A DNA stretch of 64,000 bases, from the NCBI GenBank assembly GCA_938034905.1, contig CALHLF010000010.1, positions 6,108 through 70,107 on the forward strand, written 5' to 3'. Shown piece after piece: positions 1 to 64,000 of this stretch (positions within the stretch are counted from its first letter, which is position 1; each line of letters begins with the position of its first letter). Below the pieces are notes generated by a model. It ran no database searches. It was not told where the DNA came from and worked only from the letters and a program-made list of their open reading frames with translations. The DNA comes from an uncultured bacterium. GTDB taxonomy: Bacteria; Dictyoglomota; Dictyoglomia; Dictyoglomales; Dictyoglomaceae. The position numbers and the translations under genes were made by a program.

Positions 1-351
1 TTCCACATGGGCTAATGGTATATGAAGTTTTGAGGTAGCTAAGGCCCCCGCCAAGGTAGAATTTGTATCTCCATAGACAATTACAAGATCAGGTTTTTCC
101 TTTATTAAAATCTTTTCTATTCCCATTAACATTCTTCCTGTTTGTTCTCCATGAAAACCTGAACCAATCCCAAGATTGTAATCTGGCTCAGAAATCTCAA
201 GCTCTTTAAAGAATATTTCATTCATATTATCATCATAATGTTGGCCAGTATGAAGGATAATTTCATTTATTCCTTTTTTTCTCAATTCTGTAGATAAAGG
301 AGCAAGTTTAATAAATTGGGGACGAGCACCTACTATAGAGACTATTTTCAT
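1..351 (-). CDS. wecB: UDP-N-acetylglucosamine 2-epimerase, N-terminal part (gene runs off the left window edge)
   Basis: Not in ORF track. Hand translation of the minus strand from ATG 349-351 gives [44 protein letters not shown], a typical epimerase N-terminus. It starts 2 nt after the stop of the capD-like gene. Confidence 0.85.
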
Positions 352-353
352 TT

Positions 354-2231
354 TTATCCTAAAATTTTTTCCTTATTCTTATAATTCTTCTTACTTAATT
401 CAATAATATCCTTTAAAACCTCCCAAATTTTTTCTTTATCCCTTGTTTTTGTTACACTTTCCAATTTCTCAAGTTTTTCTTCAAATATATAAGAATCTAA
501 ATGATTTGGAGATGCTATTTTAAAAATCTTCGGATGCTCTGTCTTTTCTATTATCTCCTCCTTCTCCCATAACTCTTCTTTTAATTTTTCTCCAGGACGA
601 AGCCCAGTTATTTTTATTTCAATGTCTCCTAAATCATATCCTGAAAGCCCAATGAAATTTTTCGCAAGATCTATTATTTTCATTGGTTTTCCCATATCAA
701 GAACAAATAAATCCCCTGATTTTCCTATAACTCCTGCTTGCAAAACAAGTCCCACTGCCTCTGGAATAGTCATAAAGTATCTTTCCATATCAGGGTGAGT
801 AACAGTAATAGGGCCTCCCTGCTCTATTTGTTTTCTAAACACTTCAAGAACACTTCCCCTACTTCCTAATACATTACCAAATCTTACTGCAATAAACTCT
901 GTTTCTGAATTTAAAGCATAATATTTTACAAGTATCTCTCCTATTCTTTTTGTTGCCCCCATGATATTTGTAGGATACACTGCTTTATCTGTAGATATAA
1001 ATATAAATCTTTTTACCCTAACTTCTCTTGATGCATCCATAACGTTAATGGTACCAAAGATATTATTAAAAACTGCCTCATCAGGATTTTCCTCCATCAA
1101 AGGCACATGCTTATGAGCTGCAGAGTGAAAAACAATATCGGGTTTTTCTTTAGAGAAAATATAAAAGATCTTGTTTCTGTCTTTTATATCTGCGATATAG
1201 GGTTTTATCTCTATATTAGGAAAGTTTCTCCTTAATTCTAAATCAATATTAAATATACTATTCTCTCCTCTCCCCAAAAGTATAAGTCTTTGGGGATTAT
1301 AAATTGCTACTTGTCTACATATCTCTGAACCAATAGAGCCCCCTGCTCCTGTAACTAATATAATTTTTTCTTTTAAGTAATTTCCTATCTTCTCAATATC
1401 AAGATTAATTTGATCCCTTTCTAAAAGGTCTTCTATTTTCACATTTCTTATCTTATTTATACTTATCCTTCCATCAATAAGCTCCCAAATCCCAGGCAAA
1501 GTTTTAATGGAAATTCTCATTTTAGATGTGAGATTAATAATATTTCTAATTAAAGAAGGAGGAGCAGAGGGAATAGCAATAAGAACTTCATGAATATTTT
1601 TTTCCCTAATAATCTTTGGTAATGAGGATATAGGACCTAAAACCTTAATACCATGAATAGATTTTCCTATTTTCTTAGGATCATCATCTAAAAAGCCTAA
1701 GACCTCATAGTTTAATTCATTGTGAGATTTTATCTCTCTTAATATTTTCTCACCTGCATCTCCTGCTCCAATTAAGACTACCCTTTTATAAGAGGAGTTG
1801 GAGTATCTTTTAGTTCTACCCCTTTCATGTAGCCAACGGGTTAAAGCTCTATACGAAAAGAGGAAAAGAATAGTAGTAAAATAAGATATAAAAATTATTG
1901 ATCTTGGAAGGCCAATTATAGGAAAAAATAAATGGGAAAGATATAAAAGGAGTTTTTCCAAAGTTATAAATAGGACTAAGTCCTTCAAACTTTCCAAACT
2001 AAAATATTCCCATAAAGAGGAATAAATCTTGAAAATAAGAAAATAAAAAATTAAAAACAAAGGAATTTCTCTTAATAAAAGAAGATAAAATATTTTCCAA
2101 TATTGAGGAGGAAATGTAAATTCAAATCTCAAGAAAAAGGAAAAGATTAAGGAAAATATAAAGGAGAAGGTATCAAGAAGTATATGAAGGTAAAAGTTTT
2201 TTTGTAAATTCAGTATCTTACTTAAATTCAT
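354..2231 (-). CDS. membrane-bound polysaccharide biosynthesis nucleotide-sugar dehydratase/epimerase (CapD/PglF/WbpM type)
   Basis: 625 aa with an N-terminal multi-TM region and two Rossmann motifs ([15 protein letters not shown]). The length is typical of the family. Confidence 0.85.
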
Positions 2232-2278
2232 TTTTCTTCTCCCTTAAAAGTCTCTCAAGCAATTTTTTACTAGTAGAA

Positions 2279-2287
2279 ATTTTACCA
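2279..2287 (-). promoter_or_regulatory. candidate extended -10 (TGgTAAAAT) for the capD-wecB operon
   Basis: The reverse complement of attttacca is tggtaaaat. There is no usable -35, and a CRP-like box is centred about 30 nt upstream of the hexamer. Confidence 0.4.
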
Positions 2288-2306
2288 TTTTTCCTCTATT
2301 AAAAAA

Positions 2307-2322
2307 AGTGATCTATATCACA
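2307..2322. promoter_or_regulatory. CRP-type palindromic box aGTGATCTATATCACA
   Basis: Perfect GTGAT-N4-ATCAC inverted repeat in the divergent capD / Rrf2 intergenic region. It matches TGTGA-N6-TCACA at 9 of 10 positions. Confidence 0.45.
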
Positions 2323-2345
2323 TTATTTTAGAAAGAAAGTTCTTA

Positions 2346-2374
2346 TTGACATACACTTTATTAAGTCATAAAAT
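2346..2374 (+). promoter_or_regulatory. sigma-70-like promoter of the Rrf2-iscU-osmC operon
   Basis: TTGACA (2346-2351), 17-nt spacer, TAAAAT (2369-2374), about 40 nt upstream of the ATG. Confidence 0.55.
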
Positions 2375-2415
2375 AATCCTAAAAAAGTAGTAATTAAAAA
2401 AGAGGTGTAGAAAAA

Positions 2416-2835
2416 ATGAAATTGTCCACAAGATCAAGATACGGTTTAAGAGCTTTAATTTATCTTGCTAATAATCAAGATAAATTCCCTATAAGTGTAA
2501 GGACCATATCTCAAAATGAAGAAATTCCCTTAAGATATTTAGAAAGGATTATGAGGATTCTTTCACAAAAGAATTTTGTAAAAGCAGAGGTAGGTGCTGA
2601 AGGTGGATATAGATTAAACAAGAGACCTGAGGATATTAGTATCTTCGATGTAATAGAGGCCTTAGAGGGGAGGTTAACCTTAGTGATATGTTTAGAAAAC
2701 TCTTCCAAATGTAAGAGGGTACCCCTTTGTGCTTCAAGACCTCTTTGGAAGGAGTTAAATGATGCTTTGATAAACATCCTTAAAAAATATACTTTGAAGG
2801 ATTTTGTCCTTTCAAAGAAATCTTTGGAGGTATAA
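2416..2835 (+). CDS. Rrf2 family transcriptional regulator (IscR-like)
   Basis: MKLSTRSRYGLRALIYLA N-terminal wHTH typical of Rrf2, plus a C-terminal Cys cluster (C..C....C). RBS AGAGGTG. Confidence 0.85.
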   Translation: MKLSTRSRYGLRALIYLANNQDKFPISVRTISQNEEIPLRYLERIMRILSQKNFVKAEVGAEGGYRLNKRPEDISIFDVIEALEGRLTLVICLENSSKCKRVPLCASRPLWKELNDALINILKKYTLKDFVLSKKSLEV

Positions 2836-2840
2836 ATATT

Positions 2841-3467
2841 ATGCCATTACAATATTCTGAAATAGTTCTTGAGCACTTTAGAAATCCAAGAAATGTTGGG
2901 ATAATAGAAGATGCAGATGCTATGGCTATAGAAGGAAGTCCTGCATGTGGAGATCAAATTGTGGTTTATCTAAAGGTGGATAAGGAGACAAAAAAGATAA
3001 CTGATATAAAATTTCAATCCTTTGGATGTGCCTCAAATATTGCCACTGGATCTATGCTTACGGAAATGGTCAAGGGAAAAACCATAGATGAAGCCCTGAG
3101 AATCACATGGAAGGATGTTGCTGAGGCTCTTGGAGGACTTCCACCTGTAAAGATGCATTGCTCTGTATTAGCTGTTGATGGACTAAAGTCTGCAATTAAA
3201 AATTACTTAGGAGAAAAAAGGGAAGAAAAATTTACAAAAGAAGATCTTGTTAATATTTTATCTAAGATTTTATATCCAAATCTTTCAATAGATATTGTTT
3301 CTCTAAAAATGGTAAATTATATAAATATAAATGAGAAAGGCAAGGTTTATATTGAGTTAGTGGTTTCCCCAGAAGATCCCTTTAGGAATCATATAAAAGA
3401 GGAAATAGAAGAAAAGTTAAAAAAGGTTCCAGAGGTAAAGGAAATTGAAATAAAATTTGTTTACTAA
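2841..3467 (+). CDS. iscU: IscU/NifU-type Fe-S scaffold fused to a C-terminal DUF59 (MIP18/SufT-like) domain
   Basis: The three scaffold Cys motifs are present (SPACGD, FGCASNIA, KMHCSVLA). The last ~75 aa (ILYPNLSIDIVSLKMV...YIELVV) resemble DUF59. Confidence 0.8.
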   Translation: MPLQYSEIVLEHFRNPRNVGIIEDADAMAIEGSPACGDQIVVYLKVDKETKKITDIKFQSFGCASNIATGSMLTEMVKGKTIDEALRITWKDVAEALGGLPPVKMHCSVLAVDGLKSAIKNYLGEKREEKFTKEDLVNILSKILYPNLSIDIVSLKMVNYININEKGKVYIELVVSPEDPFRNHIKEEIEEKLKKVPEVKEIEIKFVY

Positions 3468-3478
3468 GGAGGTGCCTT

Positions 3479-3913
3479 ATGAGAATTGTTACCTTTAAAG
3501 CAAAGGGAAGTTGGTTGGGAAATTTAAAAGTTGAAACAAAAATTAGAGATAAATTTACCATAAATATGGATGAACCTACATCCCTTGGAGGGGAGGATTC
3601 TGGCCCAAATCCTGTAGAGGTAGTTTTAGCCTCTTTAATTGGATGTTTAGGTATTGTAATCTCTATAGTTGCAAAGGAAAGAAATATTCCTATAAATAAT
3701 CTAGAAATCTATGCAGAAGGAGATTTAAATCCAGAAGGATTTATGGGAAATCCAGAAGTTAGAGCAGGATATCAAGAAGTTAGGGTGAGGATAAAGATTG
3801 ATTCTCCTTTAGAAAGGGAGAAATTGCAAGAGCTATTACAATTAGTTGAAAGGAGATGTCCTGTATCAGATATCATTAAAAATCCAGTAAATTTAAGTAT
3901 TAATTTGGAATAA
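3479..3913 (+). CDS. OsmC family protein (peroxiredoxin-like)
   Basis: 144 aa with GGEDSGPNPVE, LIGCLG and RCPVS motifs typical of the OsmC/Ohr fold. Confidence 0.8.
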   Translation: MRIVTFKAKGSWLGNLKVETKIRDKFTINMDEPTSLGGEDSGPNPVEVVLASLIGCLGIVISIVAKERNIPINNLEIYAEGDLNPEGFMGNPEVRAGYQEVRVRIKIDSPLEREKLQELLQLVERRCPVSDIIKNPVNLSINLE

Positions 3914-3926
3914 TTTAAAGCTTTCT

Positions 3927-4937
3927 TCATAAATGGAATCTTATATAAATTACATCACCATCTTTAACAATATATTCCTTCTTTTCAACAGAAATTAGAC
4001 CATTCTGGTGGGCAGTTTTCCAACTGCCCACCAATATCAACTTATCCCAAGGAATAACTTCTGCTCTTATAAATCCTTTTGCCAAATCCGTATGTATTGT
4101 GCCTGCAGCTTCTAGTACAGAACTTCCTCTCTTCAATTTCCAAGCTCTTACTTCTTTCTCATTTCCTGTAAAAAAGGTGATCCAATCAAAATAATTAAAA
4201 ATTAGATCATAAATTCTTTCTTTAATGGATTTTTCAAAACCAAATAAAGAAAGATACTCCAAAGCATCCTTCTTATCCATATCTAAGACCTCTTCCTCTA
4301 AACTTGCGGAAAAAACAAGATATTTCTTTTTTTCCTTATCTAATAGGTTTTTAATGGAACTTATATTTTTTTCCTCTTCTAAGAGGGATTGGGAAAGGTT
4401 AATTAAGTAAAATATAGGTTTTAGACTTATAAAATTCCAAGAGATTAACATTTTTATTTCATCTGCTTTTAAATCACAGGAATTTAAAAGTCTTTCTTCC
4501 ATCAAATATTGATGAACCTTTTCCAAAAGAGTCCTTTCTGCAACATTAATTCTTCTGTCCTTAAGAAGCCTCTCACAAAGATCTAAATCATTCAATATAA
4601 TCTCATTTTCCTCTTCCTTTATTTCCTTTAAAGGATCTCTTTCTTCAAGAAAAAGGGGAATTATATAAAAAATAAGATCAGATCTTTGAATATAGGTAGT
4701 AAGTTGAGGGGTTCTCTTTGTAAAACTTGCTTCCATAGGGAAGTCTATGAAATCTAGATAAATGGGAGTTAAGGTCTTGCTTTGAAAAACCTTTGAGAGA
4801 GGGATTAATCTCTCGTCCTCTTTGGGAACAGCATAAATATTTATATCAAAGGGTTTTATATTTCCTTTTCCTTGAGAGAGGATCTTTAAAAGGGTACTTT
4901 TCCCTGACCCCTTTCTTCCTAAAATTAAAATAGACAT
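3927..4937 (-). CDS. ychF: YchF-like P-loop ATPase/GTPase with a divergent N-terminal G domain
   Basis: The C-terminus (FFTGNEKEVRAWKLKRGS..AAGTIHTDLAKGFIRAEV..YIVKDGDVIYIRF) is clearly the YchF TGS-like domain. The P-loop is GRKGSGKST rather than the usual GLPNVGKST. Confidence 0.7.
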   Translation of the reverse strand: MSILILGRKGSGKSTLLKILSQGKGNIKPFDINIYAVPKEDERLIPLSKVFQSKTLTPIYLDFIDFPMEASFTKRTPQLTTYIQRSDLIFYIIPLFLEERDPLKEIKEEENEIILNDLDLCERLLKDRRINVAERTLLEKVHQYLMEERLLNSCDLKADEIKMLISWNFISLKPIFYLINLSQSLLEEEKNISSIKNLLDKEKKKYLVFSASLEEEVLDMDKKDALEYLSLFGFEKSIKERIYDLIFNYFDWITFFTGNEKEVRAWKLKRGSSVLEAAGTIHTDLAKGFIRAEVIPWDKLILVGSWKTAHQNGLISVEKKEYIVKDGDVIYIRFHL

Positions 4938-4939
4938 TT

Positions 4940-5356
4940 TTATATATCAAAGACTACTTGGATACACCACTGATCCCCTTGATTTTCTATCTTAAGTAAA
5001 TTATAAGTTACTGCTTTTATTTCCCTTTGTAGGGTGTGTTTTTTGGGATCAAATTTTTCTCCATATCCATGACTTATTAATTGTTCATTTCCTATTAAAA
5101 TTACTTCAAATCTTTTAAATATAAGACCCTTTACTTCAAAAACATACAAAAGCTCGTTTAGCCAAGTAACCAATAAAGATTCCAAATCTTCAGCATCTAC
5201 TTCAATATCAAATCTTGTTTTTTCAGAGATATCCGAGATAGGAGTGATCAAGTCAAACATTGCTTCAGCACAAGCTTCAAAAGCAGACTCCTTTGTGGGT
5301 CCATAAGCGATAACCCCTATATCTGCAGTATGATCTAAAAGTTCATATCTTTTCAT
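4940..5356 (-). CDS. archease
   Basis: 138 aa. The N-terminal [12 protein letters not shown] motif and the length match the archease family. The start overlaps the gyrA stop (ATGA). Confidence 0.8.
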
Positions 5357-7782
5357 CTTTTAGTCATTTCATCTATTAAATCTAAGGAAATAACTTGATC
5401 CTCTAAAGAAAGGGAGACTAATTTAACTCCTTGAGAATTTCTTTTTTGAAGAGGTATAGAACTTCCTGCAAGTCTTATAATCTGTCCCTTTGAAGTACTT
5501 AAAAGAATCTCATTTTCTTCTGATACTTCCTTAACTTGAATTAATTCTCCTGTCTTATCTGAAATTTTTATCCCTTTTATCCCCTTTCCTCCTCTTCTTT
5601 GAACATGAAATTCATTAATACTGACCCTTTTCCCAAATCCCTTAGAGGTTACTAAGAGAATATCCTTTCCCTCTTTAACAACAATTCCACCAATAACTTT
5701 GTCTTTATCTTGCAATCTAATACCCCTAACTCCTTGAGCATTTCTTCCCATCTCCCTAACTTCTTTTTCCTTTATTCTAATGGTAAAACCTTTTTTGGTA
5801 AAGAACATTACCTCATCTTCTCCAGAAGTTAAGAGGACATTTACTAAGAAATTATCTTTTTCCAAATCTATTGCATTTATTCCTCCCTTTCTTATATTTA
5901 AGAATTCCTTAAATGAGGTTTTCTTAACTATTCCGTTGGAGGTAATAAAGAATAGATATTTATTTTCGAGATTTGAGTTTATAGAAATTATTTCAGTAAT
6001 TTTTTCATTCTCATTTAGATTAATATATTCCCTTAGGGGAACACCCTTGCTTTGTCTTGATGTCTCTGATAATTCATAGGTTTTTATTGAATAAACCTTT
6101 CCCAAATTACTAAAAAATAAAAGAGTGCTTTTAGTTGATGTTATAGTAAGATTTGTTATTATATCCTGTTGATGGTTCGCCAAGGTATTTAATCCCTTTC
6201 CTCCCCTCTTTTGAAGTTGATAAAGGGAAAGGGGAAGTCTTTTTATATATCCCTCCTGGGTTATACATACTACTTCTGGATTATCTGACAATAAATCCTC
6301 AATGGTAAAGGTTTCCTTTTCCTCCTCCTGAATTTCTGTCCTTCTTTTATCAGAATATTTCTTTTTTATTTCCTTTAATTCCTCGGCAATTTCTCCCCAT
6401 AATAGTTTTTCATCGGCAAGAATATTTTTTAATTTCTCAATCTCAGAATATAGAGATTTTGCTTCTTTTTCTATCTTTTCTCTTTCCAACGTGGTTAATT
6501 GTTGCAGTCTCATCTCTAAGATTGCTTGAGCTTGGGCTTGGGTAAGTTTGAATTTTAAAATTAAATTATCCCTTGCCTTTTCAGTATTCTGAGAGCTTTT
6601 TATAATCTTTATCACCTCATCAAGATTTTGTAAAGCAATTAATAATCCCTCTAACACATGAACTCTTTTCTGAGCCCTTTCCAAATCATATTTTATTCTT
6701 CTTGTAACAACCTCTTTTCTATGATCTAAAAATACCTTTAAGAGTTCCAAAAGATTAAATAACTTAGGTTGTCCATCAAGAACTGCTAAAAGGATTGTTC
6801 CATAAGTAACTTCTAAAGGTGTATGTTTGTATAATTGATTTATTATTATTTTAGGATCTATCTCCCTTTTGAGTTCAATAACGATCCTTATTCCATGTCT
6901 ATCAGATTCATCTCTCAAATCCTTTATTCCCTGTATCTTCTTTTCCTGAACTAATTCAGCAATTTGAGTTAAGAGATTTGCTTTATTAACTTGATATGGA
7001 ATCTCAGTTATTATTATACTCTTCTCTCCCTTTTTATTCTCTTCAACTCTTAATCTTGCCCTTATAGTTATCTTACCTTTACCTGTAAGATAACTTTCCC
7101 TTATTCCCTTCTTACCTACTATTATCCCTCCTGTGGGAAAGTCTGGACCAGGAATTATTTTTAAAATATCTTCAATATCTGAATTGGGATTTTCTATCAA
7201 ATAAAGGAGGGCATCGATAATCTCTGAAAGATTATGGGGAGGAATATTTGTTGCCATTCCCACTGCAATCCCAGAAGCCCCATTAATCAATAATTGGGGA
7301 ATTTTTGAGGGTAATACTACTGGTTCCTTTAACGAATTATCATAATTGGGAAGAAAATCTACAACATTTTTATCTAAACCCTCTAAAATTTCCATAGAAA
7401 TTGGGGTTAATCTGACCTCAGTATATCGCATTGCTGCAGGCTCATCACCATCTATGGAACCAAAATTTCCATGGCCATCTATCAGGGGATATCTAAAGGA
7501 AAAATCTTGTGCCATTCTTACTAAAGCATCATATACTGCAGCATCTCCATGGGGATGATATCTCCCTAAAACATTTCCCACAACATGTGCACTCTTCTTA
7601 TAGGGTTTACCCGCGTGAATTCCAGATTCGTACATGGAATAAAGAATTCTTCTCTGAACAGGCTTTAATCCATCCCTTGCCTCAGGCAAAGCACGCCCTA
7701 CGATTACGCTCATAGCGTAATCTAAATATGAAGCTTCCATTTCCTTTTCTAATCCAACTAAAAAAATCCTACTTTTCTCCAT
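5353..7782 (-). CDS. gyrA: DNA gyrase subunit A
   Basis: 809 aa with [22 protein letters not shown] (catalytic Tyr) and a C-terminal beta-pinwheel repeat region. Confidence 0.97.
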
Positions 7783-7854
7783 ATTTCCCTGTTTAATTGG
7801 TCTAATAAGATTTTTATAAAGTCTTTTTATTTTATCATATAAAAATTATTTTTT

Positions 7855-8508
7855 CTATAAGAGCTGTTTAGTGGTAAAATGAACAATTAAAAGAGTTCCA
7901 GAAGAAATTTTTATTTTTGCCTTCTTTGATATAAATTCATTGCTAATTCCCCTTGTTAAACTTCTATATAGTATTCCATTATTTAGAGGATATTTAAGCC
8001 CTTCTAAAGTGATACCTTCCACCTTTTCGGATAAGGGGAGGAGAGAGATTATTTCTCCCTCCTTTCCCCCAAATATCTTTTCCTCTACTCCCAACATTAA
8101 GGTGATTCTTATTTTTTCATCAAGTATTAAAACTTCTATTCCCTTCTCTTTTACCCTTTCTAAGAAGAATAAATTGGAAAGGGTATGATCTATTCTTCTT
8201 CCCAAAAGCCCAATAAAATAAATAATTTTAGGATTATATTTTAAAGCTTCTCTTACTGCTAACTCTAAATCAGTCTCATCTTTTTCCTTTGGATATATTC
8301 TCCATTCTATTTTTTCCCCTTTTATTTTTTCTAAAATATCATTGGAGATAGAGTCCATATCTCCAACTATAATATCCGGAAAAAGATTCATATTTAATGC
8401 TAATCTTGTTCCACCATCTGCACAAATAATTTTGTCCACAGGAAGAATTTCTTCTAATTCTTCTCTTGTTAATTTATTTTCTCCATTAGTAAAGATTAAT
8501 ATCTTCAT
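7855..8508 (-). CDS. thiN: thiamine pyrophosphokinase
   Basis: TPK-like sequence (MKILIFTNGE.., CADGG, GDMDS, C-terminal thiamine-binding domain). I prefer the internal ATG at 8506-8508, which forms an ATGA overlap with the thiT stop, over the track start at 8568. Confidence 0.8.
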   Translation of the reverse strand: MKILIFTNGENKLTREELEEILPVDKIICADGGTRLALNMNLFPDIIVGDMDSISNDILEKIKGEKIEWRIYPKEKDETDLELAVREALKYNPKIIYFIGLLGRRIDHTLSNLFFLERVKEKGIEVLILDEKIRITLMLGVEEKIFGGKEGEIISLLPLSEKVEGITLEGLKYPLNNGILYRSLTRGISNEFISKKAKIKISSGTLLIVHFTTKQLL

Positions 8509-9314
8509 TGTTGGGAAGAAATAGCCTGTTTTAGCCTGGGATAAATAATTAATATCAGTGGCAAGCAAACGAAGGTGCTGGGCATAACTACAAATAGATT
8601 ATATATTAAAGAATATAACCAAGCAGGAGTTCCGGGAGGTGCATATTGGGAGAAGAAAATTATTCCCGATAGGAAATGAGCAAATAATCTTCCTAAGCCC
8701 CCAATAAAAATACCCAACTCTAAAGGTTCTGCTATTTTTCTTAAATATGCACCATATATTAAAAGAATGCCTCCTAAAATTCCTGCAATAAGAATTACAA
8801 TTCTTGATATGGGATACCATCTTAACTTAAATTCTAAATCTTTAATCTCCTCTTCTACTTCCTTCTTTTCCTCTCCTGATAAGGTATCAAGCTTTAATTT
8901 TAACTCTTCTAAACTTTTTTGAGCCTGAGGAAGTTCCGATGAAATATTAAAAAAGAAGATCACTGACCCTAAAAGAAAGAGAAGAGCTATTACAATTGAT
9001 ATAACCCTTGAGATCTTTAAATTTTTAATTATACCTGCCAAACCTATTAATGCAAAGGCTATAGGGTAATCTAATATATATTGAAACCAGTGAACCACAT
9101 AAAGATCCTGAAGGGAATGAACCAAACCGTAAACTAATCCTACAAACATTCCAGGAACTAATCCCCATCTTAGGGTAAATATGAATAATGGCAACATTTG
9201 GAGACTAATACTTCCTCCTTGGGGCATCTCACCAATTTTCAGATACCAAAGAAGTAAAGCCAAGGCAATACTCATTCCACCCTCTGTTAGGATTCTAATA
9301 GCTTTTCCCCTCAT
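8505..9314 (-). CDS. thiT: thiamine transporter ThiT (ECF S-component / YuaJ family) with a large internal insertion
   Basis: The signature FAHFLSGIIFFSQYAPPG resembles the ThiT motif (F.HF.AGIIFWSQYA). It is directly preceded by a TPP riboswitch. At 269 aa it is longer than the ThiT proteins I recall, owing to an inserted TM-coil-TM segment. Confidence 0.8.
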   Translation of the reverse strand: MRGKAIRILTEGGMSIALALLLWYLKIGEMPQGGSISLQMLPLFIFTLRWGLVPGMFVGLVYGLVHSLQDLYVVHWFQYILDYPIAFALIGLAGIIKNLKISRVISIVIALLFLLGSVIFFFNISSELPQAQKSLEELKLKLDTLSGEEKKEVEEEIKDLEFKLRWYPISRIVILIAGILGGILLIYGAYLRKIAEPLELGIFIGGLGRLFAHFLSGIIFFSQYAPPGTPAWLYSLIYNLFVVMPSTFVCLPLILIIYPRLKQAISSQQ

Positions 9315-9331
9315 TTTTAAACCTCCTTAAT

Positions 9332-9371
9332 AAAAAAAATTAAGTTCCTTACCAGCTAAGGCAAGGAACTT
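9332..9371 (-). terminator. intrinsic terminator forming the expression platform of the TPP riboswitch
   Basis: The minus strand reads AAGTTCCTTGCC TTAGCTGG TAAGGAACTT followed by AATTTTTTTT, then RBS AAGGAGG and the thiT ATG. Confidence 0.8.
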
Positions 9372-9375
9372 ATTT

Positions 9376-9476
9376 TTATCTCCCTCCCTTCGCTGGCATT
9401 ACCCAGATCAGGTTCCAAGGGTCGGTAGCTTCTGCTACCCTCTCAGCCCCAGTATCAGGAGCTCCCCTGGGAAAGT
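9376..9476 (-). promoter_or_regulatory. TPP (THI-box) riboswitch aptamer
   Basis: The minus strand reads GGGGAGC..CTGAGAGG..ACCCTTGGAACCTGATCTGGGTAATGCCAGCGAAGGGA, matching the conserved THI-element core. It forms a GC-rich island in AT-rich DNA. Confidence 0.92.
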
Positions 9477-9506
9477 TATATATTTTAAATAATTATATCA
9501 CAAAAT

Positions 9507-10190
9507 TTATTTAAGTAGACCTTTTAATTTCAATTCCTCTATTGTTGATTCCAACTCTCCTATTTTCTTTTCGAGGTATAAAATCCTTGAATTCAAATCT
9601 TCTATTATCTGAGAATAAGGATCTGGCAAGTTTCCATGAGCTAAGATGTCATTTTCAACCCTTTTCCCATTTTGAATTATTATTCTTCCAGGGACTCCAA
9701 CAACAGTACAATTAGGTGGAACAGACTTTAGAACAACAGAACCTGCCCCAATTCTTACGTTATCTCCTATAGTTATAGGCCCTAATACCTTTGCACCTGC
9801 CCCAATAACCACGTTATTTCCAATAGTAGGATGCCTTTTTCCCTTTTCCTTTCCTGTTCCTCCAAGGGTTACCCCCTGGTAAAGGAGAACATTATCTCCA
9901 ATTTCTGTAGTTTCTCCAATTACCACTCCCATTCCATGATCAATAAAGAAGCCCTTTCCAATTTTTGCACCAGGATGAATTTCTATGCCCGTTAAAAATC
10001 TTCCAATGTGGGAAATTAATCTTGGAATTACTGGAATTTTCATTCTCCAAAGAAAATGAGCAAGTCTGTGAATAAGTATCGCGTGAAATCCAGGATAACA
10101 GAGAATTACCTCTAAAAAATTTCTTGCAGCTGGATCTTTATCAAATACCGCTTTATAATCTGCCTTTATAGTTTCCCATATTTTTCTCAT
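9507..10190 (-). CDS. cysE: serine O-acetyltransferase
   Basis: Hexapeptide LbH region with [21 protein letters not shown] and GKRHPTIG motifs, plus an N-terminal SATase helical domain. Confidence 0.9.
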
Positions 10191-10303
10191 ATGTTCACCT
10201 CAATTTATACTTTTTTAGTGTAAATTATTTTAACATAAATTTTTATTTTGTAAAGTTTTGATTATAATTAAGGATATAATTTGACATCCAAGGAGGGAAG
10301 AGA

Positions 10304-11233
10304 ATGCGAAATTTAAAAGGGAAAGATTTGCTTTCCATCTCTGATCTTAATAGAGAAGAGATAGAAGAAATATTCTACTTGGCAAAAAAATTAAAAACTC
10401 TCTTTTACTTAGGTAAAAGAGAGTGTGATTATCTAAAAGGAAAAACTGTAGCTCTTTTTTTTGAAAAACCATCTACCAGGACAAGAATTTCCTTTGAGGT
10501 GGGCATTTATCAATTAGGAGGTCATCCCTTATATTTGAATGCTCAAGATATGCAATTGAAAAGAGGGGAAACAATTGGTGATACTGCAAGGGTTTTAGAA
10601 AGATATGTGGATGGGATAATGGCAAGGGTATTTTCTCATTCCACTTTAGAGGAATTAGCAAAGTATTCAAATATTCCTGTTATAAATGGACTTTCAGACT
10701 TGGAACATCCATGTCAAGTTTTATCAGATTATTTCACTATTAGAGAAAAAAAGGGGAATAAAAAATTAAAAATCGTTTATCTTGGGGATGGAAATAATGT
10801 AGCAAATTCTCTTATACTTTGTGGAAGTTTATTGGGAATGGAGGTAATTTGTTCATCTCCAAAGGATTTTTATCCCAATTCTGATATCTTAAAGAAGGCA
10901 ATGGATATTGCAAAAAAAACAGGAGCAAAAATAGAGATTATAGAGAATCCAAAGGAAGCAGTTAAAGATGCTGATGTTTTATATACCGATGTATGGATAA
11001 GTATGGGACAAGAAGAGGAAAAGGAAAAAAGATTAAAAATTTTTCCCCCTTATCAATTAAATAGAACCCTTCTTTCCTTAGCTAAGGAAGACGTAATGGT
11101 TATGCATTGTCTTCCGGCTCATAGAGGGGAGGAAATTACCGATGATGTTATGGATGGACCAAATTCTATTGTTTTTGACCAGTCGGAAAATAGACTCCAT
11201 GTTCAGAAGGCAATCTTAGCTTTATTAATCTAA
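10304..11233 (+). CDS. argF: ornithine carbamoyltransferase
   Basis: STRTR, HPCQ, DVWISMGQE and HCLPAHRGEE motifs. 309 aa. Confidence 0.9.
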   Translation: MRNLKGKDLLSISDLNREEIEEIFYLAKKLKTLFYLGKRECDYLKGKTVALFFEKPSTRTRISFEVGIYQLGGHPLYLNAQDMQLKRGETIGDTARVLERYVDGIMARVFSHSTLEELAKYSNIPVINGLSDLEHPCQVLSDYFTIREKKGNKKLKIVYLGDGNNVANSLILCGSLLGMEVICSSPKDFYPNSDILKKAMDIAKKTGAKIEIIENPKEAVKDADVLYTDVWISMGQEEEKEKRLKIFPPYQLNRTLLSLAKEDVMVMHCLPAHRGEEITDDVMDGPNSIVFDQSENRLHVQKAILALLI

Positions 11234-11253
11234 TCTAAAAGGGAGGTTTGAAA

Positions 11254-12642
11254 ATGGCTAATATAAAAATTGCGTTTATTGGTGCAGGAAGTGTAAGGTA
11301 TACTTTAACCCTTATCTCTGATCTTTGTAAAATAAAAGAATTAAAAGATTCCTTTGTTTCTTTAATGGATATAGACGAGGAAAGATTAGAAGCAGTTTAT
11401 AAGCTTTCCAAAAGATTAAACAATGAGCTTTCTTCCTCTTTAACTATTGAAAAAACAAAAAACCTTCAAGAGGCATTAGATGGGTCAAGTTATGTAATAA
11501 ATACTGCATTAGCTCGGGGAGAAGGACATGAAGATGGATATATTCAATATGAAATTATGAGAGAAGTGGGAGAAAAACATGGATACTATAGAGGCATAGA
11601 TAGTCAGGAGTTCAATATGGTCTCAGATTATTATACCATTGGGGGATTTAATCAATTGAAGATGTCCCTTGATATAGCAAGGGCAGTGGAAAAATATTCC
11701 CCTAATGCATATCTTTTACAAACTGCAAATCCAGTTTTTGAAATTACCCAATTGGTCCTGAGAAAGACTAAAGCAAAAATTATAGGATTCTGTCATGGAT
11801 ATGGAGGAGTATTTGACGTAATTCATACCTTAGGATTAGAACCTGATAAAGTAGAATGGCAAGTTGCAGGAGTAAATCATGGGATATGGCTCAATAGATT
11901 TTTATACGAAGGAAAGGACGCCTATCCCCTTCTTGATAAGTGGATAGAAGAGAAATCTTCAGAATGGGAACCTAAGAATCCGTGGGATGTTCAACTTAGT
12001 CCTGCCAGTATAGATATGTATAGATTTTATGGCATGCTTCCCATTGGTGATACACCAAGAAATGGTTCTTGGAAGTATCATTATAATCTTGAAACAAAGA
12101 AAAAGTGGTACGGAAAGTTTGGGGGAATAGATAATGAAGTAGAAAGGCCTAAATTTTATGAGAGTTTAAGAGCTATAAAAAGAACTTTAATAGATCTATC
12201 TAAAAGGGAGGATTTAAAGCTTTCCCAGATATTTCCTGAGGTGGAAAGGGAGAAATTAAGTGGAGAACAACACATCCCCTTCATAGATGCTATAGAGAAC
12301 AATAAAAAGAAAAGATTAATTTTAAATATCCTTAATAACGGAATTATATCAGATATTCCTAAGGATGTAGTAGTTGAAGTTCCTGTTTGGGTTGATAGAG
12401 AAGGGATTCATCCCGAAGACATCTATCCTGATTTAACCCCTCGAATCAAAAAATTTTTTCTCACCCCAAGGATTATGAGAATGGAATTTGCCTTAGAGGC
12501 ATTTATAACAGGAGATAGAAAAGTTCTTGAAGAAATTTTAATAAGAGATCCCAGAACAAAATCCTATGAGCAAGTAAAGACAGTTATTGATGAGATTTTA
12601 AATTTACCCTTTAATAGGGAGATGAAAGAGCACTATAGATAA
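11254..12642 (+). CDS. aglA: GH4 NAD/Mn-dependent alpha-glucosidase (AglA-like)
   Basis: IAFIGAGS Rossmann motif plus GYYRGIDSQEFNMVSDYY, GFCHG, WQVAGVNHGIWLNRF and GEQHIPFIDA, resembling Thermotoga-type AglA. The ATG at 11254 sits 7 nt after GGGAGG and is preferred over the TTG at 11248. Confidence 0.85.
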   Translation: MANIKIAFIGAGSVRYTLTLISDLCKIKELKDSFVSLMDIDEERLEAVYKLSKRLNNELSSSLTIEKTKNLQEALDGSSYVINTALARGEGHEDGYIQYEIMREVGEKHGYYRGIDSQEFNMVSDYYTIGGFNQLKMSLDIARAVEKYSPNAYLLQTANPVFEITQLVLRKTKAKIIGFCHGYGGVFDVIHTLGLEPDKVEWQVAGVNHGIWLNRFLYEGKDAYPLLDKWIEEKSSEWEPKNPWDVQLSPASIDMYRFYGMLPIGDTPRNGSWKYHYNLETKKKWYGKFGGIDNEVERPKFYESLRAIKRTLIDLSKREDLKLSQIFPEVEREKLSGEQHIPFIDAIENNKKKRLILNILNNGIISDIPKDVVVEVPVWVDREGIHPEDIYPDLTPRIKKFFLTPRIMRMEFALEAFITGDRKVLEEILIRDPRTKSYEQVKTVIDEILNLPFNREMKEHYR

Positions 12643-13408
12643 AAATTTTACTCTCCTTTAGATCTTCTAAGGGATTCTTAAAAGAGGTTTCTACCGTAAG
12701 GGGACCAGGATAGTCTATTTCTCTTAATTTATCAAATATCTCGGAAAAACTTATTTTCCCTTCTCCCAATCTTAGATATTTTCTTTTACCTTCATCATCA
12801 AAACCCTGTCCATCATAATCCCTTACATGAACATTTTTTAAATATCTTAAAACTTTTATGGGATATTTTTCTAAGGAAAATTCTGTTGAGAAGAGATATT
12901 CAGTATCAATAGTTATACCTACATTTTTAGGATATCTACTGATAAGATTTTCATAGAATAAGGGGGGATTGGGAAGATAAGGTACATTTTCAATAGTTAA
13001 TGTAACATTATATTTTATAGCATAATCCACCATTTTATCGAATATTGGGAAGATTGTTTTTAAAAGGGAATCTATGTTAGATCTAAAAGGAGGATGAAGG
13101 ACAATAACTGGAATATAATGTTGTCCAGCTTTTTTTATTAATCTACTTAGAGATGGAAATATCTCTTTAAAGGGTTTATGAAGAATATTTTTTGGGGCAT
13201 GAAGGGTTAATACTTTACCTTGATATTTTAAAGCTTCATGTAATAATAAATTGATCATTTCATCACTAAAAACTTGAGCAATAAACAATTCAATACCATT
13301 ATATCCCGAGAAGATTATATGTTCCATAGCAGATATAGTTGTCCTAAATTTTCCCTCTGGACTATCCTCTGGATCTAAAAATGTCGCAGTAGAACAAGAT
13401 ATAATCAT
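12611..13408 (-). CDS. sugar phosphate isomerase/epimerase (xylose isomerase-like TIM barrel)
   Basis: 265 aa with the AP-endonuclease-2/TIM-barrel pattern (GYNGIELF.., LHPP, TIENVP, IDTEY, VHVRD). Confidence 0.75.
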   Translation of the reverse strand: MIISCSTATFLDPEDSPEGKFRTTISAMEHIIFSGYNGIELFIAQVFSDEMINLLLHEALKYQGKVLTLHAPKNILHKPFKEIFPSLSRLIKKAGQHYIPVIVLHPPFRSNIDSLLKTIFPIFDKMVDYAIKYNVTLTIENVPYLPNPPLFYENLISRYPKNVGITIDTEYLFSTEFSLEKYPIKVLRYLKNVHVRDYDGQGFDDEGKRKYLRLGEGKISFSEIFDKLREIDYPGPLTVETSFKNPLEDLKESKIFIYSALSSPY

Positions 13409-13467
13409 AATTTTTCTCTTAAAAATCTTTTTTTCTAATTATATTCTATGATATAATCAAATACAAA

Positions 13468-13556
13468 GGGGAGGTGTCCGAATTGGCAAGGGGCCGGTCT
13501 TGAAAACCGGTAAGGCCCTCGCGGCCATGTGGGTTCGAGTCCCACCCTCCCCGCCA
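13468..13556 (+). tRNA. tRNA-Ser (anticodon UGA), class II with long variable arm, CCA encoded
   Basis: Acceptor stem GGGGAGG/CCTCCCC. Anticodon stem CCGGT/ACCGG with loop CTTGAAA. Variable arm GGCC..GGCC. T-arm GTGGG TTCGAGT CCCAC. Preceded by TGaTATAAT. Confidence 0.95.
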
Positions 13557-13597
13557 ATTTTTTTATTAATCTCTTTTTTCATATGGAGGTTATATCT

Positions 13598-14089
13598 ATG
13601 GTTAAAATTGGCGTAATATCAGATACTCATCTTCCCTCACGTCTACCCCATCTACCCTCTATAGTTTTGGAAAAATTACAAGGAGTACAAATGATATTAC
13701 ATGCAGGAGATTGGGAAGAATTATTTTTTTTGAAAGACCTTGAAAAAATAGCACCTGTATATGGGGTACATGGAAATATGGACTCCTTAGAAGTTAAGAA
13801 AAAACTGCCAGCAAAAAGGGTTATAGAAGTTGAAAATATAAAAATCGGTCTAATTCATGGAGGAGGAAGTCCCTTTGGAATAAAGGAGAGGATAAAAAGA
13901 GAATTTTTAGAAGAAGGGATAAAGGTAATAGTTTTTGGTCATACCCATCGTGCCCTGATGGAATGGGATGAGGATATATTTTTCTTTAATCCTGGCTCTC
14001 CTACAGATAAATTCTTTACAACAAAAAACTCTATTGGAATTCTTTATGTGGACAAGGATAAGGTTTGGGGAGAGATTATTGAATTATGA
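13598..14089 (+). CDS. metallophosphoesterase, MJ0936/YfcE family
   Basis: MVKIGVISDTHLP, HAGD, GNMD and GHTH motifs. The ATG at 13598 sits 8 nt after GGAGG. The track start at 13529 lies inside the tRNA and is rejected. Confidence 0.8.
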   Translation: MVKIGVISDTHLPSRLPHLPSIVLEKLQGVQMILHAGDWEELFFLKDLEKIAPVYGVHGNMDSLEVKKKLPAKRVIEVENIKIGLIHGGGSPFGIKERIKREFLEEGIKVIVFGHTHRALMEWDEDIFFFNPGSPTDKFFTTKNSIGILYVDKDKVWGEIIEL

Positions 14090-15723
14090 AAAAGATTAAA
14101 GAAATTATTGAATATTTAAATATAAAAGAGGAAGATTATTATCCCTATGGATGGTATATAGCGAAGGTTAACTGGAGACTTTTATATAATTTACAAGAAA
14201 AACCTGATGGTAAACTAATTTTAGTAACTTCTATAACTCCAACCTCAGCAGGGGAAGGAAAAACTACAACCACAATAGGTTTAGGGGATGCCTTATCCTC
14301 CTTGGGGAAAAAGACAATAATTTGTCTTAGAGAGCCCTCTTTAGGTCCATTTTTTGGTATAAAAGGGGGAGCTGTTGGGGGAGGAAAGTCAAAAGTTGTT
14401 CCAGACTTAGAGATTAACCTCCATTTCACAGGGGATATTCATGCCGTTTCCTCAGCCCATAATCTTTTGTCTGCCATGATAGATAACCATATATATCATG
14501 GAAATGAGTTAAAGATTGATACAAGACAGATCTTTTGGAAAAGATGTATAGATATGAATGATAGACAATTAAGATTTATTGTAAGTGGACTTGGAGGAAA
14601 GACAAATGGTGTTCCTAGGGAAGATGGATTTGAGATAACAGCATCCTCCGAAGTGATGGCAATATTATCTTTAGCAAGGGATTTAGAGGACTTGAAAGAA
14701 AGACTTGGAAACATTATTATAGGGATTAATAGTAAGGGAGATCCGGTATTTTGTAGAGATCTGAAGGCTGAAGGAGCAATGTGTGTTCTTTTAAAGGATG
14801 CATTATCCCCCAATTTAGTTCAATCTCAAGAGGGCACTCCTGCTTTTATCCATGGAGGGCCCTTTGCTAATATTGCCCATGGTTGTAATTCCCTTATAGC
14901 TACAAAAATAGCCTTAAAACTTGCAGATTATGTTGTAACTGAGGCAGGATTTGGCTCTGAACTGGGAGCAGAGAAGTTTTTTAATATTAAATGTAGAGTT
15001 GGAAGACTTAATCCCTCATGCGTAGTATTAGTTGTATCCATTAGAGCTTTAAAATTGCATGGTGGAGCTAAGAAGAAGGAGTTAGATAAAGAAAACATTG
15101 ATGCATTAAAAAGGGGAATTCCCAATTTACTTCATCATATCCACATAATCAACGATGTTTTTCATTTACCATTAGTTGTTGCAATTAATAAATTCCCCTT
15201 TGATACTGAGAAAGAAATAAAAACTCTTGAGGAGATTCTTGATGACAACAAAATAAGATATGCAATATCTGAGGTATTTGAAAGGGGAGGCGAAGGTGGA
15301 ATTAAGTTGGCCTCAGAAGTTCTAAATGCTATAAAAGAGGAAAAAAATGGATTTGATAATTTATATAAATTAGAGGAATCTTATGAGGCAAAGATTGAGA
15401 AAATTGCCACAAAAGTTTATTCTGCGGAAAAAGTAGTATTTAGTGATTCTGCAAAGGAAGATTTGGAAAGGATATATAAATGGGGATTTAATAATTTACC
15501 AATATGTATGGCAAAGACTCAATTTTCCCTTTCGGATAATCCTAAGCTTTTGGGAAAACCAGAGAATTTTATTCTTAATATAAAGGGATTAAAAATTTCG
15601 GCGGGTGCAGGTTTTATAGTGGTATATACAGGAGAGATTTTGACTATGCCAGGATTACCTAAAATTCCTTCCGCAGTAAAAATTGATATAGATAAATATG
15701 GAAATATAAAGGTGGAAGATTAA
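14086..15723 (+). CDS. fhs: formate--tetrahydrofolate ligase
   Basis: 545 aa with the TPTSAGEGKTTTTIGL P-loop, PAFIHGGPFANIAHG and FSLSDNPKLLG. Confidence 0.95.
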   Translation: MKKIKEIIEYLNIKEEDYYPYGWYIAKVNWRLLYNLQEKPDGKLILVTSITPTSAGEGKTTTTIGLGDALSSLGKKTIICLREPSLGPFFGIKGGAVGGGKSKVVPDLEINLHFTGDIHAVSSAHNLLSAMIDNHIYHGNELKIDTRQIFWKRCIDMNDRQLRFIVSGLGGKTNGVPREDGFEITASSEVMAILSLARDLEDLKERLGNIIIGINSKGDPVFCRDLKAEGAMCVLLKDALSPNLVQSQEGTPAFIHGGPFANIAHGCNSLIATKIALKLADYVVTEAGFGSELGAEKFFNIKCRVGRLNPSCVVLVVSIRALKLHGGAKKKELDKENIDALKRGIPNLLHHIHIINDVFHLPLVVAINKFPFDTEKEIKTLEEILDDNKIRYAISEVFERGGEGGIKLASEVLNAIKEEKNGFDNLYKLEESYEAKIEKIATKVYSAEKVVFSDSAKEDLERIYKWGFNNLPICMAKTQFSLSDNPKLLGKPENFILNIKGLKISAGAGFIVVYTGEILTMPGLPKIPSAVKIDIDKYGNIKVED

Positions 15724-15724
15724 G

Positions 15725-16576
15725 ATGGCAGAAATACTATGGGGAAAACCCTGTGCAGAGGTTATGGACGAGAAAATCAAAGAGGAGGTTAAAAGGTTAA
15801 AGGAGAAAAATATTAATCCTACTTTATCTATCGTTAGAATTGGAGAGAATAAAGAAGCAGAGACTTATCTAAGAAATATCAAAAAAGTATTTCAGAAATT
15901 GGAGATAGAAATAGAAGAAAGAAATTATGATGAAAAGATTTCCTTTGAGAAATTAATGGAAATTTATAAAGAGCTGAAAGAAGATAAAAATATTCATGGA
16001 GTTCTAATTTTGAGACCTCTTCCCCCTCATCTGGAAAAATTGAGTGCCTATGCCCTTTTACCTGAGGAGAAGGATATCGAAGGATTAAGTTATATAAACT
16101 TAGGAAGATTATTTGTGGGAGAAGAAAGCTTTATCCCATGTACACCCTTGGCAGTTATGGAACTTTTAGATTATTATAATATTTCCATAGAGGGAAAGGA
16201 TGTGGTAATTATTGGAAGAAGCATTTCTGTGGGAAGGCCTTTGGCATTACTCTTTCTGAAGAGGAACGCTACAGTGACCATCTGTCATTCAAAAACAAAG
16301 GATTTATCTTCATATACAAAAAGAGCTGAAATTTTAGTTTCAGCGGTGGGAAAGACAGGTATAGTTAATGGGGAAATGATAAAGGAGGGAAGTATCTTAA
16401 TAGATATAGGCACAAACATGGTTAATGGAAAGCTGGTGGGAGATATAGATTTTGAGGGGGTTAAAGAGAAAGCAAAAGCAATAACTCCTGTTCCTGGAGG
16501 GGTAGGAGTTATAACCATTAGAGCTTTAGCAAAAAACCTATTGGAGGCAGTAAAGAGAAATGAAGTTGGAAATTAA
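15725..16576 (+). CDS. folD: bifunctional methylene-THF dehydrogenase / methenyl-THF cyclohydrolase
   Basis: 283 aa with PCTPLAVMELL, VVIIGRSISVGRPLALL and TPVPGGVGVIT. Confidence 0.95.
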   Translation: MAEILWGKPCAEVMDEKIKEEVKRLKEKNINPTLSIVRIGENKEAETYLRNIKKVFQKLEIEIEERNYDEKISFEKLMEIYKELKEDKNIHGVLILRPLPPHLEKLSAYALLPEEKDIEGLSYINLGRLFVGEESFIPCTPLAVMELLDYYNISIEGKDVVIIGRSISVGRPLALLFLKRNATVTICHSKTKDLSSYTKRAEILVSAVGKTGIVNGEMIKEGSILIDIGTNMVNGKLVGDIDFEGVKEKAKAITPVPGGVGVITIRALAKNLLEAVKRNEVGN

Positions 16577-17144
16577 AAATTGGGAAGAGATAAAGGAGTT
16601 TTTAGAGAAGGAAGTTTTTATATTTAGCTGTGATAATTGTGGAACTGAAGATTTAGAGAATAAAAATGCAAAAATAAAAGAATTTTTAGAAGAACATGAC
16701 ATTAAAATAATAAAGATTATTAATCTAAAGCCTGAGGATTGTAATATTCCTTCCTTAAAGAAGATCTTGGAGAAAGAGTTTATTCCCTCAAAAGTTGTTT
16801 TAACATTTACCTGTGGAGGGCTACCTCAAATTCTCCCTTCCTTAATAACCTCAAAAGTTATTCCCGCAGTAGATACTATAAGTATAAGATCAAGGGGAAA
16901 ATTAGGTTATTTTACAAAATTGTGCTCTGCATGTGGAGATTGCTGGATTCATTATACAGGCAATTTATGTATAGAAAATCTTTGTCCTAAAAAAATGAGA
17001 AATGGACCCTGTGGAGGATCAAAGGATGGTTTTTGTGAGGTTTTTAGTGATAGAATATGTTCCTTTATTATTCTCTTTAGAAGGGGAATAGAAATTAAGG
17101 AAATAATTCCTCCTAAAGATTTTAGTAAGATTTTATTAAGATGA
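16560..17144 (+). CDS. metV: MetV-like Cys-rich protein (methylene-THF reductase C-terminal-domain family)
   Basis: CSACGDC...CPKKMRNGPCGG motif, and position immediately upstream of and overlapping metF, as in acetogen metVF pairs. Confidence 0.7.
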   Translation: MKLEIKNWEEIKEFLEKEVFIFSCDNCGTEDLENKNAKIKEFLEEHDIKIIKIINLKPEDCNIPSLKKILEKEFIPSKVVLTFTCGGLPQILPSLITSKVIPAVDTISIRSRGKLGYFTKLCSACGDCWIHYTGNLCIENLCPKKMRNGPCGGSKDGFCEVFSDRICSFIILFRRGIEIKEIIPPKDFSKILLR

Positions 17145-18034
17145 GCTTCAAAGAGAAATTATTATCTGGAGGTTTTGTTATAACTGCAGAAGTTACACCT
17201 CCAAGGGGGGTAGATGTAGAGCCTTTTATAAAGGGAAGTCTATCCCTTAAGGATAAGTTAGATGCTTTAAATGTCACTGACTTTCAAAATGTGGGGGTAA
17301 GGATAACATCCTTAGTAGGAAGTTATTTACTTATTAAAGAGGGGATTGAGCCAATTTTTCAGATAACATCAAGGGATAGAAATAGAGTTGCCATTCAAGG
17401 AGAAGTTTTAAGTGCTTATGTATTGGGGATTAGGAATATACTAGTATTAACAGGAGATTATCCCACAACAGGAATAATGAAAAATGCAAAACCAGTATTT
17501 GACATTGATACAATAAATATTCTTCGTTTTATAAAAAATTTATGTAGTGGGAGAGACTCTGCAGGAAAAACGTTAAATGGTACTCCAAATTTTTTTCTTG
17601 GAGCAGTTTTTAATCCCAATTTAGAACCCTTAGATTTGGAGATATCAAAGTTAGAGAGAAAGCATAAGGCAGGAGCAGAATTTTTTCAAACCCAATTATT
17701 TTATGAACTCTCATTGATTGAGAAAACAAGAGAAAAAATAAAGGATTGGGAGCCTAAAATTTTAGCAGGGGTCACTATTTTTAAGTCTAAAGAAATGTTG
17801 TATTACATGATGAATAAAGTTCCAGGGATAAAAATTCCACAAAAAATAATTAAAATCTTAGAAGAAAGTAAGAATATAAGGGAAAAAAGTATAGAGTTTT
17901 GTGCAGAATTTTGTATGAAAATAAAGGAAAGTAAACTTTTAAATGGGATTCATTTCTTAGCAAGTAGGCCAAAGGATATTTTGGAGGTATTAAATTTACT
18001 TAAATGGGAGAGAAAGGAGGTCTCAAATGTTTAA
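17141..18034 (+). CDS. metF: 5,10-methylenetetrahydrofolate reductase
   Basis: 297 aa with the TIM-barrel MTHFR pattern (ITAEVTPPRG, ITSRDRNR, LVLTGD, AEFFQTQLFY). Confidence 0.85.
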   Translation: MSFKEKLLSGGFVITAEVTPPRGVDVEPFIKGSLSLKDKLDALNVTDFQNVGVRITSLVGSYLLIKEGIEPIFQITSRDRNRVAIQGEVLSAYVLGIRNILVLTGDYPTTGIMKNAKPVFDIDTINILRFIKNLCSGRDSAGKTLNGTPNFFLGAVFNPNLEPLDLEISKLERKHKAGAEFFQTQLFYELSLIEKTREKIKDWEPKILAGVTIFKSKEMLYYMMNKVPGIKIPQKIIKILEESKNIREKSIEFCAEFCMKIKESKLLNGIHFLASRPKDILEVLNLLKWERKEVSNV

Positions 18035-18716
18035 GCCTTCTGATTTTTTTGAATTAGATGATTTCGAAGGAGAGATCTTCGAAGGAGTTGAATTTGTATG
18101 GGAGGCCCTCTTAAGATTATCCAATTTCTTATCAAAATATGCAAAACCGGAGATTCATGGAATAGTTAAAGGAGGGGTATTTATTGAGGGACCTGTTTAT
18201 GTGGGGAAGGGAACCATTATAGAGCCAGGAGTATATATAAAGGGTCCTACTTATATTGGCAAAGATTGTGAGATAAGACAAGGTGCCTATTTAAGGGGAA
18301 ATATATTTATAGGAGATAATTGTGTGGTAGGTCATGCTACTGAGGTAAAAAATAGTATACTCCTTAATGGGGCCAGCGCTCCTCATTTTAATTATGTTGG
18401 AGATAGTATTTTAGGACACAATACAAATCTTGGGGCAGGAACAAAAATTTCCAATTTAAAAATTGGTCCAGAATCTACTGTAAAGATAAAAATTGAAAAT
18501 CAAGTTATTGATACAAAATTGAGAAAATTTGGAGCAATAATAGGAGATCATAGTGAGACGGGATGTAATTCTGTTCTAAATCCCGGGACCATTTTAGGGA
18601 AATATGTTTTAGTTTATCCTAATGCTACAGTAAGGGGATATATCCCCGATAGATCCATAGTAAAATTCAAGCCTGGATTGGAGATTTCAAAGATAGAAAA
18701 TTACCAGGCCTTTTGA
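18027..18716 (+). CDS. left-handed beta-helix (hexapeptide repeat) transferase, GlmU C-terminal-like
   Basis: Repeated [LIV]-G-x4 hexapeptides across most of its 229 aa. Overlaps the metF stop by 8 nt. Confidence 0.65.
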   Translation: MFKPSDFFELDDFEGEIFEGVEFVWEALLRLSNFLSKYAKPEIHGIVKGGVFIEGPVYVGKGTIIEPGVYIKGPTYIGKDCEIRQGAYLRGNIFIGDNCVVGHATEVKNSILLNGASAPHFNYVGDSILGHNTNLGAGTKISNLKIGPESTVKIKIENQVIDTKLRKFGAIIGDHSETGCNSVLNPGTILGKYVLVYPNATVRGYIPDRSIVKFKPGLEISKIENYQAF

Positions 18717-19843
18717 AGTAAATTTAATAATACTTCTTCGTTTATCTCTCTTGGATTAGTTTTGATAGCCCTTGACTTTAATCCTTCCTTTGCTAAAAGG
18801 GGGAGATCTTCATATTTTATACCATAATTTCTAAGCCCTAATTTTACCTCCAAAGAATCAAAAAGATCTTTAATCTTTTTAATGATTTTTTCCTGTGCAG
18901 ATCTTAAGGAAAAGACTCCAAGGGTTCTTCCCAAAAGAATAAGTTTTTCTCGAGAAAGAATCTCTAAATTGTATTCCAAAACGGGTAATGTAATAAGAGC
19001 AGTAGAAAGACCATGGGGAAGATTCCCATATACTCCTATGGGATGTGCTAAAGCATGAATAGCTCCCAATCCCGTTAAGGTTAATGCGATACCACTAAAG
19101 GTACTTGCGTAAAGTACTTTTTCCCTTAAATTTATTCTTTCACCATTTTTATATACCCTAGGAAGATAATTATATATTAGTTTAATAGCCTTTAATGAAA
19201 TTGATTCAGTAAGAAGATTATTATTCAATGATAGAAAAGATTCCAATGCATGAATAAAAGCATCTATTCCTGAATAGGCGGTATAGTTAGGGGGTAGAGA
19301 AAGGGTTAGGTATGGATCAACAATTGCCAGATCAGGATATAGATAATCACTGGCTACACTTAACTTTTCCTTTGTTTCAGGATTTATTAAGACGGATACC
19401 CTTGTAACTTCGCTTCCTGTTCCTGCAGTTGTTGGGAGAAGGATACATGGAATGCCCTTCTTAGGAACCTTATCTGCTCCTATATAATTCCATATAGAAT
19501 TGGGAAGTTTGCATCTCACTGCGATAGCCTTTGCAACATCTAAAGCACTTCCTCCTCCAATTCCAATAACTGCATCAATATTATTATTTTCTACAATTTC
19601 TGCCCCTTCATCAACAAAATAATAAGGCGGTTCTGGAGGAACTTTATCATAAATAAATAAATCACATTGATAATTATTAAAACTTTCTTGAATCTTCTCT
19701 AATATTCCTGTATCTTTTAAGTGTTTTTTTCCTGTTACCAATAAAAATTTTCTTCCAAATTTTAAGGCTTCTTCTCCCAAACTTTCCCAAAGTCCCACTC
19801 CAAACTTTATTCTAACAGGAAAATAAAAGGAAAATCCACTCAT
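18701..19843 (-). CDS. iron-containing (group III) alcohol dehydrogenase
   Basis: 380 aa with GIGGGSALDVAKA, the GTGSE motif and His-rich metal site (DAFIHALE, HALAHPIG). Confidence 0.85.
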   Translation of the reverse strand: MSGFSFYFPVRIKFGVGLWESLGEEALKFGRKFLLVTGKKHLKDTGILEKIQESFNNYQCDLFIYDKVPPEPPYYFVDEGAEIVENNNIDAVIGIGGGSALDVAKAIAVRCKLPNSIWNYIGADKVPKKGIPCILLPTTAGTGSEVTRVSVLINPETKEKLSVASDYLYPDLAIVDPYLTLSLPPNYTAYSGIDAFIHALESFLSLNNNLLTESISLKAIKLIYNYLPRVYKNGERINLREKVLYASTFSGIALTLTGLGAIHALAHPIGVYGNLPHGLSTALITLPVLEYNLEILSREKLILLGRTLGVFSLRSAQEKIIKKIKDLFDSLEVKLGLRNYGIKYEDLPLLAKEGLKSRAIKTNPREINEEVLLNLLQKAW

Positions 19844-20343
19844 TATAATTTAAAATCTCCTTCCTTTTTTAAATATTCTACTAATCCTCCTTCCTTTAAT
19901 ATCCTCACCATAATTTCTGGGAGTGGAGAAAATATCTCTATTTTTAGATTTTTAGTTTTATTAAAGATTTCACTATTAATTAGATTTATATATATTAAAT
20001 CACCATCATCAATTAAATCTGTATTGCATTCTAAAACAGGAAGCCCAACATTTATAGAGTTTCTAAAAAAAATCCTTGCAAAGCTCTTTGCCAGAACAGC
20101 ACCTATCCCAGCATGTTTAATAACTAAAGGTGCTTGCTCTCGAGACGAGCCACAACCAAAATTTTTCCCTGCCACCAATATATCTCCAGGAGTTATTTTT
20201 TCATAAAAATTTGGATAAATATCTTCCAAAAGGTGCTTTGCCATCTCCCTAAAATCTAAGGATTTAAATTTATATTTTCCAGATATTATATAATCCGTAT
20301 TTATATCATCTCCAAATTTATGAGCTTTTCCCTCAAAAATCAT
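19843..20343 (-). CDS. leuD: 3-isopropylmalate/homoaconitate dehydratase small subunit (archaeal-type)
   Basis: 166 aa with GDDINTDYIISGKY and GCGSSREQAP motifs. Confidence 0.85.
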   Translation of the reverse strand: MIFEGKAHKFGDDINTDYIISGKYKFKSLDFREMAKHLLEDIYPNFYEKITPGDILVAGKNFGCGSSREQAPLVIKHAGIGAVLAKSFARIFFRNSINVGLPVLECNTDLIDDGDLIYINLINSEIFNKTKNLKIEIFSPLPEIMVRILKEGGLVEYLKKEGDFKL

Positions 20344-20352
20344 TTCCTCCTC

Positions 20353-21609
20353 CTAATCTATAAACTCTAAGGGATTTGCAATTTCTCCCTTTATTGCAGA
20401 TGCAGTAACTGTTAAAGGAGAGGCTAAATATATAAAAGCTTTATTATTTCCCATTCTTCCTTTAAAGTTTCTATTTGCGGTAGAGATAATATTTTCTCCA
20501 TCCGCTGGAACTCCCTGATGAGTTCCTACACAGGGGCCACAACCAGGATTTACAACAACTGCTCCAGCAGAAAGAAATATTTCAATTAATCCTTCTTTTA
20601 ATGCCTGCAGATATATTTTCTTAGATGCTGGAGCTACAATCATCCTAACTCCTTTTGCTATCCTCTTCCCTTTAAGTAGTTCTGCAGAAAGTCTTAAATC
20701 TTCAAGTCTTCCATTGGTACATGTTCCCAAATATGCTTCTTGAATCTTAACTCTATCTACAGAAGATATAGGATATACATTGTCCACTTTATGGGGAAGA
20801 GCAATTTGAGGTTCCAAATTGCTTAGATCAAAAGTATATATAGCTGAAAAGTTTGCATCTTTATCAGAGAAAACCCCTTCCTCTATATAAATTCCAATTT
20901 CTTTTAAAAACTCCTTAGTCTTTTCATCAAAGGGCATTATTCCAGCTTTTGCCCCCATCTCTACCACCATATTTGCTATTGTAGCCCTTCCATCCATAGA
21001 GAGTTCCATAATTATTTCTCCTTCAAACTCTACAGCCTTATATGTAAGTCCATCTGCCTTAAAATATCCAACAAGATAGAGAATAATATCCTTTGCAGAT
21101 ACCCCTTTTCTTAATTTACCATTTAATATTATTTTTACTGTTTCTGGCACTTTAAACCACAGCTTCCCAGTATACATAGCAGAAGCAAGCTCACTGGATC
21201 CAACACCTGTAGCAAAACAATTTAAAGCCCCATAGGTACAAGTATGGGAATCTGCACCTATAATTAAACTACCAGGTAAGGCAAGACCTCTCTCCATAAA
21301 AACCTGATGGCAAACTCCTTCTCCAATCTCAGAAAGCTGAGTCTCATACTTCTCTGCAAAATCCCTCATCAATTTATGGAGATTTGCCACACCTTCATTA
21401 GGGGGAGGAGCAGAATGATCTAAAACCAATAAAACTTTTTCATTATTAATTACCTTTTTTCCTCCTAACTCTTCAAATACCCTTATAGCGAGGGGAGCGG
21501 TACCATCCTGCCCCATCAAAGCATCAACCCTCGCCACCACAATATCTCCTGCTTTTACAGATTTACCTGAATGATTAGAAAATATCTTCTCACTAATGGT
21601 TTTTCCCAT
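20353..21609 (-). CDS. leuC: 3-isopropylmalate/homoaconitate dehydratase large subunit (archaeal-type)
   Basis: 418 aa with aconitase Fe-S ligand motifs (GADSHTCTYG, GTCTNGR, CGPCVG, NRNFKGRMG). Confidence 0.9.
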   Translation of the reverse strand: MGKTISEKIFSNHSGKSVKAGDIVVARVDALMGQDGTAPLAIRVFEELGGKKVINNEKVLLVLDHSAPPPNEGVANLHKLMRDFAEKYETQLSEIGEGVCHQVFMERGLALPGSLIIGADSHTCTYGALNCFATGVGSSELASAMYTGKLWFKVPETVKIILNGKLRKGVSAKDIILYLVGYFKADGLTYKAVEFEGEIIMELSMDGRATIANMVVEMGAKAGIMPFDEKTKEFLKEIGIYIEEGVFSDKDANFSAIYTFDLSNLEPQIALPHKVDNVYPISSVDRVKIQEAYLGTCTNGRLEDLRLSAELLKGKRIAKGVRMIVAPASKKIYLQALKEGLIEIFLSAGAVVVNPGCGPCVGTHQGVPADGENIISTANRNFKGRMGNNKAFIYLASPLTVTASAIKGEIANPLEFID

Positions 21610-21611
21610 TT

Positions 21612-22760
21612 TTACACTCCCTTAGTCTCTGCCTTTTGCTTTAAATAATCTTGATATAAATACATAAGCTCTTTATCAAAAAGAGGTCTCTTAAGTTCTA
21701 CAGCTAAAGCTCTCACAGATTTTAGTAATTCTGTTGCCTCTTCCTCAGTTAATTGAATTCCATATTCTGAAAATTTTCTGATTAAAGCATGGGTTCCCGA
21801 ATGTTTACCTATTACTATTTGTCTTTCTCCTCCCACTTCTTCAGGAGAAAAGACTTCATAAGTTTTTGGATATTTAAGAACCCCATCTGCATGAATCCCA
21901 GACTCGTGGGCAAAAATATTTTTTCCTACAATGGTCTTATTCACTGGAAGTTCCCTTGCAGATGCCTTTGCAACATATTCACAGATTTCTTTAAGTTTAA
22001 AAGTCTTAATATCTAAATCTACATTGTATATATACTTAAGTGCCATCACAACCTCTTCTAATGCAGCATTTCCTGCTCTTTCTCCTAATCCGTTTACTGT
22101 TACCCCTACATATGTTGCTCCTGCCTTAACACCTGCTAAGGTATTGGCGGTTGCCATACCAAAATCGTTATGGGTATGCATCTCCACAGGAATTCCAACC
22201 TCGTCTACTATTTTTTTAATAATTTCATAGGTGGTAAATGGTTCTAAAATGCCCACAGTATCACAAAATCTTAGCCTATCTGCTCCTGCCTGTTTTGCTA
22301 ATCTTGCAAACTCCAAGAGAAACTCCAAATCTGTTCTTGACGCATCTTCAGCATTTACAGATACATATACTCCATGTTTCTTAGCAAATTCACAGGCTTT
22401 TACCATATTTTCTAATACCCATTCCCTAGTCTTTCTTAATTTATATTTTATATGTATATCTGAGGTAGAAATAGAAATTGCCACAGCATCAACCCCACAT
22501 CTTAAAGATGCTTCAATATCGCTAATAACTGCTCTATTCCATCCCATTATACTTGCTTTAAGTCCTGATTTTACAATTGTTTTTATAGCTTCCTCTTCAT
22601 CCCCTCCCATAACAGGTATTCCAGCCTCAATTTGATGTACTCCCAACTCATCTAACATTTTTGCAATTTGTACCTTTTCTGTTTTAGAAAAAACTACTCC
22701 AGCAGTCTGTTCTCCATCCCTCAATGTCGTATCAACAATTTTTATCTCTTCTTTTTTCAT
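21612..22760 (-). CDS. homocitrate synthase family protein (NifV/AksA-like, short form lacking the LeuA regulatory domain)
   Basis: 382 aa with DTTLRDGEQTAGVVF, HTHNDFGMATANTLAG and HESGIHADG. No C-terminal LeuA-dimer domain. Confidence 0.85.
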   Translation of the reverse strand: MKKEEIKIVDTTLRDGEQTAGVVFSKTEKVQIAKMLDELGVHQIEAGIPVMGGDEEEAIKTIVKSGLKASIMGWNRAVISDIEASLRCGVDAVAISISTSDIHIKYKLRKTREWVLENMVKACEFAKKHGVYVSVNAEDASRTDLEFLLEFARLAKQAGADRLRFCDTVGILEPFTTYEIIKKIVDEVGIPVEMHTHNDFGMATANTLAGVKAGATYVGVTVNGLGERAGNAALEEVVMALKYIYNVDLDIKTFKLKEICEYVAKASARELPVNKTIVGKNIFAHESGIHADGVLKYPKTYEVFSPEEVGGERQIVIGKHSGTHALIRKFSEYGIQLTEEEATELLKSVRALAVELKRPLFDKELMYLYQDYLKQKAETKGV

Positions 22761-22798
22761 ATTTAAACCTCCTTAATTTTTAAAAATTACAAAAAAAC

Positions 22799-22830
22799 AA
22801 GGTGCTTTGGAGATGCTTCCAAAGCACCTT
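22799..22830. terminator. 13-bp-stem hairpin with T-runs on both strands, located in the 5' leader of the homocitrate-synthase operon
   Basis: AAGGTGCTTTGGA gatgct TCCAAAGCACCTT. On the minus strand it is followed by GTTTTTTTG, and on the plus strand by TGCTTTTTTC. Confidence 0.6.
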
Positions 22831-22945
22831 TGCTTTTTTCTAATAATTTTTCTTTCAGAGATATTATATCACACTCGTCTTTAAGTTTAAACTTCCTAAC
22901 AAATATGATATACTAAAGAAAAATCTAATAAGGGGGTAATAATAA

Positions 22946-23221
22946 ATGGCAAAGGGATTCTCTGGTAAATCAAGAAGACTCGCTGTTCTTTATTGTATCT
23001 TTTTAGGAATTTTTGGAGCCCATAGGTTTTATATAGGGAAAATGGGGACAGGACTTCTTATGTTATTTATCGGATTTATGGGAATAATCCTTTCTATAAT
23101 TTTAAAAATGTTTTATTGGTATCTTTTTCTCCCTTTAGGAATATGGATATTAATTGATCTCATACTTCTTCTTTTAGGTAAAATGAAGGATATTGATGGA
23201 AATTTAGTTTGGAAATGGTAA
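22946..23221 (+). CDS. TM2 domain-containing membrane protein
   Basis: 91 aa with FLGIFGAHRFYIGK and WILIDLILLLLGKMKDIDG, typical of TM2. Confidence 0.75.
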   Translation: MAKGFSGKSRRLAVLYCIFLGIFGAHRFYIGKMGTGLLMLFIGFMGIILSIILKMFYWYLFLPLGIWILIDLILLLLGKMKDIDGNLVWKW

Positions 23222-23228
23222 AATTTGA

Positions 23229-23777
23229 TTATTTAATTTTTCCTCTCCATTTTAAATTTTTCATTCCATTTAAAAATTCTGGAATCTTTTCCTTCGGAAA
23301 TCTTGGCCATGTTATAATGATGAGAAAAATAAGATATAAAATAATAAGAATTCCATAATTGAAAAGATTTCTAAAAGCAGTATAGATCATCATACCATAA
23401 GGAACTGCTTGAAATCCTTGTGCCAATTGTTCAGATGGAAAAGCCCAAAGTCCTAAAAAAGTTATTATCAGAAAAATTATAGTGAGAGATAGAGATATAA
23501 ATTTACTAAAGGTAAGATAAAGAAGAACACCAAAGGAGACAGTCATATCTGCATGGAGATCGTGAGCTCCAATCCATGTTTGATAGTTAACCTTAGAGCT
23601 TCTTGCAAAAAATCCATCTAATATATCAGTAAACCATGCAATTATGAGCCAGAGGATTGCAGAGGGAAGCCCAGCTTTCCCTTGAGAAAATCCTATAAAT
23701 CCAATCCAAAAACCTATTAAAAATCTTGATAAGGTAAGGGAGTCTGCTAATAACTTTACATAAACCATAACTTTCAC
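23229..23777 (-). CDS. CDP-alcohol phosphatidyltransferase family protein
   Basis: Multi-TM, 182 aa, with DILDGFFAR....GAHDLHAD resembling the DG..AR...G...D...D motif. Confidence 0.65.
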   Translation of the reverse strand: MKVMVYVKLLADSLTLSRFLIGFWIGFIGFSQGKAGLPSAILWLIIAWFTDILDGFFARSSKVNYQTWIGAHDLHADMTVSFGVLLYLTFSKFISLSLTIIFLIITFLGLWAFPSEQLAQGFQAVPYGMMIYTAFRNLFNYGILIILYLIFLIIITWPRFPKEKIPEFLNGMKNLKWRGKIK

Positions 23778-23807
23778 CCCCTTTTTTTAAAAGATTTTAA
23801 CATATTT

Positions 23808-23823
23808 TGTGATAAAAATCACT
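23808..23823. promoter_or_regulatory. CRP-type palindromic box TGTGATAAAAATCACt
   Basis: Perfect GTGAT-N4-ATCAC. Its centre lies 29.5 nt upstream of the TATAAT at 23845-23850, which is class-II (-41.5) geometry. No -35 hexamer is present. Confidence 0.5.
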
Positions 23824-23882
23824 TTTTACAAAAAAGAAATTTTGTATAATAAGGCATAAAGATAAAGAGGGAGGTTAATAAT

Positions 23883-25931
23883 ATGAAGAGACTAATATTT
23901 ACCTTGATAATTCTTGCATTTTCTATATCTTTTTCCCTTTCTCAACAAATATCTATTCAGGAAAAACCACCTTCTCCTTCTTGGGAAAAGATTATTATTG
24001 TTCCTAATCCAGAAACAAAATTAAAATTAGATTTGTGGCTGAATAAACCTGAAGGAAGTATATATAGAGTCGGAGAGGAACTAAAAATATTTGTAAGGGC
24101 AAATGATGATGTACATTTATATATATTTGATTTAACTCCTGATGGAGATTTTAAATTAATTTTTCCCAATATGTATTCAGGGAATAATTTTATAAAAAAG
24201 AATCAAACATATACATTTCCCGATAAACCCACATACAGTTTTAAAATAAGCCCTCCAGGAGGGAAAGAATTTATTGTAGGAATAATATCTAAAAAACCAT
24301 TAAATTTATTTCCAGGAAAAAGATTAGAAGTTTTGAGACCCGGCGAATCCTTGGAGAAAAATATTGAGAAAGCATTAAAAAACATTGAGAGGGTTTTAAT
24401 TGAAGAGAAAAAGGAAGCTTGGGCTCAAGCGGTAACATATTTTTATGTTCAAGAAATAGTAACTCAAGGTAGAGTAAAAATTAACTCAAATCCTTCAAGG
24501 GCACAAGTATATATTAATAATGAATACAAAGGACTTACTCCTCTCTCTTTAATCCTTCCTGAGGGAAGCTACAGAGTTCTTGCTAAGTTAGAAGGATATA
24601 AAGACTATGAGACTACAATTATAGTAGAAGGTAATAAAGAAAAGGAATATACTTTTAATCTTTCTCCAAGATATGGTAATTTGAGAATAGAATCTAAACC
24701 TTCTGGGGCAGAGGTATATATCGATGGAGTATATAGAGGAAAAACCCCATTAACTATAAAAAATCTTTTAGCAAAAACCTATGAGTTAAAATTGACCTAC
24801 CCAGGATATAGCGATATAGTGGAGAAAGTCGAGATTAAAGAGGGAATTGAAACAAGAGTAAGTTTATCTTTACTTCCCGCCGTTGGAAGTCTTAGTATAA
24901 ATTCAAGTCCCTCAGGAGCAGAGGTATATCTTAATGGGGTTTATAGAGGGCTTACTCCTTTACTTATCTCAAATCTTTACCCTGGAACTTATCAAATCCA
25001 ATTGAGAAAAAGCGGTTATAAAGATTTTATAAGTTCTATAAATGTAATACCAGGAACCACTTCTTCTTATAATTTCACTTTAATACCCCTCTTGGGAACA
25101 ATAAATATATTTTCTAATCCATCAGGTGCTGAGGTATATATTGATAGAGTATATAAAGGGAAAACTCCCCTTTCCCTCACTGATATTCCCTCTGGAACCT
25201 ATGACCTTAGAATAACTCTTTCAGGCTATGAAGAATATTTTGAGAGAATAACCCTCGCTCCAGGAGAAGTAAAACAAGTAAGTGTAAATCTTAAACCTTT
25301 ATATGGAGAGGTATTTATTGATTCAAAACCTCAAGGAGCAAAGGTTTATATAGATGGAAAATATCAAGGAACAACTCCAATTACCCTAAATCTTTTTGAA
25401 GGAAAATATAGCCTTATCTTAAGCCTTTCTGGATACTCTGATTTAAGTACTGAAATTAATGTCAAGAGTAAAGAAAGGAATAATTTTGTATTTGTTCTCT
25501 CTCCTATAGAGGTTCCCACTAATATTTATTATCTCAACTTTACTAAGGGCACTTACGATGGAAATCTTGTAATAACAAAATTAGAGAAATCCATTCTCAA
25601 TAAAGAGGATGGAGTTTATAACTTGACTATCTTTCCTTCAGGAATCTTAGAAACAAAAATTCCTCTCTTCAAATTTAAGAAGATATTATTAAAGATAAAT
25701 TTCTTAATAACTCCCGATAATAAAGGAGTTATAAATCCAATATTTGAGATAATTCTTAATGGAAGACCTATAACATTACCCTTTGCTATTGAGGGTAGGG
25801 AATATTTTAATGTAAAATGGGATATAACTTCTTATTGGCTACAAGATAGAGAAAATATTTTAACCTTACAAGTAGATAAGAAGGTAGAAGGAAGCTTAAA
25901 AATAAAAGAGATTATAATAGAAGGGAGATAA
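23883..25931 (+). CDS. secreted DUF4384 + 5x PEGA-domain protein
   Basis: Signal peptide. The N-terminal region (LYIFDLTPDGDFKLIFPN) is DUF4384-like. Five ~69-aa repeats follow, each with S.PSGAEVYIDG.Y.G.TPL...L..G.Y. Confidence 0.8.
   Translation: MKRLIFTLIILAFSISFSLSQQISIQEKPPSPSWEKIIIVPNPETKLKLDLWLNKPEGSIYRVGEELKIFVRANDDVHLYIFDLTPDGDFKLIFPNMYSGNNFIKKNQTYTFPDKPTYSFKISPPGGKEFIVGIISKKPLNLFPGKRLEVLRPGESLEKNIEKALKNIERVLIEEKKEAWAQAVTYFYVQEIVTQGRVKINSNPSRAQVYINNEYKGLTPLSLILPEGSYRVLAKLEGYKDYETTIIVEGNKEKEYTFNLSPRYGNLRIESKPSGAEVYIDGVYRGKTPLTIKNLLAKTYELKLTYPGYSDIVEKVEIKEGIETRVSLSLLPAVGSLSINSSPSGAEVYLNGVYRGLTPLLISNLYPGTYQIQLRKSGYKDFISSINVIPGTTSSYNFTLIPLLGTINIFSNPSGAEVYIDRVYKGKTPLSLTDIPSGTYDLRITLSGYEEYFERITLAPGEVKQVSVNLKPLYGEVFIDSKPQGAKVYIDGKYQGTTPITLNLFEGKYSLILSLSGYSDLSTEINVKSKERNNFVFVLSPIEVPTNIYYLNFTKGTYDGNLVITKLEKSILNKEDGVYNLTIFPSGILETKIPLFKFKKILLKINFLITPDNKGVINPIFEIILNGRPITLPFAIEGREYFNVKWDITSYWLQDRENILTLQVDKKVEGSLKIKEIIIEGR
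24468..25505 (+). repeat. five tandem ~207-bp coding repeats (PEGA domains)
   Basis: Repeated peptide blocks starting GRVKINSNPSRAQVYINNEY, GNLRIESKPSGAEVYIDGVY, GSLSINSSPSGAEVYLNGVY, GTINIFSNPSGAEVYIDRVY and GEVFIDSKPQGAKVYIDGKY. Confidence 0.85.
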
Positions 25932-25943
25932 GGAATATTTTAA

Positions 25944-26465
25944 ATGAAATTATGTCCTTGTTGTAATGTGGAGTTAATTCCTAAAAATGTTCCCACATAT
26001 TATGGAAGGTATTTAGAAGTTGACCAATGTCCAAATTGTTATGGAATTTGGTTTGATAAATGGGAATTAGTTGCCCTTAATCCAGAGGGAACAAGAGATT
26101 TAGAATACAGGGATATTCAGTCCATCTCTTGTTCCCCAACCCTCTGTCCCAACGATCAAGTTCCTCTAAAACCATTAAAAGATCCTCTAATTCCTAAGGA
26201 TATTGATATCTATTATTGTCCAAAATGTCTTGGTACTTGGGTTTCTATTGAAGATTTATTAAAGTATAAAGAATTTCAGAAGAAGAAAATGCATACTAAG
26301 GAACAAAAGGAAGAATCTTCAAAGGAATTGGAAGAAAAAATTGAAAGGTTATTATCTTATCAGGAAACAAAAAATAATGAGATGGAGAATTTAGAAGAAA
26401 AAATTGCTGGAGCAGTTTCTATAATCTTAGTAATTTTAAGAATTCTCTCTAAATTTTTAAAATAG
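25944..26465 (+). CDS. tail-anchored double zinc-ribbon protein (zf-TFIIB-like ribbons + coiled coil + C-terminal TM)
   Basis: CPCC..(19)..CPNCYGIWFDKWEL and CPND..(21)..CPKCLGTWVSIEDL, then a charged coil and a hydrophobic C-terminus (AGAVSIILVILRIL). Confidence 0.6.
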   Translation: MKLCPCCNVELIPKNVPTYYGRYLEVDQCPNCYGIWFDKWELVALNPEGTRDLEYRDIQSISCSPTLCPNDQVPLKPLKDPLIPKDIDIYYCPKCLGTWVSIEDLLKYKEFQKKKMHTKEQKEESSKELEEKIERLLSYQETKNNEMENLEEKIAGAVSIILVILRILSKFLK

Positions 26466-26480
26466 TAAGGGAGGTCACCT

Positions 26481-27470
26481 ATGAAAGATTGGTTAAATTT
26501 TCCCAACTTTCCCAGGAATCAATTTTCCTTTAAAAGCATTTTAACCCTTATAATAATGATTCTCTTAATAATTATAATTGCAGGAAGTTTTTATTTTGTT
26601 GGTCCTGCAGAAGTTGGCATATTAAAAAGATTTGGAAAAATTATTGGAGTTTATGGGCCTGGACTCCATTGGAAAATCCCCATTATAGATTCGACCATTA
26701 AAATTGATGTTGCAGCAATAAGAAGATTGGAGATAGGATTTAGAACTATAACCTTAGGTCCTCCTGCAAAATATCAAGATGTACAAGAAGAATCTCTTCT
26801 CCTTACAAAGGATGGTAAAATTGTAGATTTAGATTTTGTGGTTCAATATCAAATTTCTGATCCCGTTAAATTTCTTATGTATATAAAAGAAGCAGAAAAA
26901 CTTCTAAAAGATTTAGCCCAAGCTTCTATGAGACAAGTAGTCGGAAATTTCTTATTTGATGAAATTCTAACAGTATCAAAGGATGAGATACAAAATAACG
27001 TAAAAATTATTCTTCAAGATATTTTAAATAAAAATAATTTTGGAATCAAAATTTTAAATGTTCAACTTCAAGATGTTATCCCTCCAACACCTGTACAATC
27101 TGCATTCCAAGAGGTAATTAATGCAAAATCTGAGAAGGATAAATTAATTTTAGAGGCTCAGGCTTATTACAACCAAATTGTTCTTGAAGCAGAAGGTCAA
27201 GCTGCAAAAATTATTGCAGAGGCAGAAGCTTATAAAAATGAACAGATTGAAAGAGCAAAGGGAGATGCCCAAAGATTTAAAGCTCTCTTAGAAAGATATA
27301 CTAAAGCTCCATCTCTTATAAAAACAAAATTGTATATGGAAGCTTTAGAAATGATACTTCCTCAAACTAGAATAATAGTTATTGATGATCCAAAGGGAAG
27401 CATTAAAATACTTAATTTTCCTTCGGATATTTTCACAAAAACTATGACCCTTCAAGAAGGAGGAAGGTAG
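26481..27470 (+). CDS. hflK: FtsH protease modulator HflK (SPFH/band-7)
   Basis: N-terminal TM and SPFH domain (VGPAEVGILKRFGK), with an alanine/glutamate-rich coiled coil (EAQAYYNQIVLEAEGQAAKIIAEAEAYK). Confidence 0.9.
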   Translation: MKDWLNFPNFPRNQFSFKSILTLIIMILLIIIIAGSFYFVGPAEVGILKRFGKIIGVYGPGLHWKIPIIDSTIKIDVAAIRRLEIGFRTITLGPPAKYQDVQEESLLLTKDGKIVDLDFVVQYQISDPVKFLMYIKEAEKLLKDLAQASMRQVVGNFLFDEILTVSKDEIQNNVKIILQDILNKNNFGIKILNVQLQDVIPPTPVQSAFQEVINAKSEKDKLILEAQAYYNQIVLEAEGQAAKIIAEAEAYKNEQIERAKGDAQRFKALLERYTKAPSLIKTKLYMEALEMILPQTRIIVIDDPKGSIKILNFPSDIFTKTMTLQEGGR

Positions 27471-27472
27471 AA

Positions 27473-28318
27473 ATGAAATACATTTTTACGATAATAATTT
27501 TAATTATCCTTTTCTTTGCTTTTATTATATCCATTTTTGTGGTAGATGTAACAAAGCAAGCAATAGTTATGGAATTTGGAAAACCCATTAGGGTTATAAG
27601 AGAACCTGGATTATATTTTAAAAAGCCCTTTATCCAGGAAGTAGTATATTTTGAAAAAAGAATATTAGAATACGATTCAGAACCTACCTTTGTGGTCACT
27701 AAGGATAAGAAATCTTTGATTTTAGACTCCTTTTCCCTTTTCAGAATCTTAGATCCTCTCTTATTCCTTAAAACTGTAAGGGATGAAACTGGAGCTCAGG
27801 CAAGATTAGATGACATTATTTATAGTGAAATGAGAAGAGTTGTAGGACAATATGATTTTGATGATATAGTTTCTGGAAGAAGGGAAGAGGTCTTTGAAGA
27901 GGTAACAAGATCATCAAAATTAAAGGCAATGGAATTGGGAATTGAGATAAATACTGTGAGGATGAAAAGAGTAACAGTCCCTCAGGAAAATCTTAGAAAA
28001 ATCTACGACTCTATGATAGCAGAAAGACAAAGACAAGCATCATTATATAGAGCAGAAGGGCAAAGAGAAGCTCAAAGGATAAAATCAGAGGCAGAAAAGA
28101 AAAAAGCTATCATTTTAGCATCTGCATATAAAAGGGCACAAGAATTAAAAGGAGAAGGAGAGGCAGAAGCAGGAAAGATTTTACAATCTGCCCTATCTAC
28201 AAACCCAGAATTTTACCAATTCTTAAGAACCTTAGAGGTTTATAAAAGGGCACTTCCTGGAAATGTCTTAATTATAACTCCAGACTCTGAAATTTTTAGA
28301 TATTTAAGGGGAAAATAA
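27473..28318 (+). CDS. hflC: FtsH protease modulator HflC (SPFH/band-7)
   Basis: N-terminal TM, SPFH domain, and RAEGQREAQRIKSEAEKK coil. Starts 2 nt after hflK. Confidence 0.9.
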   Translation: MKYIFTIIILIILFFAFIISIFVVDVTKQAIVMEFGKPIRVIREPGLYFKKPFIQEVVYFEKRILEYDSEPTFVVTKDKKSLILDSFSLFRILDPLLFLKTVRDETGAQARLDDIIYSEMRRVVGQYDFDDIVSGRREEVFEEVTRSSKLKAMELGIEINTVRMKRVTVPQENLRKIYDSMIAERQRQASLYRAEGQREAQRIKSEAEKKKAIILASAYKRAQELKGEGEAEAGKILQSALSTNPEFYQFLRTLEVYKRALPGNVLIITPDSEIFRYLRGK

Positions 28319-28319
28319 G

Positions 28320-29642
28320 TTATGTAGAGTTTCTTAATCTATTTTGAATATCTTGTATTATTTTCTTTATCGTAAGATCTGTTTGATATAATTCTTGTAT
28401 TTTTTCATATGCATGAAGAATAGTGGTATGATCTCTTCCTCCAAATTCTTCTCCAATTTTAGGAAGAGATGTATCGGTAAGAGTTCTTGCCAAATACATG
28501 GCAATCTGGCGAGGTAATGCTATCTCCTGAGTTCTTCCTTTTCCTGTAATTTGTTCTGGGGTTATATGGAAATAGTTTGCAACTTCTTGAATAATATTTT
28601 GAATACTTATTGGAGTCAAGCTCGGTGGCTGTATAATATCTTTCAATACTGTTTTCACAAGGGAAAGGTCGATGGGCATATTGTTTAAAGAAGCAAAGGC
28701 AACAGTTCTTATTAACGCTCCCTCCAGTTCTCTAATGTTTGATTGTATCTGTTCAGCAATAAATTCAATAACTTCATCAGGTATTACAACTCTTTCTGCC
28801 TCTGCTTTTTTCTTTAAAATAGCAATTCTTGTTTCCAGATCTGGAGGCTGAATATCAGCCATTAAACCCCATTCAAATCTTGATCTTAACCTATCTTCTA
28901 ACGTAGGAATTTCCTTTGGAATTCTATCGCTGGTAATAACAATTTGTTTTCCTGCCTCATAAAGGGCATTAAAGGTATAGAAAAATTCTTCTTGAGTCCT
29001 TTCCTTTCCTGCTAAAAATTGAATATCATCAATCAATAGAATGTCTATATTTCTATATTTTACTCTGAATTTACTCATTCCATCTTCCTTAATAGCATCG
29101 ATAAGTTCCACTGTAAATTTTTCCATGGAGGAGTAGATTACTTTTAATTGAGGAAATTTTTCTCTTACATAATGTCCAATTGCATGTATAAGATGAGTTT
29201 TGCCTAATCCTACTCCCCCATATATAAAGAGGGGATTATAGGCTTTTCCAGGATTTTGGCTTACTGCTAATGCTGCTGCATGGGCAAATCTATTACTATC
29301 ACCAACTACAAAGGTATCAAAGGTATATTTAGGATTTAAATTTAAATAATATAAAACCTCCTCAGAAATTTCCCTCTGGGGAGGCTCCTCTTCGTTATCT
29401 TCAGTAAATAATTCTATCTTCCATTCCCTTTGAGAGGTTTTCCTTAGTACCTCTTCGATCAGTTCCACGTAATGTTCCTGGAGCCATTCCTTAGAAAATC
29501 TATTGGGGGTTTGGAGTATAAATTTTTCCCCTTCAACTCCTAAGGGTTTTAAAGTTTTTATCCAAGTTTCAAATCCAGGTCTACTTATCTCCAAAGAGAT
29601 TATATCCAAAGCCTTTTCCCAAGCAACCTTCCAATCTTCCAT
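28320..29642 (-). CDS. dnaA: chromosomal replication initiator DnaA
   Basis: 440 aa with NPLFIYGGVGLGKTHL (Walker A), LLIDDIQF, the sensor motifs, and a C-terminal DNA-binding domain (IALPRQIAMYL..GGRDHTTILHA). Confidence 0.97.
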   Translation of the reverse strand: MEDWKVAWEKALDIISLEISRPGFETWIKTLKPLGVEGEKFILQTPNRFSKEWLQEHYVELIEEVLRKTSQREWKIELFTEDNEEEPPQREISEEVLYYLNLNPKYTFDTFVVGDSNRFAHAAALAVSQNPGKAYNPLFIYGGVGLGKTHLIHAIGHYVREKFPQLKVIYSSMEKFTVELIDAIKEDGMSKFRVKYRNIDILLIDDIQFLAGKERTQEEFFYTFNALYEAGKQIVITSDRIPKEIPTLEDRLRSRFEWGLMADIQPPDLETRIAILKKKAEAERVVIPDEVIEFIAEQIQSNIRELEGALIRTVAFASLNNMPIDLSLVKTVLKDIIQPPSLTPISIQNIIQEVANYFHITPEQITGKGRTQEIALPRQIAMYLARTLTDTSLPKIGEEFGGRDHTTILHAYEKIQELYQTDLTIKKIIQDIQNRLRNST

Positions 29643-29723
29643 TTTTAACCCCTTAAAAAGAATATAAAAGTGTCAAAATTAATTTTAACAAATATATTTT
29701 TGTTGGGCAATTAAAAATTTTTC

Positions 29724-29752
29724 TTGGAAAAATCAAGATTCTAATGTATAAT
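29724..29752 (+). promoter_or_regulatory. sigma-70-like promoter of the crp-rluD unit
   Basis: TTGGAA (29724-29729), 17-nt spacer, TATAAT (29747-29752). Confidence 0.5.
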
Positions 29753-29786
29753 TAAGTCAAGAAAAATTTTATAAATGTGAGGGACA

Positions 29787-30467
29787 ATGGAAGGAAAAGA
29801 CTTTCTCAAAAAAGTTCCTCTATTCTCTGGTCTATCAGAGGAAGATTTAGATCGTCTTATTACCATCTCAAGGGAAAAATTTTATCCTAAGGATTCAGTA
29901 ATTTTTCATAGGGAAGAAGCCGGAAATTTCTTTTTCCTAATTTGTTCTGGAAGGGTAAAGGTGATAATAGAAACCGAAGACGGAAAGGAAGCAATTCTTT
30001 CTATTCTTTATCCCACAGAGTTCTTTGGGGAGATGTCCCTATTAGATGGGGAACCAAGATCTGCCTCGATTGTTGCCCTTGAGGATACAAGAGTCTTAAT
30101 AATCCAAAGGGATGAATTTTTAAATCTTCTTTCTAAGCATCCCGAAATGTCCTTAAAGATCTTAAAAACCCTTTCCCTTCGACTTAGAAAGGCAAATAAA
30201 CAGATTGAAACCCTTATGTTTTTTGATGCTCCCGGAAGAATTGCAAGAATCCTTCTTGATATTGTACTTGATAAAGGAGTAAAAACAGAAAAGGGAATTG
30301 CAGTAGATTTAGATTTTACAAGACAAGAACTGGGAAGTTTAATAGGTGTTTCTCGAGAAACCGCCACAAGAGTATTAAAAAATTTTGAGGAAGAAGGGAT
30401 CATAACCGTAGAAAAAAACCATATTATAGTTCATAACTTAGAAAAACTTAAAAAACGAATATATTAA
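29787..30467 (+). CDS. Crp/Fnr family transcriptional regulator (cNMP-binding + HTH)
   Basis: cNMP-binding motif FFGEMSLLDGEPRSASIVA. HTH region TRQELGSLIGVSRETATRVLK retains the R-E...R residues of the E. coli CRP recognition helix. Confidence 0.85.
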   Translation: MEGKDFLKKVPLFSGLSEEDLDRLITISREKFYPKDSVIFHREEAGNFFFLICSGRVKVIIETEDGKEAILSILYPTEFFGEMSLLDGEPRSASIVALEDTRVLIIQRDEFLNLLSKHPEMSLKILKTLSLRLRKANKQIETLMFFDAPGRIARILLDIVLDKGVKTEKGIAVDLDFTRQELGSLIGVSRETATRVLKNFEEEGIITVEKNHIIVHNLEKLKKRIY

Positions 30468-31378
30468 TGATTCAAAGACAAATCATAAAGATAACTAAGC
30501 CTATAGAAGATAGGCTTGATAAGTATTTAACTCAAATATTACCTCTTACAAGATCTCAAATTCAAAATCTTATAAAAGATGGAAATATAAAGGTAAATGG
30601 AAGATTAGTAAAGGGAGGAGAAAGATTAAAATTAGGGGATGAAATTGAAATAGAAATTCCACCTCCTGAGCCCATTGATATAATTCCACAAGATATAAAA
30701 CTGGATATTATTTATGAAGATGAAGATCTTTTAGTAATTAATAAACCAAGAGGTATGGTAGTTCATCCTGCTTGTGGTCATTATTCTGGAACTTTAGTCA
30801 ATGCATTACTCCATCACATAGGTAATCTTTCCCAAATTGGAGGAAAGATAAGGCCAGGGATTATTCACAGATTAGATAAGGATACTACAGGACTTCTTTT
30901 AGTTGCTAAAAATGACTTTGCTCATTTATCCCTCTCGAGTCAATTGAAAAATAGAGAATTAAAAAGAATATATTGGGCTTTAGTAGAAGGAGAAATTCCA
31001 TGGGAAGAAAGAAGAGTAGAATTACCTATTGGGAGACATCCAGTACATAGGAAAAAAATGGCTGTAGTTCCCTTTGGAAAACCTGCTATAAGTAATTTTA
31101 AAGTATTGGAAAGATTTAAGAATTATACTCTTCTTTCTGTAAATCTTGAAACAGGAAGAACCCATCAGATTAGAGTACATTTAAGCTATTTAGGATTTCC
31201 TATCGTGGGAGATATTGTTTATGGAAGAAGAGATAAGAGATTTAACATGACAGGCCAACTTCTTCACGCAAAGGAAATCTATTTTCTCCATCCAAGAAAG
31301 AAAGAATATATGAGTTTTTCTGTAGATTTACCTAAGGATTTTCAAGAAATATTAGACCAGTTGAGAAATAGTCTCTAA
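30467..31378 (+). CDS. rluD: RluA-family 23S rRNA pseudouridine synthase (RluD-like)
   Basis: N-terminal S4 domain, HRLDKDTTGLLLVAK catalytic motif and GRTHQIRVH. Confidence 0.9.
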   Translation: MIQRQIIKITKPIEDRLDKYLTQILPLTRSQIQNLIKDGNIKVNGRLVKGGERLKLGDEIEIEIPPPEPIDIIPQDIKLDIIYEDEDLLVINKPRGMVVHPACGHYSGTLVNALLHHIGNLSQIGGKIRPGIIHRLDKDTTGLLLVAKNDFAHLSLSSQLKNRELKRIYWALVEGEIPWEERRVELPIGRHPVHRKKMAVVPFGKPAISNFKVLERFKNYTLLSVNLETGRTHQIRVHLSYLGFPIVGDIVYGRRDKRFNMTGQLLHAKEIYFLHPRKKEYMSFSVDLPKDFQEILDQLRNSL

Positions 31379-33091
31379 TGCTTTTTCTGGTTTTACAAAA
31401 ATCGTCCTTTCATTTTTATATATTACAAACCCAGGCTTCCCCTCCTTAGGTTTTTGGACATATTTTCTTTTAGTATAATCTACTGGAACATAATTAGATT
31501 CTTTTCCTTTACTAAAATATCCTGCTAATTCTGCAGCCTTCTCAATAATCTCAAAAGGTATATCTTCTTTAGATCTTGACTTTAAGACTACATGGGCACC
31601 AGGAATTCCCCGCACATGAAACCATAAATCTTCTGGACCTGCAATATTAAAGGTAATATAGTCATTTTGTTTATTATTTTTTCCCACATAGATTTCATAT
31701 CCTGAGAAAATAAATTTATACGGTTCTGATTTTTTCCTTCTTTTTTCTTTTTCCTTCTTTTTCTTGATATATCCTTCATTTATCAATTCCTCTTCAATTT
31801 CCTGAAGTTCAAAAAAATCCCTACTATTTTCTAAGGCTATCTCTAAGGAATTAAGATAATAAATCTCTTCTTCTAATTTTTTCAGTTGTTCCTTTAAAAT
31901 TTCTGTTCCTTTTTTGAGTTTTTTATACTTCTTAAAATATCTTTGAGCATTATCCACAGGAGATAATGATGGGTCTAACTCTATTTCTATAAACTCCCTC
32001 TCTTCACTATAGGGATTAGGAAGAACTATCTTTTCTGCTCCCTTTTTAATTTCCCTTTGATAAAAAAGGAGAATTTCTCCTTTTATTTTAAAAATTTCAG
32101 ATGACTCTCCTTCTTTTATTTTTTGCAAGAAATCATTCTTCTTTTCAATTACTTTATTTAAATTATCTGCTATGATATCTCTTAATCTCTTCTTAAATTG
32201 ATCAGTAATAAAAATATCTAAGCAATAGGAATATATATAGTCAATTGCTTCTTTTAGAGTTTTAAACTCTTTTCTCTTTAAGTTCTCAAATATCTCTAAA
32301 GGAAAAAGAGAAAAACTATAAGGATTGTTCTCAGTAAAATAGACTAAAAATTGAAAATCTCTCTTTAGTATCTTTTCTTTAAATTTAAATATTTCTTCCT
32401 TTAATTTCTCCTTCTCCTCAATTCCTAAGGAACTGTAGAGCTCTTTATCAATTTCTTTTGTGATTTCTTCTGCTAATAGTGGATTTATATATAAAATATC
32501 CTTTGTAAGAATCTCCTTAATCGATTTCTCTTTATTAAGAAGAGTTTCTATATCTTCTTCTTTAATGTCTAAAAGGGAGGTTTTTTCCATTTTTGGAGGA
32601 TATAAATATACTTTCCCTGGTAATACCTCCCGGTATCTACTTTTTTCAGAACTTACATGTTTTATAGAATCCAAAATAATATTATTCTCATTTACAAGAA
32701 TAATATTACTATACTTTCCCATAAGCTCCACAATAAGTTTCCTTTTGGACTCTTCAAATCTTTTAAATATAAATTCCACAATTCTTTCTCTCGGAATGAT
32801 ATACCAATCTAAAATTCTTGCTCCTTCTAAATGCTTCCTAAGAAACATAGAAAAAGGTGGAGGATTTGAAGGATAAGGAAATTCTTTTTTAGTTAATTGT
32901 ATTCTATATAATTGAGGATGCACCGAAAGAGAGAGAATAAACTTTCCTTCTCTTAGAGAGTATAAATGGAAAAAAATTTCTGTATTTCCTATTTGATAAA
33001 TCTTTTCCACTAAGGAATTTTTAATTCTTTCATAAAGCTCACCATGTAAAATTTCTAATGTTAAAAGATCAAAATTTAGCTTAAAATTCAT
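31352..33091 (-). CDS. rqcH: NFACT-family ribosome quality-control protein (RqcH / FbpA-like)
   Basis: 579 aa with an NFACT-N region, a central coiled coil and a DUF814 motif (IYVGKNNKQNDYITFNIAGPEDLWFHVRGIPGAHVVLK). Confidence 0.8.
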   Translation of the reverse strand: MNFKLNFDLLTLEILHGELYERIKNSLVEKIYQIGNTEIFFHLYSLREGKFILSLSVHPQLYRIQLTKKEFPYPSNPPPFSMFLRKHLEGARILDWYIIPRERIVEFIFKRFEESKRKLIVELMGKYSNIILVNENNIILDSIKHVSSEKSRYREVLPGKVYLYPPKMEKTSLLDIKEEDIETLLNKEKSIKEILTKDILYINPLLAEEITKEIDKELYSSLGIEEKEKLKEEIFKFKEKILKRDFQFLVYFTENNPYSFSLFPLEIFENLKRKEFKTLKEAIDYIYSYCLDIFITDQFKKRLRDIIADNLNKVIEKKNDFLQKIKEGESSEIFKIKGEILLFYQREIKKGAEKIVLPNPYSEEREFIEIELDPSLSPVDNAQRYFKKYKKLKKGTEILKEQLKKLEEEIYYLNSLEIALENSRDFFELQEIEEELINEGYIKKKKEKEKRRKKSEPYKFIFSGYEIYVGKNNKQNDYITFNIAGPEDLWFHVRGIPGAHVVLKSRSKEDIPFEIIEKAAELAGYFSKGKESNYVPVDYTKRKYVQKPKEGKPGFVIYKNERTIFVKPEKALETISQLV

Positions 33092-33098
33092 AAAATTC

Positions 33099-34040
33099 TT
33101 AAGCTTCTCCTGAAAGAATCCCTTCTATTTCATTTAAAACATCCTCCCCCAATTTTACTCCTGATGCCCTTACATTTTCTAAAACCTGCTCAGGTTTACT
33201 TGCTCCTGTTATAACACTACTTATCTCTGGTCTTCTCAAAATCCAAGAAAGGGCCAACTGAGACATAGTTAAGTTTAAATCCCTAGCAATATTGGTTAAT
33301 TTTCTTACTTTATTTATATTTTCCTCTGTTAAATCCCTTTTAATCCATTCACTCCATTCTGCTCTTGTTCCCTTAGGCATTCCTTCATTGTATTTTCCTG
33401 TTAATATCCCTTGAGCTAATGGACTAAATACTGTTATACCAATCCCATATCTTGCACATGTGGGCATAATTTCTTGTTCAATATGTCTATCTAACATATT
33501 ATATCGAGGTTGCTCCACCTGAGGCTTGTAACAATTTAATTTTTCGCAAATTCCCACTGCTCTCTCAATTTGTGCTGCACTCCAAACACTTGTTCCCCAA
33601 TAAAGAATCTTTCCCTGATGTACCAAATCATCCATAGCTCTTACTACCTCTTCTACAGGAGTTTCAGGATCAAATCTATGACAAAAATAAATATCTAAAT
33701 AATCTACTCCTAACCTTTTTAAGGATCCATCAATAGATTCCATAATATGCTTCCTACTTAGTCCTCTATCATTTACATTATCACTCATGGGCCAATATAC
33801 TTTACTTGATATAACTAAATCCTGTCTCCTAAATTCTTTTAGGATCTTTCCCACGACCCTTTCTGCCTCTCCCATTGCATAGACATCGGCAAGATCAAAA
33901 AAATTTACACCATTTTCAATAGCAACATAGATGCATTTTTTTGTGGTCTCAAAATCTACAGATTCTCCATAAGTCAACCATGCTCCTAAGGAAATCTCAC
34001 TAACTTTAATCCCAGCATTTCCTAATCTTCTATATTCCAT
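33099..34040 (-). CDS. aldo/keto reductase (Kv-beta/Tas-like)
   Basis: 313 aa with MEYRRLGNAGIKVSEISLGAW, FDLADVYA, LDIYFCHRFD and the AKR fold pattern. Confidence 0.9.
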   Translation of the reverse strand: MEYRRLGNAGIKVSEISLGAWLTYGESVDFETTKKCIYVAIENGVNFFDLADVYAMGEAERVVGKILKEFRRQDLVISSKVYWPMSDNVNDRGLSRKHIMESIDGSLKRLGVDYLDIYFCHRFDPETPVEEVVRAMDDLVHQGKILYWGTSVWSAAQIERAVGICEKLNCYKPQVEQPRYNMLDRHIEQEIMPTCARYGIGITVFSPLAQGILTGKYNEGMPKGTRAEWSEWIKRDLTEENINKVRKLTNIARDLNLTMSQLALSWILRRPEISSVITGASKPEQVLENVRASGVKLGEDVLNEIEGILSGEA

Positions 34041-34052
34041 ATTTACCTCCCT

Positions 34053-34340
34053 TTACTCTTTTATTATCTCCCCACCCTCCACATCTTGAGAGAGAATTTC
34101 CCAATTTGGCTTAAATTCTATATGTAGTCTCATAAGATTGGGACATTTTTCTCCTAAAACATCCTTCCACAATTCATATTTTATAATATCATCTTGAGGA
34201 CCAAATTCAGGATTTGCTTCTTCCCTTGGTCTAATTCTCACAGAAATAATCTCACCACATTTTCTACATTTAATTTTGATAGTAAAAACCTGTGAAGATA
34301 AAGGTGGAGGAGAAAAAAGCTTTTTTAACCATTTAAACAT
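34053..34340 (-). CDS. hypothetical small protein with a CxxC knuckle
   Basis: 95 aa with a good RBS (GGAGGT, 5 nt spacing). Contains CRKCGE plus a distal KCPN. Sits inside the GH94 operon. No family recognised. Confidence 0.6.
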   Translation of the reverse strand: MFKWLKKLFSPPPLSSQVFTIKIKCRKCGEIISVRIRPREEANPEFGPQDDIIKYELWKDVLGEKCPNLMRLHIEFKPNWEILSQDVEGGEIIKE

Positions 34341-34374
34341 TTTTTACCTCCAACTAATTTTTTATATATATATT

Positions 34375-36810
34375 TTACCCCATTTCTACCTCTACAAAAT
34401 GTGTTTTTCCATCTCCAAATATAGGAAGAATGTTACCAAAGATTTCTTTACCATCAACAATTATTCTTTTAACACCCTTAGAAACATGCTTTGGATTTTT
34501 AATCTCTATTCTATAATTTGATCCCCTAAAATAACGATTTATAATAAATCTTTCCCAATCTTTGGGAATACATGGATCAATCTTTAATCCATTAAATTCA
34601 GGTTTTATCCCTAAAATCCATTGAGAAATAACCACAAAAGACCAAGAGGCTGTACCTGTAAGCCACGAATTCTTTCCTTCTCCATGTCTTTTTGCATCCT
34701 TTCCTGCAACCATCTGACAATACACATAAGGCTCTACTTTGTGTATTTCACTTTCTTCCTCAAAAAATGCTGGCGTAATTTTACAATAAGCTTCAAAGGC
34801 TCTATCACCCCTTCCAATTACCGTTTCTCCTGCAATCACCCAAGGGTTATTATGGCAAAAAATTCCTGCATTCTCCTTATATCCCGGAGGATAGGAGGAA
34901 ATCTCTCCCAATTCTAAGTAATATCTACTGTATGCAGGTTGTTGAAGTACCATGCCATATTTTGTATCAAGATATTTTTTACAGGAATCAAGGGCAAGTT
35001 TTGCCTTTCCATCATCAACTCCTATTCCAGCCATAGTGCATATTCCCTGGGGTTCTATAAATATTTTTCCCTCCTCACATTCCTTACTTCCTACCTTTCT
35101 TCCAAAGGCATCGTAAGCTCTAAGAAACCATTCTCCATCCCATCCATATTCTAATATTGTAGAGATCATTTTATTACATGCAGATTTTGCAAAATCTGCC
35201 TCTTCAAAATCTTCCATTTTCTTACAGATCTCTATGTAGTCAGGAGATACAAATACAAAAAGCCCTGCTATAAAGACAGACTCTGCTATTTTTCCCTCCT
35301 GATTTGTTGTAGTTTGAAAGGATTCATCAGGATTTTTTGAGAAGCAATTTAAATTTAAACAATCGTTCCAGTCTGCTCTTCCTATAAGGGGTAATCCATG
35401 AGGTCCCAAATTATCGGTAACATGATGATATGCTTTTTTAAGATGTTCATAAAGGGTTCCTTTTCTTGTTTCATCATTATTATACGGTATAACCTCATCA
35501 AGTATAGACCAGTCTCCTGTCTCTTTTATATAAGCTGATGTGGAAAGGATTATCCAAAGGGGATCATCATTAAAGTTTCCACCGATTTCATTGTTTCCCC
35601 TCTTTGTTAAAGGCTGATATTGATGGTATGCTCCTCCATCTTCAAACATTGTAGACGCAAGATCTAAAATTCTTTCTCTAACTCTATTGGGAACAAGATG
35701 GACAACACCTAAGATATCTTGATTAGAATCTCTAAACCCTATACCCCTACTTATTCCTGATTCAAAATAAGAGGCACTTCTTGCTAAATTAAAAGTTACT
35801 ATACACTGGTATTGATTCCAAATATTTACTACTCGAGATAAGATTTCTGATGGATGGTCCAATTTATATCTCGATAATAAATTATCCCAATAATTCTTTA
35901 GCTCATTAAAAGCCTTTTCTACATCTTCTGTTTTCTTAAACTTATTTATTATCTCGTAGGCTCTACTCTTATTAATTACTCCCTTTTTCTCCCATTTTTC
36001 CTCTTCGGGATTTTCTACATATCCCAATATAAATATAAAATCCTTAGACTCTAAGGGTTCTAAAGAAATTTCCAAATAATGAGAGGCGACAGGAGCCCAG
36101 CCTTCTGCAATAGAGTTTGTGGGCTTTCCTTTAATTACAGCCTTTGGTTCAGAAAAATCATTATATAATCCTATAAAACTGTCTCTATCAGTATCAAAGC
36201 CTTGAATGGGAACATTCACAGAATAGAAGGCAAAGTGGTTTCTCCTTTCTCTATATTCAGTCTTATGATAGATTACAGAACCTTCTACTTCTACTTCTCC
36301 TGTGGAGAAGTTTCTTTGAAAATTTGTTTGATCATCCCATGCATTCCAAAGGCACCACTCAATAAAGGAGAAAATTCTTAAGTTTCTTTTTCTTGAAGAT
36401 AGATTTTTAATAGTCAATTTTTGAATTTCAGCATTCACGCCAAGGGGAACAAAAAACAATATCTCACAGGATATTTCATCCCTTTCCCCTAAGATCTTTG
36501 TATAGGAAAGTCCATGGCGACACTCATATCTCGAAAGTTCTCTCTTGACAGGTTTCCACGTTGGAGACCAAAAACTACCATTTTCCCATATATAGAAATA
36601 TCTTCCTCCATTATCAATAGGTACATTATTATATCTAAACCGTGTTATTCTCCTTAATCTTGCATCTTTATAGAAGACATAACCCCCTGCAGTATTTGAT
36701 ATTATCGAGAAGAATTCCTCACATCCTAAATAATTTATCCAGGGATATGGAGTCATAGGATTTGTAATCACATATTCTCTATTTAAATCATCAAAATATC
36801 CAAATCTCAT
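34375..36810 (-). CDS. cbp: GH94 cellobiose phosphorylase
   Basis: 811 aa. The N-terminus [61 protein letters not shown] closely resembles characterised clostridial/Thermotoga cellobiose phosphorylases. Confidence 0.9.
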
Positions 36811-36832
36811 TTTTTACCTCCTTTAAAAATCT

Positions 36833-39256
36833 TTATCCCATTATAACTAAAACTTCATTTTCATCCTTCATCTCCTCAAGAGGAATAAAATTACCTAAAA
36901 TCTCCTTCCCATTTATTTTTATATATTTAACTCCCTTTTGAACACCATTGGGATTTTCAACTTTTATTCTTAACTTTCTTCCTCTGAAAATTCTTTCCAT
37001 ATAAAATTCCTTCCAATCTGATGGAATGCAGGGATCAATTCTTAATCCCTCATATTCTGGTTGAACTCCAAGAATTCCTTCCACAGCTGCTGTTTGAATT
37101 GAAGATGCAGTACCTGTAAGCCAATGAACGTGGGCCCTTCCATGGAAGGGACTATCTTTTCCTTCGGTAAATTGGCAATGGACATATGGTTCTCCCTGTC
37201 TTACTTCTGCTTTATCATTCATATTTGCGGGATTATTTTCCTGATAATATTTAAATGCTCTATTTCCATTACCCAATATAGTTTCCGCTCTTATTAACCA
37301 ACCTTGGGTGTGGGAAAAGATTCCTGAATTTTCCTTCATTCCTGGAAGAAAGAGAATCATTCGGGCTACAGGAAAACCATAATTTTTTACAGGTGGATAC
37401 ATAATCATAGCTCCATAATCAGTATTAAGAATTTTTTCCACATTATCCATAATAATCTTTCCCTGATTTTCATCAGCAACACCACTTATTACTGCCCAAG
37501 ATTGAGGATTTAACCAAAAATTTGCCTCTTCACATTTTTTAGATCCAATAACCTCGTCTCCTCTAAAAGCTCTAACAAATCTATCTCCCTCCCATGCATA
37601 TTTTTGTAGATTTTCATATAACTTTTTTGCTTCTTTCTCTGCCCATTCTTTATCTTCTTTCCTTATTTTTCTTTCTGCAAATTCACTAAAAATTTTTAAA
37701 GCTAAATATAATTGAAAAGATGCAAAAACACTTTCTCCCTCTTTACCAAGTCTTAAGCAATCATTCCAATCTGCATCCAAACCCAAAACAAGCCCATGCT
37801 TCCCCAAGTTTTCCAAACTAAAAATTAAAGCCTTCCTTAAGTGTTCATATACTGTATCCTCTCCCTTATCAGAATAAGGTATTATCTCATCCAAAAATCC
37901 TATATCTCCACTCTCCTTTATATACTGCCTTACTGTTATAAATAGCCAAAGGTGATCATCACATCTATATTCTGTATATCCTGTTCTTTTAACATATTCA
38001 GGATTTTCTAAGGAAAGATTTGATTTTGGAGTATATTCAAAAAATACTAAAGGTAGAGCTGCACCACTAGAAACTTGTCCCGATAACATTAATTTAAGTC
38101 TTTCTTTTGCAGATTCATGATCCAAATGCATGATCCCTTGAATATCCTGAACTGTATCCCTATATCCATATCCGTCTCTAAGTCCCACATATATTAAAGA
38201 TGCAGCCCTTGACCAGAAAAAAGTAATAAAACATTGATAAGCATTCCAAATATTCACCATGGTATCAAAGGTTTCACAGGGAGTCTTTACTTTAAATCTT
38301 TCTATTTTAGAATGCCAATAATACTTAAGCTCTTCTATTTCTTTTTCCACTCTCCCCTTCTCTTCGTACTTTGCCATTATTTCCCTTGCCTTTGATTCAT
38401 TTCCTTCTCCTACCACATAAATTATTTCCTTTTCTTCCCCCTTTTCCAGTTCTAAAATTACCTGCATTGCCCCACAACTATTTCCACCATAATTTAAGGA
38501 ATTACTACATTCCCCCTTTAATACTGCTATAGGATCACTATAGGTTCTGTAATTTCCAATAAAGGTATCTCGACACCCATCAAAAGAAATTACCTTTGCT
38601 CCTATGACTCCTGCAAATCTATTGAATCTTCTTCCTCCAATTCCTTCTTCTTGCTCTATTTTTTTGCCAATCTCTGCATAATTTTCATTAATAGTTTGTA
38701 TTATAAGATTATCTTTGTAATACGTTCGAGAAATAAATAGAGTATATTGCAGATTAACAAGATCCTGATTCTCATTGGGTTCATTCGTGAATTCAACAAA
38801 ATTAAATAAAGAAATTTTTCTCTTCCTATCTGAATTGTTTCTTATCTTTAAGGCCCAAACCTCATAAAGTTCTCCAAAAGGGACATAATATGTTGTTTCT
38901 GTCTCTATTCCTGAATATTTGGAAGAGATAATAGTATAAAAAGTTCCATGTCTACATATGGATTCGTATCTGGAAAGATCCTTTTTCACAGGAAGCCATG
39001 TTGCAGACCAATAATCTCCATTTTCCATATCTCTCAAATAAATATATCTTCCCGAGGTACATCCAAGAATTATATTGAAACGGGAACGAATAATCCTACC
39101 ACTGGCACCTGACTTAACAAAACTATATCCACCAGCATTATTTGTGATGATTGCACCATACTCTAAGGATCCAAGATAATTTGCCCATTCTCGAGGGGTA
39201 TCTGGTCGTGTAATTACATATTCCTTTCTATCATTATCAAAATAACCAAACCTCAT
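36833..39256 (-). CDS. GH94 disaccharide phosphorylase paralog (specificity uncertain; chitobiose-phosphorylase-like features)
   Basis: 807 aa with the same architecture, but a divergent N-terminal and catalytic-loop sequence (FDNDRKEYVITRPDTP, GRYIYLRD..GDYWS). Confidence 0.85.
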   Translation of the reverse strand: MRFGYFDNDRKEYVITRPDTPREWANYLGSLEYGAIITNNAGGYSFVKSGASGRIIRSRFNIILGCTSGRYIYLRDMENGDYWSATWLPVKKDLSRYESICRHGTFYTIISSKYSGIETETTYYVPFGELYEVWALKIRNNSDRKRKISLFNFVEFTNEPNENQDLVNLQYTLFISRTYYKDNLIIQTINENYAEIGKKIEQEEGIGGRRFNRFAGVIGAKVISFDGCRDTFIGNYRTYSDPIAVLKGECSNSLNYGGNSCGAMQVILELEKGEEKEIIYVVGEGNESKAREIMAKYEEKGRVEKEIEELKYYWHSKIERFKVKTPCETFDTMVNIWNAYQCFITFFWSRAASLIYVGLRDGYGYRDTVQDIQGIMHLDHESAKERLKLMLSGQVSSGAALPLVFFEYTPKSNLSLENPEYVKRTGYTEYRCDDHLWLFITVRQYIKESGDIGFLDEIIPYSDKGEDTVYEHLRKALIFSLENLGKHGLVLGLDADWNDCLRLGKEGESVFASFQLYLALKIFSEFAERKIRKEDKEWAEKEAKKLYENLQKYAWEGDRFVRAFRGDEVIGSKKCEEANFWLNPQSWAVISGVADENQGKIIMDNVEKILNTDYGAMIMYPPVKNYGFPVARMILFLPGMKENSGIFSHTQGWLIRAETILGNGNRAFKYYQENNPANMNDKAEVRQGEPYVHCQFTEGKDSPFHGRAHVHWLTGTASSIQTAAVEGILGVQPEYEGLRIDPCIPSDWKEFYMERIFRGRKLRIKVENPNGVQKGVKYIKINGKEILGNFIPLEEMKDENEVLVIMG

Positions 39257-39375
39257 TATACTACCTCCTCCGATTATAATTTCACGAAGAAACTTTTTAA
39301 TTTTAGGTAAGAGTATAACAATATCTTCCTCTTGTCAAGAAAAGAAAAAATTTAAGAAACAACGTATTTATTGGT

Positions 39376-39391
39376 AATAATTTAAATTATT
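39376..39391. promoter_or_regulatory. perfect 16-bp palindrome AATAATTTAAATTATT (candidate ROK operator)
   Basis: Self-complementary over all 16 nt. A related TAAATTTAAAT lies in the spacer of the ROK promoter (39439-39449). Confidence 0.3.
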
Positions 39392-39428
39392 TTTAGAATA
39401 TAGATTTTAAGACTTTTTATTTAGATGC

Positions 39429-39457
39429 TTGACAGAACTAAATTTAAATCTTAAAAT
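39429..39457 (+). promoter_or_regulatory. sigma-70-like promoter of the ROK regulator gene
   Basis: TTGACA (39429-39434), 17-nt spacer, TAAAAT (39452-39457). Confidence 0.55.
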
Positions 39458-39507
39458 TAATTCAAATTTCTTTCTTAATGAAATAAAATTTAAAGGGGTA
39501 GATTGTT

Positions 39508-40695
39508 ATGGTATTTATAAGAACAGGAGAGACAGGAAAAGTTGCCCAACAAAGGGAAATTAACAGAACAATTATATTAAATGGTTTTTTAAGATACAAA
39601 AATATATCAAGAACTGATTTGGCCAAAAGATTTAACCTCAGTAAAAGTACTGTAACTCGTCTTGTAAGTAACCTTATCTCTGAAAAGATGATAAAAGAGG
39701 TGGGAAGTATATCAAAGGGATTAGGAAGGAAGCCTATTACTTTAAGTTTAAATCCAGATTATAAAAAGGCTGTTGCTATAAAGATTGGAGTCACAATTTC
39801 CACTATAGCAAGAATAAATTTTGCCATGAAGATTGAAGATTATCTAAATTTCTCTACCCCAGAAGATCCCCAAGAATTTATTAATAATGTTGTTGAAGGT
39901 ATAGAGAAATTATTTCCAGAAAGTAAAGAAAAAATTCATGCCATAGGGATTGGAGTTCCTGGCATTGTAGATAATACTTTTCAAAATATAGTTATTGCCC
40001 CAAACTTGAGATGGAAGGATATTCCCTTAGCTTCTCTTTTAGGGGAAAAAATCAAAGAACATTTTAATATTAATGTTCCAGTAAAAATGGATAATGAAGC
40101 AAATTTAGCTGTGGTTGCCGAGGGAATGTTAGGGAAAAAGATAGGATATAATGATCTAAATATTGTTTATGTATTTATTGGGGAGGGTATTGGAACAGGT
40201 CTAATTATTGATGGCAAATTACATAGAGGAAATAAAAATACTGCAGGGGAATTTGGGCATATGGTTATATCTAAGAATGGAATTCCATGTAAATGTGGAA
40301 ACGAAGGATGTTGGGAAAGATATGCATCATTATCCAGTCCTGTAAGTAAGAATTTAGGAATTAATCTTAGAGAGGAAAAAATTGGAACAAAAGATGAAAA
40401 TCTTTTGAAGAACCTTGCTTATGAAATTTCTGTTGGAGTAATAAATATAGTAAATGGACTTAATCCTGATGTAATAATTCTTGGAGGACCTTTAATAACA
40501 TCAAAATTTATTTCCTTCTGGGAAGAGGTAAAGGATGAAATTGTAAAAAATGTAAAGAAATATAGTATTACCCCAGCAGCGGGAGAGGTAAGGATTGAAC
40601 TTACTTCATTTTTAGATTGCCCTGCAGAATTGGTTGGGGCTGGTATTTGGGCCTTTTGGGATATTTTTGAAGGGCCTGTTCTTTCTACAATCTAA
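39508..40695 (+). CDS. ROK family transcriptional repressor (NagC/XylR-like)
   Basis: N-terminal wHTH (ISRTDLAKRFNLSKSTVTRLV), ROK sugar-kinase fold and a Zn motif (GHMVI....CKCGNEGCWE). Confidence 0.85.
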   Translation: MVFIRTGETGKVAQQREINRTIILNGFLRYKNISRTDLAKRFNLSKSTVTRLVSNLISEKMIKEVGSISKGLGRKPITLSLNPDYKKAVAIKIGVTISTIARINFAMKIEDYLNFSTPEDPQEFINNVVEGIEKLFPESKEKIHAIGIGVPGIVDNTFQNIVIAPNLRWKDIPLASLLGEKIKEHFNINVPVKMDNEANLAVVAEGMLGKKIGYNDLNIVYVFIGEGIGTGLIIDGKLHRGNKNTAGEFGHMVISKNGIPCKCGNEGCWERYASLSSPVSKNLGINLREEKIGTKDENLLKNLAYEISVGVINIVNGLNPDVIILGGPLITSKFISFWEEVKDEIVKNVKKYSITPAAGEVRIELTSFLDCPAELVGAGIWAFWDIFEGPVLSTI

Positions 40696-41957
40696 TTTTC
40701 TATTATTTCAGGAATTGTGGAACTATATACTGGGGATCCCTTGTAATTTCCCACGAAATCGAAGAAAAATGCAAAATATTTTTTATTAATAGTGATTTCT
40801 ATTGCATTTTTTTCCAAAATCAATTTTTCAAATCTTGTCCATCTAAAATCCTTGGTATCATTTTCTGCATACCAGAGGGAAAGTTCCCCTGTGGAGTAAC
40901 CTTCTAAACTCACTTCAAATATTATTCTATTATTTATCTTTTTATATTCTGAAACAATCTTAGGAGGAAAGAATCTTTCTTTTATCCCATAATAAGCCAT
41001 TATGTAAGCTCCTATAAACCTTTCATTTGGAGTATGGCCTGTATTTGGCATCGCAATATAAAATTTTTCTCCTAAAAGCTCTGGAAAATATATTTTTCCT
41101 GCAGTAAGGGGCCAGTAGGGATCATTACTTCCCACAAGTATATATTTAGGAATTTTAAGATCCTCAATATAATAGTAAGGATCTACAATTTTTAATAACT
41201 TTATTGCCTTTTCTTCTTCCACTTTTTCCCTTGTTAGTCCCCTTCTTATATATGGCTCCAATTCATAGCTATAATTACCAAATTCCTCAATTTGAAGTTC
41301 CATATGTTTTTCTAAGTTTAATAAATTTATAGAGGAGGGAATAATTGCTTTAATTCTCTTATCACATGCAGATGATAGCCAACAGGTCCAACCTCTTTTA
41401 GAAACTCCCCCCACTATAAAAGAAATATTATTATTCTTAAAGTATTCATTTAAAAAAGTTAATGAAACAGAAACACTTTTTACCATAGGATATAACAAAA
41501 CCCATGTTGGATCTTCAGTTTCTAAGAACTTTTCAAAGGTATATGCAACAAGATTATCTTCTGTATATCCAAATAAAGGCTGATTAGGAATATCATAAAT
41601 AATTACTACAGGAATCTTAACAATATTTGATAGCTTTACCCCTTGAGTGAGTAATTCTCTATCAAAACTAAAACTTCCTCCTGTAAGATAAACAAATACA
41701 ATATCAGTTTCATATTTTGGGGGAAGAATAATTAGTAAATCATGCCTCCATGGGATTTCTCTCCAAACTTGAGAAAGAATATTAAAAAGATACATTTTTC
41801 CTGGAAATCCTAAAATAGAGGTATCAAAAGAGGATTTTTCAAATACTTCAAGATACTTCATATTTTCCTTTACAACCTCTTTGAGATTTGTAAAGGAGCT
41901 TGAAAAAGAAAGAGAAGAAAGAAAAATGAATAATATTAATATATTAAGTAACCTCAT
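40692..41957 (-). CDS. secreted alpha/beta hydrolase of the PhoPQ-activated pathogenicity-related (PqaA-like) family
   Basis: Signal peptide. GVSKRGWTCWLSSACDKRIKAIIP resembles the family's nucleophile-elbow region. Assignment is from memory of the family pattern. Confidence 0.55.
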   Translation of the reverse strand: MRLLNILILFIFLSSLSFSSSFTNLKEVVKENMKYLEVFEKSSFDTSILGFPGKMYLFNILSQVWREIPWRHDLLIILPPKYETDIVFVYLTGGSFSFDRELLTQGVKLSNIVKIPVVIIYDIPNQPLFGYTEDNLVAYTFEKFLETEDPTWVLLYPMVKSVSVSLTFLNEYFKNNNISFIVGGVSKRGWTCWLSSACDKRIKAIIPSSINLLNLEKHMELQIEEFGNYSYELEPYIRRGLTREKVEEEKAIKLLKIVDPYYYIEDLKIPKYILVGSNDPYWPLTAGKIYFPELLGEKFYIAMPNTGHTPNERFIGAYIMAYYGIKERFFPPKIVSEYKKINNRIIFEVSLEGYSTGELSLWYAENDTKDFRWTRFEKLILEKNAIEITINKKYFAFFFDFVGNYKGSPVYSSTIPEIIEN

Positions 41958-43654
41958 ATTCTCCTAAAATATGCATCGGTTATATATCTCTTCATCATTC
42001 TGTGAGTATTAAAATAGGACGCTATATTCCCGATAGAATTTTTCATCATTCTAATCCAGTTATCCGGTTGATTATAATACATAGGAATTATTATATATTC
42101 AAGCTTATTATACAAATCATCTATCTCTTCTTGTAAATGATTTTCTATGCTTCTTTCCTCCTTTGGAGAAGGGCCAATGGACCATCCCGTTACCCCTTCC
42201 AAACATCCTTCAATCCACCAACCATCAAGAACACTAAAATTAATTACTCCATTATGGGCTGCCTTCATTCCGCTGGTACCTGATGCTTCTAATGGCCTTT
42301 GAGGTGTATTAAGCCAAACATCAACTCCAGAGACAATTTTCTTTGCCATATCTATATTATAGTCCTGAAGATAGACAATAGCAATATCATTTTTTAATTC
42401 TTTAATATAATTAAAGATCTCTTTAATTAATCTTTTACCCTCCTCATCTCTTGGGTGAGCCTTCCCCGCATAGACGATTTGTAGTGGTCCCTTCCTTTTT
42501 ACCCTTCTTAAACGATTAAGATCTGAAAAAAGTAAATGGGGCCTCTTATATGCAGTGGCTCTTCTTGCAAATCCTAAGGTGAGAATGTTCTCATCAAATT
42601 TTACTTTTGTTTGAGAATATATTAAATCTATTAATTCCTTCTTTGCCTGCTGATGAGCCTCCCATAGCTTTTCATCGGGGATAATCTCTACCCTTGCTAA
42701 AAGTTCTGGTTCATTGGCCCATCCTGGAATATACTCATCATATAACTTTCTAAAACTTCCTGAAGTCCAAGTAAAGGAATGAACTCCATTGGTAATTGCA
42801 GATATTTTTCTACCCGGAAACATAGTAGAAGAAATTTCCTGATGTCTTTTAGCAACCCCATTTACATATCCCGAGAGATTTAAAGCTAAAAGGGTCATAT
42901 TTAGCTCCCTTTCTCCTCCAAATTTTGTTAGAAGATCATAAGAAATAAAATCTCCAAGAATCTTCTTTACTAAATCATAAGAAAACTTATCATGTCCTGC
43001 TTCCACTGGGGTATGGGTTGTAAAGACACATTTCTCTCTTACAGTTTCTAATCTCTCTTCTATAGGTCTTCCATCAGTTTTTTTAAGAAGTTCTAAGGTA
43101 AGTAATGCAGAATGTCCCTCATTTATATGATATTTCCTTATGTTAAGATTTAGTGCTTCTAAGACTCTAAATCCTCCAATTCCAAGAACAATCTCCTGTT
43201 TTAAACGATAGGCAGCATCTCCTCCATATAGATGATCTGTAATAATTCTATCCTCTTCTGAATTTTGAGGAAGATTTGTGTCTAAGAAAATAACAGGAAC
43301 AATATAGCCTGTATATGCAGTCCAATAATAAACCCATGGCTTAATAAAGACCTTTCTCCCTTCAATATCTACAGAAACCTCGATGGGCAAGGGAGTTAAA
43401 AATTTTTCAGGATCCCACTCACAGGGTAATTCTTTTTGAAAACCATCCTCTGTAATTACCTGCTTAAAGTATCCCTTTCTACTTATAAGGGTTACACCAA
43501 TAAAGGGAATATTAAGATCTCCAGCGGTTCTTATAACATCTCCTGCTAATACCCCTAATCCCCCACTATAGGTAGGGATCTCTGATATAAGAGCAATCTC
43601 CATTGAAAAATATGCAACAACTTGTTCCTTTTTTAATACCTCAAAGATATCCAT
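41954..43654 (-). CDS. glgP: alpha-glucan (glycogen/maltodextrin) phosphorylase, short GT35 type
   Basis: 566 aa with GGLGVLAGD, HINEGHSA and the EASGTSGMKAAHNG PLP-lysine motif. Confidence 0.9.
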   Translation of the reverse strand: MDIFEVLKKEQVVAYFSMEIALISEIPTYSGGLGVLAGDVIRTAGDLNIPFIGVTLISRKGYFKQVITEDGFQKELPCEWDPEKFLTPLPIEVSVDIEGRKVFIKPWVYYWTAYTGYIVPVIFLDTNLPQNSEEDRIITDHLYGGDAAYRLKQEIVLGIGGFRVLEALNLNIRKYHINEGHSALLTLELLKKTDGRPIEERLETVREKCVFTTHTPVEAGHDKFSYDLVKKILGDFISYDLLTKFGGERELNMTLLALNLSGYVNGVAKRHQEISSTMFPGRKISAITNGVHSFTWTSGSFRKLYDEYIPGWANEPELLARVEIIPDEKLWEAHQQAKKELIDLIYSQTKVKFDENILTLGFARRATAYKRPHLLFSDLNRLRRVKRKGPLQIVYAGKAHPRDEEGKRLIKEIFNYIKELKNDIAIVYLQDYNIDMAKKIVSGVDVWLNTPQRPLEASGTSGMKAAHNGVINFSVLDGWWIEGCLEGVTGWSIGPSPKEERSIENHLQEEIDDLYNKLEYIIIPMYYNQPDNWIRMMKNSIGNIASYFNTHRMMKRYITDAYFRRI

Positions 43655-43768
43655 ATTTGCCTCCTCTGGAAAAAAACTAAAAAGTTTCAGAATAATAATA
43701 ACTCAATTAAACCTAAATGTAAATAATTATAAAAAAGAAGTTTAATTTTAAATAATTTAAACTTATCC

Positions 43769-43797
43769 TTGCAAAAATTTAAAAATTAATTTATAAT
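43769..43797 (+). promoter_or_regulatory. sigma-70-like promoter of the DUF4097 gene
   Basis: TTGCAA (43769-43774), 17-nt spacer, TATAAT (43792-43797). Confidence 0.5.
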
Positions 43798-43840
43798 ATT
43801 GAAAAAGAATTTTTAAATAATTTTAAAGGAGGTTAAAAGT

Positions 43841-44614
43841 ATGGAGGAGGTAAGAAGAATTTTAAAAATGTTAGAAGAGGGAAAGATAACTGCAGAGGAG
43901 GCAGAGAAATTAATATCTGCCATTGAGGAGAAGGGTAAAAAGGATAAGGGAGTGTCCAGTTTGGGAAAGATTATAGGTGACTCGGTTTCTTCTGCTCTCT
44001 CTATTATTCCCGGAGTTTTAGGAAATGTTCTATCCTTTTCAGGAGAGGAGCTTTTAGAAGAAATAACTCTTTCCATAAATAGAGAGGAACCTTTAGAAGT
44101 AAATATTTCTGGTGGTGATTTAGATATTAAAACTGAAGAAAGGGATGAAATAATTTTAAAGGGAAAGGGAAGATATAACTTTAGTGAGAACAAACTTACT
44201 TTATCTGCTGGTAATTTTTTATTAACATTGCCAAAGCTTAAAGAATTTAAATTAATAATAAATGCAGGAGATTTTGATGGGGAGATTTGGGCAGATAAAA
44301 TCAATATTATTTTAAATGCAGGAGATGCAAATATTTTTTTAAGATCTTTGGAGATAAGTTGTTTTATAAATATGGGAGATATGGACATAAAATTAATGGA
44401 AAACCCCAAGAAGGCAACAATGAATTGCAATATGGGAGACCTCTCAATAATTCTTCCAGAAGATTTTGATGGAGTTATAATACCTAAGGTCTCCCTTGGT
44501 GATTTTTCTATGTTAAAAGAAGGCTATAAATATAAAGATAAAAAATACCTTTTTGGGGAAGGAGAAGGAGAAATTGAGATTTATTGTAAAATGGGAGATG
44601 TTTCAGTAAGATAA
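43841..44614 (+). CDS. YvlB/LiaG-like protein (SHOCT-like N-terminal helix + DUF4097 beta-helix)
   Basis: ILKMLEEGKITAEEAEKLISAIEE N-terminus and repetitive GD..I beta-strand repeats (NAGDFDGEI, NAGDANIFL, NMGDMDIKL, NMGDLSIIL, KMGDVSV). RBS AAAGGAGG. Confidence 0.65.
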   Translation: MEEVRRILKMLEEGKITAEEAEKLISAIEEKGKKDKGVSSLGKIIGDSVSSALSIIPGVLGNVLSFSGEELLEEITLSINREEPLEVNISGGDLDIKTEERDEIILKGKGRYNFSENKLTLSAGNFLLTLPKLKEFKLIINAGDFDGEIWADKINIILNAGDANIFLRSLEISCFINMGDMDIKLMENPKKATMNCNMGDLSIILPEDFDGVIIPKVSLGDFSMLKEGYKYKDKKYLFGEGEGEIEIYCKMGDVSVR

Positions 44615-45766
44615 ATTTTCAAAAACAACCTTTCCCTCCACAATGGTCATTTTAATTTGAAAATTGTTATCAAAAATAACAATATCAGCATCCTTTCCTA
44701 CCTCAAGACTTCCCTTCTTATTTTCTATTCCCAAAAGCATAGCAGGAGAATAGGATGCCATAAAAATAGCATCTTCCAATTTTACTCCCCCCATTTCCAT
44801 CATATTTTTAACAGCAATATTTAAAGTTAAAGTGCTTCCTGCAATAGTTCCATCAGAGAGGGTTGCTTTTCCCTTATTAACAATTACCCTTTGGCCTGCC
44901 AGTCTATATTCCCCATTGGGAAGGCCTGTGGCCATAATAGAATCCGTTATCAAAATTATTTTTTCCTTTGGCTTTACCTTTGCTAAGAGTTTCAGAATAT
45001 AAGAAGAGAGATGAATTCCATCTGCAATTGCTTCTATGCTTATTTCGTTTTTTACTAATGCCACCCCTATAATTCCCACTTCCCTATGATGAAGGGGACG
45101 CATTCCATTAAATATATGGGTAACATGAGATAATCCCAATGATATAGCTTTTTCTATATCGTAAGTGGTAGCATCAGTATGACCTGCAGATATTTTAATT
45201 CCCTTCTCTTTTAGATAATTTATAATCTCTATATTACCTTCAATTTCTGGTGCAAGAGTTACCAACTTTACATTTTTAGTTAATAATCTTTTTAAGACCT
45301 CAATATTTGGAGGTATTATACAATCTTCTCTTTGAGCTCCTTTATATTTTTTATTTAAAAATGGTCCTTCTAAATTTATTCCCAAAATTTTTGCTCCATT
45401 TATCCCCCTTTCTTGCTTTGAAATAAAATTCTCAATAACCCTTATTGCCTTTTCCATATCTTCCAATGGTGCAGTAAGAACTGTAGGAAGAAAACCTGTT
45501 GTTCCATTTTTTACAATAAAACTTGAAATCGTATCAAGGGCAGATTCTTCTCCATCAATAATATCTTTTCCAAAGGCTCCATGAATATGGATATCAATAA
45601 ATCCTGGAGATATAAAGTATTCTTTAAAATCAAGAACCTTCTTAAAATCTCTTAAATTTTTATTTTCCCCTACATATAGAATCTTATTTCCTTCTATTCC
45701 AATAGCTCCTCCTTCAATTATTTTATTAGGAGTGATAACTTTTCCCAAAATTAAAGTTTTTTCCAT
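44603..45766 (-). CDS. nagA: N-acetylglucosamine-6-phosphate deacetylase
   Basis: 387 aa with DIHIHGAFG, NLEGPF, AGHTDAT, HIFNGM and AIADGIH amidohydrolase motifs. Confidence 0.9.
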   Translation of the reverse strand: MEKTLILGKVITPNKIIEGGAIGIEGNKILYVGENKNLRDFKKVLDFKEYFISPGFIDIHIHGAFGKDIIDGEESALDTISSFIVKNGTTGFLPTVLTAPLEDMEKAIRVIENFISKQERGINGAKILGINLEGPFLNKKYKGAQREDCIIPPNIEVLKRLLTKNVKLVTLAPEIEGNIEIINYLKEKGIKISAGHTDATTYDIEKAISLGLSHVTHIFNGMRPLHHREVGIIGVALVKNEISIEAIADGIHLSSYILKLLAKVKPKEKIILITDSIMATGLPNGEYRLAGQRVIVNKGKATLSDGTIAGSTLTLNIAVKNMMEMGGVKLEDAIFMASYSPAMLLGIENKKGSLEVGKDADIVIFDNNFQIKMTIVEGKVVFENLSY

Positions 45767-45871
45767 AATTTTACCTCCTATAATTTTAAATCTCTTTTAA
45801 TAATGATATCATTCTTTTTCTTTGAAATTTAGTATTAAAATAATATATGGAAAGGATAGTGGGATTTTTTC

Positions 45872-46144
45872 TTAATAGACTTTTTTTAATCTATTTTTCC
45901 TTAATAGATAAAAATCTTTCTCTCTTAAAATCCCCATATATGTGGATATAAAAAGAATAATTTTTTCATCTTTGGGAAGTTTCAAAAATTTTTCTGAATT
46001 ATTGATAAACTCATCCTCAAGATTTTTCTTGATATATTCTGTTAAAAAGGGTAGTGGAAGTTTTAAAATATCAATGGGAATATTTAGTTTTTCAATAAAC
46101 TTTTTTATAGTTTTATCTTTAATTCTTTTCGTTCTTCCCCTCAA
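45872..46144 (-). CDS. doubtful 90-aa ORF (hypothetical)
   Basis: Only a TTG start and no SD. It overlaps, antisense, a TM-encoding plus-strand ORF that may be the true 5' end of the sensor gene. Confidence 0.2.
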   Translation of the reverse strand: MRGRTKRIKDKTIKKFIEKLNIPIDILKLPLPFLTEYIKKNLEDEFINNSEKFLKLPKDEKIILFISTYMGILREKDFYLLRKNRLKKVY

Positions 46145-46163
46145 AAGTAAAGATAAATTTTGA
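46074..46163 (+). other. candidate displaced 5' segment (signal-anchor helix) of the downstream sensor gene, out of frame by one base
   Basis: ATG at 46074 encodes MGIFSFSINFFIVLSLILFVLPLKSKDKF and ends at TTT TGA (46158-46163). A +1 shift there reads straight into FEGFSVDIIKEL of the sensor frame. Confidence 0.35.
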
Positions 46164-46230
46164 GGGATTTTCTGTAGATATTATTAAGGAACTTAGCAAG
46201 GAAATTAATAAAAATATAATTATTGAACTT

Positions 46231-48009
46231 ATGCCTTGGGAAGAGGCAGTTTCTAAATTAAGAAGGAGAGAAGTAGATGCTTGTGTAGTTAATTATTATG
46301 TTGCAAGATGGATAATTAATAAAAATGATTGGCAGGATAAATTAAAGATTCTTTCTGATAAACTTTTTACAAACTATGCAGGAATAGCTCTCCCAAAGAA
46401 TAGTCCCTATTTAATTGAGATCCAGAGGGGAATTTCAAAAATTATAAAAAGTCCAGTATATACCAATCTTATTTTAAAATGGTTTGGAGAAGAGATTATT
46501 TTAAAAGGAGAAGTAAAAAGGAAGGAGATTTTTAGTCAAATATTAGCTTATATTTTACTGCTATTATTTTTAATCTTATTAGGGATTTTATTAAGTCGAA
46601 GATATTTGAAAAAAGAGATTCATAGGCAAACCCTTTCTATTAGAAGTTTATACAACTTTCTAAAGGACACTTTCTCTAAGGAATTAGAAGAAATAGAAGG
46701 AATTTATTTTGAAAAATTAAAGGAGCTCTTTCCCAATTGTAATATAAGATATTTTAAAAAAGTGGATAGAGAATATTTATTAATTAGATCTTATCCAGAG
46801 GAGGAAAGTTATTCCATTAGTTTTGAAAAATTGATAGAAATTCAGGGAGAAAAATACTTTTTTAAGGATTCCGAAAGGGTATTTTCCTGTACTGTAATTG
46901 AAGGAAATATTGAGAAAAATAAGGAGATTTTTCAAATTTTATCCAAAGAATTTGAAAATCTTATGATAAGCTTTGAAGCAGAAAGAAAATTAAAACAATC
47001 TGAAGAATTAAATAATCTTTTAGATAGCTTTTCCTCCCTTATCTATAGGGAAAAAAGTTTAAACTTAGATGAGTTTTTAAAAAGAATTCTTAAATTCCTA
47101 CAAGCAGATACGGGCTCCCTTATGAGTTATTCAAGAGAGGAAGAGATTCTCAAAATAAAAGCAAGTGTGGGAATTTCCAATGATATCTCAGAAAAGACTA
47201 TTTTAAACTTAGGAGAAGGTATTGCAGGATGGATTGCTCAAAATAAAGTACCCTTAATTATAGAAGACATTTCTAAAGATGAAAGATTTAAAAACATTGA
47301 ATCTCGAATTAATATTAGATCTTCTATATCTTATCCCCTAATACATGAGGGAGAATTAGTGGGAGTTTTAAATATAAACAGTTTAAAAGAATCTAAAAAG
47401 TTTACAGAGGAAAATATCTCTCTAATAGATAGAATAGCTCCTCTTTTAGCTTTAGCTTTATATAGAGAGGAATTAAGGGAGAAGGTAAGACTATTAAATA
47501 GGGAGGCTCTCTTTATATTAGTCGAAGCTATAGAAGCACGGGATCCACTTAAATTAAGTGAGGAAGATCTAAAAAAATTGGAATATGCAAGCTATCTTCA
47601 TGATGTTGGAAAAATAAAGGTTCCTGACTTCATATTAAGAAAACCTGGAAGATTAAATGAAGAGGAGTATAATATTATAAAACTTCACACTTTATGGGGA
47701 GAAGAGATCGTTAAAAATTTTTCAGTTTTTAAAGGAATTAGCTCTATTATAAGATCCCATCATGAAAGATGGGATGGGAAAGGATACCCTGATGGATTAC
47801 GTAATGATGAAATTCCATTCTTTGCAAGAATAATTGCATTAATCGATAGCTTTCAGGCAATGACCTCTTTTAGACCCTATAGAAGAAAACTCACCCTAAA
47901 TGAAGCAATAGAGGAAATAAAGATAAATAGGGGTAAGCAATTTGACCCCTATTTATCAGAATTATTTATAGAATTGATTTTAGAAGAATATAAAAATTTA
48001 GTCCTCTAA
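46231..48009 (+). CDS. sensor protein: shortened SBP_bac_3-like domain - TM - GAF - HD-GYP (possibly frameshifted or degenerate)
   Basis: KWFG-terminated SBP-like segment, TM helix ILAYILLLLFLILLGILL, GAF domain (LGEGIAGWIAQNK.., GVLNINS), and HD-GYP domain (LHDVGK, HHERWDGKGYPDGL). No SD precedes the first ATG, and the homologous frame stays open upstream to 46123. Confidence 0.75.
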   Translation: MPWEEAVSKLRRREVDACVVNYYVARWIINKNDWQDKLKILSDKLFTNYAGIALPKNSPYLIEIQRGISKIIKSPVYTNLILKWFGEEIILKGEVKRKEIFSQILAYILLLLFLILLGILLSRRYLKKEIHRQTLSIRSLYNFLKDTFSKELEEIEGIYFEKLKELFPNCNIRYFKKVDREYLLIRSYPEEESYSISFEKLIEIQGEKYFFKDSERVFSCTVIEGNIEKNKEIFQILSKEFENLMISFEAERKLKQSEELNNLLDSFSSLIYREKSLNLDEFLKRILKFLQADTGSLMSYSREEEILKIKASVGISNDISEKTILNLGEGIAGWIAQNKVPLIIEDISKDERFKNIESRINIRSSISYPLIHEGELVGVLNINSLKESKKFTEENISLIDRIAPLLALALYREELREKVRLLNREALFILVEAIEARDPLKLSEEDLKKLEYASYLHDVGKIKVPDFILRKPGRLNEEEYNIIKLHTLWGEEIVKNFSVFKGISSIIRSHHERWDGKGYPDGLRNDEIPFFARIIALIDSFQAMTSFRPYRRKLTLNEAIEEIKINRGKQFDPYLSELFIELILEEYKNLVL

Positions 48010-49338
48010 TCCATTATTTTCAATAACCCTTTTATAAAAATAAGCACTATCCTTCAATATTCTCTTCTGAGTAGAATAATCAACATATACAATTCCAAAT
48101 CTCTTACTATAACCATGGGCCCATTCAAAGTTATCCATCAAACTCCAAACAAAATATCCCCTCAAATCAACTCCATCTCTTATTGCATTATATGCTTCCT
48201 TTATATGTTCCCTTAAATAATCAATTCTCTTTTCATCCTTTACTCTTCCTCCATCTAATACATCATTAAAAGCTGCTCCATTTTCAGTTATATAAATAGG
48301 TTTAGGATAATCTCTATTAAGCCTTATAAGAAGATCATAAAGTCCCTTAGGATATACTTCCCATCCCATCTCAGTTTTCTCATTTTCCGAAGAAACATGT
48401 TTAATTCTCCAATAGGGATTTTCAGAATCTTTCTTAACAATTGCTCTTGTATAATAATTCACTCCAATGAAATCAATAGGAAGACTTATAATCTTAAAAT
48501 CCTCAGAGGAATAATTAAAATTCCATCTATTTTTCTCTATAATTCTCCAAATATCCTCGGGATATTTTCCATAGAAAATAGGATCTAAAAACCATCTATT
48601 AGTAAAACTATCTTGAATTTGGACAGCCTCTTTATCCTCAGGAGTATCACTTGCAGGATATACAGGGGAAAGATTTAATGTAATCCCAATTTTTCCCTTT
48701 GTTCCGTTTTCCCAAAAAGCCTGGACTGCTAATCCATGAGCCAAAAGAAGATTATGGCCTGCAATAAAAGCTCCCTTCATATCCTTCTTTCCTGGAGCAT
48801 GAACCCCAAATCCATATCCCAAAAAGGCACTTACCCATGGTTCGTTCAAAGTAATCCAAATTATGTCTTCCTCTTTAAAGGTTTTGAACATTAAATATGC
48901 ATATTCGGAAAAATATTTTGCAGTATCTTTATTTAGCCATCCTCCTTTATCTTCTAAAGCTTGGGGAAGATCCCAATGATAAAGAGTTATAACTGGCTTT
49001 ATATTTTTTGATAAAAGAGTATCTATAAGTTCTTTATAGAAATTGATCCCTTTTATATTCAAAGAACCTTTACCCTCAGGAAAAATTCTTGACCATGCAA
49101 TAGAGAAGCGGTAAGCATTTAAACCAATAAATTCCATAATTTTTATATCTTCTCTCCATAAGTGATAATGATCACATGCTAAATCTCCATTTTGATTTTG
49201 ATATATAGCTCCAGGAGTATGGGAAAATCTATCCCATATGGTTTCTCCCCTTCCATCCTCATTAGTTGCTCCTTCAATCTGATAAGATGCGGTTGCTGTT
49301 CCCCATAAAAATCCCTTTGGAAAGATATATCTTGCCAA
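47998..49338 (-). CDS. bglA: GH1 beta-glucosidase
   Basis: 446 aa with FPKGFLWGTATASYQIEG, TLNEPW (acid/base Glu) and ITENGAA (nucleophile Glu). Confidence 0.95.
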   Translation of the reverse strand: MARYIFPKGFLWGTATASYQIEGATNEDGRGETIWDRFSHTPGAIYQNQNGDLACDHYHLWREDIKIMEFIGLNAYRFSIAWSRIFPEGKGSLNIKGINFYKELIDTLLSKNIKPVITLYHWDLPQALEDKGGWLNKDTAKYFSEYAYLMFKTFKEEDIIWITLNEPWVSAFLGYGFGVHAPGKKDMKGAFIAGHNLLLAHGLAVQAFWENGTKGKIGITLNLSPVYPASDTPEDKEAVQIQDSFTNRWFLDPIFYGKYPEDIWRIIEKNRWNFNYSSEDFKIISLPIDFIGVNYYTRAIVKKDSENPYWRIKHVSSENEKTEMGWEVYPKGLYDLLIRLNRDYPKPIYITENGAAFNDVLDGGRVKDEKRIDYLREHIKEAYNAIRDGVDLRGYFVWSLMDNFEWAHGYSKRFGIVYVDYSTQKRILKDSAYFYKRVIENNGLED

Positions 49339-49412
49339 GAAATATCACCTCCAAAAAATTTTTTAACCTTCAAATCTTAATTCCTTAATTTTCTCTTTTC
49401 AAGTAAAAATTT

Positions 49413-50249
49413 CTAAAGATTTAGAAGAGCATCAAGACTTGAGGAAAGATGTTTCAATAATACCTCCTGTTTATATTTATATGGAAAAAATTCTGCGATA
49501 AGATAATCATTATAGTTTATCTCTTTTAATGCAGATATCACTGCTTTCCAATTAACATCTCCCTCTAAAGGCAAAACAAATCCAGAAAGGGTTCCCACAT
49601 CAATTTTAAAATCCTTAATATGTATTTTCTTTATATATTTCCCAAGAATTCTTATCCAATGCTCAGGATAACCTGTTAATAGTACATTCCCAGTATCAAG
49701 ATATATTCCTACATATTCTGAGGATATTTTTTCTAAAAATTCTTTAAATTCTATAGGACTAAGCAAAAATTTATTCCATACATTTTCAAGGGCAATATTA
49801 ACTCTATATTCCTCAGCATATTTACTAAGTTCTAATATTGAAGAAAAACATCTATCATATGCAATATCATAGGGGACTATTTCACTATTCTTATCCCAAG
49901 GAATATTTACTATTCCAGGGACAACTAAAATTGTGTCTGCTCCTAATTCCTCTGCAATCTTTAACCCCCTCTTTACAATCTCTTTTCCCATCTCTACCTT
50001 TTTAGGATCATTACTTGTCAATGGATATTGCCAAAGAATACCAAGAGCAATACTGGGAATTTCTATCCCAAGTCCTTCGGACAATTCTCTTATTCTTTTT
50101 ATATCTTCCCTTTCACTTTTAATACTTAATTCTCCTTCAAAACTAAGGGCCAATTCTATCCCTTGGAATTTATAATCCTTTGCAAGCTTAAAAATCTCTT
50201 CTAAGGATAAATTAGGAGAAAAAGCCCATTGATTAATTCCCTTTTTCAT
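49413..50249 (-). CDS. sugar phosphate isomerase/epimerase (xylose isomerase-like TIM barrel)
   Basis: 278 aa with KKGINQWAF, GIELAL, ALENVWN, LDTGN and HIKD patterns. Lies upstream of bglA in the same direction. Confidence 0.8.
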   Translation of the reverse strand: MKKGINQWAFSPNLSLEEIFKLAKDYKFQGIELALSFEGELSIKSEREDIKRIRELSEGLGIEIPSIALGILWQYPLTSNDPKKVEMGKEIVKRGLKIAEELGADTILVVPGIVNIPWDKNSEIVPYDIAYDRCFSSILELSKYAEEYRVNIALENVWNKFLLSPIEFKEFLEKISSEYVGIYLDTGNVLLTGYPEHWIRILGKYIKKIHIKDFKIDVGTLSGFVLPLEGDVNWKAVISALKEINYNDYLIAEFFPYKYKQEVLLKHLSSSLDALLNL

Positions 50250-50398
50250 AAAAAACCTCCTAAAGATAGATTTAACTAACTAATAGAGGAATGTAAAATT
50301 TTGATTGCTTAGTAGGTAATTTTTATGAGAGTGAATTTTAAACTCTATAAAAGCCACCCAAGAAATACTGAAAGAATAGAACTTATTTTAAATTGTAC

Positions 50399-50475
50399 TG
50401 GCTCCTCGGGCAGGATTCGAACCTGCAACCCGCCGGTTAACAGCCGGCCGCTCTACCGTTGAGCTACCGAGGAGC
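50399..50475 (-). tRNA. tRNA-Asn (anticodon GUU), CCA encoded
   Basis: The minus strand reads GCTCCTCGGTAGCTCAACGGTAGAGC GGCCGG CTGTTAA CCGGC..GGTTCGAATCC..GAGGAGCCA, which folds as a cloverleaf. Confidence 0.95.
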
Positions 50476-50487
50476 GAAGTTGATAAA

Positions 50488-50516
50488 ATTATATAAAAGA
50501 ATATGGAAAAAATCAA
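50488..50516 (-). promoter_or_regulatory. sigma-70-like promoter of tRNA-Asn
   Basis: Minus strand TTGATT, 17-nt spacer, TATAAT, ending 12 nt before the tRNA 5' end. Confidence 0.5.
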
Positions 50517-50532
50517 TACCTTAATAGACCCC

Positions 50533-51555
50533 TTACTCTCCTAAATATTCTTTAACAAGTTTTATATTCTCCTCTATAAGATCAGGAATGGGAAGTCCAT
50601 AGGGACATCTTGGAAGACACTTTCCACATCTTGTGCAATTCTGAGCTTTTAGATAAGCATCATAAAACCATCCACTACTTATATTATCCCGGGACAATCT
50701 TTTTATGAAGGAATCTGCTCTAATAATTACGGAAATAGGTATTCCCTGAGGACAAGGTTGACAGTAATCACATCTTCTACAGAAGATTTGTCCAAGTTCT
50801 TTTCTTGTTCGCTCAATTTCCTCCCATTCTTCATAAGTTAACGGGGAAGGATCCATAGCAATTTTCACATTTTCCTCCACCTCTTCTATAGTTTCCATTC
50901 CTGGATCGGGAATGATAAATTCCTTCTGTAAAACGAATTTCAAGGCAAGCTTTGGATTAGGAAGAACTCCACCTCCTATTGGTTTCATAGCAATAATTCC
51001 AATATCTCTTTCAAGAGCCATGGAAAAAATTTTTTCTTCTACTTTTGTCTCTATAAAGTTATAACATAACTGAACTACATCGAATCTATCAGTAGCAATT
51101 AACTCTTCTAATAAGTCAGTACTATGGCTTGATACAGCAATAAAATCAATAAGTCCCTCCTCCTTTGCTTTTAAAAGACCATAATAGGCACCATCAGAGG
51201 AAAACACTTTATTAAAACTCTCTTTATCATTTACCCCATGAAGATGATAGATATCAATCTTTTCTACCTCTAAATTTTTTAAACTAATTTTTATATCCTC
51301 ATAAATTCCATCTTTTGTCCTATTGGGAGACTTAGAGGAAATATATACCTTTTTGTTAATCCCCTTTATCGCTTTTCCAATTTTAATCTCACTATCTCTA
51401 TATCCCCTTGCAGTATCAATTAAGTTAACTCCTAATTCAATTGCCCTTCTTACAACCCTTATCGCCTCTTCTTCACTTATTCTTTGAATGGGAATTCCAC
51501 CAAAGGCAATGGGAAAAACTTCAATATTTGTTCTTCCAAGTCTTCTGTATTTCAT
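50533..51555 (-). CDS. aldo/keto reductase fused to a C-terminal 2x[4Fe-4S]-type Cys cluster domain
   Basis: AKR N-terminus (MKYRRLGRTNIEVFPIAFGG, IDTARGY) plus CRRCDYCQPCP and CTRCGKCLPRCP. Confidence 0.85.
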   Translation of the reverse strand: MKYRRLGRTNIEVFPIAFGGIPIQRISEEEAIRVVRRAIELGVNLIDTARGYRDSEIKIGKAIKGINKKVYISSKSPNRTKDGIYEDIKISLKNLEVEKIDIYHLHGVNDKESFNKVFSSDGAYYGLLKAKEEGLIDFIAVSSHSTDLLEELIATDRFDVVQLCYNFIETKVEEKIFSMALERDIGIIAMKPIGGGVLPNPKLALKFVLQKEFIIPDPGMETIEEVEENVKIAMDPSPLTYEEWEEIERTRKELGQIFCRRCDYCQPCPQGIPISVIIRADSFIKRLSRDNISSGWFYDAYLKAQNCTRCGKCLPRCPYGLPIPDLIEENIKLVKEYLGE

Positions 51556-51587
51556 ATAACAACCTCCCTAATTTTAACTTTCCTTTA

Positions 51588-51616
51588 ATAATATTGAAAA
51601 TTTAACATCAGGACAA
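51588..51616 (-). promoter_or_regulatory. candidate promoter of the AKR-ferredoxin gene
   Basis: Minus strand ATTACCCTTGTCC, 17-nt spacer, TATTAT. It mirrors the tctC promoter. Confidence 0.45.
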
Positions 51617-51671
51617 GGGTAATGATTAATGATAATTTTGAATTTTTAGTCTGAGCTTCAAATTATTACCC

Positions 51672-51700
51672 TTGACATTTAATCCTTCATATGTTAGTAT
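51672..51700 (+). promoter_or_regulatory. sigma-70-like promoter of the tctCBA-isomerase-crotonase-cupin-BKACE operon
   Basis: TTGACA (51672-51677), 17-nt spacer, TAGTAT (51695-51700). The -10 overlaps the 13-bp box. Confidence 0.55.
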
Positions 51701-51709
51701 ACAGTATAC
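51697..51709. promoter_or_regulatory. 13-bp box GTATACAGTATAC (site 1, perfect): candidate GntR operator
   Basis: Two GTATAC palindromic hexamers spaced 7 bp apart, overlapping the -10/+1 of the tctC promoter. Confidence 0.6.
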
Positions 51710-51826
51710 AAAGCAACAATAAATTATTTAAAAAGTTTTCAAAATTATATGTAAGGAGGTGAGAAGTTTAAGTATATTTCATCTTTCCTTTTTACATAAT
51801 AATCTCTTAAGGAGGGAGATATCAAA

Positions 51827-52837
51827 ATGTTTAAAAAATTAAATCTGATTCTTGTTATAATTTCACTTTTGGGATTGTTATTTCTCTCAACTAATATAGC
51901 TGCAGAATGGCCTAGAAGACCAATTACTATAGCATGTTTTGCAGCAGCAGGGGGAGGAACTGATCTAACTAATAGAACCCTTGCAGGGGTAATGGAAAAA
52001 TATTTAAAAGTCCCAATAAATGTAGTTAATATGACTGGAGCAGGGGGAGCTGAAGCTGTAAACTATGTATGGCAACAAAAGCATGATGGTTATACGTGGC
52101 TTGGCCATTCTGAAGGAATACTACTTATGCCACTAATGGGAGCCTTTCCACATACTACAAAGGTCTGGGAAAGTTTTATACTTTGTGGTTCACCAGAACT
52201 CTTCTCTGTAAGAAGTGATTCTCCCTATAAAACAATGGCAGAAGTTTTAGAGGCAGCAAAAACAAAAGAAATTAAAGTTGGTGCATCAATCCCAGGAGCT
52301 ATTCACCATATGAAACTAATGTATTTAGTAAGGGTAACAGGGCTTAAATTTAAATATGTCCCATATCCTGGAAGTTATCCTTCTCAAGTAGCTTGTTTGG
52401 CTGGAGAAGTAGATGCAGTAATGACATCTTTGCAAGAGCAAAGTGAGCTTTTAAAGGCTGGGAAATTGAGAGCTCTTGCAGCAATAGAAAAAACAGCCTT
52501 AGATGTTCCCGGAATTGGAAAAATACCATCTATTGTGGATTGGGTACCACAATTTAAGAAAATTCCTGAAATTAAGCAGATGTTAGGCTTTTCTGTTCCT
52601 TATGATGTTCCTGCGGATGTAATAACTAAAATTAGAACTGCTTATATATATGCCCTAAGATCAGAAGAGGTCAAAAACTTTATAGATAAAAATTATCTTA
52701 TACTATATGGACTCTATGGAACAAGGGCTAAATCATTTATTCAAAAGTTAGAAAGTATATTTGCATGGCTTGCATGGGAAGCAGGACTTGTTAAAGAATC
52801 TCCTGAAAAGTTTGATATACCAAAGCCAGCATTTTAG
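51827..52837 (+). CDS. tctC: tripartite tricarboxylate transporter substrate-binding protein (TctC/Bug family)
   Basis: Signal peptide and AAGGGTDLTNRTLA...VVNMTGAGGAEA...DGYTWLG, typical of Bug/TctC. Confidence 0.85.
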   Translation: MFKKLNLILVIISLLGLLFLSTNIAAEWPRRPITIACFAAAGGGTDLTNRTLAGVMEKYLKVPINVVNMTGAGGAEAVNYVWQQKHDGYTWLGHSEGILLMPLMGAFPHTTKVWESFILCGSPELFSVRSDSPYKTMAEVLEAAKTKEIKVGASIPGAIHHMKLMYLVRVTGLKFKYVPYPGSYPSQVACLAGEVDAVMTSLQEQSELLKAGKLRALAAIEKTALDVPGIGKIPSIVDWVPQFKKIPEIKQMLGFSVPYDVPADVITKIRTAYIYALRSEEVKNFIDKNYLILYGLYGTRAKSFIQKLESIFAWLAWEAGLVKESPEKFDIPKPAF

Positions 52838-52850
52838 TTGAGGTATATCT

Positions 52851-53348
52851 ATGCTTAAAAAAGAATCTTTAAGAAAAGCAGATGTTATATCTTCCATAAT
52901 ATTGATAATATTAGGGATCTACGTTATAAAAGAAGCTTTAAAAATGCCAGCAACAGGACTTCCAGGTACGGTAGAACAGGAGTTCTATCTGGCACCAGGT
53001 TTTTTCCCAATTATTGTAGCTATAGTATTAATAATTATGGGTTTATTTTTGTTAATAAATGGAATAAGGTCTGGAGGGAGAATCTCAAAAGATGATTTGA
53101 GAAAATTTGTAAAAATATTTACATCAAAAAATGCTATAAGATCTATAGTAATAACAGCTCTAATAATTATATATACCATCATATTGTTAGGAAGGATACC
53201 TTTCTTTTGGGCAACTTTTATCTTCTTAGCAGGTTCCATGTTTTTTCTTAAAGCAGGCTCTTGGTGGAGTATACTCCTGATTTCTACTATAGGTTCTCTA
53301 ATAATACAATACTGTTTCGGAACCTTAGCGAGAATCCCCCTCCCATAG
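52851..53348 (+). CDS. tctB: tripartite tricarboxylate transporter small membrane subunit TctB
   Basis: 165 aa with 4 TM helices, positioned between tctC and tctA. Confidence 0.7.
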   Translation: MLKKESLRKADVISSIILIILGIYVIKEALKMPATGLPGTVEQEFYLAPGFFPIIVAIVLIIMGLFLLINGIRSGGRISKDDLRKFVKIFTSKNAIRSIVITALIIIYTIILLGRIPFFWATFIFLAGSMFFLKAGSWWSILLISTIGSLIIQYCFGTLARIPLP

Positions 53349-53358
53349 GGGGATTCTC
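53330..53358 (+). other. strong intercistronic stem-loop spanning the tctB stop codon
   Basis: GAGAATCCCCC tcccata GGGGGATTCTC. An 11-bp perfect stem with no following T-run, 27 nt upstream of the tctA start. Confidence 0.7.
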
Positions 53359-53385
53359 CATATAATTAGATGGGAGGATAAATTA

Positions 53386-54894
53386 ATGGGGCTATTTATA
53401 TTTTTTCAGGAACTTATTAATCTAATTACTAATGGACAAATTTTATTTTTAATGTTTATATCCACTATTTTAGGAATAATAATTGGAGCTTTACCAGGTC
53501 TTACTGCTACTATGGGAATTGCCCTTCTAACAGGAATTACCTTTGGTCTCCCTGCTAAATTAGCTGTTCCTATTTTAATATCTATATATGATGGTGCTAT
53601 ATTTGGAGGATCTATAGCTGCTGTCTTAATAAATATTCCAGGGACTCCTGCTTCTGCAGCTACAGCTCTCGATGGATATCCTTTGGCAAAACAGGGAAAA
53701 GCAAAGGAAGCATTACTTATAACAAGAATTGCATCATTTATAGGAAGTTTATTTGGAATGATATGTCTCTTAGAGATTGCTCCTTTGTTAAGTAAAGTTG
53801 CATTACAATTTACCTCTCCAGAATTCGCTTTATTGGCCCTCTTTGGAATAACTATTTGTGGTTCCTTAACAGCACCAGATTTAGCAATAAAAGGTTGGAT
53901 TGCTGGGTTTTTAGGAATTTTAGTTTCATGTATTGGGATGGATGGTCTTCATGGATTTCCAAGATTTACCTTTAATATACCAGAACTTCTCGGAGGAATA
54001 GCCTATGTACCAGCTATGATAGGTGTATTTGGAATACCTCAAGTTCTTATTTCTTTAAGATATTCTACTGGAGAAATGGCAAGAATTATAGAAGTAAAGA
54101 CCAAATTAATGAATATATTAAGGATAATAAAAAATCATATTTTTTGTGTATTGAGATCAGGAGTGATAGGTGTATATGTAGGAACAATTCCAGGGGTTGG
54201 AGAGGATGTTGCATCATGGCTTTCTTATGATACAGCAAAAAGAAGCAGTAAAAACTCTGAATCCTTTGGAAAAGGAGCCTACGAAGGAATTATAGCTTCA
54301 GAAACAGCAAATAACGCTTGCATAGGTGGAGCTATAATTCCTCTATTGACCTTAGGAATTCCTGGCAGTCCTCCTGCTGCGGTACTTCTTGGAGCATTAC
54401 TTCTTCATGGTATAAGGCCTGGTCCCATGTTACAGTTTGAATTTCCCAATTTTATATACGAAATGTCAGCATTACTGGCTATAGCAAGCTTTCTTTTATT
54501 AATTTGTGGAACATTAATGACAAGCATTTTAGTGCCCATATTAAGAAGAACAAAAAATGAAATCCTTATGCCTATAGTTGCTACTCTCTGTGTAATAGGT
54601 GCTTATGCCATAAATATAAGTCTTTTTGATATTAAAGTTATGGTAATTTTGGGACTTCTTGGTTATATTCTTGTAGAAATGGGATATCCCATGGCACCCT
54701 TTGTTTTAGGAGTTATTTTAGGGCCAATGATTGATGTAAATTTAAGAAGAACTTTACTTACCTCAAATGGAAGCTTACTTCCCTTTGTTACCCGCCCAGT
54801 GAGTATAATACTTTTAATACTTATTGCTTTCTCCTTCATCTCTCAAACCTCTTGGTGGAAAAATAGAAAAAAGAAAGGAGTAAAGGTATCATGA
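53386..54894 (+). CDS. tctA: tripartite tricarboxylate transporter large permease TctA
   Basis: 502 aa, multi-TM, with GALPGLTATMGIALL, NIPGTPASAATALDGYPLAKQG and GIPGSPPAAVLLGAL motifs. Confidence 0.9.
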   Translation: MGLFIFFQELINLITNGQILFLMFISTILGIIIGALPGLTATMGIALLTGITFGLPAKLAVPILISIYDGAIFGGSIAAVLINIPGTPASAATALDGYPLAKQGKAKEALLITRIASFIGSLFGMICLLEIAPLLSKVALQFTSPEFALLALFGITICGSLTAPDLAIKGWIAGFLGILVSCIGMDGLHGFPRFTFNIPELLGGIAYVPAMIGVFGIPQVLISLRYSTGEMARIIEVKTKLMNILRIIKNHIFCVLRSGVIGVYVGTIPGVGEDVASWLSYDTAKRSSKNSESFGKGAYEGIIASETANNACIGGAIIPLLTLGIPGSPPAAVLLGALLLHGIRPGPMLQFEFPNFIYEMSALLAIASFLLLICGTLMTSILVPILRRTKNEILMPIVATLCVIGAYAINISLFDIKVMVILGLLGYILVEMGYPMAPFVLGVILGPMIDVNLRRTLLTSNGSLLPFVTRPVSIILLILIAFSFISQTSWWKNRKKKGVKVS

Positions 54895-55853
54895 GACCAA
54901 AATATTCTGTTATTACTGGTTTTCTTGGGAGACTTACTGATAGGTTTGCAGAATACCAACCTCCAAGATCCTTAGAGGAAAAATTTGAATTAGCTAAAAA
55001 AATTTCTAAATGTTCTGGTTTAGAGTTAATCTATCCTTCTGACTTTTCTGATCCTATCCTCTTAAAAAAATTACTAAAAGATTATAATCTTGAAGCTTCT
55101 GCGGTAAATCTAAATGTAAAGAGTGAAGAAAAATGGAGATTTGGATCTTTCTCTTCAAAAGATAAGAAGGTAAGAGATGAAGCAATAAAATATATGAAAT
55201 CTGCTATGGATTTTGCAGTAGAATTGGGATGTAATTTAGTCACTTGTGCCCTTCTAAATGATGGAAATGATTATCCCTTTGAGGTAGATTACATTAAGGC
55301 ATGGGAGGCTACTGTAGATTCTATTAGAGAATGTGCAGATTATAGGAAGGATGTAAAGATTAGTATTGAATATAAGCTTTGTGAACCAAGAATGCATGTA
55401 ATTATAGGAAATGCAGGTAAGGCTGCCTTTTTCTGTGATCAGGTAGGTAGAGAAAATGTTGGAGTAACCTTAGATGTAGGACATGCTTTTCAATCCTTAG
55501 AAAATCCTGCTGAAAGCTTAGCAGTACTTGGGAGCACAGGAAAACTTTTTTATGTGCATATAAACGATAATTACAGAAATTGGGATTGGGATATGATACC
55601 AGGCACTGTAAATTTTTGGGAGTATATAGAGTTTGCATTGTATCTTAGAAAAATTGGCTATAATTCCTGGATTACTGCAGACGTTTTCCCTCAAAGATTG
55701 GATCCAGTAAAAGTCTTTACAAAAACCTTTGAGTGGATGGATTTATTATTTGATATTGCAGAAGAATTAGAAAGAAGAAATATCTTTGAGCTTATTGAAA
55801 AGGGAGATATTCTTGAAACATTGTCATTAATTAATTCTGTATTGAAAGGTTAA
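54891..55853 (+). CDS. sugar (phosphate) isomerase/epimerase, xylose isomerase-like TIM barrel
   Basis: 320 aa with IEYKLCEP, LDVGHA and HINDN metal-ligand-like pattern. Overlaps the tctA stop by 4 nt. Confidence 0.75.
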   Translation: MRPKYSVITGFLGRLTDRFAEYQPPRSLEEKFELAKKISKCSGLELIYPSDFSDPILLKKLLKDYNLEASAVNLNVKSEEKWRFGSFSSKDKKVRDEAIKYMKSAMDFAVELGCNLVTCALLNDGNDYPFEVDYIKAWEATVDSIRECADYRKDVKISIEYKLCEPRMHVIIGNAGKAAFFCDQVGRENVGVTLDVGHAFQSLENPAESLAVLGSTGKLFYVHINDNYRNWDWDMIPGTVNFWEYIEFALYLRKIGYNSWITADVFPQRLDPVKVFTKTFEWMDLLFDIAEELERRNIFELIEKGDILETLSLINSVLKG

Positions 55854-55866
55854 ATCGAAAGGAAAA

Positions 55867-56592
55867 ATGACTAAGTTTATAGAGGTAGAAGAAAGGTCTC
55901 CCCTATTGATATTAAGATTAAACCGGCCTGAATTTCAAAATAGATTAAATATAGAAATGATGGAAGAGATAATTTCTCACTTAGATAAAGCAGAAAAAGA
56001 TGCTAATATAAAGGTTGTAGTGTTATCTTCTAAGGGAAATATTTTCTGTGCAGGAGGAGATTTAGGGAATTATAAAAAGGTCTCAGAGTTAAGAAGATTT
56101 GGAGAAAGATTTATTAAGCTACACCTAAGAATTGTTAAGCTAAACAAACCAGTTATTTGTGCAATAGAAGGGGGAGCTTATGGGGGTGGCTTAAGCTTAG
56201 TAGATGCTTGTGATCTTGCTGTTGCATCCCAAAATGCGACCTTTGGTTTTCCTGAAATTAGATCTAATTTAGCTCCAATGATGTCTTTGGCAGGTATAGG
56301 AAGAACTATAAGTAGAAAAACTATAAATGAATTATCTTTAACAGCCAAAGAAATTTCTGCAGAGGAAGCTAAAAAACTTGGAATAATAAATCAAATCGTA
56401 GAAGATGGAAAAGCAGAAGAAGTTGTAATTGATTTAGCTCTTGAGATCTCTAAAAAAGATAGTTCTGCTATCTCGTTTTATAAATATCTTTTTGGACATC
56501 TTTATGAAAAAGATTTTGAGGAAAGGATGGAAAAGGGCTTAAATGTATTGATCAATTTGTTAAAAGAGAAGGAGGAAACTAATTTTAAATGA
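55867..56592 (+). CDS. enoyl-CoA hydratase/isomerase (crotonase) superfamily protein
   Basis: 241 aa with FCAGGDLG and GGAYGGGLSLVDACDLAVAS..ATFGFPEI oxyanion-hole motifs. Confidence 0.85.
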   Translation: MTKFIEVEERSPLLILRLNRPEFQNRLNIEMMEEIISHLDKAEKDANIKVVVLSSKGNIFCAGGDLGNYKKVSELRRFGERFIKLHLRIVKLNKPVICAIEGGAYGGGLSLVDACDLAVASQNATFGFPEIRSNLAPMMSLAGIGRTISRKTINELSLTAKEISAEEAKKLGIINQIVEDGKAEEVVIDLALEISKKDSSAISFYKYLFGHLYEKDFEERMEKGLNVLINLLKEKEETNFK

Positions 56593-57137
56593 TTACTAAG
56601 AGACAATATTTAGAATATAAAGAGCTTGGCATAAAATATCTTGAGAAGGCTTATGTAATAATAAGAGAAGATGAAAAGGAAAAAATAGAAGTGGCAGATT
56701 TTGGATTAAGTGATCTTGATAATTTTGCTATAATAACTTTAACCTTCTTTAATACGGAGAGAATTAGTGCAAAAGTAATAGTAGTTCCTCCAAGAAGAAT
56801 ATGCCCAGAACATTGGCATCCCCCCGTTGTCCATGACCCTGGAAAGGAAGAAATCATGAGATTAAGATGGGGAACTCTTTATTTGTATGTGGAGGGAGAA
56901 AAAACTTCAAATCCCAAAGCTAAGTTACCAGAGTATAGAAGAAAGTATTTTACTGTCTGGCATGAAATTATCATGAAACCAGGGGATCAATATTATCTTC
57001 CTCCTGGAGTTAAACACTGGTTTCAAGCAGGAGACGAAGGTGCTGTAATAGATGATTATTCTACATGTTCCCGAGATGCTTTAGATCAATTTACTGATCC
57101 AGATATTGTTAGAATTCCAGTAATAAAGGAGGAGTAA
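56589..57137 (+). CDS. cupin-fold sugar isomerase (D-lyxose/D-mannose isomerase-like)
   Basis: 182 aa. CPEHWHP....GKEE..RLRWGTLYLYV...KHWFQAG resembles the H-x-H / K-x-E / H cupin metal site of lyxose isomerases. Assignment is tentative. Confidence 0.5.
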   Translation: MITKRQYLEYKELGIKYLEKAYVIIREDEKEKIEVADFGLSDLDNFAIITLTFFNTERISAKVIVVPPRRICPEHWHPPVVHDPGKEEIMRLRWGTLYLYVEGEKTSNPKAKLPEYRRKYFTVWHEIIMKPGDQYYLPPGVKHWFQAGDEGAVIDDYSTCSRDALDQFTDPDIVRIPVIKEE

Positions 57138-57140
57138 TTA

Positions 57141-57956
57141 ATGAAAAATAAAATAATAGTTGGAGTAGCTCCTGTGGGAGGATGGGGGGAAGGAAATAAT
57201 AATCCATTAACCCCTAAGGAGATAGCAGAAGAAGTTTATAGATGTTGGAATGAGGGAGCCTCATATGTACATCTTCATGTAAGAGATGAAAATGGTAAAT
57301 TGACAGATGATTTAACGTTATTTAAGGAGACTGTGGAACTTATAAAGGCAAAATGTGATATCATTATTGATGGCTCTACAGGAGGGTATCCTTCTCTTAC
57401 ACCTTATCAGAGAAGTCTTGTTTTGGAAGTTCCTGGTGTTGAATTAGCATCATTAAATATGGGATCATGCAATTTTTTTGATGGAGTTTATATTAATTCT
57501 CCAAAGGACATAGAATTTTGGGCAAATAAGATGCATGAAAAAGGTATAAAACCAATATTTGAAGTATTTGAAGTAGGTATGATTGAAAGTGCTAAAAAAA
57601 TTATAAATAAGAATTTATTTTCAGAACCATATCTTTTTGATTTTTGTTTGAATTTTCCTGGTGCAATGCCTATTTCTCCTAAAAATATTCTTTTTTTAGC
57701 AGAATCTTTACCTGAAAACTCTCTTTGGGGATTAGTATATTATAATGGTGAGGATTTTATTTTGATGCAAACTACTGCAATCTGTCTTAATGCTCATATG
57801 GTGAGATGTGGATTTGAAGATAGTCCATATATTGCAAAAGGAGAATTAGCAAAAAGTAATGCTCAACTGGTAGAAAAGCTTGTGGGAATAGCACGAAAAA
57901 TTGGTAAAGATATCGCTACACCTTCTGAGGCAAGAAAAATTATGGGCTTATCTTAA
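57141..57956 (+). CDS. beta-keto acid cleavage enzyme (BKACE / 3-keto-5-aminohexanoate cleavage, DUF849)
   Basis: 271 aa with IIVGVAPVGG...NPLTPKEIAEEV..CWNEGASYVHLHVRDENGK, the hallmark BKACE N-terminus. Confidence 0.85.
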   Translation: MKNKIIVGVAPVGGWGEGNNNPLTPKEIAEEVYRCWNEGASYVHLHVRDENGKLTDDLTLFKETVELIKAKCDIIIDGSTGGYPSLTPYQRSLVLEVPGVELASLNMGSCNFFDGVYINSPKDIEFWANKMHEKGIKPIFEVFEVGMIESAKKIINKNLFSEPYLFDFCLNFPGAMPISPKNILFLAESLPENSLWGLVYYNGEDFILMQTTAICLNAHMVRCGFEDSPYIAKGELAKSNAQLVEKLVGIARKIGKDIATPSEARKIMGLS

Positions 57957-58902
57957 TACCTTCTTTTCTTCTTATCACTTCGATGCATGCCTCTACAATA
58001 TGTTTTGGAGAAAGACCATAAATTTCAAAAAGTTCCTTCCAATCTCCGGATTCTCCAAAGGTATCTTTAAGTCCTATTCTTTTCATGGGAACAGGATAAT
58101 TTTCTACTAATACTTCTGCTACTGCTCCACCAAGTCCACCCATTATATTATGATCTTCACAGGTAACAATCCCTCCTGTTTTTTTTGCCAAAGTGATGAT
58201 AAGTTCTGAATCTATAGGTTTTATAGTGCTCATATCTATTACTTTAACTCTTATTCCCTTTTCTTTTAAAATTTTACTTGCTTCTAACGCCATAAGTACC
58301 ATGATTCCTGTTGCAATTATAGAAACATCATCTCCTTCATCTAAAACTATGTTTCCTTTACCAATTTTAAATTTATAAGATTCATCATATATTATTGGTG
58401 TTGGATTTCTCATAGTTCTTAGATAGGTAGGTCCGTAGTCTTCTGCTATAGCAAAAACTGCCTTTTTAGTTGCCACTGCATCTGCAGGATGAATTACTTT
58501 CATATTAGGCATGGACCTCATTATTGCAATGTCCTCTGTTCCTTGATGAGTTGGGCCATCTGCGCCCACTTGAATCCCTCCATGACTTGCTGCTATTTTT
58601 ACATTTACATTGGGATAACAAATGAAAGTTCTTACTTGTTCACAGGCCCTCATACTTGCAAATACCGCATAAGTACTTGTAAATACAATTTTCCCTGTAA
58701 TAGCTAATCCTGCTGCAACTAACATTAAATTTTGTTCTGCAACTCCCACATTAAAAGCTCTATCTGGGAACATCTTATGGAATTTTGTAGTGTAAGTAGA
58801 TTTTGAGATATCTGCATCAATTACCACCACATTAGGATTTACCTGTCCTAATTCTGCCAAGGCTTCTCCAAAAGCCTCTCTGGTAGCAATTTCCTTTTTC
58901 AT
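57940..58902 (-). CDS. transketolase, C-terminal (Pyr + C-domain) subunit
   Basis: 320 aa with REAFGEAL, FNVGVAEQNL and DGPTHQGTEDIA. Confidence 0.92.
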   Translation of the reverse strand: MKKEIATREAFGEALAELGQVNPNVVVIDADISKSTYTTKFHKMFPDRAFNVGVAEQNLMLVAAGLAITGKIVFTSTYAVFASMRACEQVRTFICYPNVNVKIAASHGGIQVGADGPTHQGTEDIAIMRSMPNMKVIHPADAVATKKAVFAIAEDYGPTYLRTMRNPTPIIYDESYKFKIGKGNIVLDEGDDVSIIATGIMVLMALEASKILKEKGIRVKVIDMSTIKPIDSELIITLAKKTGGIVTCEDHNIMGGLGGAVAEVLVENYPVPMKRIGLKDTFGESGDWKELFEIYGLSPKHIVEACIEVIRRKEGIKISP

Positions 58903-59738
58903 AATTTTAAAACCTCCTTCTCCAATTCTTCCATAGCTTTTTTATACTCCTCTTCCTTAGGTGCAAGTCCATGCCATTCTACTTCATTTTCCATAAAAGA
59001 TACCCCTTTCCCTTTTACAGTATGGGCAATGAGAACTGAAGGCCCTCCCACTTTAAATGCCCATTGAAAAGCATTTAGAATCTCTTCAATATTGTGTCCA
59101 TCCACTTCTTTTACCTTCCATCCAAATGCCTCCCATTTTTCTTTAAATGGTTCTACATTCATAATTTCCCTCAGCCATCCATCTACTTCAAGGCCGTTAT
59201 AATCTACAATTGCGAAGAGATTATCCAATTTGTAATGAGCTGCACACATCGCAGCTTCCCATATACTACCCTCCTGACATTCCCCATCTCCTAATAATAC
59301 AAAAACTCTTGATCTCTTATTTGACATTTTTAATCCTAAAGCCATTCCCACACCAATACCTAATCCATTTCCAAGGGATCCTGAAGTATAATCAACTCCA
59401 GGGGTTTTTTTCATATCTGGATGCCCTTGAAGAATAGAGTGAGTTTTTCTTAAGGTCCAAAGATGTTCCCTATCAAAAAATCCTCTTTTAGCAAGAGCAG
59501 CATAATGAATGGGACAGGAATGTCCCTTAGAAAGGATAAATCTATCTCTATCTTCCCATGCTGGATTCTTAGGATCAATGTTCATAATCTCGAAATACAA
59601 AACTGATATTATTTCTGCCGAGGAAAGAGAGCCTCCTGGATGTCCTGCCTTTGCTCTATAAATCATCTCAATTACATCTTTTCTCAACTCCCATGCTATT
59701 TTTTTAAGTCGCCTTACTTTCTCTTCCCATATTTCCAT
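58899..59738 (-). CDS. transketolase, N-terminal (ThDP PP-domain) subunit
   Basis: 279 aa with GHPGGSLS, LSKGH and GDGECQEGSIWEA. 4-nt overlap with the C-terminal subunit. Confidence 0.92.
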   Translation of the reverse strand: MEIWEEKVRRLKKIAWELRKDVIEMIYRAKAGHPGGSLSSAEIISVLYFEIMNIDPKNPAWEDRDRFILSKGHSCPIHYAALAKRGFFDREHLWTLRKTHSILQGHPDMKKTPGVDYTSGSLGNGLGIGVGMALGLKMSNKRSRVFVLLGDGECQEGSIWEAAMCAAHYKLDNLFAIVDYNGLEVDGWLREIMNVEPFKEKWEAFGWKVKEVDGHNIEEILNAFQWAFKVGGPSVLIAHTVKGKGVSFMENEVEWHGLAPKEEEYKKAMEELEKEVLKL

Positions 59739-59772
59739 ACTAATTTCCTCCCAAATCCTTAATATGAATACC

Positions 59773-59785
59773 GTATACAGTATTC
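59773..59785. promoter_or_regulatory. 13-bp box GTATACAGTATtC (site 2): candidate GntR operator
   Basis: Abuts the -10 hexamer of the transketolase promoter. 12 of 13 positions match site 1. Confidence 0.55.
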
Positions 59786-59814
59786 ATTATAGCAAGTAAA
59801 AGCTAAAAATACAA
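59786..59814 (-). promoter_or_regulatory. sigma-70-like promoter of the split-transketolase operon
   Basis: Minus strand TTGTAT, 17-nt spacer, TATAAT. Confidence 0.5.
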
Positions 59815-59828
59815 GATGTGATTTTTTA

Positions 59829-61193
59829 CTAGTTTATAAACTTTCTATAGACTTCTAAAAGAGTATCTTCATCCCCCACATTTCCAGGAAAAACTATATA
59901 AAGAAGTCCTGGATATTTACTTTCTTCTCCCAATTCCCATACAGGTATACCAGGGAAAATTTGACCTAAAACTTTAACCTTTTTTGCTTTTAGCCCTTTT
60001 TGAGCTAATATATGAGAAGTTATTCCTCCCTTTACTATTATGAAATCAGGCCTTTCCTTAAGATTTTTTACTAAATTACTCAAGAAACTTGATATTCTTT
60101 GTCCTATCCTAAGGGGACTAAATTTTTCATCTTTAAAATATTCTCTTTCAGTATATATAACTACGGATTTTCTATTCTTTAACATTTCATCAGTTTTTAG
60201 AGTAATATTTTTTAAATAATTTTTTGAATTATTTATCACTTCTTTAATTTTAATCTCAATATTTTCCAAACTTGAACTCTTCAGTAACTTTATAAGCTGT
60301 GTTGTAGTCATTTTTACATAGGAACCTACTATTATTAATCCCCTTTCTCCCTTTTTCGGCAATATCAAATCCTTTTCTTCCAAGCCTCCTCGAATTTTTA
60401 CAAACGAGGCTGCGGTTCTATATAAAAATCTTTTCCCTTTCTTTTCTGACTCTAATAATCCTAATACAAAAACCTCTAAATCCTCATCACAAAGAGAATT
60501 AACAATTATAGGTCTTCCATTTTTTACTTTTAACAAAATTTCTTTAACTCTTTCAGGCCCTCCCAATCTTATATCTTCAATAGAAATAGATAAAACATCC
60601 TCTTTTTTCCAAAAACTTTTAGATTTTTCCTCTATCCAAGAGGGAAGATGAGCATTTTTATATCCAAAAATTGGATCTAAACTAAATTCTGTTTTATTTA
60701 CCTCTATTAATTTATCATTTCTTATTAAAAAATGATAGTCAAATATTGTAATTCTTTTTCCCTCACCAAAATATGGGATAATAATTATCCCATCGTATGG
60801 TCCTAAAAAATCCATTAGAGTTTTGACTTCTCCAAAGAAATGTCCCCGAAGGGTAGAATCACTTCTACTTATTATCTTGAGATGTTTTATATCTAAATAT
60901 TTTAAAAATTTTTGGGCTATCTCCCTATTTAAAGATATTGCTTTCCTCTCAGAGTATGCCCGTGAATTAGTGAGAATATAGAATATATTCTCTTTAAGAA
61001 TTACATCTTTTAAAATAGGTTCCTCAAAATTTAGAAGCAATAAGAGATCATGAACTGTTTGGCATCCTGTAGGATCATCATCTAATACTATGATCTTATC
61101 CTTTGAAATCTGATTCGCTTCTTTTATTTTCTTTCTTGCATCGGGTATTTTTAGTACTTTTGGTAAATTCTTACTAATTTCTGAATACTTCAT
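59829..61193 (-). CDS. four-carbon acid-sugar kinase family protein (DUF1537; OtnK/DtnK-like)
   Basis: 454 aa. The N-terminal IIVLDDDPTGCQT motif and two-domain length are typical of DUF1537. Confidence 0.8.
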   Translation of the reverse strand: MKYSEISKNLPKVLKIPDARKKIKEANQISKDKIIVLDDDPTGCQTVHDLLLLLNFEEPILKDVILKENIFYILTNSRAYSERKAISLNREIAQKFLKYLDIKHLKIISRSDSTLRGHFFGEVKTLMDFLGPYDGIIIIPYFGEGKRITIFDYHFLIRNDKLIEVNKTEFSLDPIFGYKNAHLPSWIEEKSKSFWKKEDVLSISIEDIRLGGPERVKEILLKVKNGRPIIVNSLCDEDLEVFVLGLLESEKKGKRFLYRTAASFVKIRGGLEEKDLILPKKGERGLIIVGSYVKMTTTQLIKLLKSSSLENIEIKIKEVINNSKNYLKNITLKTDEMLKNRKSVVIYTEREYFKDEKFSPLRIGQRISSFLSNLVKNLKERPDFIIVKGGITSHILAQKGLKAKKVKVLGQIFPGIPVWELGEESKYPGLLYIVFPGNVGDEDTLLEVYRKFIN

Positions 61194-61206
61194 GAGGAGA
61201 TAAAAG

Positions 61207-62184
61207 TTATTTTTTATTTAATACTTCCTTATTAACTAAGGTCCTTGGAATTCTTCCCTCAAAATAATCAATTATATTCTCAGCACATAAAATTGACATT
61301 CCAGATCTTGCGGTTTCTGTTGCACTTCCTATATGAGGCAACATAACTACATTTTCAAGTTCAGCAAGTTCTGGTTCAAATTCAGGTTCCCTCTCATATA
61401 CATCTAATCCTGCTCCCCAAATCCATCCTTCCTTTAAGGCTTTTACTAATGCTTTTTCATCTACTATAGGGCCTCTTGCAGTATTTATCAATATAGCAGA
61501 ACTTTTCATAAGTCTTAATTCTCTTTCTGAAATAAGATGTCTTGTTTGGGGAGTTAAGGGAACATGTATAGAGATAAAATCTGATTCCTTTAAAAGAGTA
61601 TCAAGATCTACAAACTGAGCGGGAATTTCCTTTTCTGCATTTTCATTTCTTACAAGATCATAGTACAAAACTCTCATATTAAATCCTTTAGACATTTTTG
61701 CAAAAGCATATCCGATTCTTCCCATTCCAATTATTCCTAAAACTTTTCCCGAAATCTCTTTTCCTAAAAAAAGCATAGGCCCCCATCCTTTATATTGCCC
61801 TGCTCTCATAAATTTATCCGCAGGAATAATTCTTCTTGCCGTTGCAAAAAGTAATGCCCAAGCAAGTTCTGCGGTAGCATTGGTTAAAACCCCTGGGGTA
61901 TTGGTAACAAATACTCCCCTTTTCGTTGCCTCTTCTAAGTCAATATTATCGTATCCTACTGCGTAATTTGCCACTATCTTAATATTCTTACCTACCTCAA
62001 AAAATTCTTTATCTACTTTATCTACAAGTTGAGTTATTACAGCATCCTTATCTTTAATCCCTTCTAATAATTCTTCTCGGGTTAGAGGTCTGTCATATGG
62101 ACTTACTTCTACATAAAATCCCTTCTCTTTTAATAAATTAATTCCATCCTCCATAATCTTACGCGTAACAAATATCCTTTTCAT
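61207..62184 (-). CDS. D-isomer-specific 2-hydroxyacid dehydrogenase (glyoxylate/hydroxypyruvate reductase-like)
   Basis: GIIGMGRIGYAFA NAD motif, NTARG and LPHIGSAT catalytic His region. The start is taken at MKRIFVTRK (ATG 62182-62184, RBS GGGAGGG) rather than the track start. Confidence 0.9.
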   Translation of the reverse strand: MKRIFVTRKIMEDGINLLKEKGFYVEVSPYDRPLTREELLEGIKDKDAVITQLVDKVDKEFFEVGKNIKIVANYAVGYDNIDLEEATKRGVFVTNTPGVLTNATAELAWALLFATARRIIPADKFMRAGQYKGWGPMLFLGKEISGKVLGIIGMGRIGYAFAKMSKGFNMRVLYYDLVRNENAEKEIPAQFVDLDTLLKESDFISIHVPLTPQTRHLISERELRLMKSSAILINTARGPIVDEKALVKALKEGWIWGAGLDVYEREPEFEPELAELENVVMLPHIGSATETARSGMSILCAENIIDYFEGRIPRTLVNKEVLNKK

Positions 62185-62207
62185 AAAAGTCCCTCCCATA
62201 AAAAATT

Positions 62208-62220
62208 GTATACAGTACAC
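62208..62220. promoter_or_regulatory. 13-bp box GTATACAGTAcAC (site 3): candidate GntR operator
   Basis: Abuts the extended -10 (TGtTATAAT, 62221-62229, minus strand) upstream of the dehydrogenase-kinase unit. Confidence 0.55.
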
Positions 62221-62229
62221 ATTATAACA
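62221..62229 (-). promoter_or_regulatory. extended -10 promoter element TGtTATAAT for the dehydrogenase-kinase unit
   Basis: The reverse complement of attataaca is tgttataat. Confidence 0.45.
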
Positions 62230-62275
62230 TAAACAAATTAATTTTTAAATAAATCAATTTTCAGAAAGATTATTC

Positions 62276-62902
62276 TTATAAAGATTCTATTTTTCTAATA
62301 GTTCTCCTAATATGCTCTCTCATTAATTCCTCGGCCTTTTTACTATCTTTTTCTTTCAAAGCTTCTATAATTCCTAAATGTTCTGGCAAAGTTTCCTTTG
62401 GATCTCTCAATAAACCTTGAAAGAGACATACAGAAAGAAGCCAGAAATTATTTGTTGCTTGACTTAAAATATGATTTCTAACACGTTTTGCTAATCCCGT
62501 ATGGAATTCAATATCCGTATTCCTATATTCTGTGTAATCTCCTTTTTCCACCGAAGACTTATATCGGGACTCTATCTCATTTAGCCATTCAATATCAGGA
62601 TCTTTAGCTGTGAGTCTCGCAGTTAGGCCCTCTAATAAAGCTCTTATTTCAAATATTATTACTAATTCTTCTCGAGTTAATTCCCTAACGTATAATCTGC
62701 CATTTTCCTCTCTTACTAAATATTCCTTTTCTAATTGACTGAGAGCCCTTCTCAAAGGAGTTCTACTTACTCCCATTTCCTTTGCAATTTGTTCCTGAAT
62801 AATCTGATCGCCAGGTTTTAAGATTCCTTTTAAGATCATCTCTTTTAATTTTTCGTAAACTAAAATATCTAATGTCTTTTTTTCTATTTTTGATATCCTC
62901 AT
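62276..62902 (-). CDS. GntR family transcriptional regulator, FadR subfamily (FCD effector domain)
   Basis: 208 aa. wHTH EQIAKEMGVSRTPLRRALSQLEKEYLV and an all-helical C-terminal FCD-like domain with His residues (EFH, EH). Confidence 0.9.
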   Translation of the reverse strand: MRISKIEKKTLDILVYEKLKEMILKGILKPGDQIIQEQIAKEMGVSRTPLRRALSQLEKEYLVREENGRLYVRELTREELVIIFEIRALLEGLTARLTAKDPDIEWLNEIESRYKSSVEKGDYTEYRNTDIEFHTGLAKRVRNHILSQATNNFWLLSVCLFQGLLRDPKETLPEHLGIIEALKEKDSKKAEELMREHIRRTIRKIESL

Positions 62903-62928
62903 TCTATCCTCCCTTTCTTATTTTGTTA

Positions 62929-62941
62929 GCATACAGTATAC
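62929..62941. promoter_or_regulatory. 13-bp box GcATACAGTATAC (site 4): candidate autoregulatory GntR operator
   Basis: Overlaps a minus-strand TGgTATACT extended -10 upstream of the GntR gene. Confidence 0.55.
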
Positions 62942-62975
62942 CATATTTTCTTTATTTTTATAAAACAAAGAAAAA

Positions 62976-63004
62976 TTGAAAACCTAAAAGATAATTGTTA
63001 TAAT
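62976..63004 (+). promoter_or_regulatory. sigma-70-like promoter of the rubrerythrin gene
   Basis: TTGAAA (62976-62981), 17-nt spacer, TATAAT (62999-63004). Confidence 0.55.
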
Positions 63005-63026
63005 TTTAAAAAAGGAGGTGAATAAT

Positions 63027-63536
63027 ATGAGAAAAATGACAGAAAAATTTCTCCAAGATGCTTTTGCAGGAGAAAGTATGGCCCACATGAAGTATACTAT
63101 TTTTGCAGAAGAAGCAGAAAAGAAAGGATTAATAAAGCTTGCAAATCTTTACAGAGCAATTGCTTATGCTGAGTTTGTCCATGCAAGGAATCACTATAGA
63201 GAGTTAGGACTGATTCAGGATATAATAAGTAATATCCAGCAATGTATTGATGGAGAAACCTTTGAAATTGAAGAGATGTATCCTGTTTATAACAACACTG
63301 CCCTTTCCCAAAATGAGAAAGGAGCAGAGAGAAGTACAAGATTCGCTTGGGAAGCAGAGAAAATTCATGCAGAGATGTATAAAAAAGCAAAGGAACTTGC
63401 AAGTAAAAATGAGGATTATCCAGTAGGAAAAATTTATATATGTCCCATCTGTGGACATACAGTAGAAGGAGAACCTCCAGAAAAATGCCCTGTTTGTGGC
63501 GCTCCTAAAAGTTCTTATAAAGAATTCTCAGTATAA
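63027..63536 (+). CDS. rbr: rubrerythrin
   Basis: Diiron four-helix bundle (E..H motifs) plus a C-terminal rubredoxin-like CPICGH...CPVCGAP. The ATG at 63027 is 8 nt after AGGAGG. Confidence 0.9.
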   Translation: MRKMTEKFLQDAFAGESMAHMKYTIFAEEAEKKGLIKLANLYRAIAYAEFVHARNHYRELGLIQDIISNIQQCIDGETFEIEEMYPVYNNTALSQNEKGAERSTRFAWEAEKIHAEMYKKAKELASKNEDYPVGKIYICPICGHTVEGEPPEKCPVCGAPKSSYKEFSV

Positions 63537-63554
63537 AAATTGGGAGGTGATTTT

Positions 63555-63996
63555 ATTGTCTGTAAAGGAAGAATTAATTAGGATGCTTAATAGAGCTTTA
63601 GAATTGGAACATGCAGCAAGAATTCAGTACTTAGCTCACGCAGAACTTGTTAAGGGATTAAATGCAGAACCTATTATGGAAAGATTAAAGGAGATTGCCA
63701 GCGATGAGGAAAAGCATGAGAAAATCTTTAGATCTTTAATTGCCAATTATTTAAATGGGGAGCCATCTATGGGAATTGCAGAAACTTATAAAGCAAAGGA
63801 AATTAAAGATATTTTAGAAGTAAACTTAAAGGGAGAAAAAGAGGCTATAGATTTCTATAAAGAAATTTATAGAAAGGTAGTTGAGAATAAATCTGAATTC
63901 CCCTATGAATTTGAAACCTTAGAACACCAAATAAGGCATGTAATAATTGATGAAGAGGAGCATGTGGTCGAGCTTTCAACCCTTTTAGGATTATGA
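63555..63996 (+). CDS. ferritin-like (bacterioferritin/DUF-type) diiron protein
   Basis: LNRALELEHAARIQY, EEKHEKI and IIDEEEHVVEL E/H helix motifs. TTG start inferred 7 nt after GGAGG. Confidence 0.7.
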
Positions 63997-64000
63997 ACTT

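Follow-up and report, generated by a model that had tools for sequence, protein, structure and literature searches.

A candidate GntR-controlled locus for acid-sugar uptake and breakdown in a Dictyoglomaceae bacterium

Closest described systems

Two pathways for tetronate breakdown follow one logic, in which a C2 dehydrogenase and a DUF1537 kinase act with or without a TIM-barrel keto-isomerase: the four-step route LtnD/DenD-OtnI-OtnK-OtnC (Zhang et al. 2016) and the three-step route LtnD-2-OtnK-2-OtnC (Guo et al. 2024), both as outlined in PMC12540250 and PMC12994016. Longer acid sugars follow the same oxidise-isomerise-phosphorylate logic in the D-ribonate route of Mycobacterium smegmatis (Luo & Huang 2018, as outlined in PMC12994016) and in vitro, where the dehydrogenase Ltn3D, OtnK and OtnC convert D-gluconate to ribulose 5-phosphate (PMC12994016). 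These conversions yield ketose phosphates, whose further use calls for pentose-phosphate enzymes, and the D-ribonate clusters outlined there are reported without a decarboxylase gene. In the D-apiose transketolase pathway (ApsI, AplK, AptAB; Carter et al. 2018, with the E. coli SE15 cluster as presented in PMC13001218) a split transketolase is encoded together with an isomerase and a kinase in a cluster dedicated to catabolism. [quoted passage not shown] 2019; PMC6365646).

The locus described here lies in a window of 64 kb, the whole stretch of DNA that was analysed, from a Dictyoglomaceae bacterium. Its enzymes follow the logic of the tetronate pathways, but it encodes a D-2-hydroxyacid dehydrogenase in place of a HIBADH-type enzyme, lacks an Aldolase_II or F_bP_aldolase decarboxylase, and adds a split transketolase, BKACE, a cupin, a crotonase and a tripartite tricarboxylate-type (TTT) transporter. 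It resembles the D-ribonate clusters in having no decarboxylase gene; the outline of those clusters reports no transketolase, BKACE, cupin or TTT transporter. The D-apiose pathway uses the FGGY kinase AplK and an ABC sugar transporter, whereas the locus has a DUF1537 kinase and a TTT system. The deoxyribonate pathway relies on an SDR 3-dehydrogenase together with a GarK-type glycerate kinase, and lacks the DUF1537 kinase, transketolase, cupin and crotonase that are all present in the locus. As the original prediction had it, no described pathway in NCBIfam or the searchable literature could be matched to this gene combination, and no open-access paper was found that pairs DUF1537 with a transketolase route.

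We tentatively propose that the genes form a FadR-type GntR regulon for the uptake and breakdown of a hydroxy-carboxylate, an acid sugar probably of at least five carbons, with a core and an accessory branch. The best reading of the putative pathway is an as yet undescribed variant of the oxo-acid-sugar kinase pathways that ends in a transketolase and has a CoA-dependent side branch.

Gene content, transcription units and operator boxes

A Pfam profile search confirmed all 13 genes in the families claimed earlier (Table 1), among them a TTT system for carboxylate uptake. No enzyme of the locus reaches a curated function-level cut-off in NCBIfam. The genes from tctC through BKACE form a single unit with 4-bp overlaps or gaps of at most 38 bp, tctCBA being translationally coupled to the TIM-barrel, crotonase, cupin and BKACE genes. 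The transketolase genes are joined just as closely and form one unit, and the dehydrogenase and kinase genes are 13 bp apart.

Table 1 Features of the locus and their positions in the window.
Feature	Position	Strand	Evidence or context
Aldo-keto reductase (AKR) + 4Fe-4S ferredoxin fusion	50533-51555	-	Aldo_ket_red 122.7 bits + Fer4_9; 2x[4Fe-4S]; divergent to tctC
Operator box 1, perfect GTATACAGTATAC	51697-51709		AKR/tctC divergent intergenic region
tctC-tctB-tctA, TTT uptake system	51827-54894	+	
tctC	51827-52837	+	TctC 81 bits
tctB	52851-53348	+	TctB 58 bits
tctA	53386-54894	+	TctA 457 bits
Xylose-isomerase-like TIM-barrel isomerase/epimerase	54891-55853	+	AP_endonuc_2 105 bits
Crotonase-fold protein	55867-56592	+	ECH_1 149.5 bits
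Cupin sugar isomerase, D-lyxose/D-mannose isomerase-related	56589-57137	+	weak Lyx_isomer match, 22.5 bits
BKACE	57141-57956	+	BKACE 255.7 bits
Transketolase C-terminal (pyrimidine-binding) subunit	57940-58902	-	Transket_pyr + Transketolase_C domains
Transketolase N-terminal (ThDP-binding) subunit	58899-59738	-	Transketolase_N 183.6 bits
Operator box 2, triple hexamer GAATAC-c-GTATAC-a-GTATTC (two overlapping boxes)	59766-59785		between kinase and transketolase genes
DUF1537 kinase (SBD_N + NBD_C), divergent clade	59829-61193	-	
D-isomer-specific 2-hydroxyacid dehydrogenase	61207-62184	-	2-Hacid_dh_C 213 bits
Operator box 3, GTATACAGTACAC	62208-62220		dehydrogenase-kinase promoter
FadR-type GntR regulator, winged-helix HTH + FCD effector domain	62276-62902	-	GntR 56 bits, FCD 73.9 bits
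Operator box 4, GCATACAGTATAC	62929-62941		upstream of gntR, own promoter region

The promoter regions share a 13-bp palindromic box, GTATAC-A-GTATAC, a putative GntR-type operator. Searching the window with GTATACAGTATAC at two or fewer mismatches gave 11 strand-matches against 0.56 expected, a number reached in 0 of 100 shuffles, and 10 of the 11 fall at four intergenic sites, all of them promoter regions of the locus. At every site the box overlaps or directly adjoins the -10 hexamer of a promoter-like match: box 1 overlaps such elements on both strands, box 2 lies immediately downstream of TATAAT, box 3 directly downstream of a TATAAT -10, and box 4 overlaps a promoter-like -10. Boxes 1 and 4 share 25 nt of extended similarity (repeat family D15), and the transketolase box is conserved in an orthologous Dictyoglomaceae contig (L001, 5561-5580). 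It had been claimed that three of the four units and the regulator gene carry the box. The box is real and gntR is included, but box 1, with a promoter-like -10 on both strands, separates the divergently oriented AKR and tctC genes; therefore all four units may be controlled. The FadR-type protein is presumed to repress the locus and its own gene, the inducer presumably being the substrate or an early intermediate bound by the FCD domain.

The most likely start of the dehydrogenase is ATG 62184, which follows the ribosome-binding sequence GGGAGGG. The mechanically assigned GTG start at 62220 was rejected; it would place the operator within the gene.

Enzymes of the locus and their conservation

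The dehydrogenase scores 453.2 bits against the NCBIfam glyoxylate reductase model (cut-off 455), 296 bits against PGDH and 266 bits against GhrB. We propose that this glyoxylate/hydroxypyruvate-reductase-like protein is the C2 oxidoreductase of the acid substrate. The TIM barrel falls far under the cut-offs of all NCBIfam equivalogs (RhaI 62, XylA 61, IolO 53 and OtnI 29 bits) and is 23% identical to E. coli OtnI. Probable orthologues with 35-48% identity occur in six loci (L022, L064, L042, L059, L091 and L153), and the TIM barrel is the partner most consistently common to the kinase core and the BKACE module.

The kinase scores 72 bits against DtnK (cut-off 450) and 56 bits against OtnK (cut-off 350), and has 20% identity to E. 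coli OtnK (YgbK) and no PDB match at E ≤ 1e-3. It is about 40% identical to the kinases of clusters that combine an LtnD-like protein, a kinase and an F_bP_aldolase, the architecture of the three-step 2-OtnK/2-OtnC route (PMC12540250). Its divergent clade thus takes in probable 2-oxo-tetronate kinases, and the substrate range given earlier for DUF1537 (four-carbon acid sugars and 3-oxo-tetronates) was incomplete. The reported absence of the usual DUF1537 partners, a class-II aldolase-type decarboxylase and PdxA, stands for this locus and extends to F_bP_aldolase. A quick neighbour-joining tree of the clade does not place the transketolase-associated kinases in one monophyletic group; the kinase substrate may vary between gene contexts. 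Weakly similar AKR-family genes (27-30% identity) adjoin the kinase in L007, L022, L034 and L051.

Aligned to E. coli TktA, the N-terminal transketolase subunit keeps the equivalents of H26, H66, H100, GDG, N185 and H261, and the C-terminal subunit those of R358, S385, E411, H461, D469, H473 and R520. All 13 checked catalytic and phosphate-binding residues are thus retained; Tyr stands at F434, and F437 is unchanged. Identity to AptA and AptB is 43% and 33%, yet AptAB, which acts on apulose-4-phosphate, has replaced R358, H461, D469 and R520, and neither AptAB nor the transketolases from other kinase contexts keep the full TktA set. The unusual cleavage by transketolase that was first envisaged is therefore unlikely; the enzyme more probably handles ordinary ketose and aldose phosphates produced by the pathway.

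The BKACE retains the HxH, R..GFED and FE.GM motifs of the lysine-fermentation 3-keto-5-aminohexanoate cleavage enzyme (Kce; PDB 2Y7D), including the Zn ligands and catalytic residues. It scores 257.6 bits against the Kce equivalog (cut-off 382), carries GGW in place of the N-terminal GAE motif conserved in five of six Kce-like comparison sequences, and lacks lysine-fermentation neighbours; a Fervidobacterium protein (L093) is 45% identical to it. The alignment points to a Kce-like enzyme with a different substrate pocket, from which the Kce amine-binding motif is absent. Residues H75, H77, E88 and H143 of the cupin are invariant (alignment A2). The cupin is paired with BKACE in L001, L088, L089, L091, L092 and L153, and its wider family adjoins PfkB kinases, Zn-ADH and class-II aldolases, which fits a free-sugar isomerase. 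The crotonase aligns to 3-hydroxypropionyl-CoA dehydratase (5ZAI) with GGGLSL and FPEI, and lacks the first of the two enoyl-CoA hydratase catalytic glutamates (GGGLSL versus GGGxEL). It likely hydrolyses, isomerises or dehydrates the acyl-CoA product of BKACE. Neither an acetoacetate CoA-transferase nor a thiolase is encoded in the 64-kb window.

Two further Dictyoglomaceae contigs (L001 and L088) carry the complete locus. Two Desulfobacterales loci (L022 and L064) share a core of TctCBA, TIM barrel, split transketolase, 2-hydroxyacid dehydrogenase and DUF1537 kinase, with GntR, and have neither cupin nor BKACE. An Anaerolineae operon (L091) combines GntR and an ABC transporter with a TIM barrel (48% identity), BKACE (51%), Zn-ADH, cupin (45%), both transketolase halves (58% and 57%) and the dehydrogenase (47%), and has no kinase. 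The TIM-barrel, dehydrogenase, kinase and transketolase core is thus a conserved association in at least two phyla, with a kinase-less version in a third; the BKACE/cupin/TIM trio is likewise conserved in other phyla and is also present in L153. The claim of a real, co-localised and apparently co-regulated combination is supported, and the combination is conserved in other genomes. It is modular, however: the kinase occurs without BKACE in more than 80 loci, BKACE/cupin occur without the kinase in L089, L091, L092 and L153, and the crotonase was seen only in Dictyoglomaceae neighbourhoods. A single linear eight-enzyme route is therefore not established.

Proposed pathway and alternatives

By analogy with both tetronate routes and the decarboxylase-less D-ribonate route, we infer a core of five steps. 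The dehydrogenase would oxidise the C2 hydroxyl to a 2-oxo acid, the TIM-barrel enzyme would shift the carbonyl (2-oxo to 3-oxo) or epimerise next to it, and the kinase would phosphorylate the terminal CH2OH. The resulting beta-keto acid phosphate would lose CO2, spontaneously at growth temperature or through another enzyme, to give a ketose phosphate with one carbon fewer (pentulose 5-phosphate or tetrulose 4-phosphate/erythrose 4-phosphate), which the canonical transketolase would pass to the pentose-phosphate pathway and glycolysis. The absence of a decarboxylase gene counts against the proposal, and the core gives no role to the AKR-ferredoxin fusion or the cupin. In the accessory branch the cupin may convert an aldehydo form to the keto form, BKACE may catalyse an acetyl-CoA-dependent Claisen-type cleavage of a non-amino 3-keto acid, most plausibly a 2-deoxy-3-keto acid sugar as proposed for deoxyribonate, and the one-Glu crotonase may process the acyl-CoA product. 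The BKACE mechanism depends on a proton at C2 and is known best from substrates with a C2 methylene. Because ordinary aldonates lack such a methylene, the link between core and branch is chemically unexplained.

The transketolase could instead act first. An imported hexuronate would be converted by the cupin and/or TIM barrel to a 5-keto-aldonate, whose HOCH2-CO-CHOH end would serve as C2 donor for glyceraldehyde 3-phosphate. The transfer would form xylulose 5-phosphate and leave a four-carbon aldehydo-acid, which the AKR-ferredoxin protein would reduce to a tetronate; the dehydrogenase would turn this into 2-oxo-tetronate, and a 2-OtnK-like kinase would phosphorylate it before isomerisation and decarboxylation to DHAP. 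Such a scheme employs six of the enzymes, including an aldose-ketose-type cupin, agrees with the 2-oxo-tetronate kinases in the clade and the weak IolO (5-keto-L-gluconate epimerase) match, and finds an echo in L089, where BKACE/cupin lie beside a heparinase II/III-like lyase and a GH88 unsaturated glucuronyl hydrolase. We consider it unlikely: the transketolase pocket is canonical for phosphate esters with no visible carboxylate adaptation, this route too wants a decarboxylase, BKACE and crotonase are left over, and the Desulfobacterales core has no cupin.

The modularity, the lineage-specific crotonase and the canonical transketolase, which could be a general pentose-phosphate enzyme that is just co-located, would also suit a mosaic of at least two unconnected functions, not one common pathway, under a single regulator: a tetronate-type dehydrogenase/kinase/isomerase set, a CoA-dependent beta-keto-acid set and the transketolase. 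This is improbable given that the same operator precedes every unit, that tctCBA are coupled to the TIM-to-BKACE genes, and that transketolase, dehydrogenase and TIM barrel accompany BKACE/cupin in Anaerolineae and the kinase in Desulfobacterales, two groups in which a housekeeping transketolase is expected in addition.

Quite unlikely is a glycerate/hydroxypyruvate node, in which BKACE would split a 2-deoxy-3-keto acid sugar into acetoacetate and glyceryl-CoA, the crotonase-fold enzyme would free glycerate, the dehydrogenase would interconvert glycerate and hydroxypyruvate, transketolase would take hydroxypyruvate as an irreversible C2 donor, and DUF1537 would be a glycerate-type kinase. The near-cut-off reductase score, the deoxyribonate precedent of glyceryl-CoA followed by glycerate kinase (PMC6365646) and an L091 protein that passes the tartrate dehydrogenase cut-off (506 versus 470 bits) agree with it; but a deoxy-aldonate 3-dehydrogenase is absent, a three-carbon acid is not a known substrate of any DUF1537 member, and the Desulfobacterales core lacks BKACE.

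A route for apionate or another branched acid sugar, related to the D-apiose pathway, is very doubtful. Four loci have PanB-like hydroxymethyltransferases together with the TIM barrel and kinase, and a 15-locus context class of the kinase clade contains a DUF5060/collagen-binding-type glycosidase-like protein, a GFO oxidoreductase, a cyclase-fold hydrolase and an Iso_dh protein, which we take to resemble the oxidative apiose route (glycosidase, dehydrogenase, lactonase, oxidoisomerase, kinase). The FGGY kinase of the known apiose transketolase pathway and the four residues that AptAB lost and the window enzyme kept argue against it, and the locus has neither a RuBisCO-like protein nor a PdxA-type enzyme.

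Least probable is the described L-threonate/D-erythronate pathway in disguise: dehydrogenase, TIM barrel and kinase formally parallel LtnD/OtnI/OtnK, but identities and NCBIfam scores are low, OtnC and 2-OtnC are absent, the dehydrogenase is of a different family, and a four-carbon route to DHAP would not need the transketolase, a conserved partner.

As a putative transketolase-terminated acid-sugar pathway in a Dictyoglomus-like heat-loving bacterium, the locus is a lead for finding new enzyme functions.

Gene content and predicted control of the locus

The locus consists of thirteen genes lying between a tRNA-Asn gene and a rubrerythrin gene. All of the gene families that the original prediction had named were confirmed by Pfam. 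The G+C content of the window is about 32%, and the closest relatives of its proteins come from Dictyoglomaceae metagenome-assembled genomes. Four gene pairs (tctA and the TIM barrel, crotonase and cupin, cupin and BKACE, and the two transketolase halves) are each coupled through a 4-base overlap or a very short gap. The adjacent genes for TctC, TctB and TctA (81.4, 58.1 and 457.1 bits) encode a tripartite tricarboxylate transporter (TTT). None of the locus proteins reached an NCBIfam equivalog cut-off. The TIM barrel came nearest to the NCBIfam models for rhamnose isomerase, xylose isomerase and IolO, scoring 53-62 bits where the cut-offs are 300-531. The dehydrogenase gene most likely begins at an in-frame ATG, 7 bases behind a GGGAGGG sequence that makes a good ribosome-binding site; the mechanical ORF start, GTG 62220, would put an operator inside the gene.

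Features of the locus and its borders, in window coordinates
Feature	Position	Strand	Basis or remark
tRNA-Asn gene	50399-50473		bounds the locus on one side
AKR fused to 4Fe-4S dicluster domain	50533-51555	-	Pfam
Box 1 (putative operator)	51697-51709		perfect match; between divergent AKR and tctC
tctC, tctB, tctA	51827-54894		Pfam
AP_endonuc_2 TIM barrel	54891-55853		Pfam
Crotonase	55867-56592		Pfam ECH_1
Cupin	56589-57137		Pfam; weak D-lyxose isomerase match
BKACE	57141-57956		Pfam PF05853
Split transketolase halves	58899-59738 and 57940-58902	-	Pfam
Box 2 (putative operator)	59766-59785		triple hexamer GAATAC-c-GTATAC-a-GTATTC; ahead of transketolase
DUF1537 kinase	59829-61193	-	Pfam SBD_N + NBD_C
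D-2-hydroxyacid dehydrogenase	likely start ATG 62184	-	Pfam 2-Hacid_dh family
Box 3 (putative operator)	62208-62220		ahead of dehydrogenase-kinase pair
GntR/FCD regulator	62276-62902	-	Pfam
Box 4 (putative operator)	62929-62941		ahead of gntR
Rubrerythrin gene	63018 onward		bounds the locus on the other side

A search of the 64 kb for GTATACAGTATAC with up to two mismatches gave 11 strand-matches where 0.56 were expected, a count that no shuffled sequence reached; ten of the 11 sit at the four intergenic sites listed as boxes. The motif is a GT..AC-type palindrome, the type bound by FadR-subfamily GntR proteins. Every box site lies across the -10 hexamer of a promoter-like match or immediately after it, where a repressor would be expected to sit, and we regard the boxes as predicted operators. 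Promoter-like matches alone are weak evidence, because over the whole scan such sites were no commoner than in shuffled sequence. At box 1 the overlap is with promoter-like -10 elements of both strands, and the AKR unit may therefore be controlled too. The transketolase box is conserved in an orthologous Dictyoglomaceae contig (L001). With its GntR HTH and FCD domains and its palindromic putative operators at promoters, the system has the form of a FadR-subfamily GntR regulon. No riboswitch or other RNA element was found in the locus by Rfam. In the leader of tctC (51700-51826, about 120 nt), which matches no Rfam family, two stretches resemble Shine-Dalgarno sequences: AAGGAGGTGA close to 51752 and AAGGAGGGAG close to 51810.

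Several other features of the window were recorded. A second AP_endonuc_2 TIM-barrel gene (49413-50249, - strand) lies just past the tRNA-Asn gene and adjoins a GH1 gene; it has no box, and its sequence is unrelated to that of the locus TIM barrel. Glucan-utilisation genes at 34375-39256 (-), 41954-43654 (-), 47998-49338 (-) and 11248-12642 (+) comprise two tandem genes of the GH94 cellobiose/cellodextrin phosphorylase type, a glycogen-phosphorylase-like gene, a GH1 beta-glucosidase and a GH4 gene, accompanied by a ROK regulator (39508-40695). A TPP riboswitch (9368-9478, -; Rfam RF00059, 83 bits against a gathering score of 54.3) precedes a gene at 8505-9314 (-). The window also holds a dnaA gene (28320-29642, -) with Bac_DnaA, DnaA_N and DnaA_C domains, and so it probably adjoins the chromosomal replication origin. 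A candidate oriC is the intergenic region 29643-29786, at which no obvious turning point is seen in a coarse profile of cumulative GC skew.

The DUF1537 kinase and the split transketolase

The kinase has both domains of its family at full length (SBD_N, PF07005, 154.1 bits; NBD_C, PF17042, 109.2 bits), and scores far under the NCBIfam equivalog cut-offs for DtnK (72 bits against 450) and OtnK (56 against 350). Its identity to E. coli OtnK (YgbK) is 20%, and the PDB has no sequence match to it. A genome scan with an alignment of the kinase returned at least 80 loci at 36-65% identity, with no Dictyoglomus isolate genome among the matches listed. For 86 loci, these listed matches and six others, ORFs were called and compared with the window proteins. 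Among the matches listed, GntR/FCD regulators were present in 15 of the 86 loci, split transketolase genes in 12-14, the window-type TIM barrel in eight, TctA in six and the window-type dehydrogenase in five.

Four further kinds of context recur in the kinase clade. The first joins the TIM barrel and the kinase to a PanB-like hydroxymethyltransferase. The second combines a transketolase, an Asp/Glu-racemase-fold protein, the kinase and an ABC transporter, with or without an F_bP_aldolase. The third, represented by Clostridium drakei (L081), consists of a HIBADH-type dehydrogenase, the kinase and an F_bP_aldolase, and the fourth, from Verrucomicrobiota, Bacteroidota and Planctomycetota, of a DUF5060-type glycosidase-like protein, a GFO oxidoreductase, a cyclase-fold protein, an Iso_dh protein and the kinase. 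The third is exactly the LtnD / 2-OtnK / 2-OtnC architecture of the three-step tetronate route, as described in PMC12540250. Because these clusters match that route, the window kinase is placed in the clade that probably contains the 2-oxo-tetronate kinases, and not in the OtnK/DtnK group.

Catabolic-looking clusters of GntR, a TTT or other transporter, TIM barrel and kinase in L042, L049, L059 and L067 carry a full-length homologue (321 bits) of PanB, the ketopantoate hydroxymethyltransferase; this suggests removal of a hydroxymethyl group from a branched 2-oxo acid. In 15 loci among the matches listed (e.g. L054, L061, L066, L086, L036 and L046), the kinase accompanies a protein of about 1000 residues with DUF5060 and a collagen-binding domain, and its partners are a GFO oxidoreductase, a cyclase-fold hydrolase, an Iso_dh-family dehydrogenase, a VOC protein and an MFS transporter. 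These loci represent another pathway without apparent assignment, possibly for a branched or rare sugar from polysaccharide.

The window transketolase was aligned with E. coli TktA, whose numbering is used here. It and its counterparts in L001, L064 (Desulfobacterales-type) and L091 (Anaerolineae) keep H26, H66, H100, D155, N185, H261, R358, S385, E411, H461, D469, H473 and R520; in the window enzyme F434 is Tyr and F437 is kept. The ThDP/metal motif, the catalytic His and the phosphate-binding Arg/Ser/His/Arg set of a canonical transketolase are all present. Among the conserved positions are those that, in transketolase structures, contact the substrate phosphate and determine D-threo stereochemistry. 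Given this conservation, the substrates of the window transketolase are most probably ordinary sugar phosphates. That a transketolase is conserved in the pathway argues for a ketose or aldose phosphate other than DHAP as end product or intermediate, which points to a substrate of more than four carbons.

A case can be made that the transketolases of L005 and L023 (beside Asp/Glu-racemase-fold genes), L056 (Bacillaceae) and L012 are more unusual than that of the window. In these four, H461 is replaced by Tyr or Asn and D469 by Asn, Ala or Glu, and R520 is replaced, by Lys or Ser, only in L056 and L012; the pattern is not that of the apiose-pathway enzyme AptAB. They may be transketolase-like enzymes with new substrates. 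By context, L044 and L051 resemble L005 and L023 (kinase, split transketolase, Asp/Glu-racemase-fold protein and ABC transporter), and L058 resembles L056, also from Bacillaceae.

BKACE, crotonase and cupin and their recurrence

The BKACE matched its Pfam profile over positions 1-274 (255.7 bits). Its HLH, FEVGM and RCGFED segments align to the lysine-fermentation enzyme Kce (2Y7D), with the Zn ligands and the catalytic Glu and Arg kept, but it scores 257.6 bits against the NCBIfam Kce cut-off of 382, and the lysine-fermentation genes kamA, kamDE and kdd are absent from its neighbourhood. In the alignment, window-type BKACEs keep HxH, FE.GM and R..GFED and have replaced the N-terminal GAE motif common to five of the six Kce-like comparison sequences. 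In Kce, the Glu of this motif makes contact with the amino group of the substrate. From these motifs we infer a Claisen-type, CoA-dependent enzyme acting on a non-amine substrate. Relatives of more than 79% identity are all from Dictyoglomaceae, and the next ones are 51-56% identical; a Fervidobacterium homologue (L093, 45%) is a genuine lysine-fermentation Kce. The only BKACE precedent in acid-sugar metabolism is the cleavage of 2-deoxy-3-keto-ribonate, put forward as a proposal in PMC6365646, and the NetSyn BKACE preprint contains nothing on this gene context.

An identification of the BKACE as the Thermotoga inositol-pathway hydrolase IolN was dropped, as the protein matches only BKACE-type NCBIfam models; the Thermotogae-related homologue inspected, being a lysine-fermentation Kce, gave that reading no support either. 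The IolM and IolO models were matched weakly by Zn-ADHs and the TIM barrel.

The crotonase has a fold-level ECH_1 match (149.5 bits) and was found only in Dictyoglomaceae among the loci compared. Of the two catalytic Glu residues the second is kept (FPEI) and the first is Ser (GGGLSL), so that the protein is not a classical hydratase. The cupin match to Lyx_isomer is weak (22.5 bits against a cut-off of 20.8); a His/His/Glu/His metal-ligand pattern (H75, H77, E88 and H143) is invariant across eight relatives, and NCBI names the orthologue in L001 a D-lyxose/D-mannose family isomerase. A metagenome scan with a narrow cupin alignment indicated that the usual neighbours of the wider family are PfkB kinases, Zn-ADHs, F_bP_aldolases and ABC sugar transporters, and that most relatives are not beside a BKACE. 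These neighbours fit a predicted aldose-ketose isomerase acting on unphosphorylated sugars.

Two more contigs from Dictyoglomaceae, L001 and L088, carry the arrangement as a whole. In L088 the kinase and transketolase genes are 22 bp apart. In L001 a Zn-ADH and an unannotated 249-residue protein stand in place of the 2-hydroxyacid dehydrogenase; the latter (2295-3044, +) precedes the Zn-ADH and has no Pfam or NCBIfam match, and the former is related to IolM, threonine dehydrogenase and idonate dehydrogenase. The Anaerolineae contig L091 holds a single co-directional cluster of GntR/FCD, ABC transporter, TIM barrel, BKACE, Zn-ADH, cupin, cyclase-fold protein, both transketolase halves, 2-hydroxyacid dehydrogenase and a tartrate-dehydrogenase-type protein, with neither kinase nor crotonase; its proteins are 45-58% identical to their window counterparts. 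The last protein of this cluster (16229-17293, +) passes the NCBIfam tartrate dehydrogenase cut-off with 506 bits against 470, which hints at a tartrate- or malate-like C4 dicarboxylate intermediate there. Smaller groupings were also seen: BKACE and cupin with GntR and an Asp/Glu-racemase-fold protein (L092), BKACE with the latter two (L090), and a LarA-like 2-hydroxyacid racemase with cupin, BKACE, TIM barrel and GFO oxidoreductase (L153).

A candidate acid-sugar pathway and its alternatives

The original prediction noted that the usual partners of DUF1537 kinases were not visible, and this held on wider scanning: no Aldolase_II OtnC, F_bP_aldolase 2-OtnC or PdxA2 was found in the 13 genes, the adjacent genes or the other window genes scanned. 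Its further claim, that no described pathway matches, also stands, in that the enzyme combination was not found in the open-access literature, where absence is not proof.

In the model that we put forward, an acid sugar would enter by TTT uptake and be oxidised at C2 by the 2-hydroxyacid dehydrogenase; the TIM-barrel enzyme would migrate the carbonyl or epimerise, and the kinase would, by analogy, phosphorylate the terminal position. The resulting beta-keto acid phosphate would lose CO2, and the transketolase would bring the product into central metabolism. In an accessory branch, the cupin would provide an aldehydo-acid in its keto form, the BKACE would cleave a 3-keto acid with acetyl-CoA, and the crotonase-fold protein would handle the acyl-CoA. 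The analogies are the four- and three-step tetronate routes and, from PMC12994016, D-ribonate clusters without a decarboxylase and the in vitro conversion of gluconate to ribulose 5-phosphate. Against the model, no decarboxylase gene was found in the locus or the scanned window genes, no chemistry connects ordinary aldonates to a BKACE substrate, the AKR-ferredoxin fusion is left without a role, and the Anaerolineae version of the cluster has no kinase. In the wider window there is neither a CoA-transferase nor a thiolase, nor any other gene able to complete the BKACE branch. We hold the model, core and branch together, tentatively, and judge it somewhat more likely to fail than to stand as a whole.

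Five other readings were weighed, each less likely than this model. A uronate route could begin with the transketolase: in its favour, the neighbours of the BKACE and cupin (47% identity) in L089 are a heparinase II/III-like protein and a GH88 hydrolase; against it, the window transketolase has the canonical residues for sugar phosphates. The locus could also be a mosaic: the Desulfobacterales-type L022 and L064 share TctCBA, TIM barrel, transketolase, dehydrogenase and kinase, with an additional AKR in L022 and GntR in L064, and have no BKACE, crotonase or cupin. A glycerate/hydroxypyruvate node is a third reading. The dehydrogenase is the locus protein nearest to any NCBIfam cut-off (453.2 bits against 455 for glyoxylate reductase). 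Against an apionate-type route, the apiose transketolase pathway employs an FGGY apulose kinase, AplK, and the locus has no FGGY protein. The E. coli apiose cluster, located via PMC13001218, encodes the apulose-4-phosphate transketolase AptAB with R358A, H461N, D469L and R520G, whereas all four residues (R, H, D and R) are retained in the window enzyme, so that its active site is not of the AptAB type. The idea that the apulose kinase is itself a DUF1537 protein was dropped, as the E. coli SE15 apiose cluster shows an FGGY kinase: ECSF_RS02700, named aplK in PMC13001218, is annotated as such. A disguised tetronate route would have a formal parallel in LtnD/OtnI/OtnK, but tetronate routes use a HIBADH-type LtnD/DenD dehydrogenase where the window has one of the 2-Hacid_dh family, and an OtnI isomerase, whose NCBIfam model the window TIM barrel fails (28.8 bits against 325; 23% identity to E. 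coli OtnI, YgbM).

Returning to the acid-sugar reading, the locus is of a known kind, a repressor-controlled acid-sugar catabolic cluster around a DUF1537 kinase, and as a biological system it is nothing new in kind; it is well suited as a target for function discovery and no surprise in principle. We give nearly even chances to the proposal that Dictyoglomota, Chloroflexota and Desulfobacterota have a new acid-sugar pathway. Its conserved components would be a divergent kinase of the DUF1537 family, a dedicated split transketolase of canonical type, a D-2-hydroxyacid dehydrogenase, a TIM-barrel isomerase, and a cupin paired with a BKACE for a non-amine substrate. The substrate of the pathway would possibly be a deoxy, keto or uronic acid derived from polymers of plants or algae, with carbon divided between ThDP-dependent entry into the pentose phosphates and acetyl-CoA-dependent Claisen cleavage.

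In the large families of DUF1537 kinases, BKACE enzymes and TTT transporters, substrates are assigned for a handful of proteins only, and the locus offers a tractable entry point, being compact, self-regulated, equipped with a clear putative operator and recurrent in three phyla. If the new-pathway reading is true, the BKACE would catalyse a new reaction, on a beta-keto acid derived from carbohydrate, the DUF1537 kinase would have a substrate new to its family, and the TTT system would be the first with a sugar acid as ligand. Coming from a thermophile, the enzymes may suit biocatalysis. A solved pathway would extend the acid-sugar catabolic map by further reactions, explain the dedicated transketolase beside this kinase clade and improve the annotation of thousands of homologues now called 'four-carbon acid sugar kinase' or '3-keto-5-aminohexanoate cleavage protein'.

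Follow-up and report, generated by a model that had tools for sequence, protein, structure and literature searches.

In an 11-kb locus of a Dictyoglomus-like thermophile, a gene cluster for sugar-acid breakdown carries four short palindromic boxes, one at each promoter. Which protein reads these boxes, and to what effect? The window (the whole stretch of 64,000 nucleotides that was analysed) contains a gene for a GntR-family regulator within this locus, and we put the probability at roughly 0.85 that the boxes are operators of this FCD-type GntR regulator (62276–62902), which would also repress its own gene. The transcription units concerned are as follows.

51827..57956, + strand: target operon 1, comprising tctC, tctB, tctA, a TIM-barrel isomerase/epimerase, a crotonase-family protein, a cupin and BKACE
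57940..59738, − strand: target operon 2, the split transketolase (N-terminal, then C-terminal subunit)
59829..62184, − strand: target operon 3, a D-2-hydroxyacid dehydrogenase and a DUF1537-type acid-sugar kinase
62276..62902, − strand: the GntR-family regulator P0001 (208 aa), the proposed repressor, with Pfam GntR and FCD domains

Positions of the boxes at the promoters

The four copies claimed by a sequence-only reading of this DNA were all found exactly as given (51697–51709, 59773–59785, 62208–62220 and 62929–62941). Site 2, GTATACAGTATTC, is present as written at 59773–59785, but it is really a part of a 20-bp array of three hexamers (59766–59785). The boxes and the promoter elements beside them are listed here; the boxes are given no strand.

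51697..51709: box 1, GTATACAGTATAC / GTATACaGTATAC, two hexamers; the final 4 nt of the tctC operon −10 element fall within it
59766..59785: box 2, the three-hexamer array GAATACcGTATACaGTATTC, directly downstream of the split-transketolase −10 element (minus strand)
62208..62220: box 3, GTATACAGTACAC / GTATACaGTACAC, abutting the −10 element of the dehydrogenase-kinase operon
62929..62941: box 4, GCATACAGTATAC / GCATACaGTATAC, overlapping the −10 element of the gntR promoter; a putative autoregulatory site of gntR
51672..51700, + strand: promoter of the tctCBA-isomerase-crotonase-cupin-BKACE operon, TTGACA-17-TGtTAGTAT (10/12 matches in the promoter scan, TG present)
59786..59794, − strand: extended −10 element TGcTATAAT of the transketolase promoter, read directly (TTGTAT-17-TGcTATAAT)
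59809–59814, − strand: weak −35 element TTGTAT of the transketolase promoter, read directly
62221..62229, − strand: extended −10 element TGtTATAAT of the dehydrogenase-kinase promoter (scan: TTTAAA-17-TATAAT, TG present)
62935..62943, − strand: extended −10 element TGgTATACT of the gntR promoter (scan: TTTATA-18-TATACT, TG present)

As had been claimed, each box overlaps or abuts a −10 element, and at all four sites this is an extended −10 element of the form TGnTAnnnT. The promoter scan is undiscriminating in this AT-rich DNA, with 47 matches against 47.4 expected, and the promoter assignments therefore rest on position and best-scoring matches only. By covering both the −10 element and the start site, the boxes have the placement of the repressor type that had been proposed for them. 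All four sites are intergenic, site 3 after reassignment of the start codon of the dehydrogenase: the listed open reading frame starts at GTG 62220 and would overlap site 3, while the orthologues are 325 aa long, and ATG 62184, preceded by GGGAGG, gives the same length. With this probable start, 24 bp separate site 3 from the start codon downstream of it. The divergent AKR promoter had been said to be free of the box, and the region 51556–51696 does not contain a match at ≤2 mismatches.

The repeat unit and its occurrence in the genome

The box had been described as two GTATAC palindromes 7 bp apart. The hexamer and the 7-bp period were confirmed, but the box is not a fixed 13-mer: what recurs as the unit is the palindromic hexamer GTATAC, in 7-bp-phased arrays of two to five. 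Among 45 hexamers in 17 arrays, the terminal positions are nearly invariant (G1 in 45 of 45 and C6 in 44 of 45) and the variation falls on the inner ones; the commonest variant in this set is GAATAC. A third hexamer in phase is commoner than expected by chance.

In the window, 11 strand-matches were found at ≤2 mismatches as compared with 0.56 expected from dinucleotide shuffles, and none of the 100 shuffles reached 11. When the pattern GTATAC-N-GTATAC was searched throughout the 1.84-Mb genome with ≤1 mismatch, six matches were obtained, against an expectation of 0.75–2.3 for the whole genome (Markov models of order 1–5). Five of the six are located at the four promoters of this locus, and the other (C62:2064) lies within a coding frame; the comparison of intergenic with coding DNA thus places all intergenic copies at ≤1 mismatch in this locus. 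At ≤2 mismatches, the genome has 37 matches (31 coding and 6 intergenic), and again five of the six intergenic ones belong to this locus; the matches with exactly two mismatches are at the background level (31 observed, 23–53 expected). By our own binomial arithmetic, the finding of 4 of about 5 independent matches in 0.6% of the genome has a probability of roughly P = 7e-9. A chance origin of the boxes is excluded by the genome-wide counts together with their conservation in loci with diverged flanks.

The regulator, its relatives and the conservation of the boxes

The Pfam domains of P0001, a GntR winged helix in the N-terminal part (E = 3e-15) and FCD in the C-terminal part (E = 2e-20), are both above the cut-offs. 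In its recognition helix, SRTPLR, residues R47, T48 and R51 align with Arg45, Thr46 and Arg49 of helix alpha-3 in Atu1419/FadR. Among 15 aligned proteins, SRTPxR is present in all orthologues and SR-x-P-x-R in distant homologues. By alignment only, the histidines in fHtgla, eHlgii and reHirr of P0001 correspond to His residues of Atu1419, and a metal-binding histidine triad is predicted in the effector domain. As for the DNA side, the GT..AC consensus that had been ascribed to the FadR subfamily is indeed given in the literature, as NyGTM-N0-1-KACNy (PMC4494728). The GTATAC hexamers fit this GT...AC palindrome core in the same way as the operators of Atu1419, DipR and UxuR, for which GTATAC-core operators have been shown experimentally (PMC7797058, PMC11472048 and PMC8092373, respectively).

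Atu1419 of Agrobacterium fabrum, a member of the VanR group of FCD GntR regulators (PDB 6Z74, 6ZA0, 6ZA3 and 6ZA7; PMC7797058), is the second-best match of P0001 among solved structures (E = 6e-11). Like P0001, it combines a GntR winged helix with an FCD domain having a metal site, although that of P0001 is a predicted one. Its operator core in the crystal structure is a GTATAC palindrome (ATGTATACAT), which overlaps −10 elements as the boxes do here, and the protein is a repressor of its own gene and of catabolic genes nearby, as is proposed for P0001. The near-invariance of G1 and C6 matches this system, since Arg45 of Atu1419 reads the essential G of ATGTATACAT (PMC7797058). However, the Atu1419 sites are isolated 10-bp palindromes 109–190 bp apart, in contrast to the hexamers at a 7-bp period in arrays of two to five; the protein is a DNA-looping tetramer with only distant sequence similarity to P0001; and its effector, methylene-tetrahydrofolate, and its pathway, that of hydroxycinnamate, are unrelated to the present cluster.

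DipR, a GntR/FadR-family repressor, binds GWATAC at six promoters of the dip cluster in Alcaligenes faecalis JQ135, including its own promoter (PMC11472048). It resembles the proposed system in being a single local, autoregulated GntR repressor whose hexamer recurs at each promoter of a catabolic cluster of several operons, and GAATAC, the commonest variant here, is a tolerated variant for DipR. Its repression is lifted by the pathway substrate. The DipR sites are described as single hexamers, and the organism, pathway and effector differ from those considered here. As a separate observation, the published dipA footprint, TTTGTATAAGGTATTCAATCTAA, contains GTATAAgGTATTC, which by our reading is a 7-bp-phased pair that the authors did not discuss.

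The boxes are kept at orthologous promoters of loci whose regulators are 75–83% identical to P0001, so that phylogenetic footprinting supports the sequence-only reading. They are found before gntR, dehydrogenase and transketolase in L034 (83%), where the 20-mer of box 2 has an identical copy; before gntR and dehydrogenase in L035 (75%), in which a single operon joins the kinase to the transketolase and has no box; and before gntR, dehydrogenase and tctC in L046 (77%), where the counterpart of box 1 is the exact 13-mer in the equivalent place before tctC. Box 3 is kept as three-hexamer arrays in all three of these loci, and box 4 is kept upstream of gntR in them and in L021. Regulator orthologues of 49–60% identity head different (ABC-transporter) operons, and there three to five in-phase hexamers stand right behind a promoter consisting of TTGACA or TTGACT, a 17-bp spacer and a −10 hexamer. 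In a sister genome, a gntR pseudogene still has the box, though the kinase and target genes have been lost. Farther away, the exact 13-mer adjoins an FCD GntR gene in four unrelated phyla, and in the Fusobacteriaceae locus L030 an FCD regulator of 28% identity is accompanied by the same box before an oxaloacetate-decarboxylase operon. The upstream region in L041 (61% orthologue) carries no array, and in L044 (47% homologue) GTATAC-like boxes are spaced at ~9–10 bp instead of 7. Taken as a whole, these comparisons support the view that the box follows the regulator independently of the target genes. The proposal that the boxes are GntR operators is well supported by this co-conservation, by their uniqueness in the genome, by their position at the promoters and by the conserved DNA-reading residues of the regulator.

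Proposed mode of action and alternative readings

If the boxes are operators of P0001, effector-free dimers of the regulator would bind the palindromic GTATAC hexamers, with the arginine of the SRTPLR recognition helix reading the terminal G on both strands. At all four promoters, both the extended −10 element and the start of transcription lie under the hexamers, so that RNA polymerase would be excluded and four units would be held off jointly: the TTT-transporter/isomerase/crotonase/cupin/BKACE operon, the split transketolase, the dehydrogenase-kinase operon and gntR. The regulator may then be released by a pathway intermediate, probably a carboxylate held via the FCD metal site. Such a locus would be an ordinary genetic switch of a known type with a slightly unusual repeat layout.

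It is improbable that P0001 activates from these sites or has a dual role there, in the manner of Enterococcus CitO. An activator normally binds upstream of the −35 hexamer, but the arrays here, at the four promoters and in the orthologous loci, either overlap the −10 element or occupy the stretch from there to the start codon, where a steric repressor would sit. Moreover, sites 2–4 have a near-consensus extended −10 element (TGnTATAAT or TGnTATACT), and site 1 combines the consensus −35 element TTGACA with TGtTAGTAT; with promoter elements so near to the consensus, activation should be unneeded. The characterised GTATAC binders Atu1419 and DipR are also repressors (PMC7797058, PMC11472048). 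Against this, some FCD regulators do activate, as is described for CitO (PMC4746285), and the oxaloacetate-decarboxylase operon behind the box in L030 is a CitO-like context. We infer repression rather than activation from the balance of these points.

A quite different binder is suggested by HgtR of Geobacter sulfurreducens, a 62-aa ribbon-helix-helix-like repressor unrelated to GntR (PMC2817479). The dyad-symmetric repressor site footprinted by HgtR in the gltA promoter lies just downstream of the start site, near which the boxes here are likewise located, and the authors' genome query for that site, TTGTATACAGTATACTAA, contains the identical 13-mer GTATACAGTATAC (PMC2817479). The sequence alone thus does not name its binder: a repressor of the HgtR type, or a regulator encoded elsewhere, might bind the boxes, the link to gntR being coincidental or gntR being merely a target. 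Among the HgtR targets in Geobacter are a gntR gene and a TIM-barrel gene of the iolE type (PMC2817479), and the 18-mer was found in 62 species, mostly Geobacter-like or deltaproteobacterial and mostly with no GntR gene nearby. Using as a query the HgtR orthologue recovered from Geobacter sp. AOG1 (61 aa; encoded downstream of an Fe-hydrogenase-domain enhancer-binding protein, and containing YNVISM, the residues specified by the published hgtR primer), we obtained no significant match in the six-frame open reading frames and DNA of the present genome, G000 (phmmer --max, best E = 0.92; tblastn, E = 3.9), a result that is not conclusive because ribbon-helix-helix proteins diverge quickly. HgtR homologues, which are without similarity to known proteins, have been reported in Geobacter species only (PMC2817479). 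In the present lineage, on the other hand, the box always accompanies a GntR orthologue, even when the downstream operon is different. HgtR acts globally, on genes of the TCA cycle and of energy metabolism, and such a genome-wide dispersal of sites is not seen here; the confinement of the intergenic ≤1-mismatch boxes to one locus fits a local regulator and speaks against a global one. We consequently regard this reading as very improbable.

Least credible of all is that the boxes work as RNA, in the form of 5′-leader hairpins, or that they play no part in regulation and are AT-rich palindromes due to chance or sites of the restriction type. The 13-mer is its own complement, transcription would run through parts of the arrays, and GTATAC is a 6-bp palindrome of the kind targeted by type II restriction enzymes. 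However, only negligible hairpins are predicted for sites 1, 3 and 4, with −1.5 to −3.4 kcal/mol at 37 °C and 0 kcal/mol at 70 °C, and parts of several boxes fall upstream of the probable start site. A search of Rfam gave no family that matches the box region.

Returning to the regulator P0001, the 7-bp period of its proposed operators most likely allows a promoter to be occupied by two or more dimers, or by a single dimer in alternative registers. The stoichiometry may be taken a step further, though only tentatively and with the odds against it: instead of a single dimer site, the operator would be a variable-length array of two to five palindromic hexamers with one FCD dimer per hexamer, the dimers spiralling round the promoter by about 240 degrees per step and binding cooperatively. 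MetJ on tandem met boxes is a model for such cooperative stacking. If this were true, the array length would set the strength of repression for each promoter. Simultaneous occupancy of neighbouring hexamers is only putative, because a 7-bp offset is tighter than the experimentally shown FCD spacings that we found; nor did we find palindromic FCD operators with such packing described in the literature. NanR of Escherichia coli, an FCD GntR repressor with a (GGTATA)3 operator, offers a partial parallel: three of its dimers bind cooperatively, each offset around the helix (PMC8012715), which shows that tightly packed FCD dimers are physically possible. As here, the NanR promoter is covered by hexamers that follow one another in tandem at close spacing. 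The NanR repeats are, however, direct and non-palindromic, and the dimers are bound asymmetrically (PMC8012715, PMC4494728), whereas the GTATAC units are palindromic, and their strict 7-bp phase is not described in the NanR work (PMC8012715). In addition, the cooperativity of NanR is attributed to an N-terminal extension, while P0001 has only about 14 residues ahead of its DNA-binding domain. The same 13-mer would be read by two unrelated folds, the GntR winged helix and the ribbon-helix-helix of HgtR, and hence it could be convergently favoured for tight tandem binding.

Boxes at the promoters of the locus

The following genes make up the locus.

50533-51555 (-), aldo-keto reductase with a ferredoxin domain
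51827-57956 (+), tctC, tctB, tctA, a TIM-barrel isomerase/epimerase, a crotonase-family protein, a cupin and a BKACE enzyme
57940-59738 (-), split transketolase
59829-61193 (-), DUF1537-type acid-sugar kinase
61207-62184 (-), D-2-hydroxyacid dehydrogenase
62276-62902 (-), GntR/FCD regulator P0001
63018 onward (+), rubrerythrin

The sequence-only reading had proposed that four intergenic copies of a 13-bp box serve as a GntR operator. All four copies were confirmed in the window sequence.

Site 1, 51697, GTATACAGTATAC
Site 2, 59773, GTATACAGTATTC
Site 3, 62208, GTATACAGTACAC
Site 4, 62929, GCATACAGTATAC

For site 3, the intergenic location depends on the start codon of the dehydrogenase gene: a mechanical ORF call starts it at GTG 62220, which would place the box inside the gene. 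The orthologues are 325 aa long, and ATG 62184, with a GGGAGG ribosome-binding site, gives the same length. Thus, the start was moved to ATG 62184, and site 3 is intergenic.

Each box was also said to overlap or abut a -10 element, and this holds at all four sites, where the -10 elements are of the extended type. The promoters, which were assigned from consensus and position, are TTGACA-17-TGtTAGTAT at site 1 (4-nt overlap with the box), TGcTATAAT at site 2 (the array follows immediately), TGtTATAAT at site 3 (adjoining the box), and TGgTATACT at site 4 (within the box). A consensus promoter scan was not discriminating in the AT-rich DNA of the window (47 matches against 47.4 expected); it lists three of the four box promoters, two of them among its five top-scoring matches. 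The promoter region of the divergent aldo-keto reductase carries no box, as had been noted. In an orthologous locus, another gene occupies the position upstream of tctC, and the reductase is therefore probably outside the regulon.

A long leader of about 120 nt precedes tctC (window 51745-51826; 2795-2883 in the orthologous locus L046). This leader carries, in order, an upstream Shine-Dalgarno-like AAGGAGGTGA, a pyrimidine stretch that reads CTTTCCTTTT in the window and CTCCTC in L046, and the real ribosome-binding site. The three-part layout is kept in L046, a 77% orthologous locus, and the leader may act as a translational switch; its predicted folds are not alike in the two loci and are weak at 70 C.

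Counting both strands, the window has 11 matches to the box with two or fewer mismatches; the expectation from dinucleotide-preserving shuffles is 0.56. The genome (1.84 Mb, 32% G+C) contains six matches to GTATAC-N-GTATAC with at most one mismatch, while Markov models of order 1-5 predict 0.75-2.3 in the whole genome. Five of the six belong to the four promoters described above, and the sixth lies within a surE-like coding frame. When two mismatches are allowed, 37 matches are obtained (31 in long ORFs and 6 intergenic, 5 of the latter in this locus), and those with exactly two mismatches occur at background frequency genome-wide. Thus, the signal is a clustering of near-perfect copies at promoters and not a general excess of the word. 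The other genomic matches at this level are all in coding frames except for one AT-rich site (contig C3, 42466), and they add no members to the regulon.

Phased hexamers in orthologous loci

The kinase is absent from all 12 relatives searched, which comprise genomes of the same genus, of the same family and more distant ones. The phylogenetic footprinting therefore relied on metagenomic contigs, in which regulator orthologues were found and from which their loci were retrieved.

Orthologous loci: percentage identity of the regulator, gene organization, and boxes
L034; 83%; window gene order; boxes before gntR, the dehydrogenase gene (GAATACtGTATACcGTGTCC) and the transketolase gene (20-mer identical to that of the window)
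L035/L036; 75%; window gene order; boxes before gntR and the dehydrogenase gene
L046 (whole contig of L040); 77%; window gene order; boxes before gntR, the dehydrogenase gene and tctC
L039; 59%; heads an operon of ABC sugar transporter, TIM-barrel enzyme and split transketolase; GTATGCgGTATACaGTATTCgGTATAAaCTATAA after its promoter
L038; 60%; operon as in L039; GTGTACgGTATACtGAATTCgGTGTGC
L043; 49%; ABC-transporter operon; TATTAT, then GTATACgGTATTCgGCATAC
L042; 51%; ABC-transporter operon; TATAAT, then GTGCACaGTGCTCaGTACAC

The boxes are kept at the equivalent promoters of the loci with the window gene order (L034, L035/L036 and L046). The tctC box of L046 is an exact GTATACAGTATAC and follows TTGACA-17-TAATCT. 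No box was found between the kinase and transketolase genes of L035/L036, which are only 22 bp apart there.

At site 2, three hexamers form a 20-bp array, GAATACcGTATACaGTATTC. The arrays of the orthologous loci indicate that the conserved unit is a palindromic hexamer, repeated two to five times with a strict 7-bp period. Of the original description of the box as two GTATAC palindromes 7 bp apart, the phase is thus retained, but the fixed pair is not. Among 45 hexamers from 17 arrays, G is found at position 1 in 45/45 and C at position 6 in 44/45, while the four inner positions are variable. A third in-phase hexamer is far commoner than expected by chance; the orthologous sites are partly non-independent and the arrays not all phylogenetically independent, so that the significance is an upper bound. 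The array in L042 has the same architecture with the hexamer variant GTGCAC. Residues behind this difference from the GTATAC of L043 were sought, and none could be named; the two regulators are nearly identical in the DNA-binding domain.

The regulator orthologues of about 60% identity (L038 1744-9554; L039 9951-17787) head genes for an ABC sugar transporter, an uncharacterised 358-aa protein, a TIM-barrel enzyme and a split transketolase. This operon is reminiscent of D-apiose catabolism by the transketolase route. Both regulon types share the TIM-barrel enzyme and the split transketolase, which hints at the common effector.

Candidate binders and mode of action

Comparative sequence data provide the strongest argument for the local regulator: the box goes with the regulator gene rather than with the target genes. 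Nine of the 11 orthologue contexts surveyed have it in front of gntR, regardless of the downstream operon. In the sister genome G003 (L021 9941-10613), a frameshift has turned the regulator gene into a pseudogene and the kinase is missing, and the box GGATACAGTATAC is retained about 30 bp before the former start codon. In a second Dictyoglomota relic (L037 7560-8124), the regulator gene is truncated and the box has decayed. These relics in two related genomes and the lack of the kinase in the 12 relatives indicate that the whole regulon is a repeatedly lost accessory island. A tRNA gene (50402-50473, minus strand; Rfam 71 bits), which lies between a TIM-barrel gene (49413-50249) and the aldo-keto reductase gene, may mark its edge. 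In a Fusobacteriaceae locus, the exact 13-mer separates the gene of an FCD regulator from an oxaloacetate-decarboxylase operon and directly follows TTGACA-17-TATAAT.

The boxes might instead be bound by a repressor of the HgtR type. HgtR of Geobacter sulfurreducens, a 62-aa ribbon-helix-helix-like repressor, was the one relevant result of a literature search on the box. It footprints a site in the gltA promoter (the authors' query is TTGTATACAGTATACTAA), a gntR promoter is a further target, and another site is predicted before an iolE gene (PMC2817479). This 18-mer was found in 62 species (L048-L109), and, in favour of the local GntR regulator, in four unrelated phyla (Isosphaeraceae, Anaerolineales, Syntrophorhabdales and Woeseiaceae) it is immediately adjacent to an FCD GntR gene whose product is 24-39% identical to P0001. 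It is also widespread in Geobacter-like and other deltaproteobacterial genomes with no neighbouring GntR gene, where the copies are presumably HgtR sites. The same word seems to be used by two unrelated DNA-binding folds. The published hgtR primer as a probe gave a sole match, a chance one in secE of a Bacillota MAG. The orthologue of Geobacter sp. AOG1 was located through the neighbouring gene for an Fe-hydrogenase-domain enhancer-binding protein; it lies downstream of this gene, has 61 aa and contains YNVISM, the peptide encoded by that primer. Small proteins of this kind diverge fast, and a homologue might escape a sequence search. However, the AOG1 orthologue has no significant match in the present genome, and the boxes are local and regulator-linked; therefore, an HgtR-type binder is unlikely. 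A GntR paralogue on contig C19, 36% identical, was likewise rejected as the binder, as its upstream region has a different palindrome and no GTATAC box. Its divergent promoter region (C19, about 15030-15085, outside the window) carries CATTTTAAATTTAAAATG and a near-copy, probably an operator of its own.

With the local regulator as the binder, activation is unlikely because of the positions of the sites. A role of the boxes as RNA is also improbable, since their hairpins have no predicted stability at the growth temperature (70 C) and no Rfam family matches them. Steric repression of four promoters, its own included, by the local regulator is the most likely reading: dimers on the hexamers would sit over the -10 element and start site of each promoter, and a pathway intermediate would bind the metal-containing FCD domain and release them.

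P0001 shows all the features of FCD GntR regulators and their operators that were examined by sequence. Its second-best solved-structure match is Atu1419, an FCD regulator whose crystal structure on ATGTATACAT has one dimer on each palindrome, with Arg45 reading the essential G (PMC7797058). R47, T48 and R51 of P0001 are aligned with Arg45, Thr46 and Arg49, respectively, and three effector-domain histidines are also aligned. SRTPxR is kept in all regulator orthologues, and SR-x-P-x-R in distant homologues. One dimer per hexamer is favoured over one per 13-mer, because each hexamer is two-fold symmetric, which a mere half-site would not need, because odd-numbered arrays exist, and because Atu1419 binds a single hexamer.

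Predicted regulon and array layout

One putative regulon of 14 genes, spread over four transcription units, is defined by the boxes: the TTT transporter, the TIM-barrel isomerase, the crotonase, the cupin, BKACE, the split transketolase, the 2-hydroxyacid dehydrogenase, the DUF1537 kinase and the regulator. This grouping supports a single acid-sugar catabolic route for these enzymes, and the regulator provides a handle for substrate discovery through effector screening. A pathway combining TTT uptake, DUF1537 kinase, split transketolase, BKACE and crotonase has not been described. Our literature search found no paper combining 'apulose' and 'transketolase', and in the papers on DUF1537/apiose there is no mention of a GntR regulator or of the present genes as a set. 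The compact repressor/operator pair of this Dictyoglomus-like thermophile is probably thermostable.

The predicted system resembles those of Atu1419 and DipR, in which a locally encoded FCD repressor controls its own gene and a GTATAC core is present at all promoters of a catabolic cluster. For DipR, GWATAC is bound at six promoters, that of its own gene among them (PMC11472048); UxuR has the site AAATTGGTATACCAATTT (PMC8092373), and the FadR-subfamily consensus is NyGTM-N0-1-KACNy (PMC4494728). Three FCD dimers of NanR bind closely spaced tandem hexamers cooperatively (PMC8012715), but the NanR repeats are direct, whereas the present hexamers are palindromic. Apart from its array layout, the locus is an ordinary local repressor system. 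The 7-bp-phased array, on which no experiment was found in the literature, is a modest architectural feature; it recurs in several phyla and could serve as a simple model of occupancy tuning by FCD regulators. At the dipA promoter, DipR protects TTTGTATAAGGTATTCAATCTAA, which includes GTATAAgGTATTC, two hexamers in the 7-bp phase on which the authors make no comment (PMC11472048).
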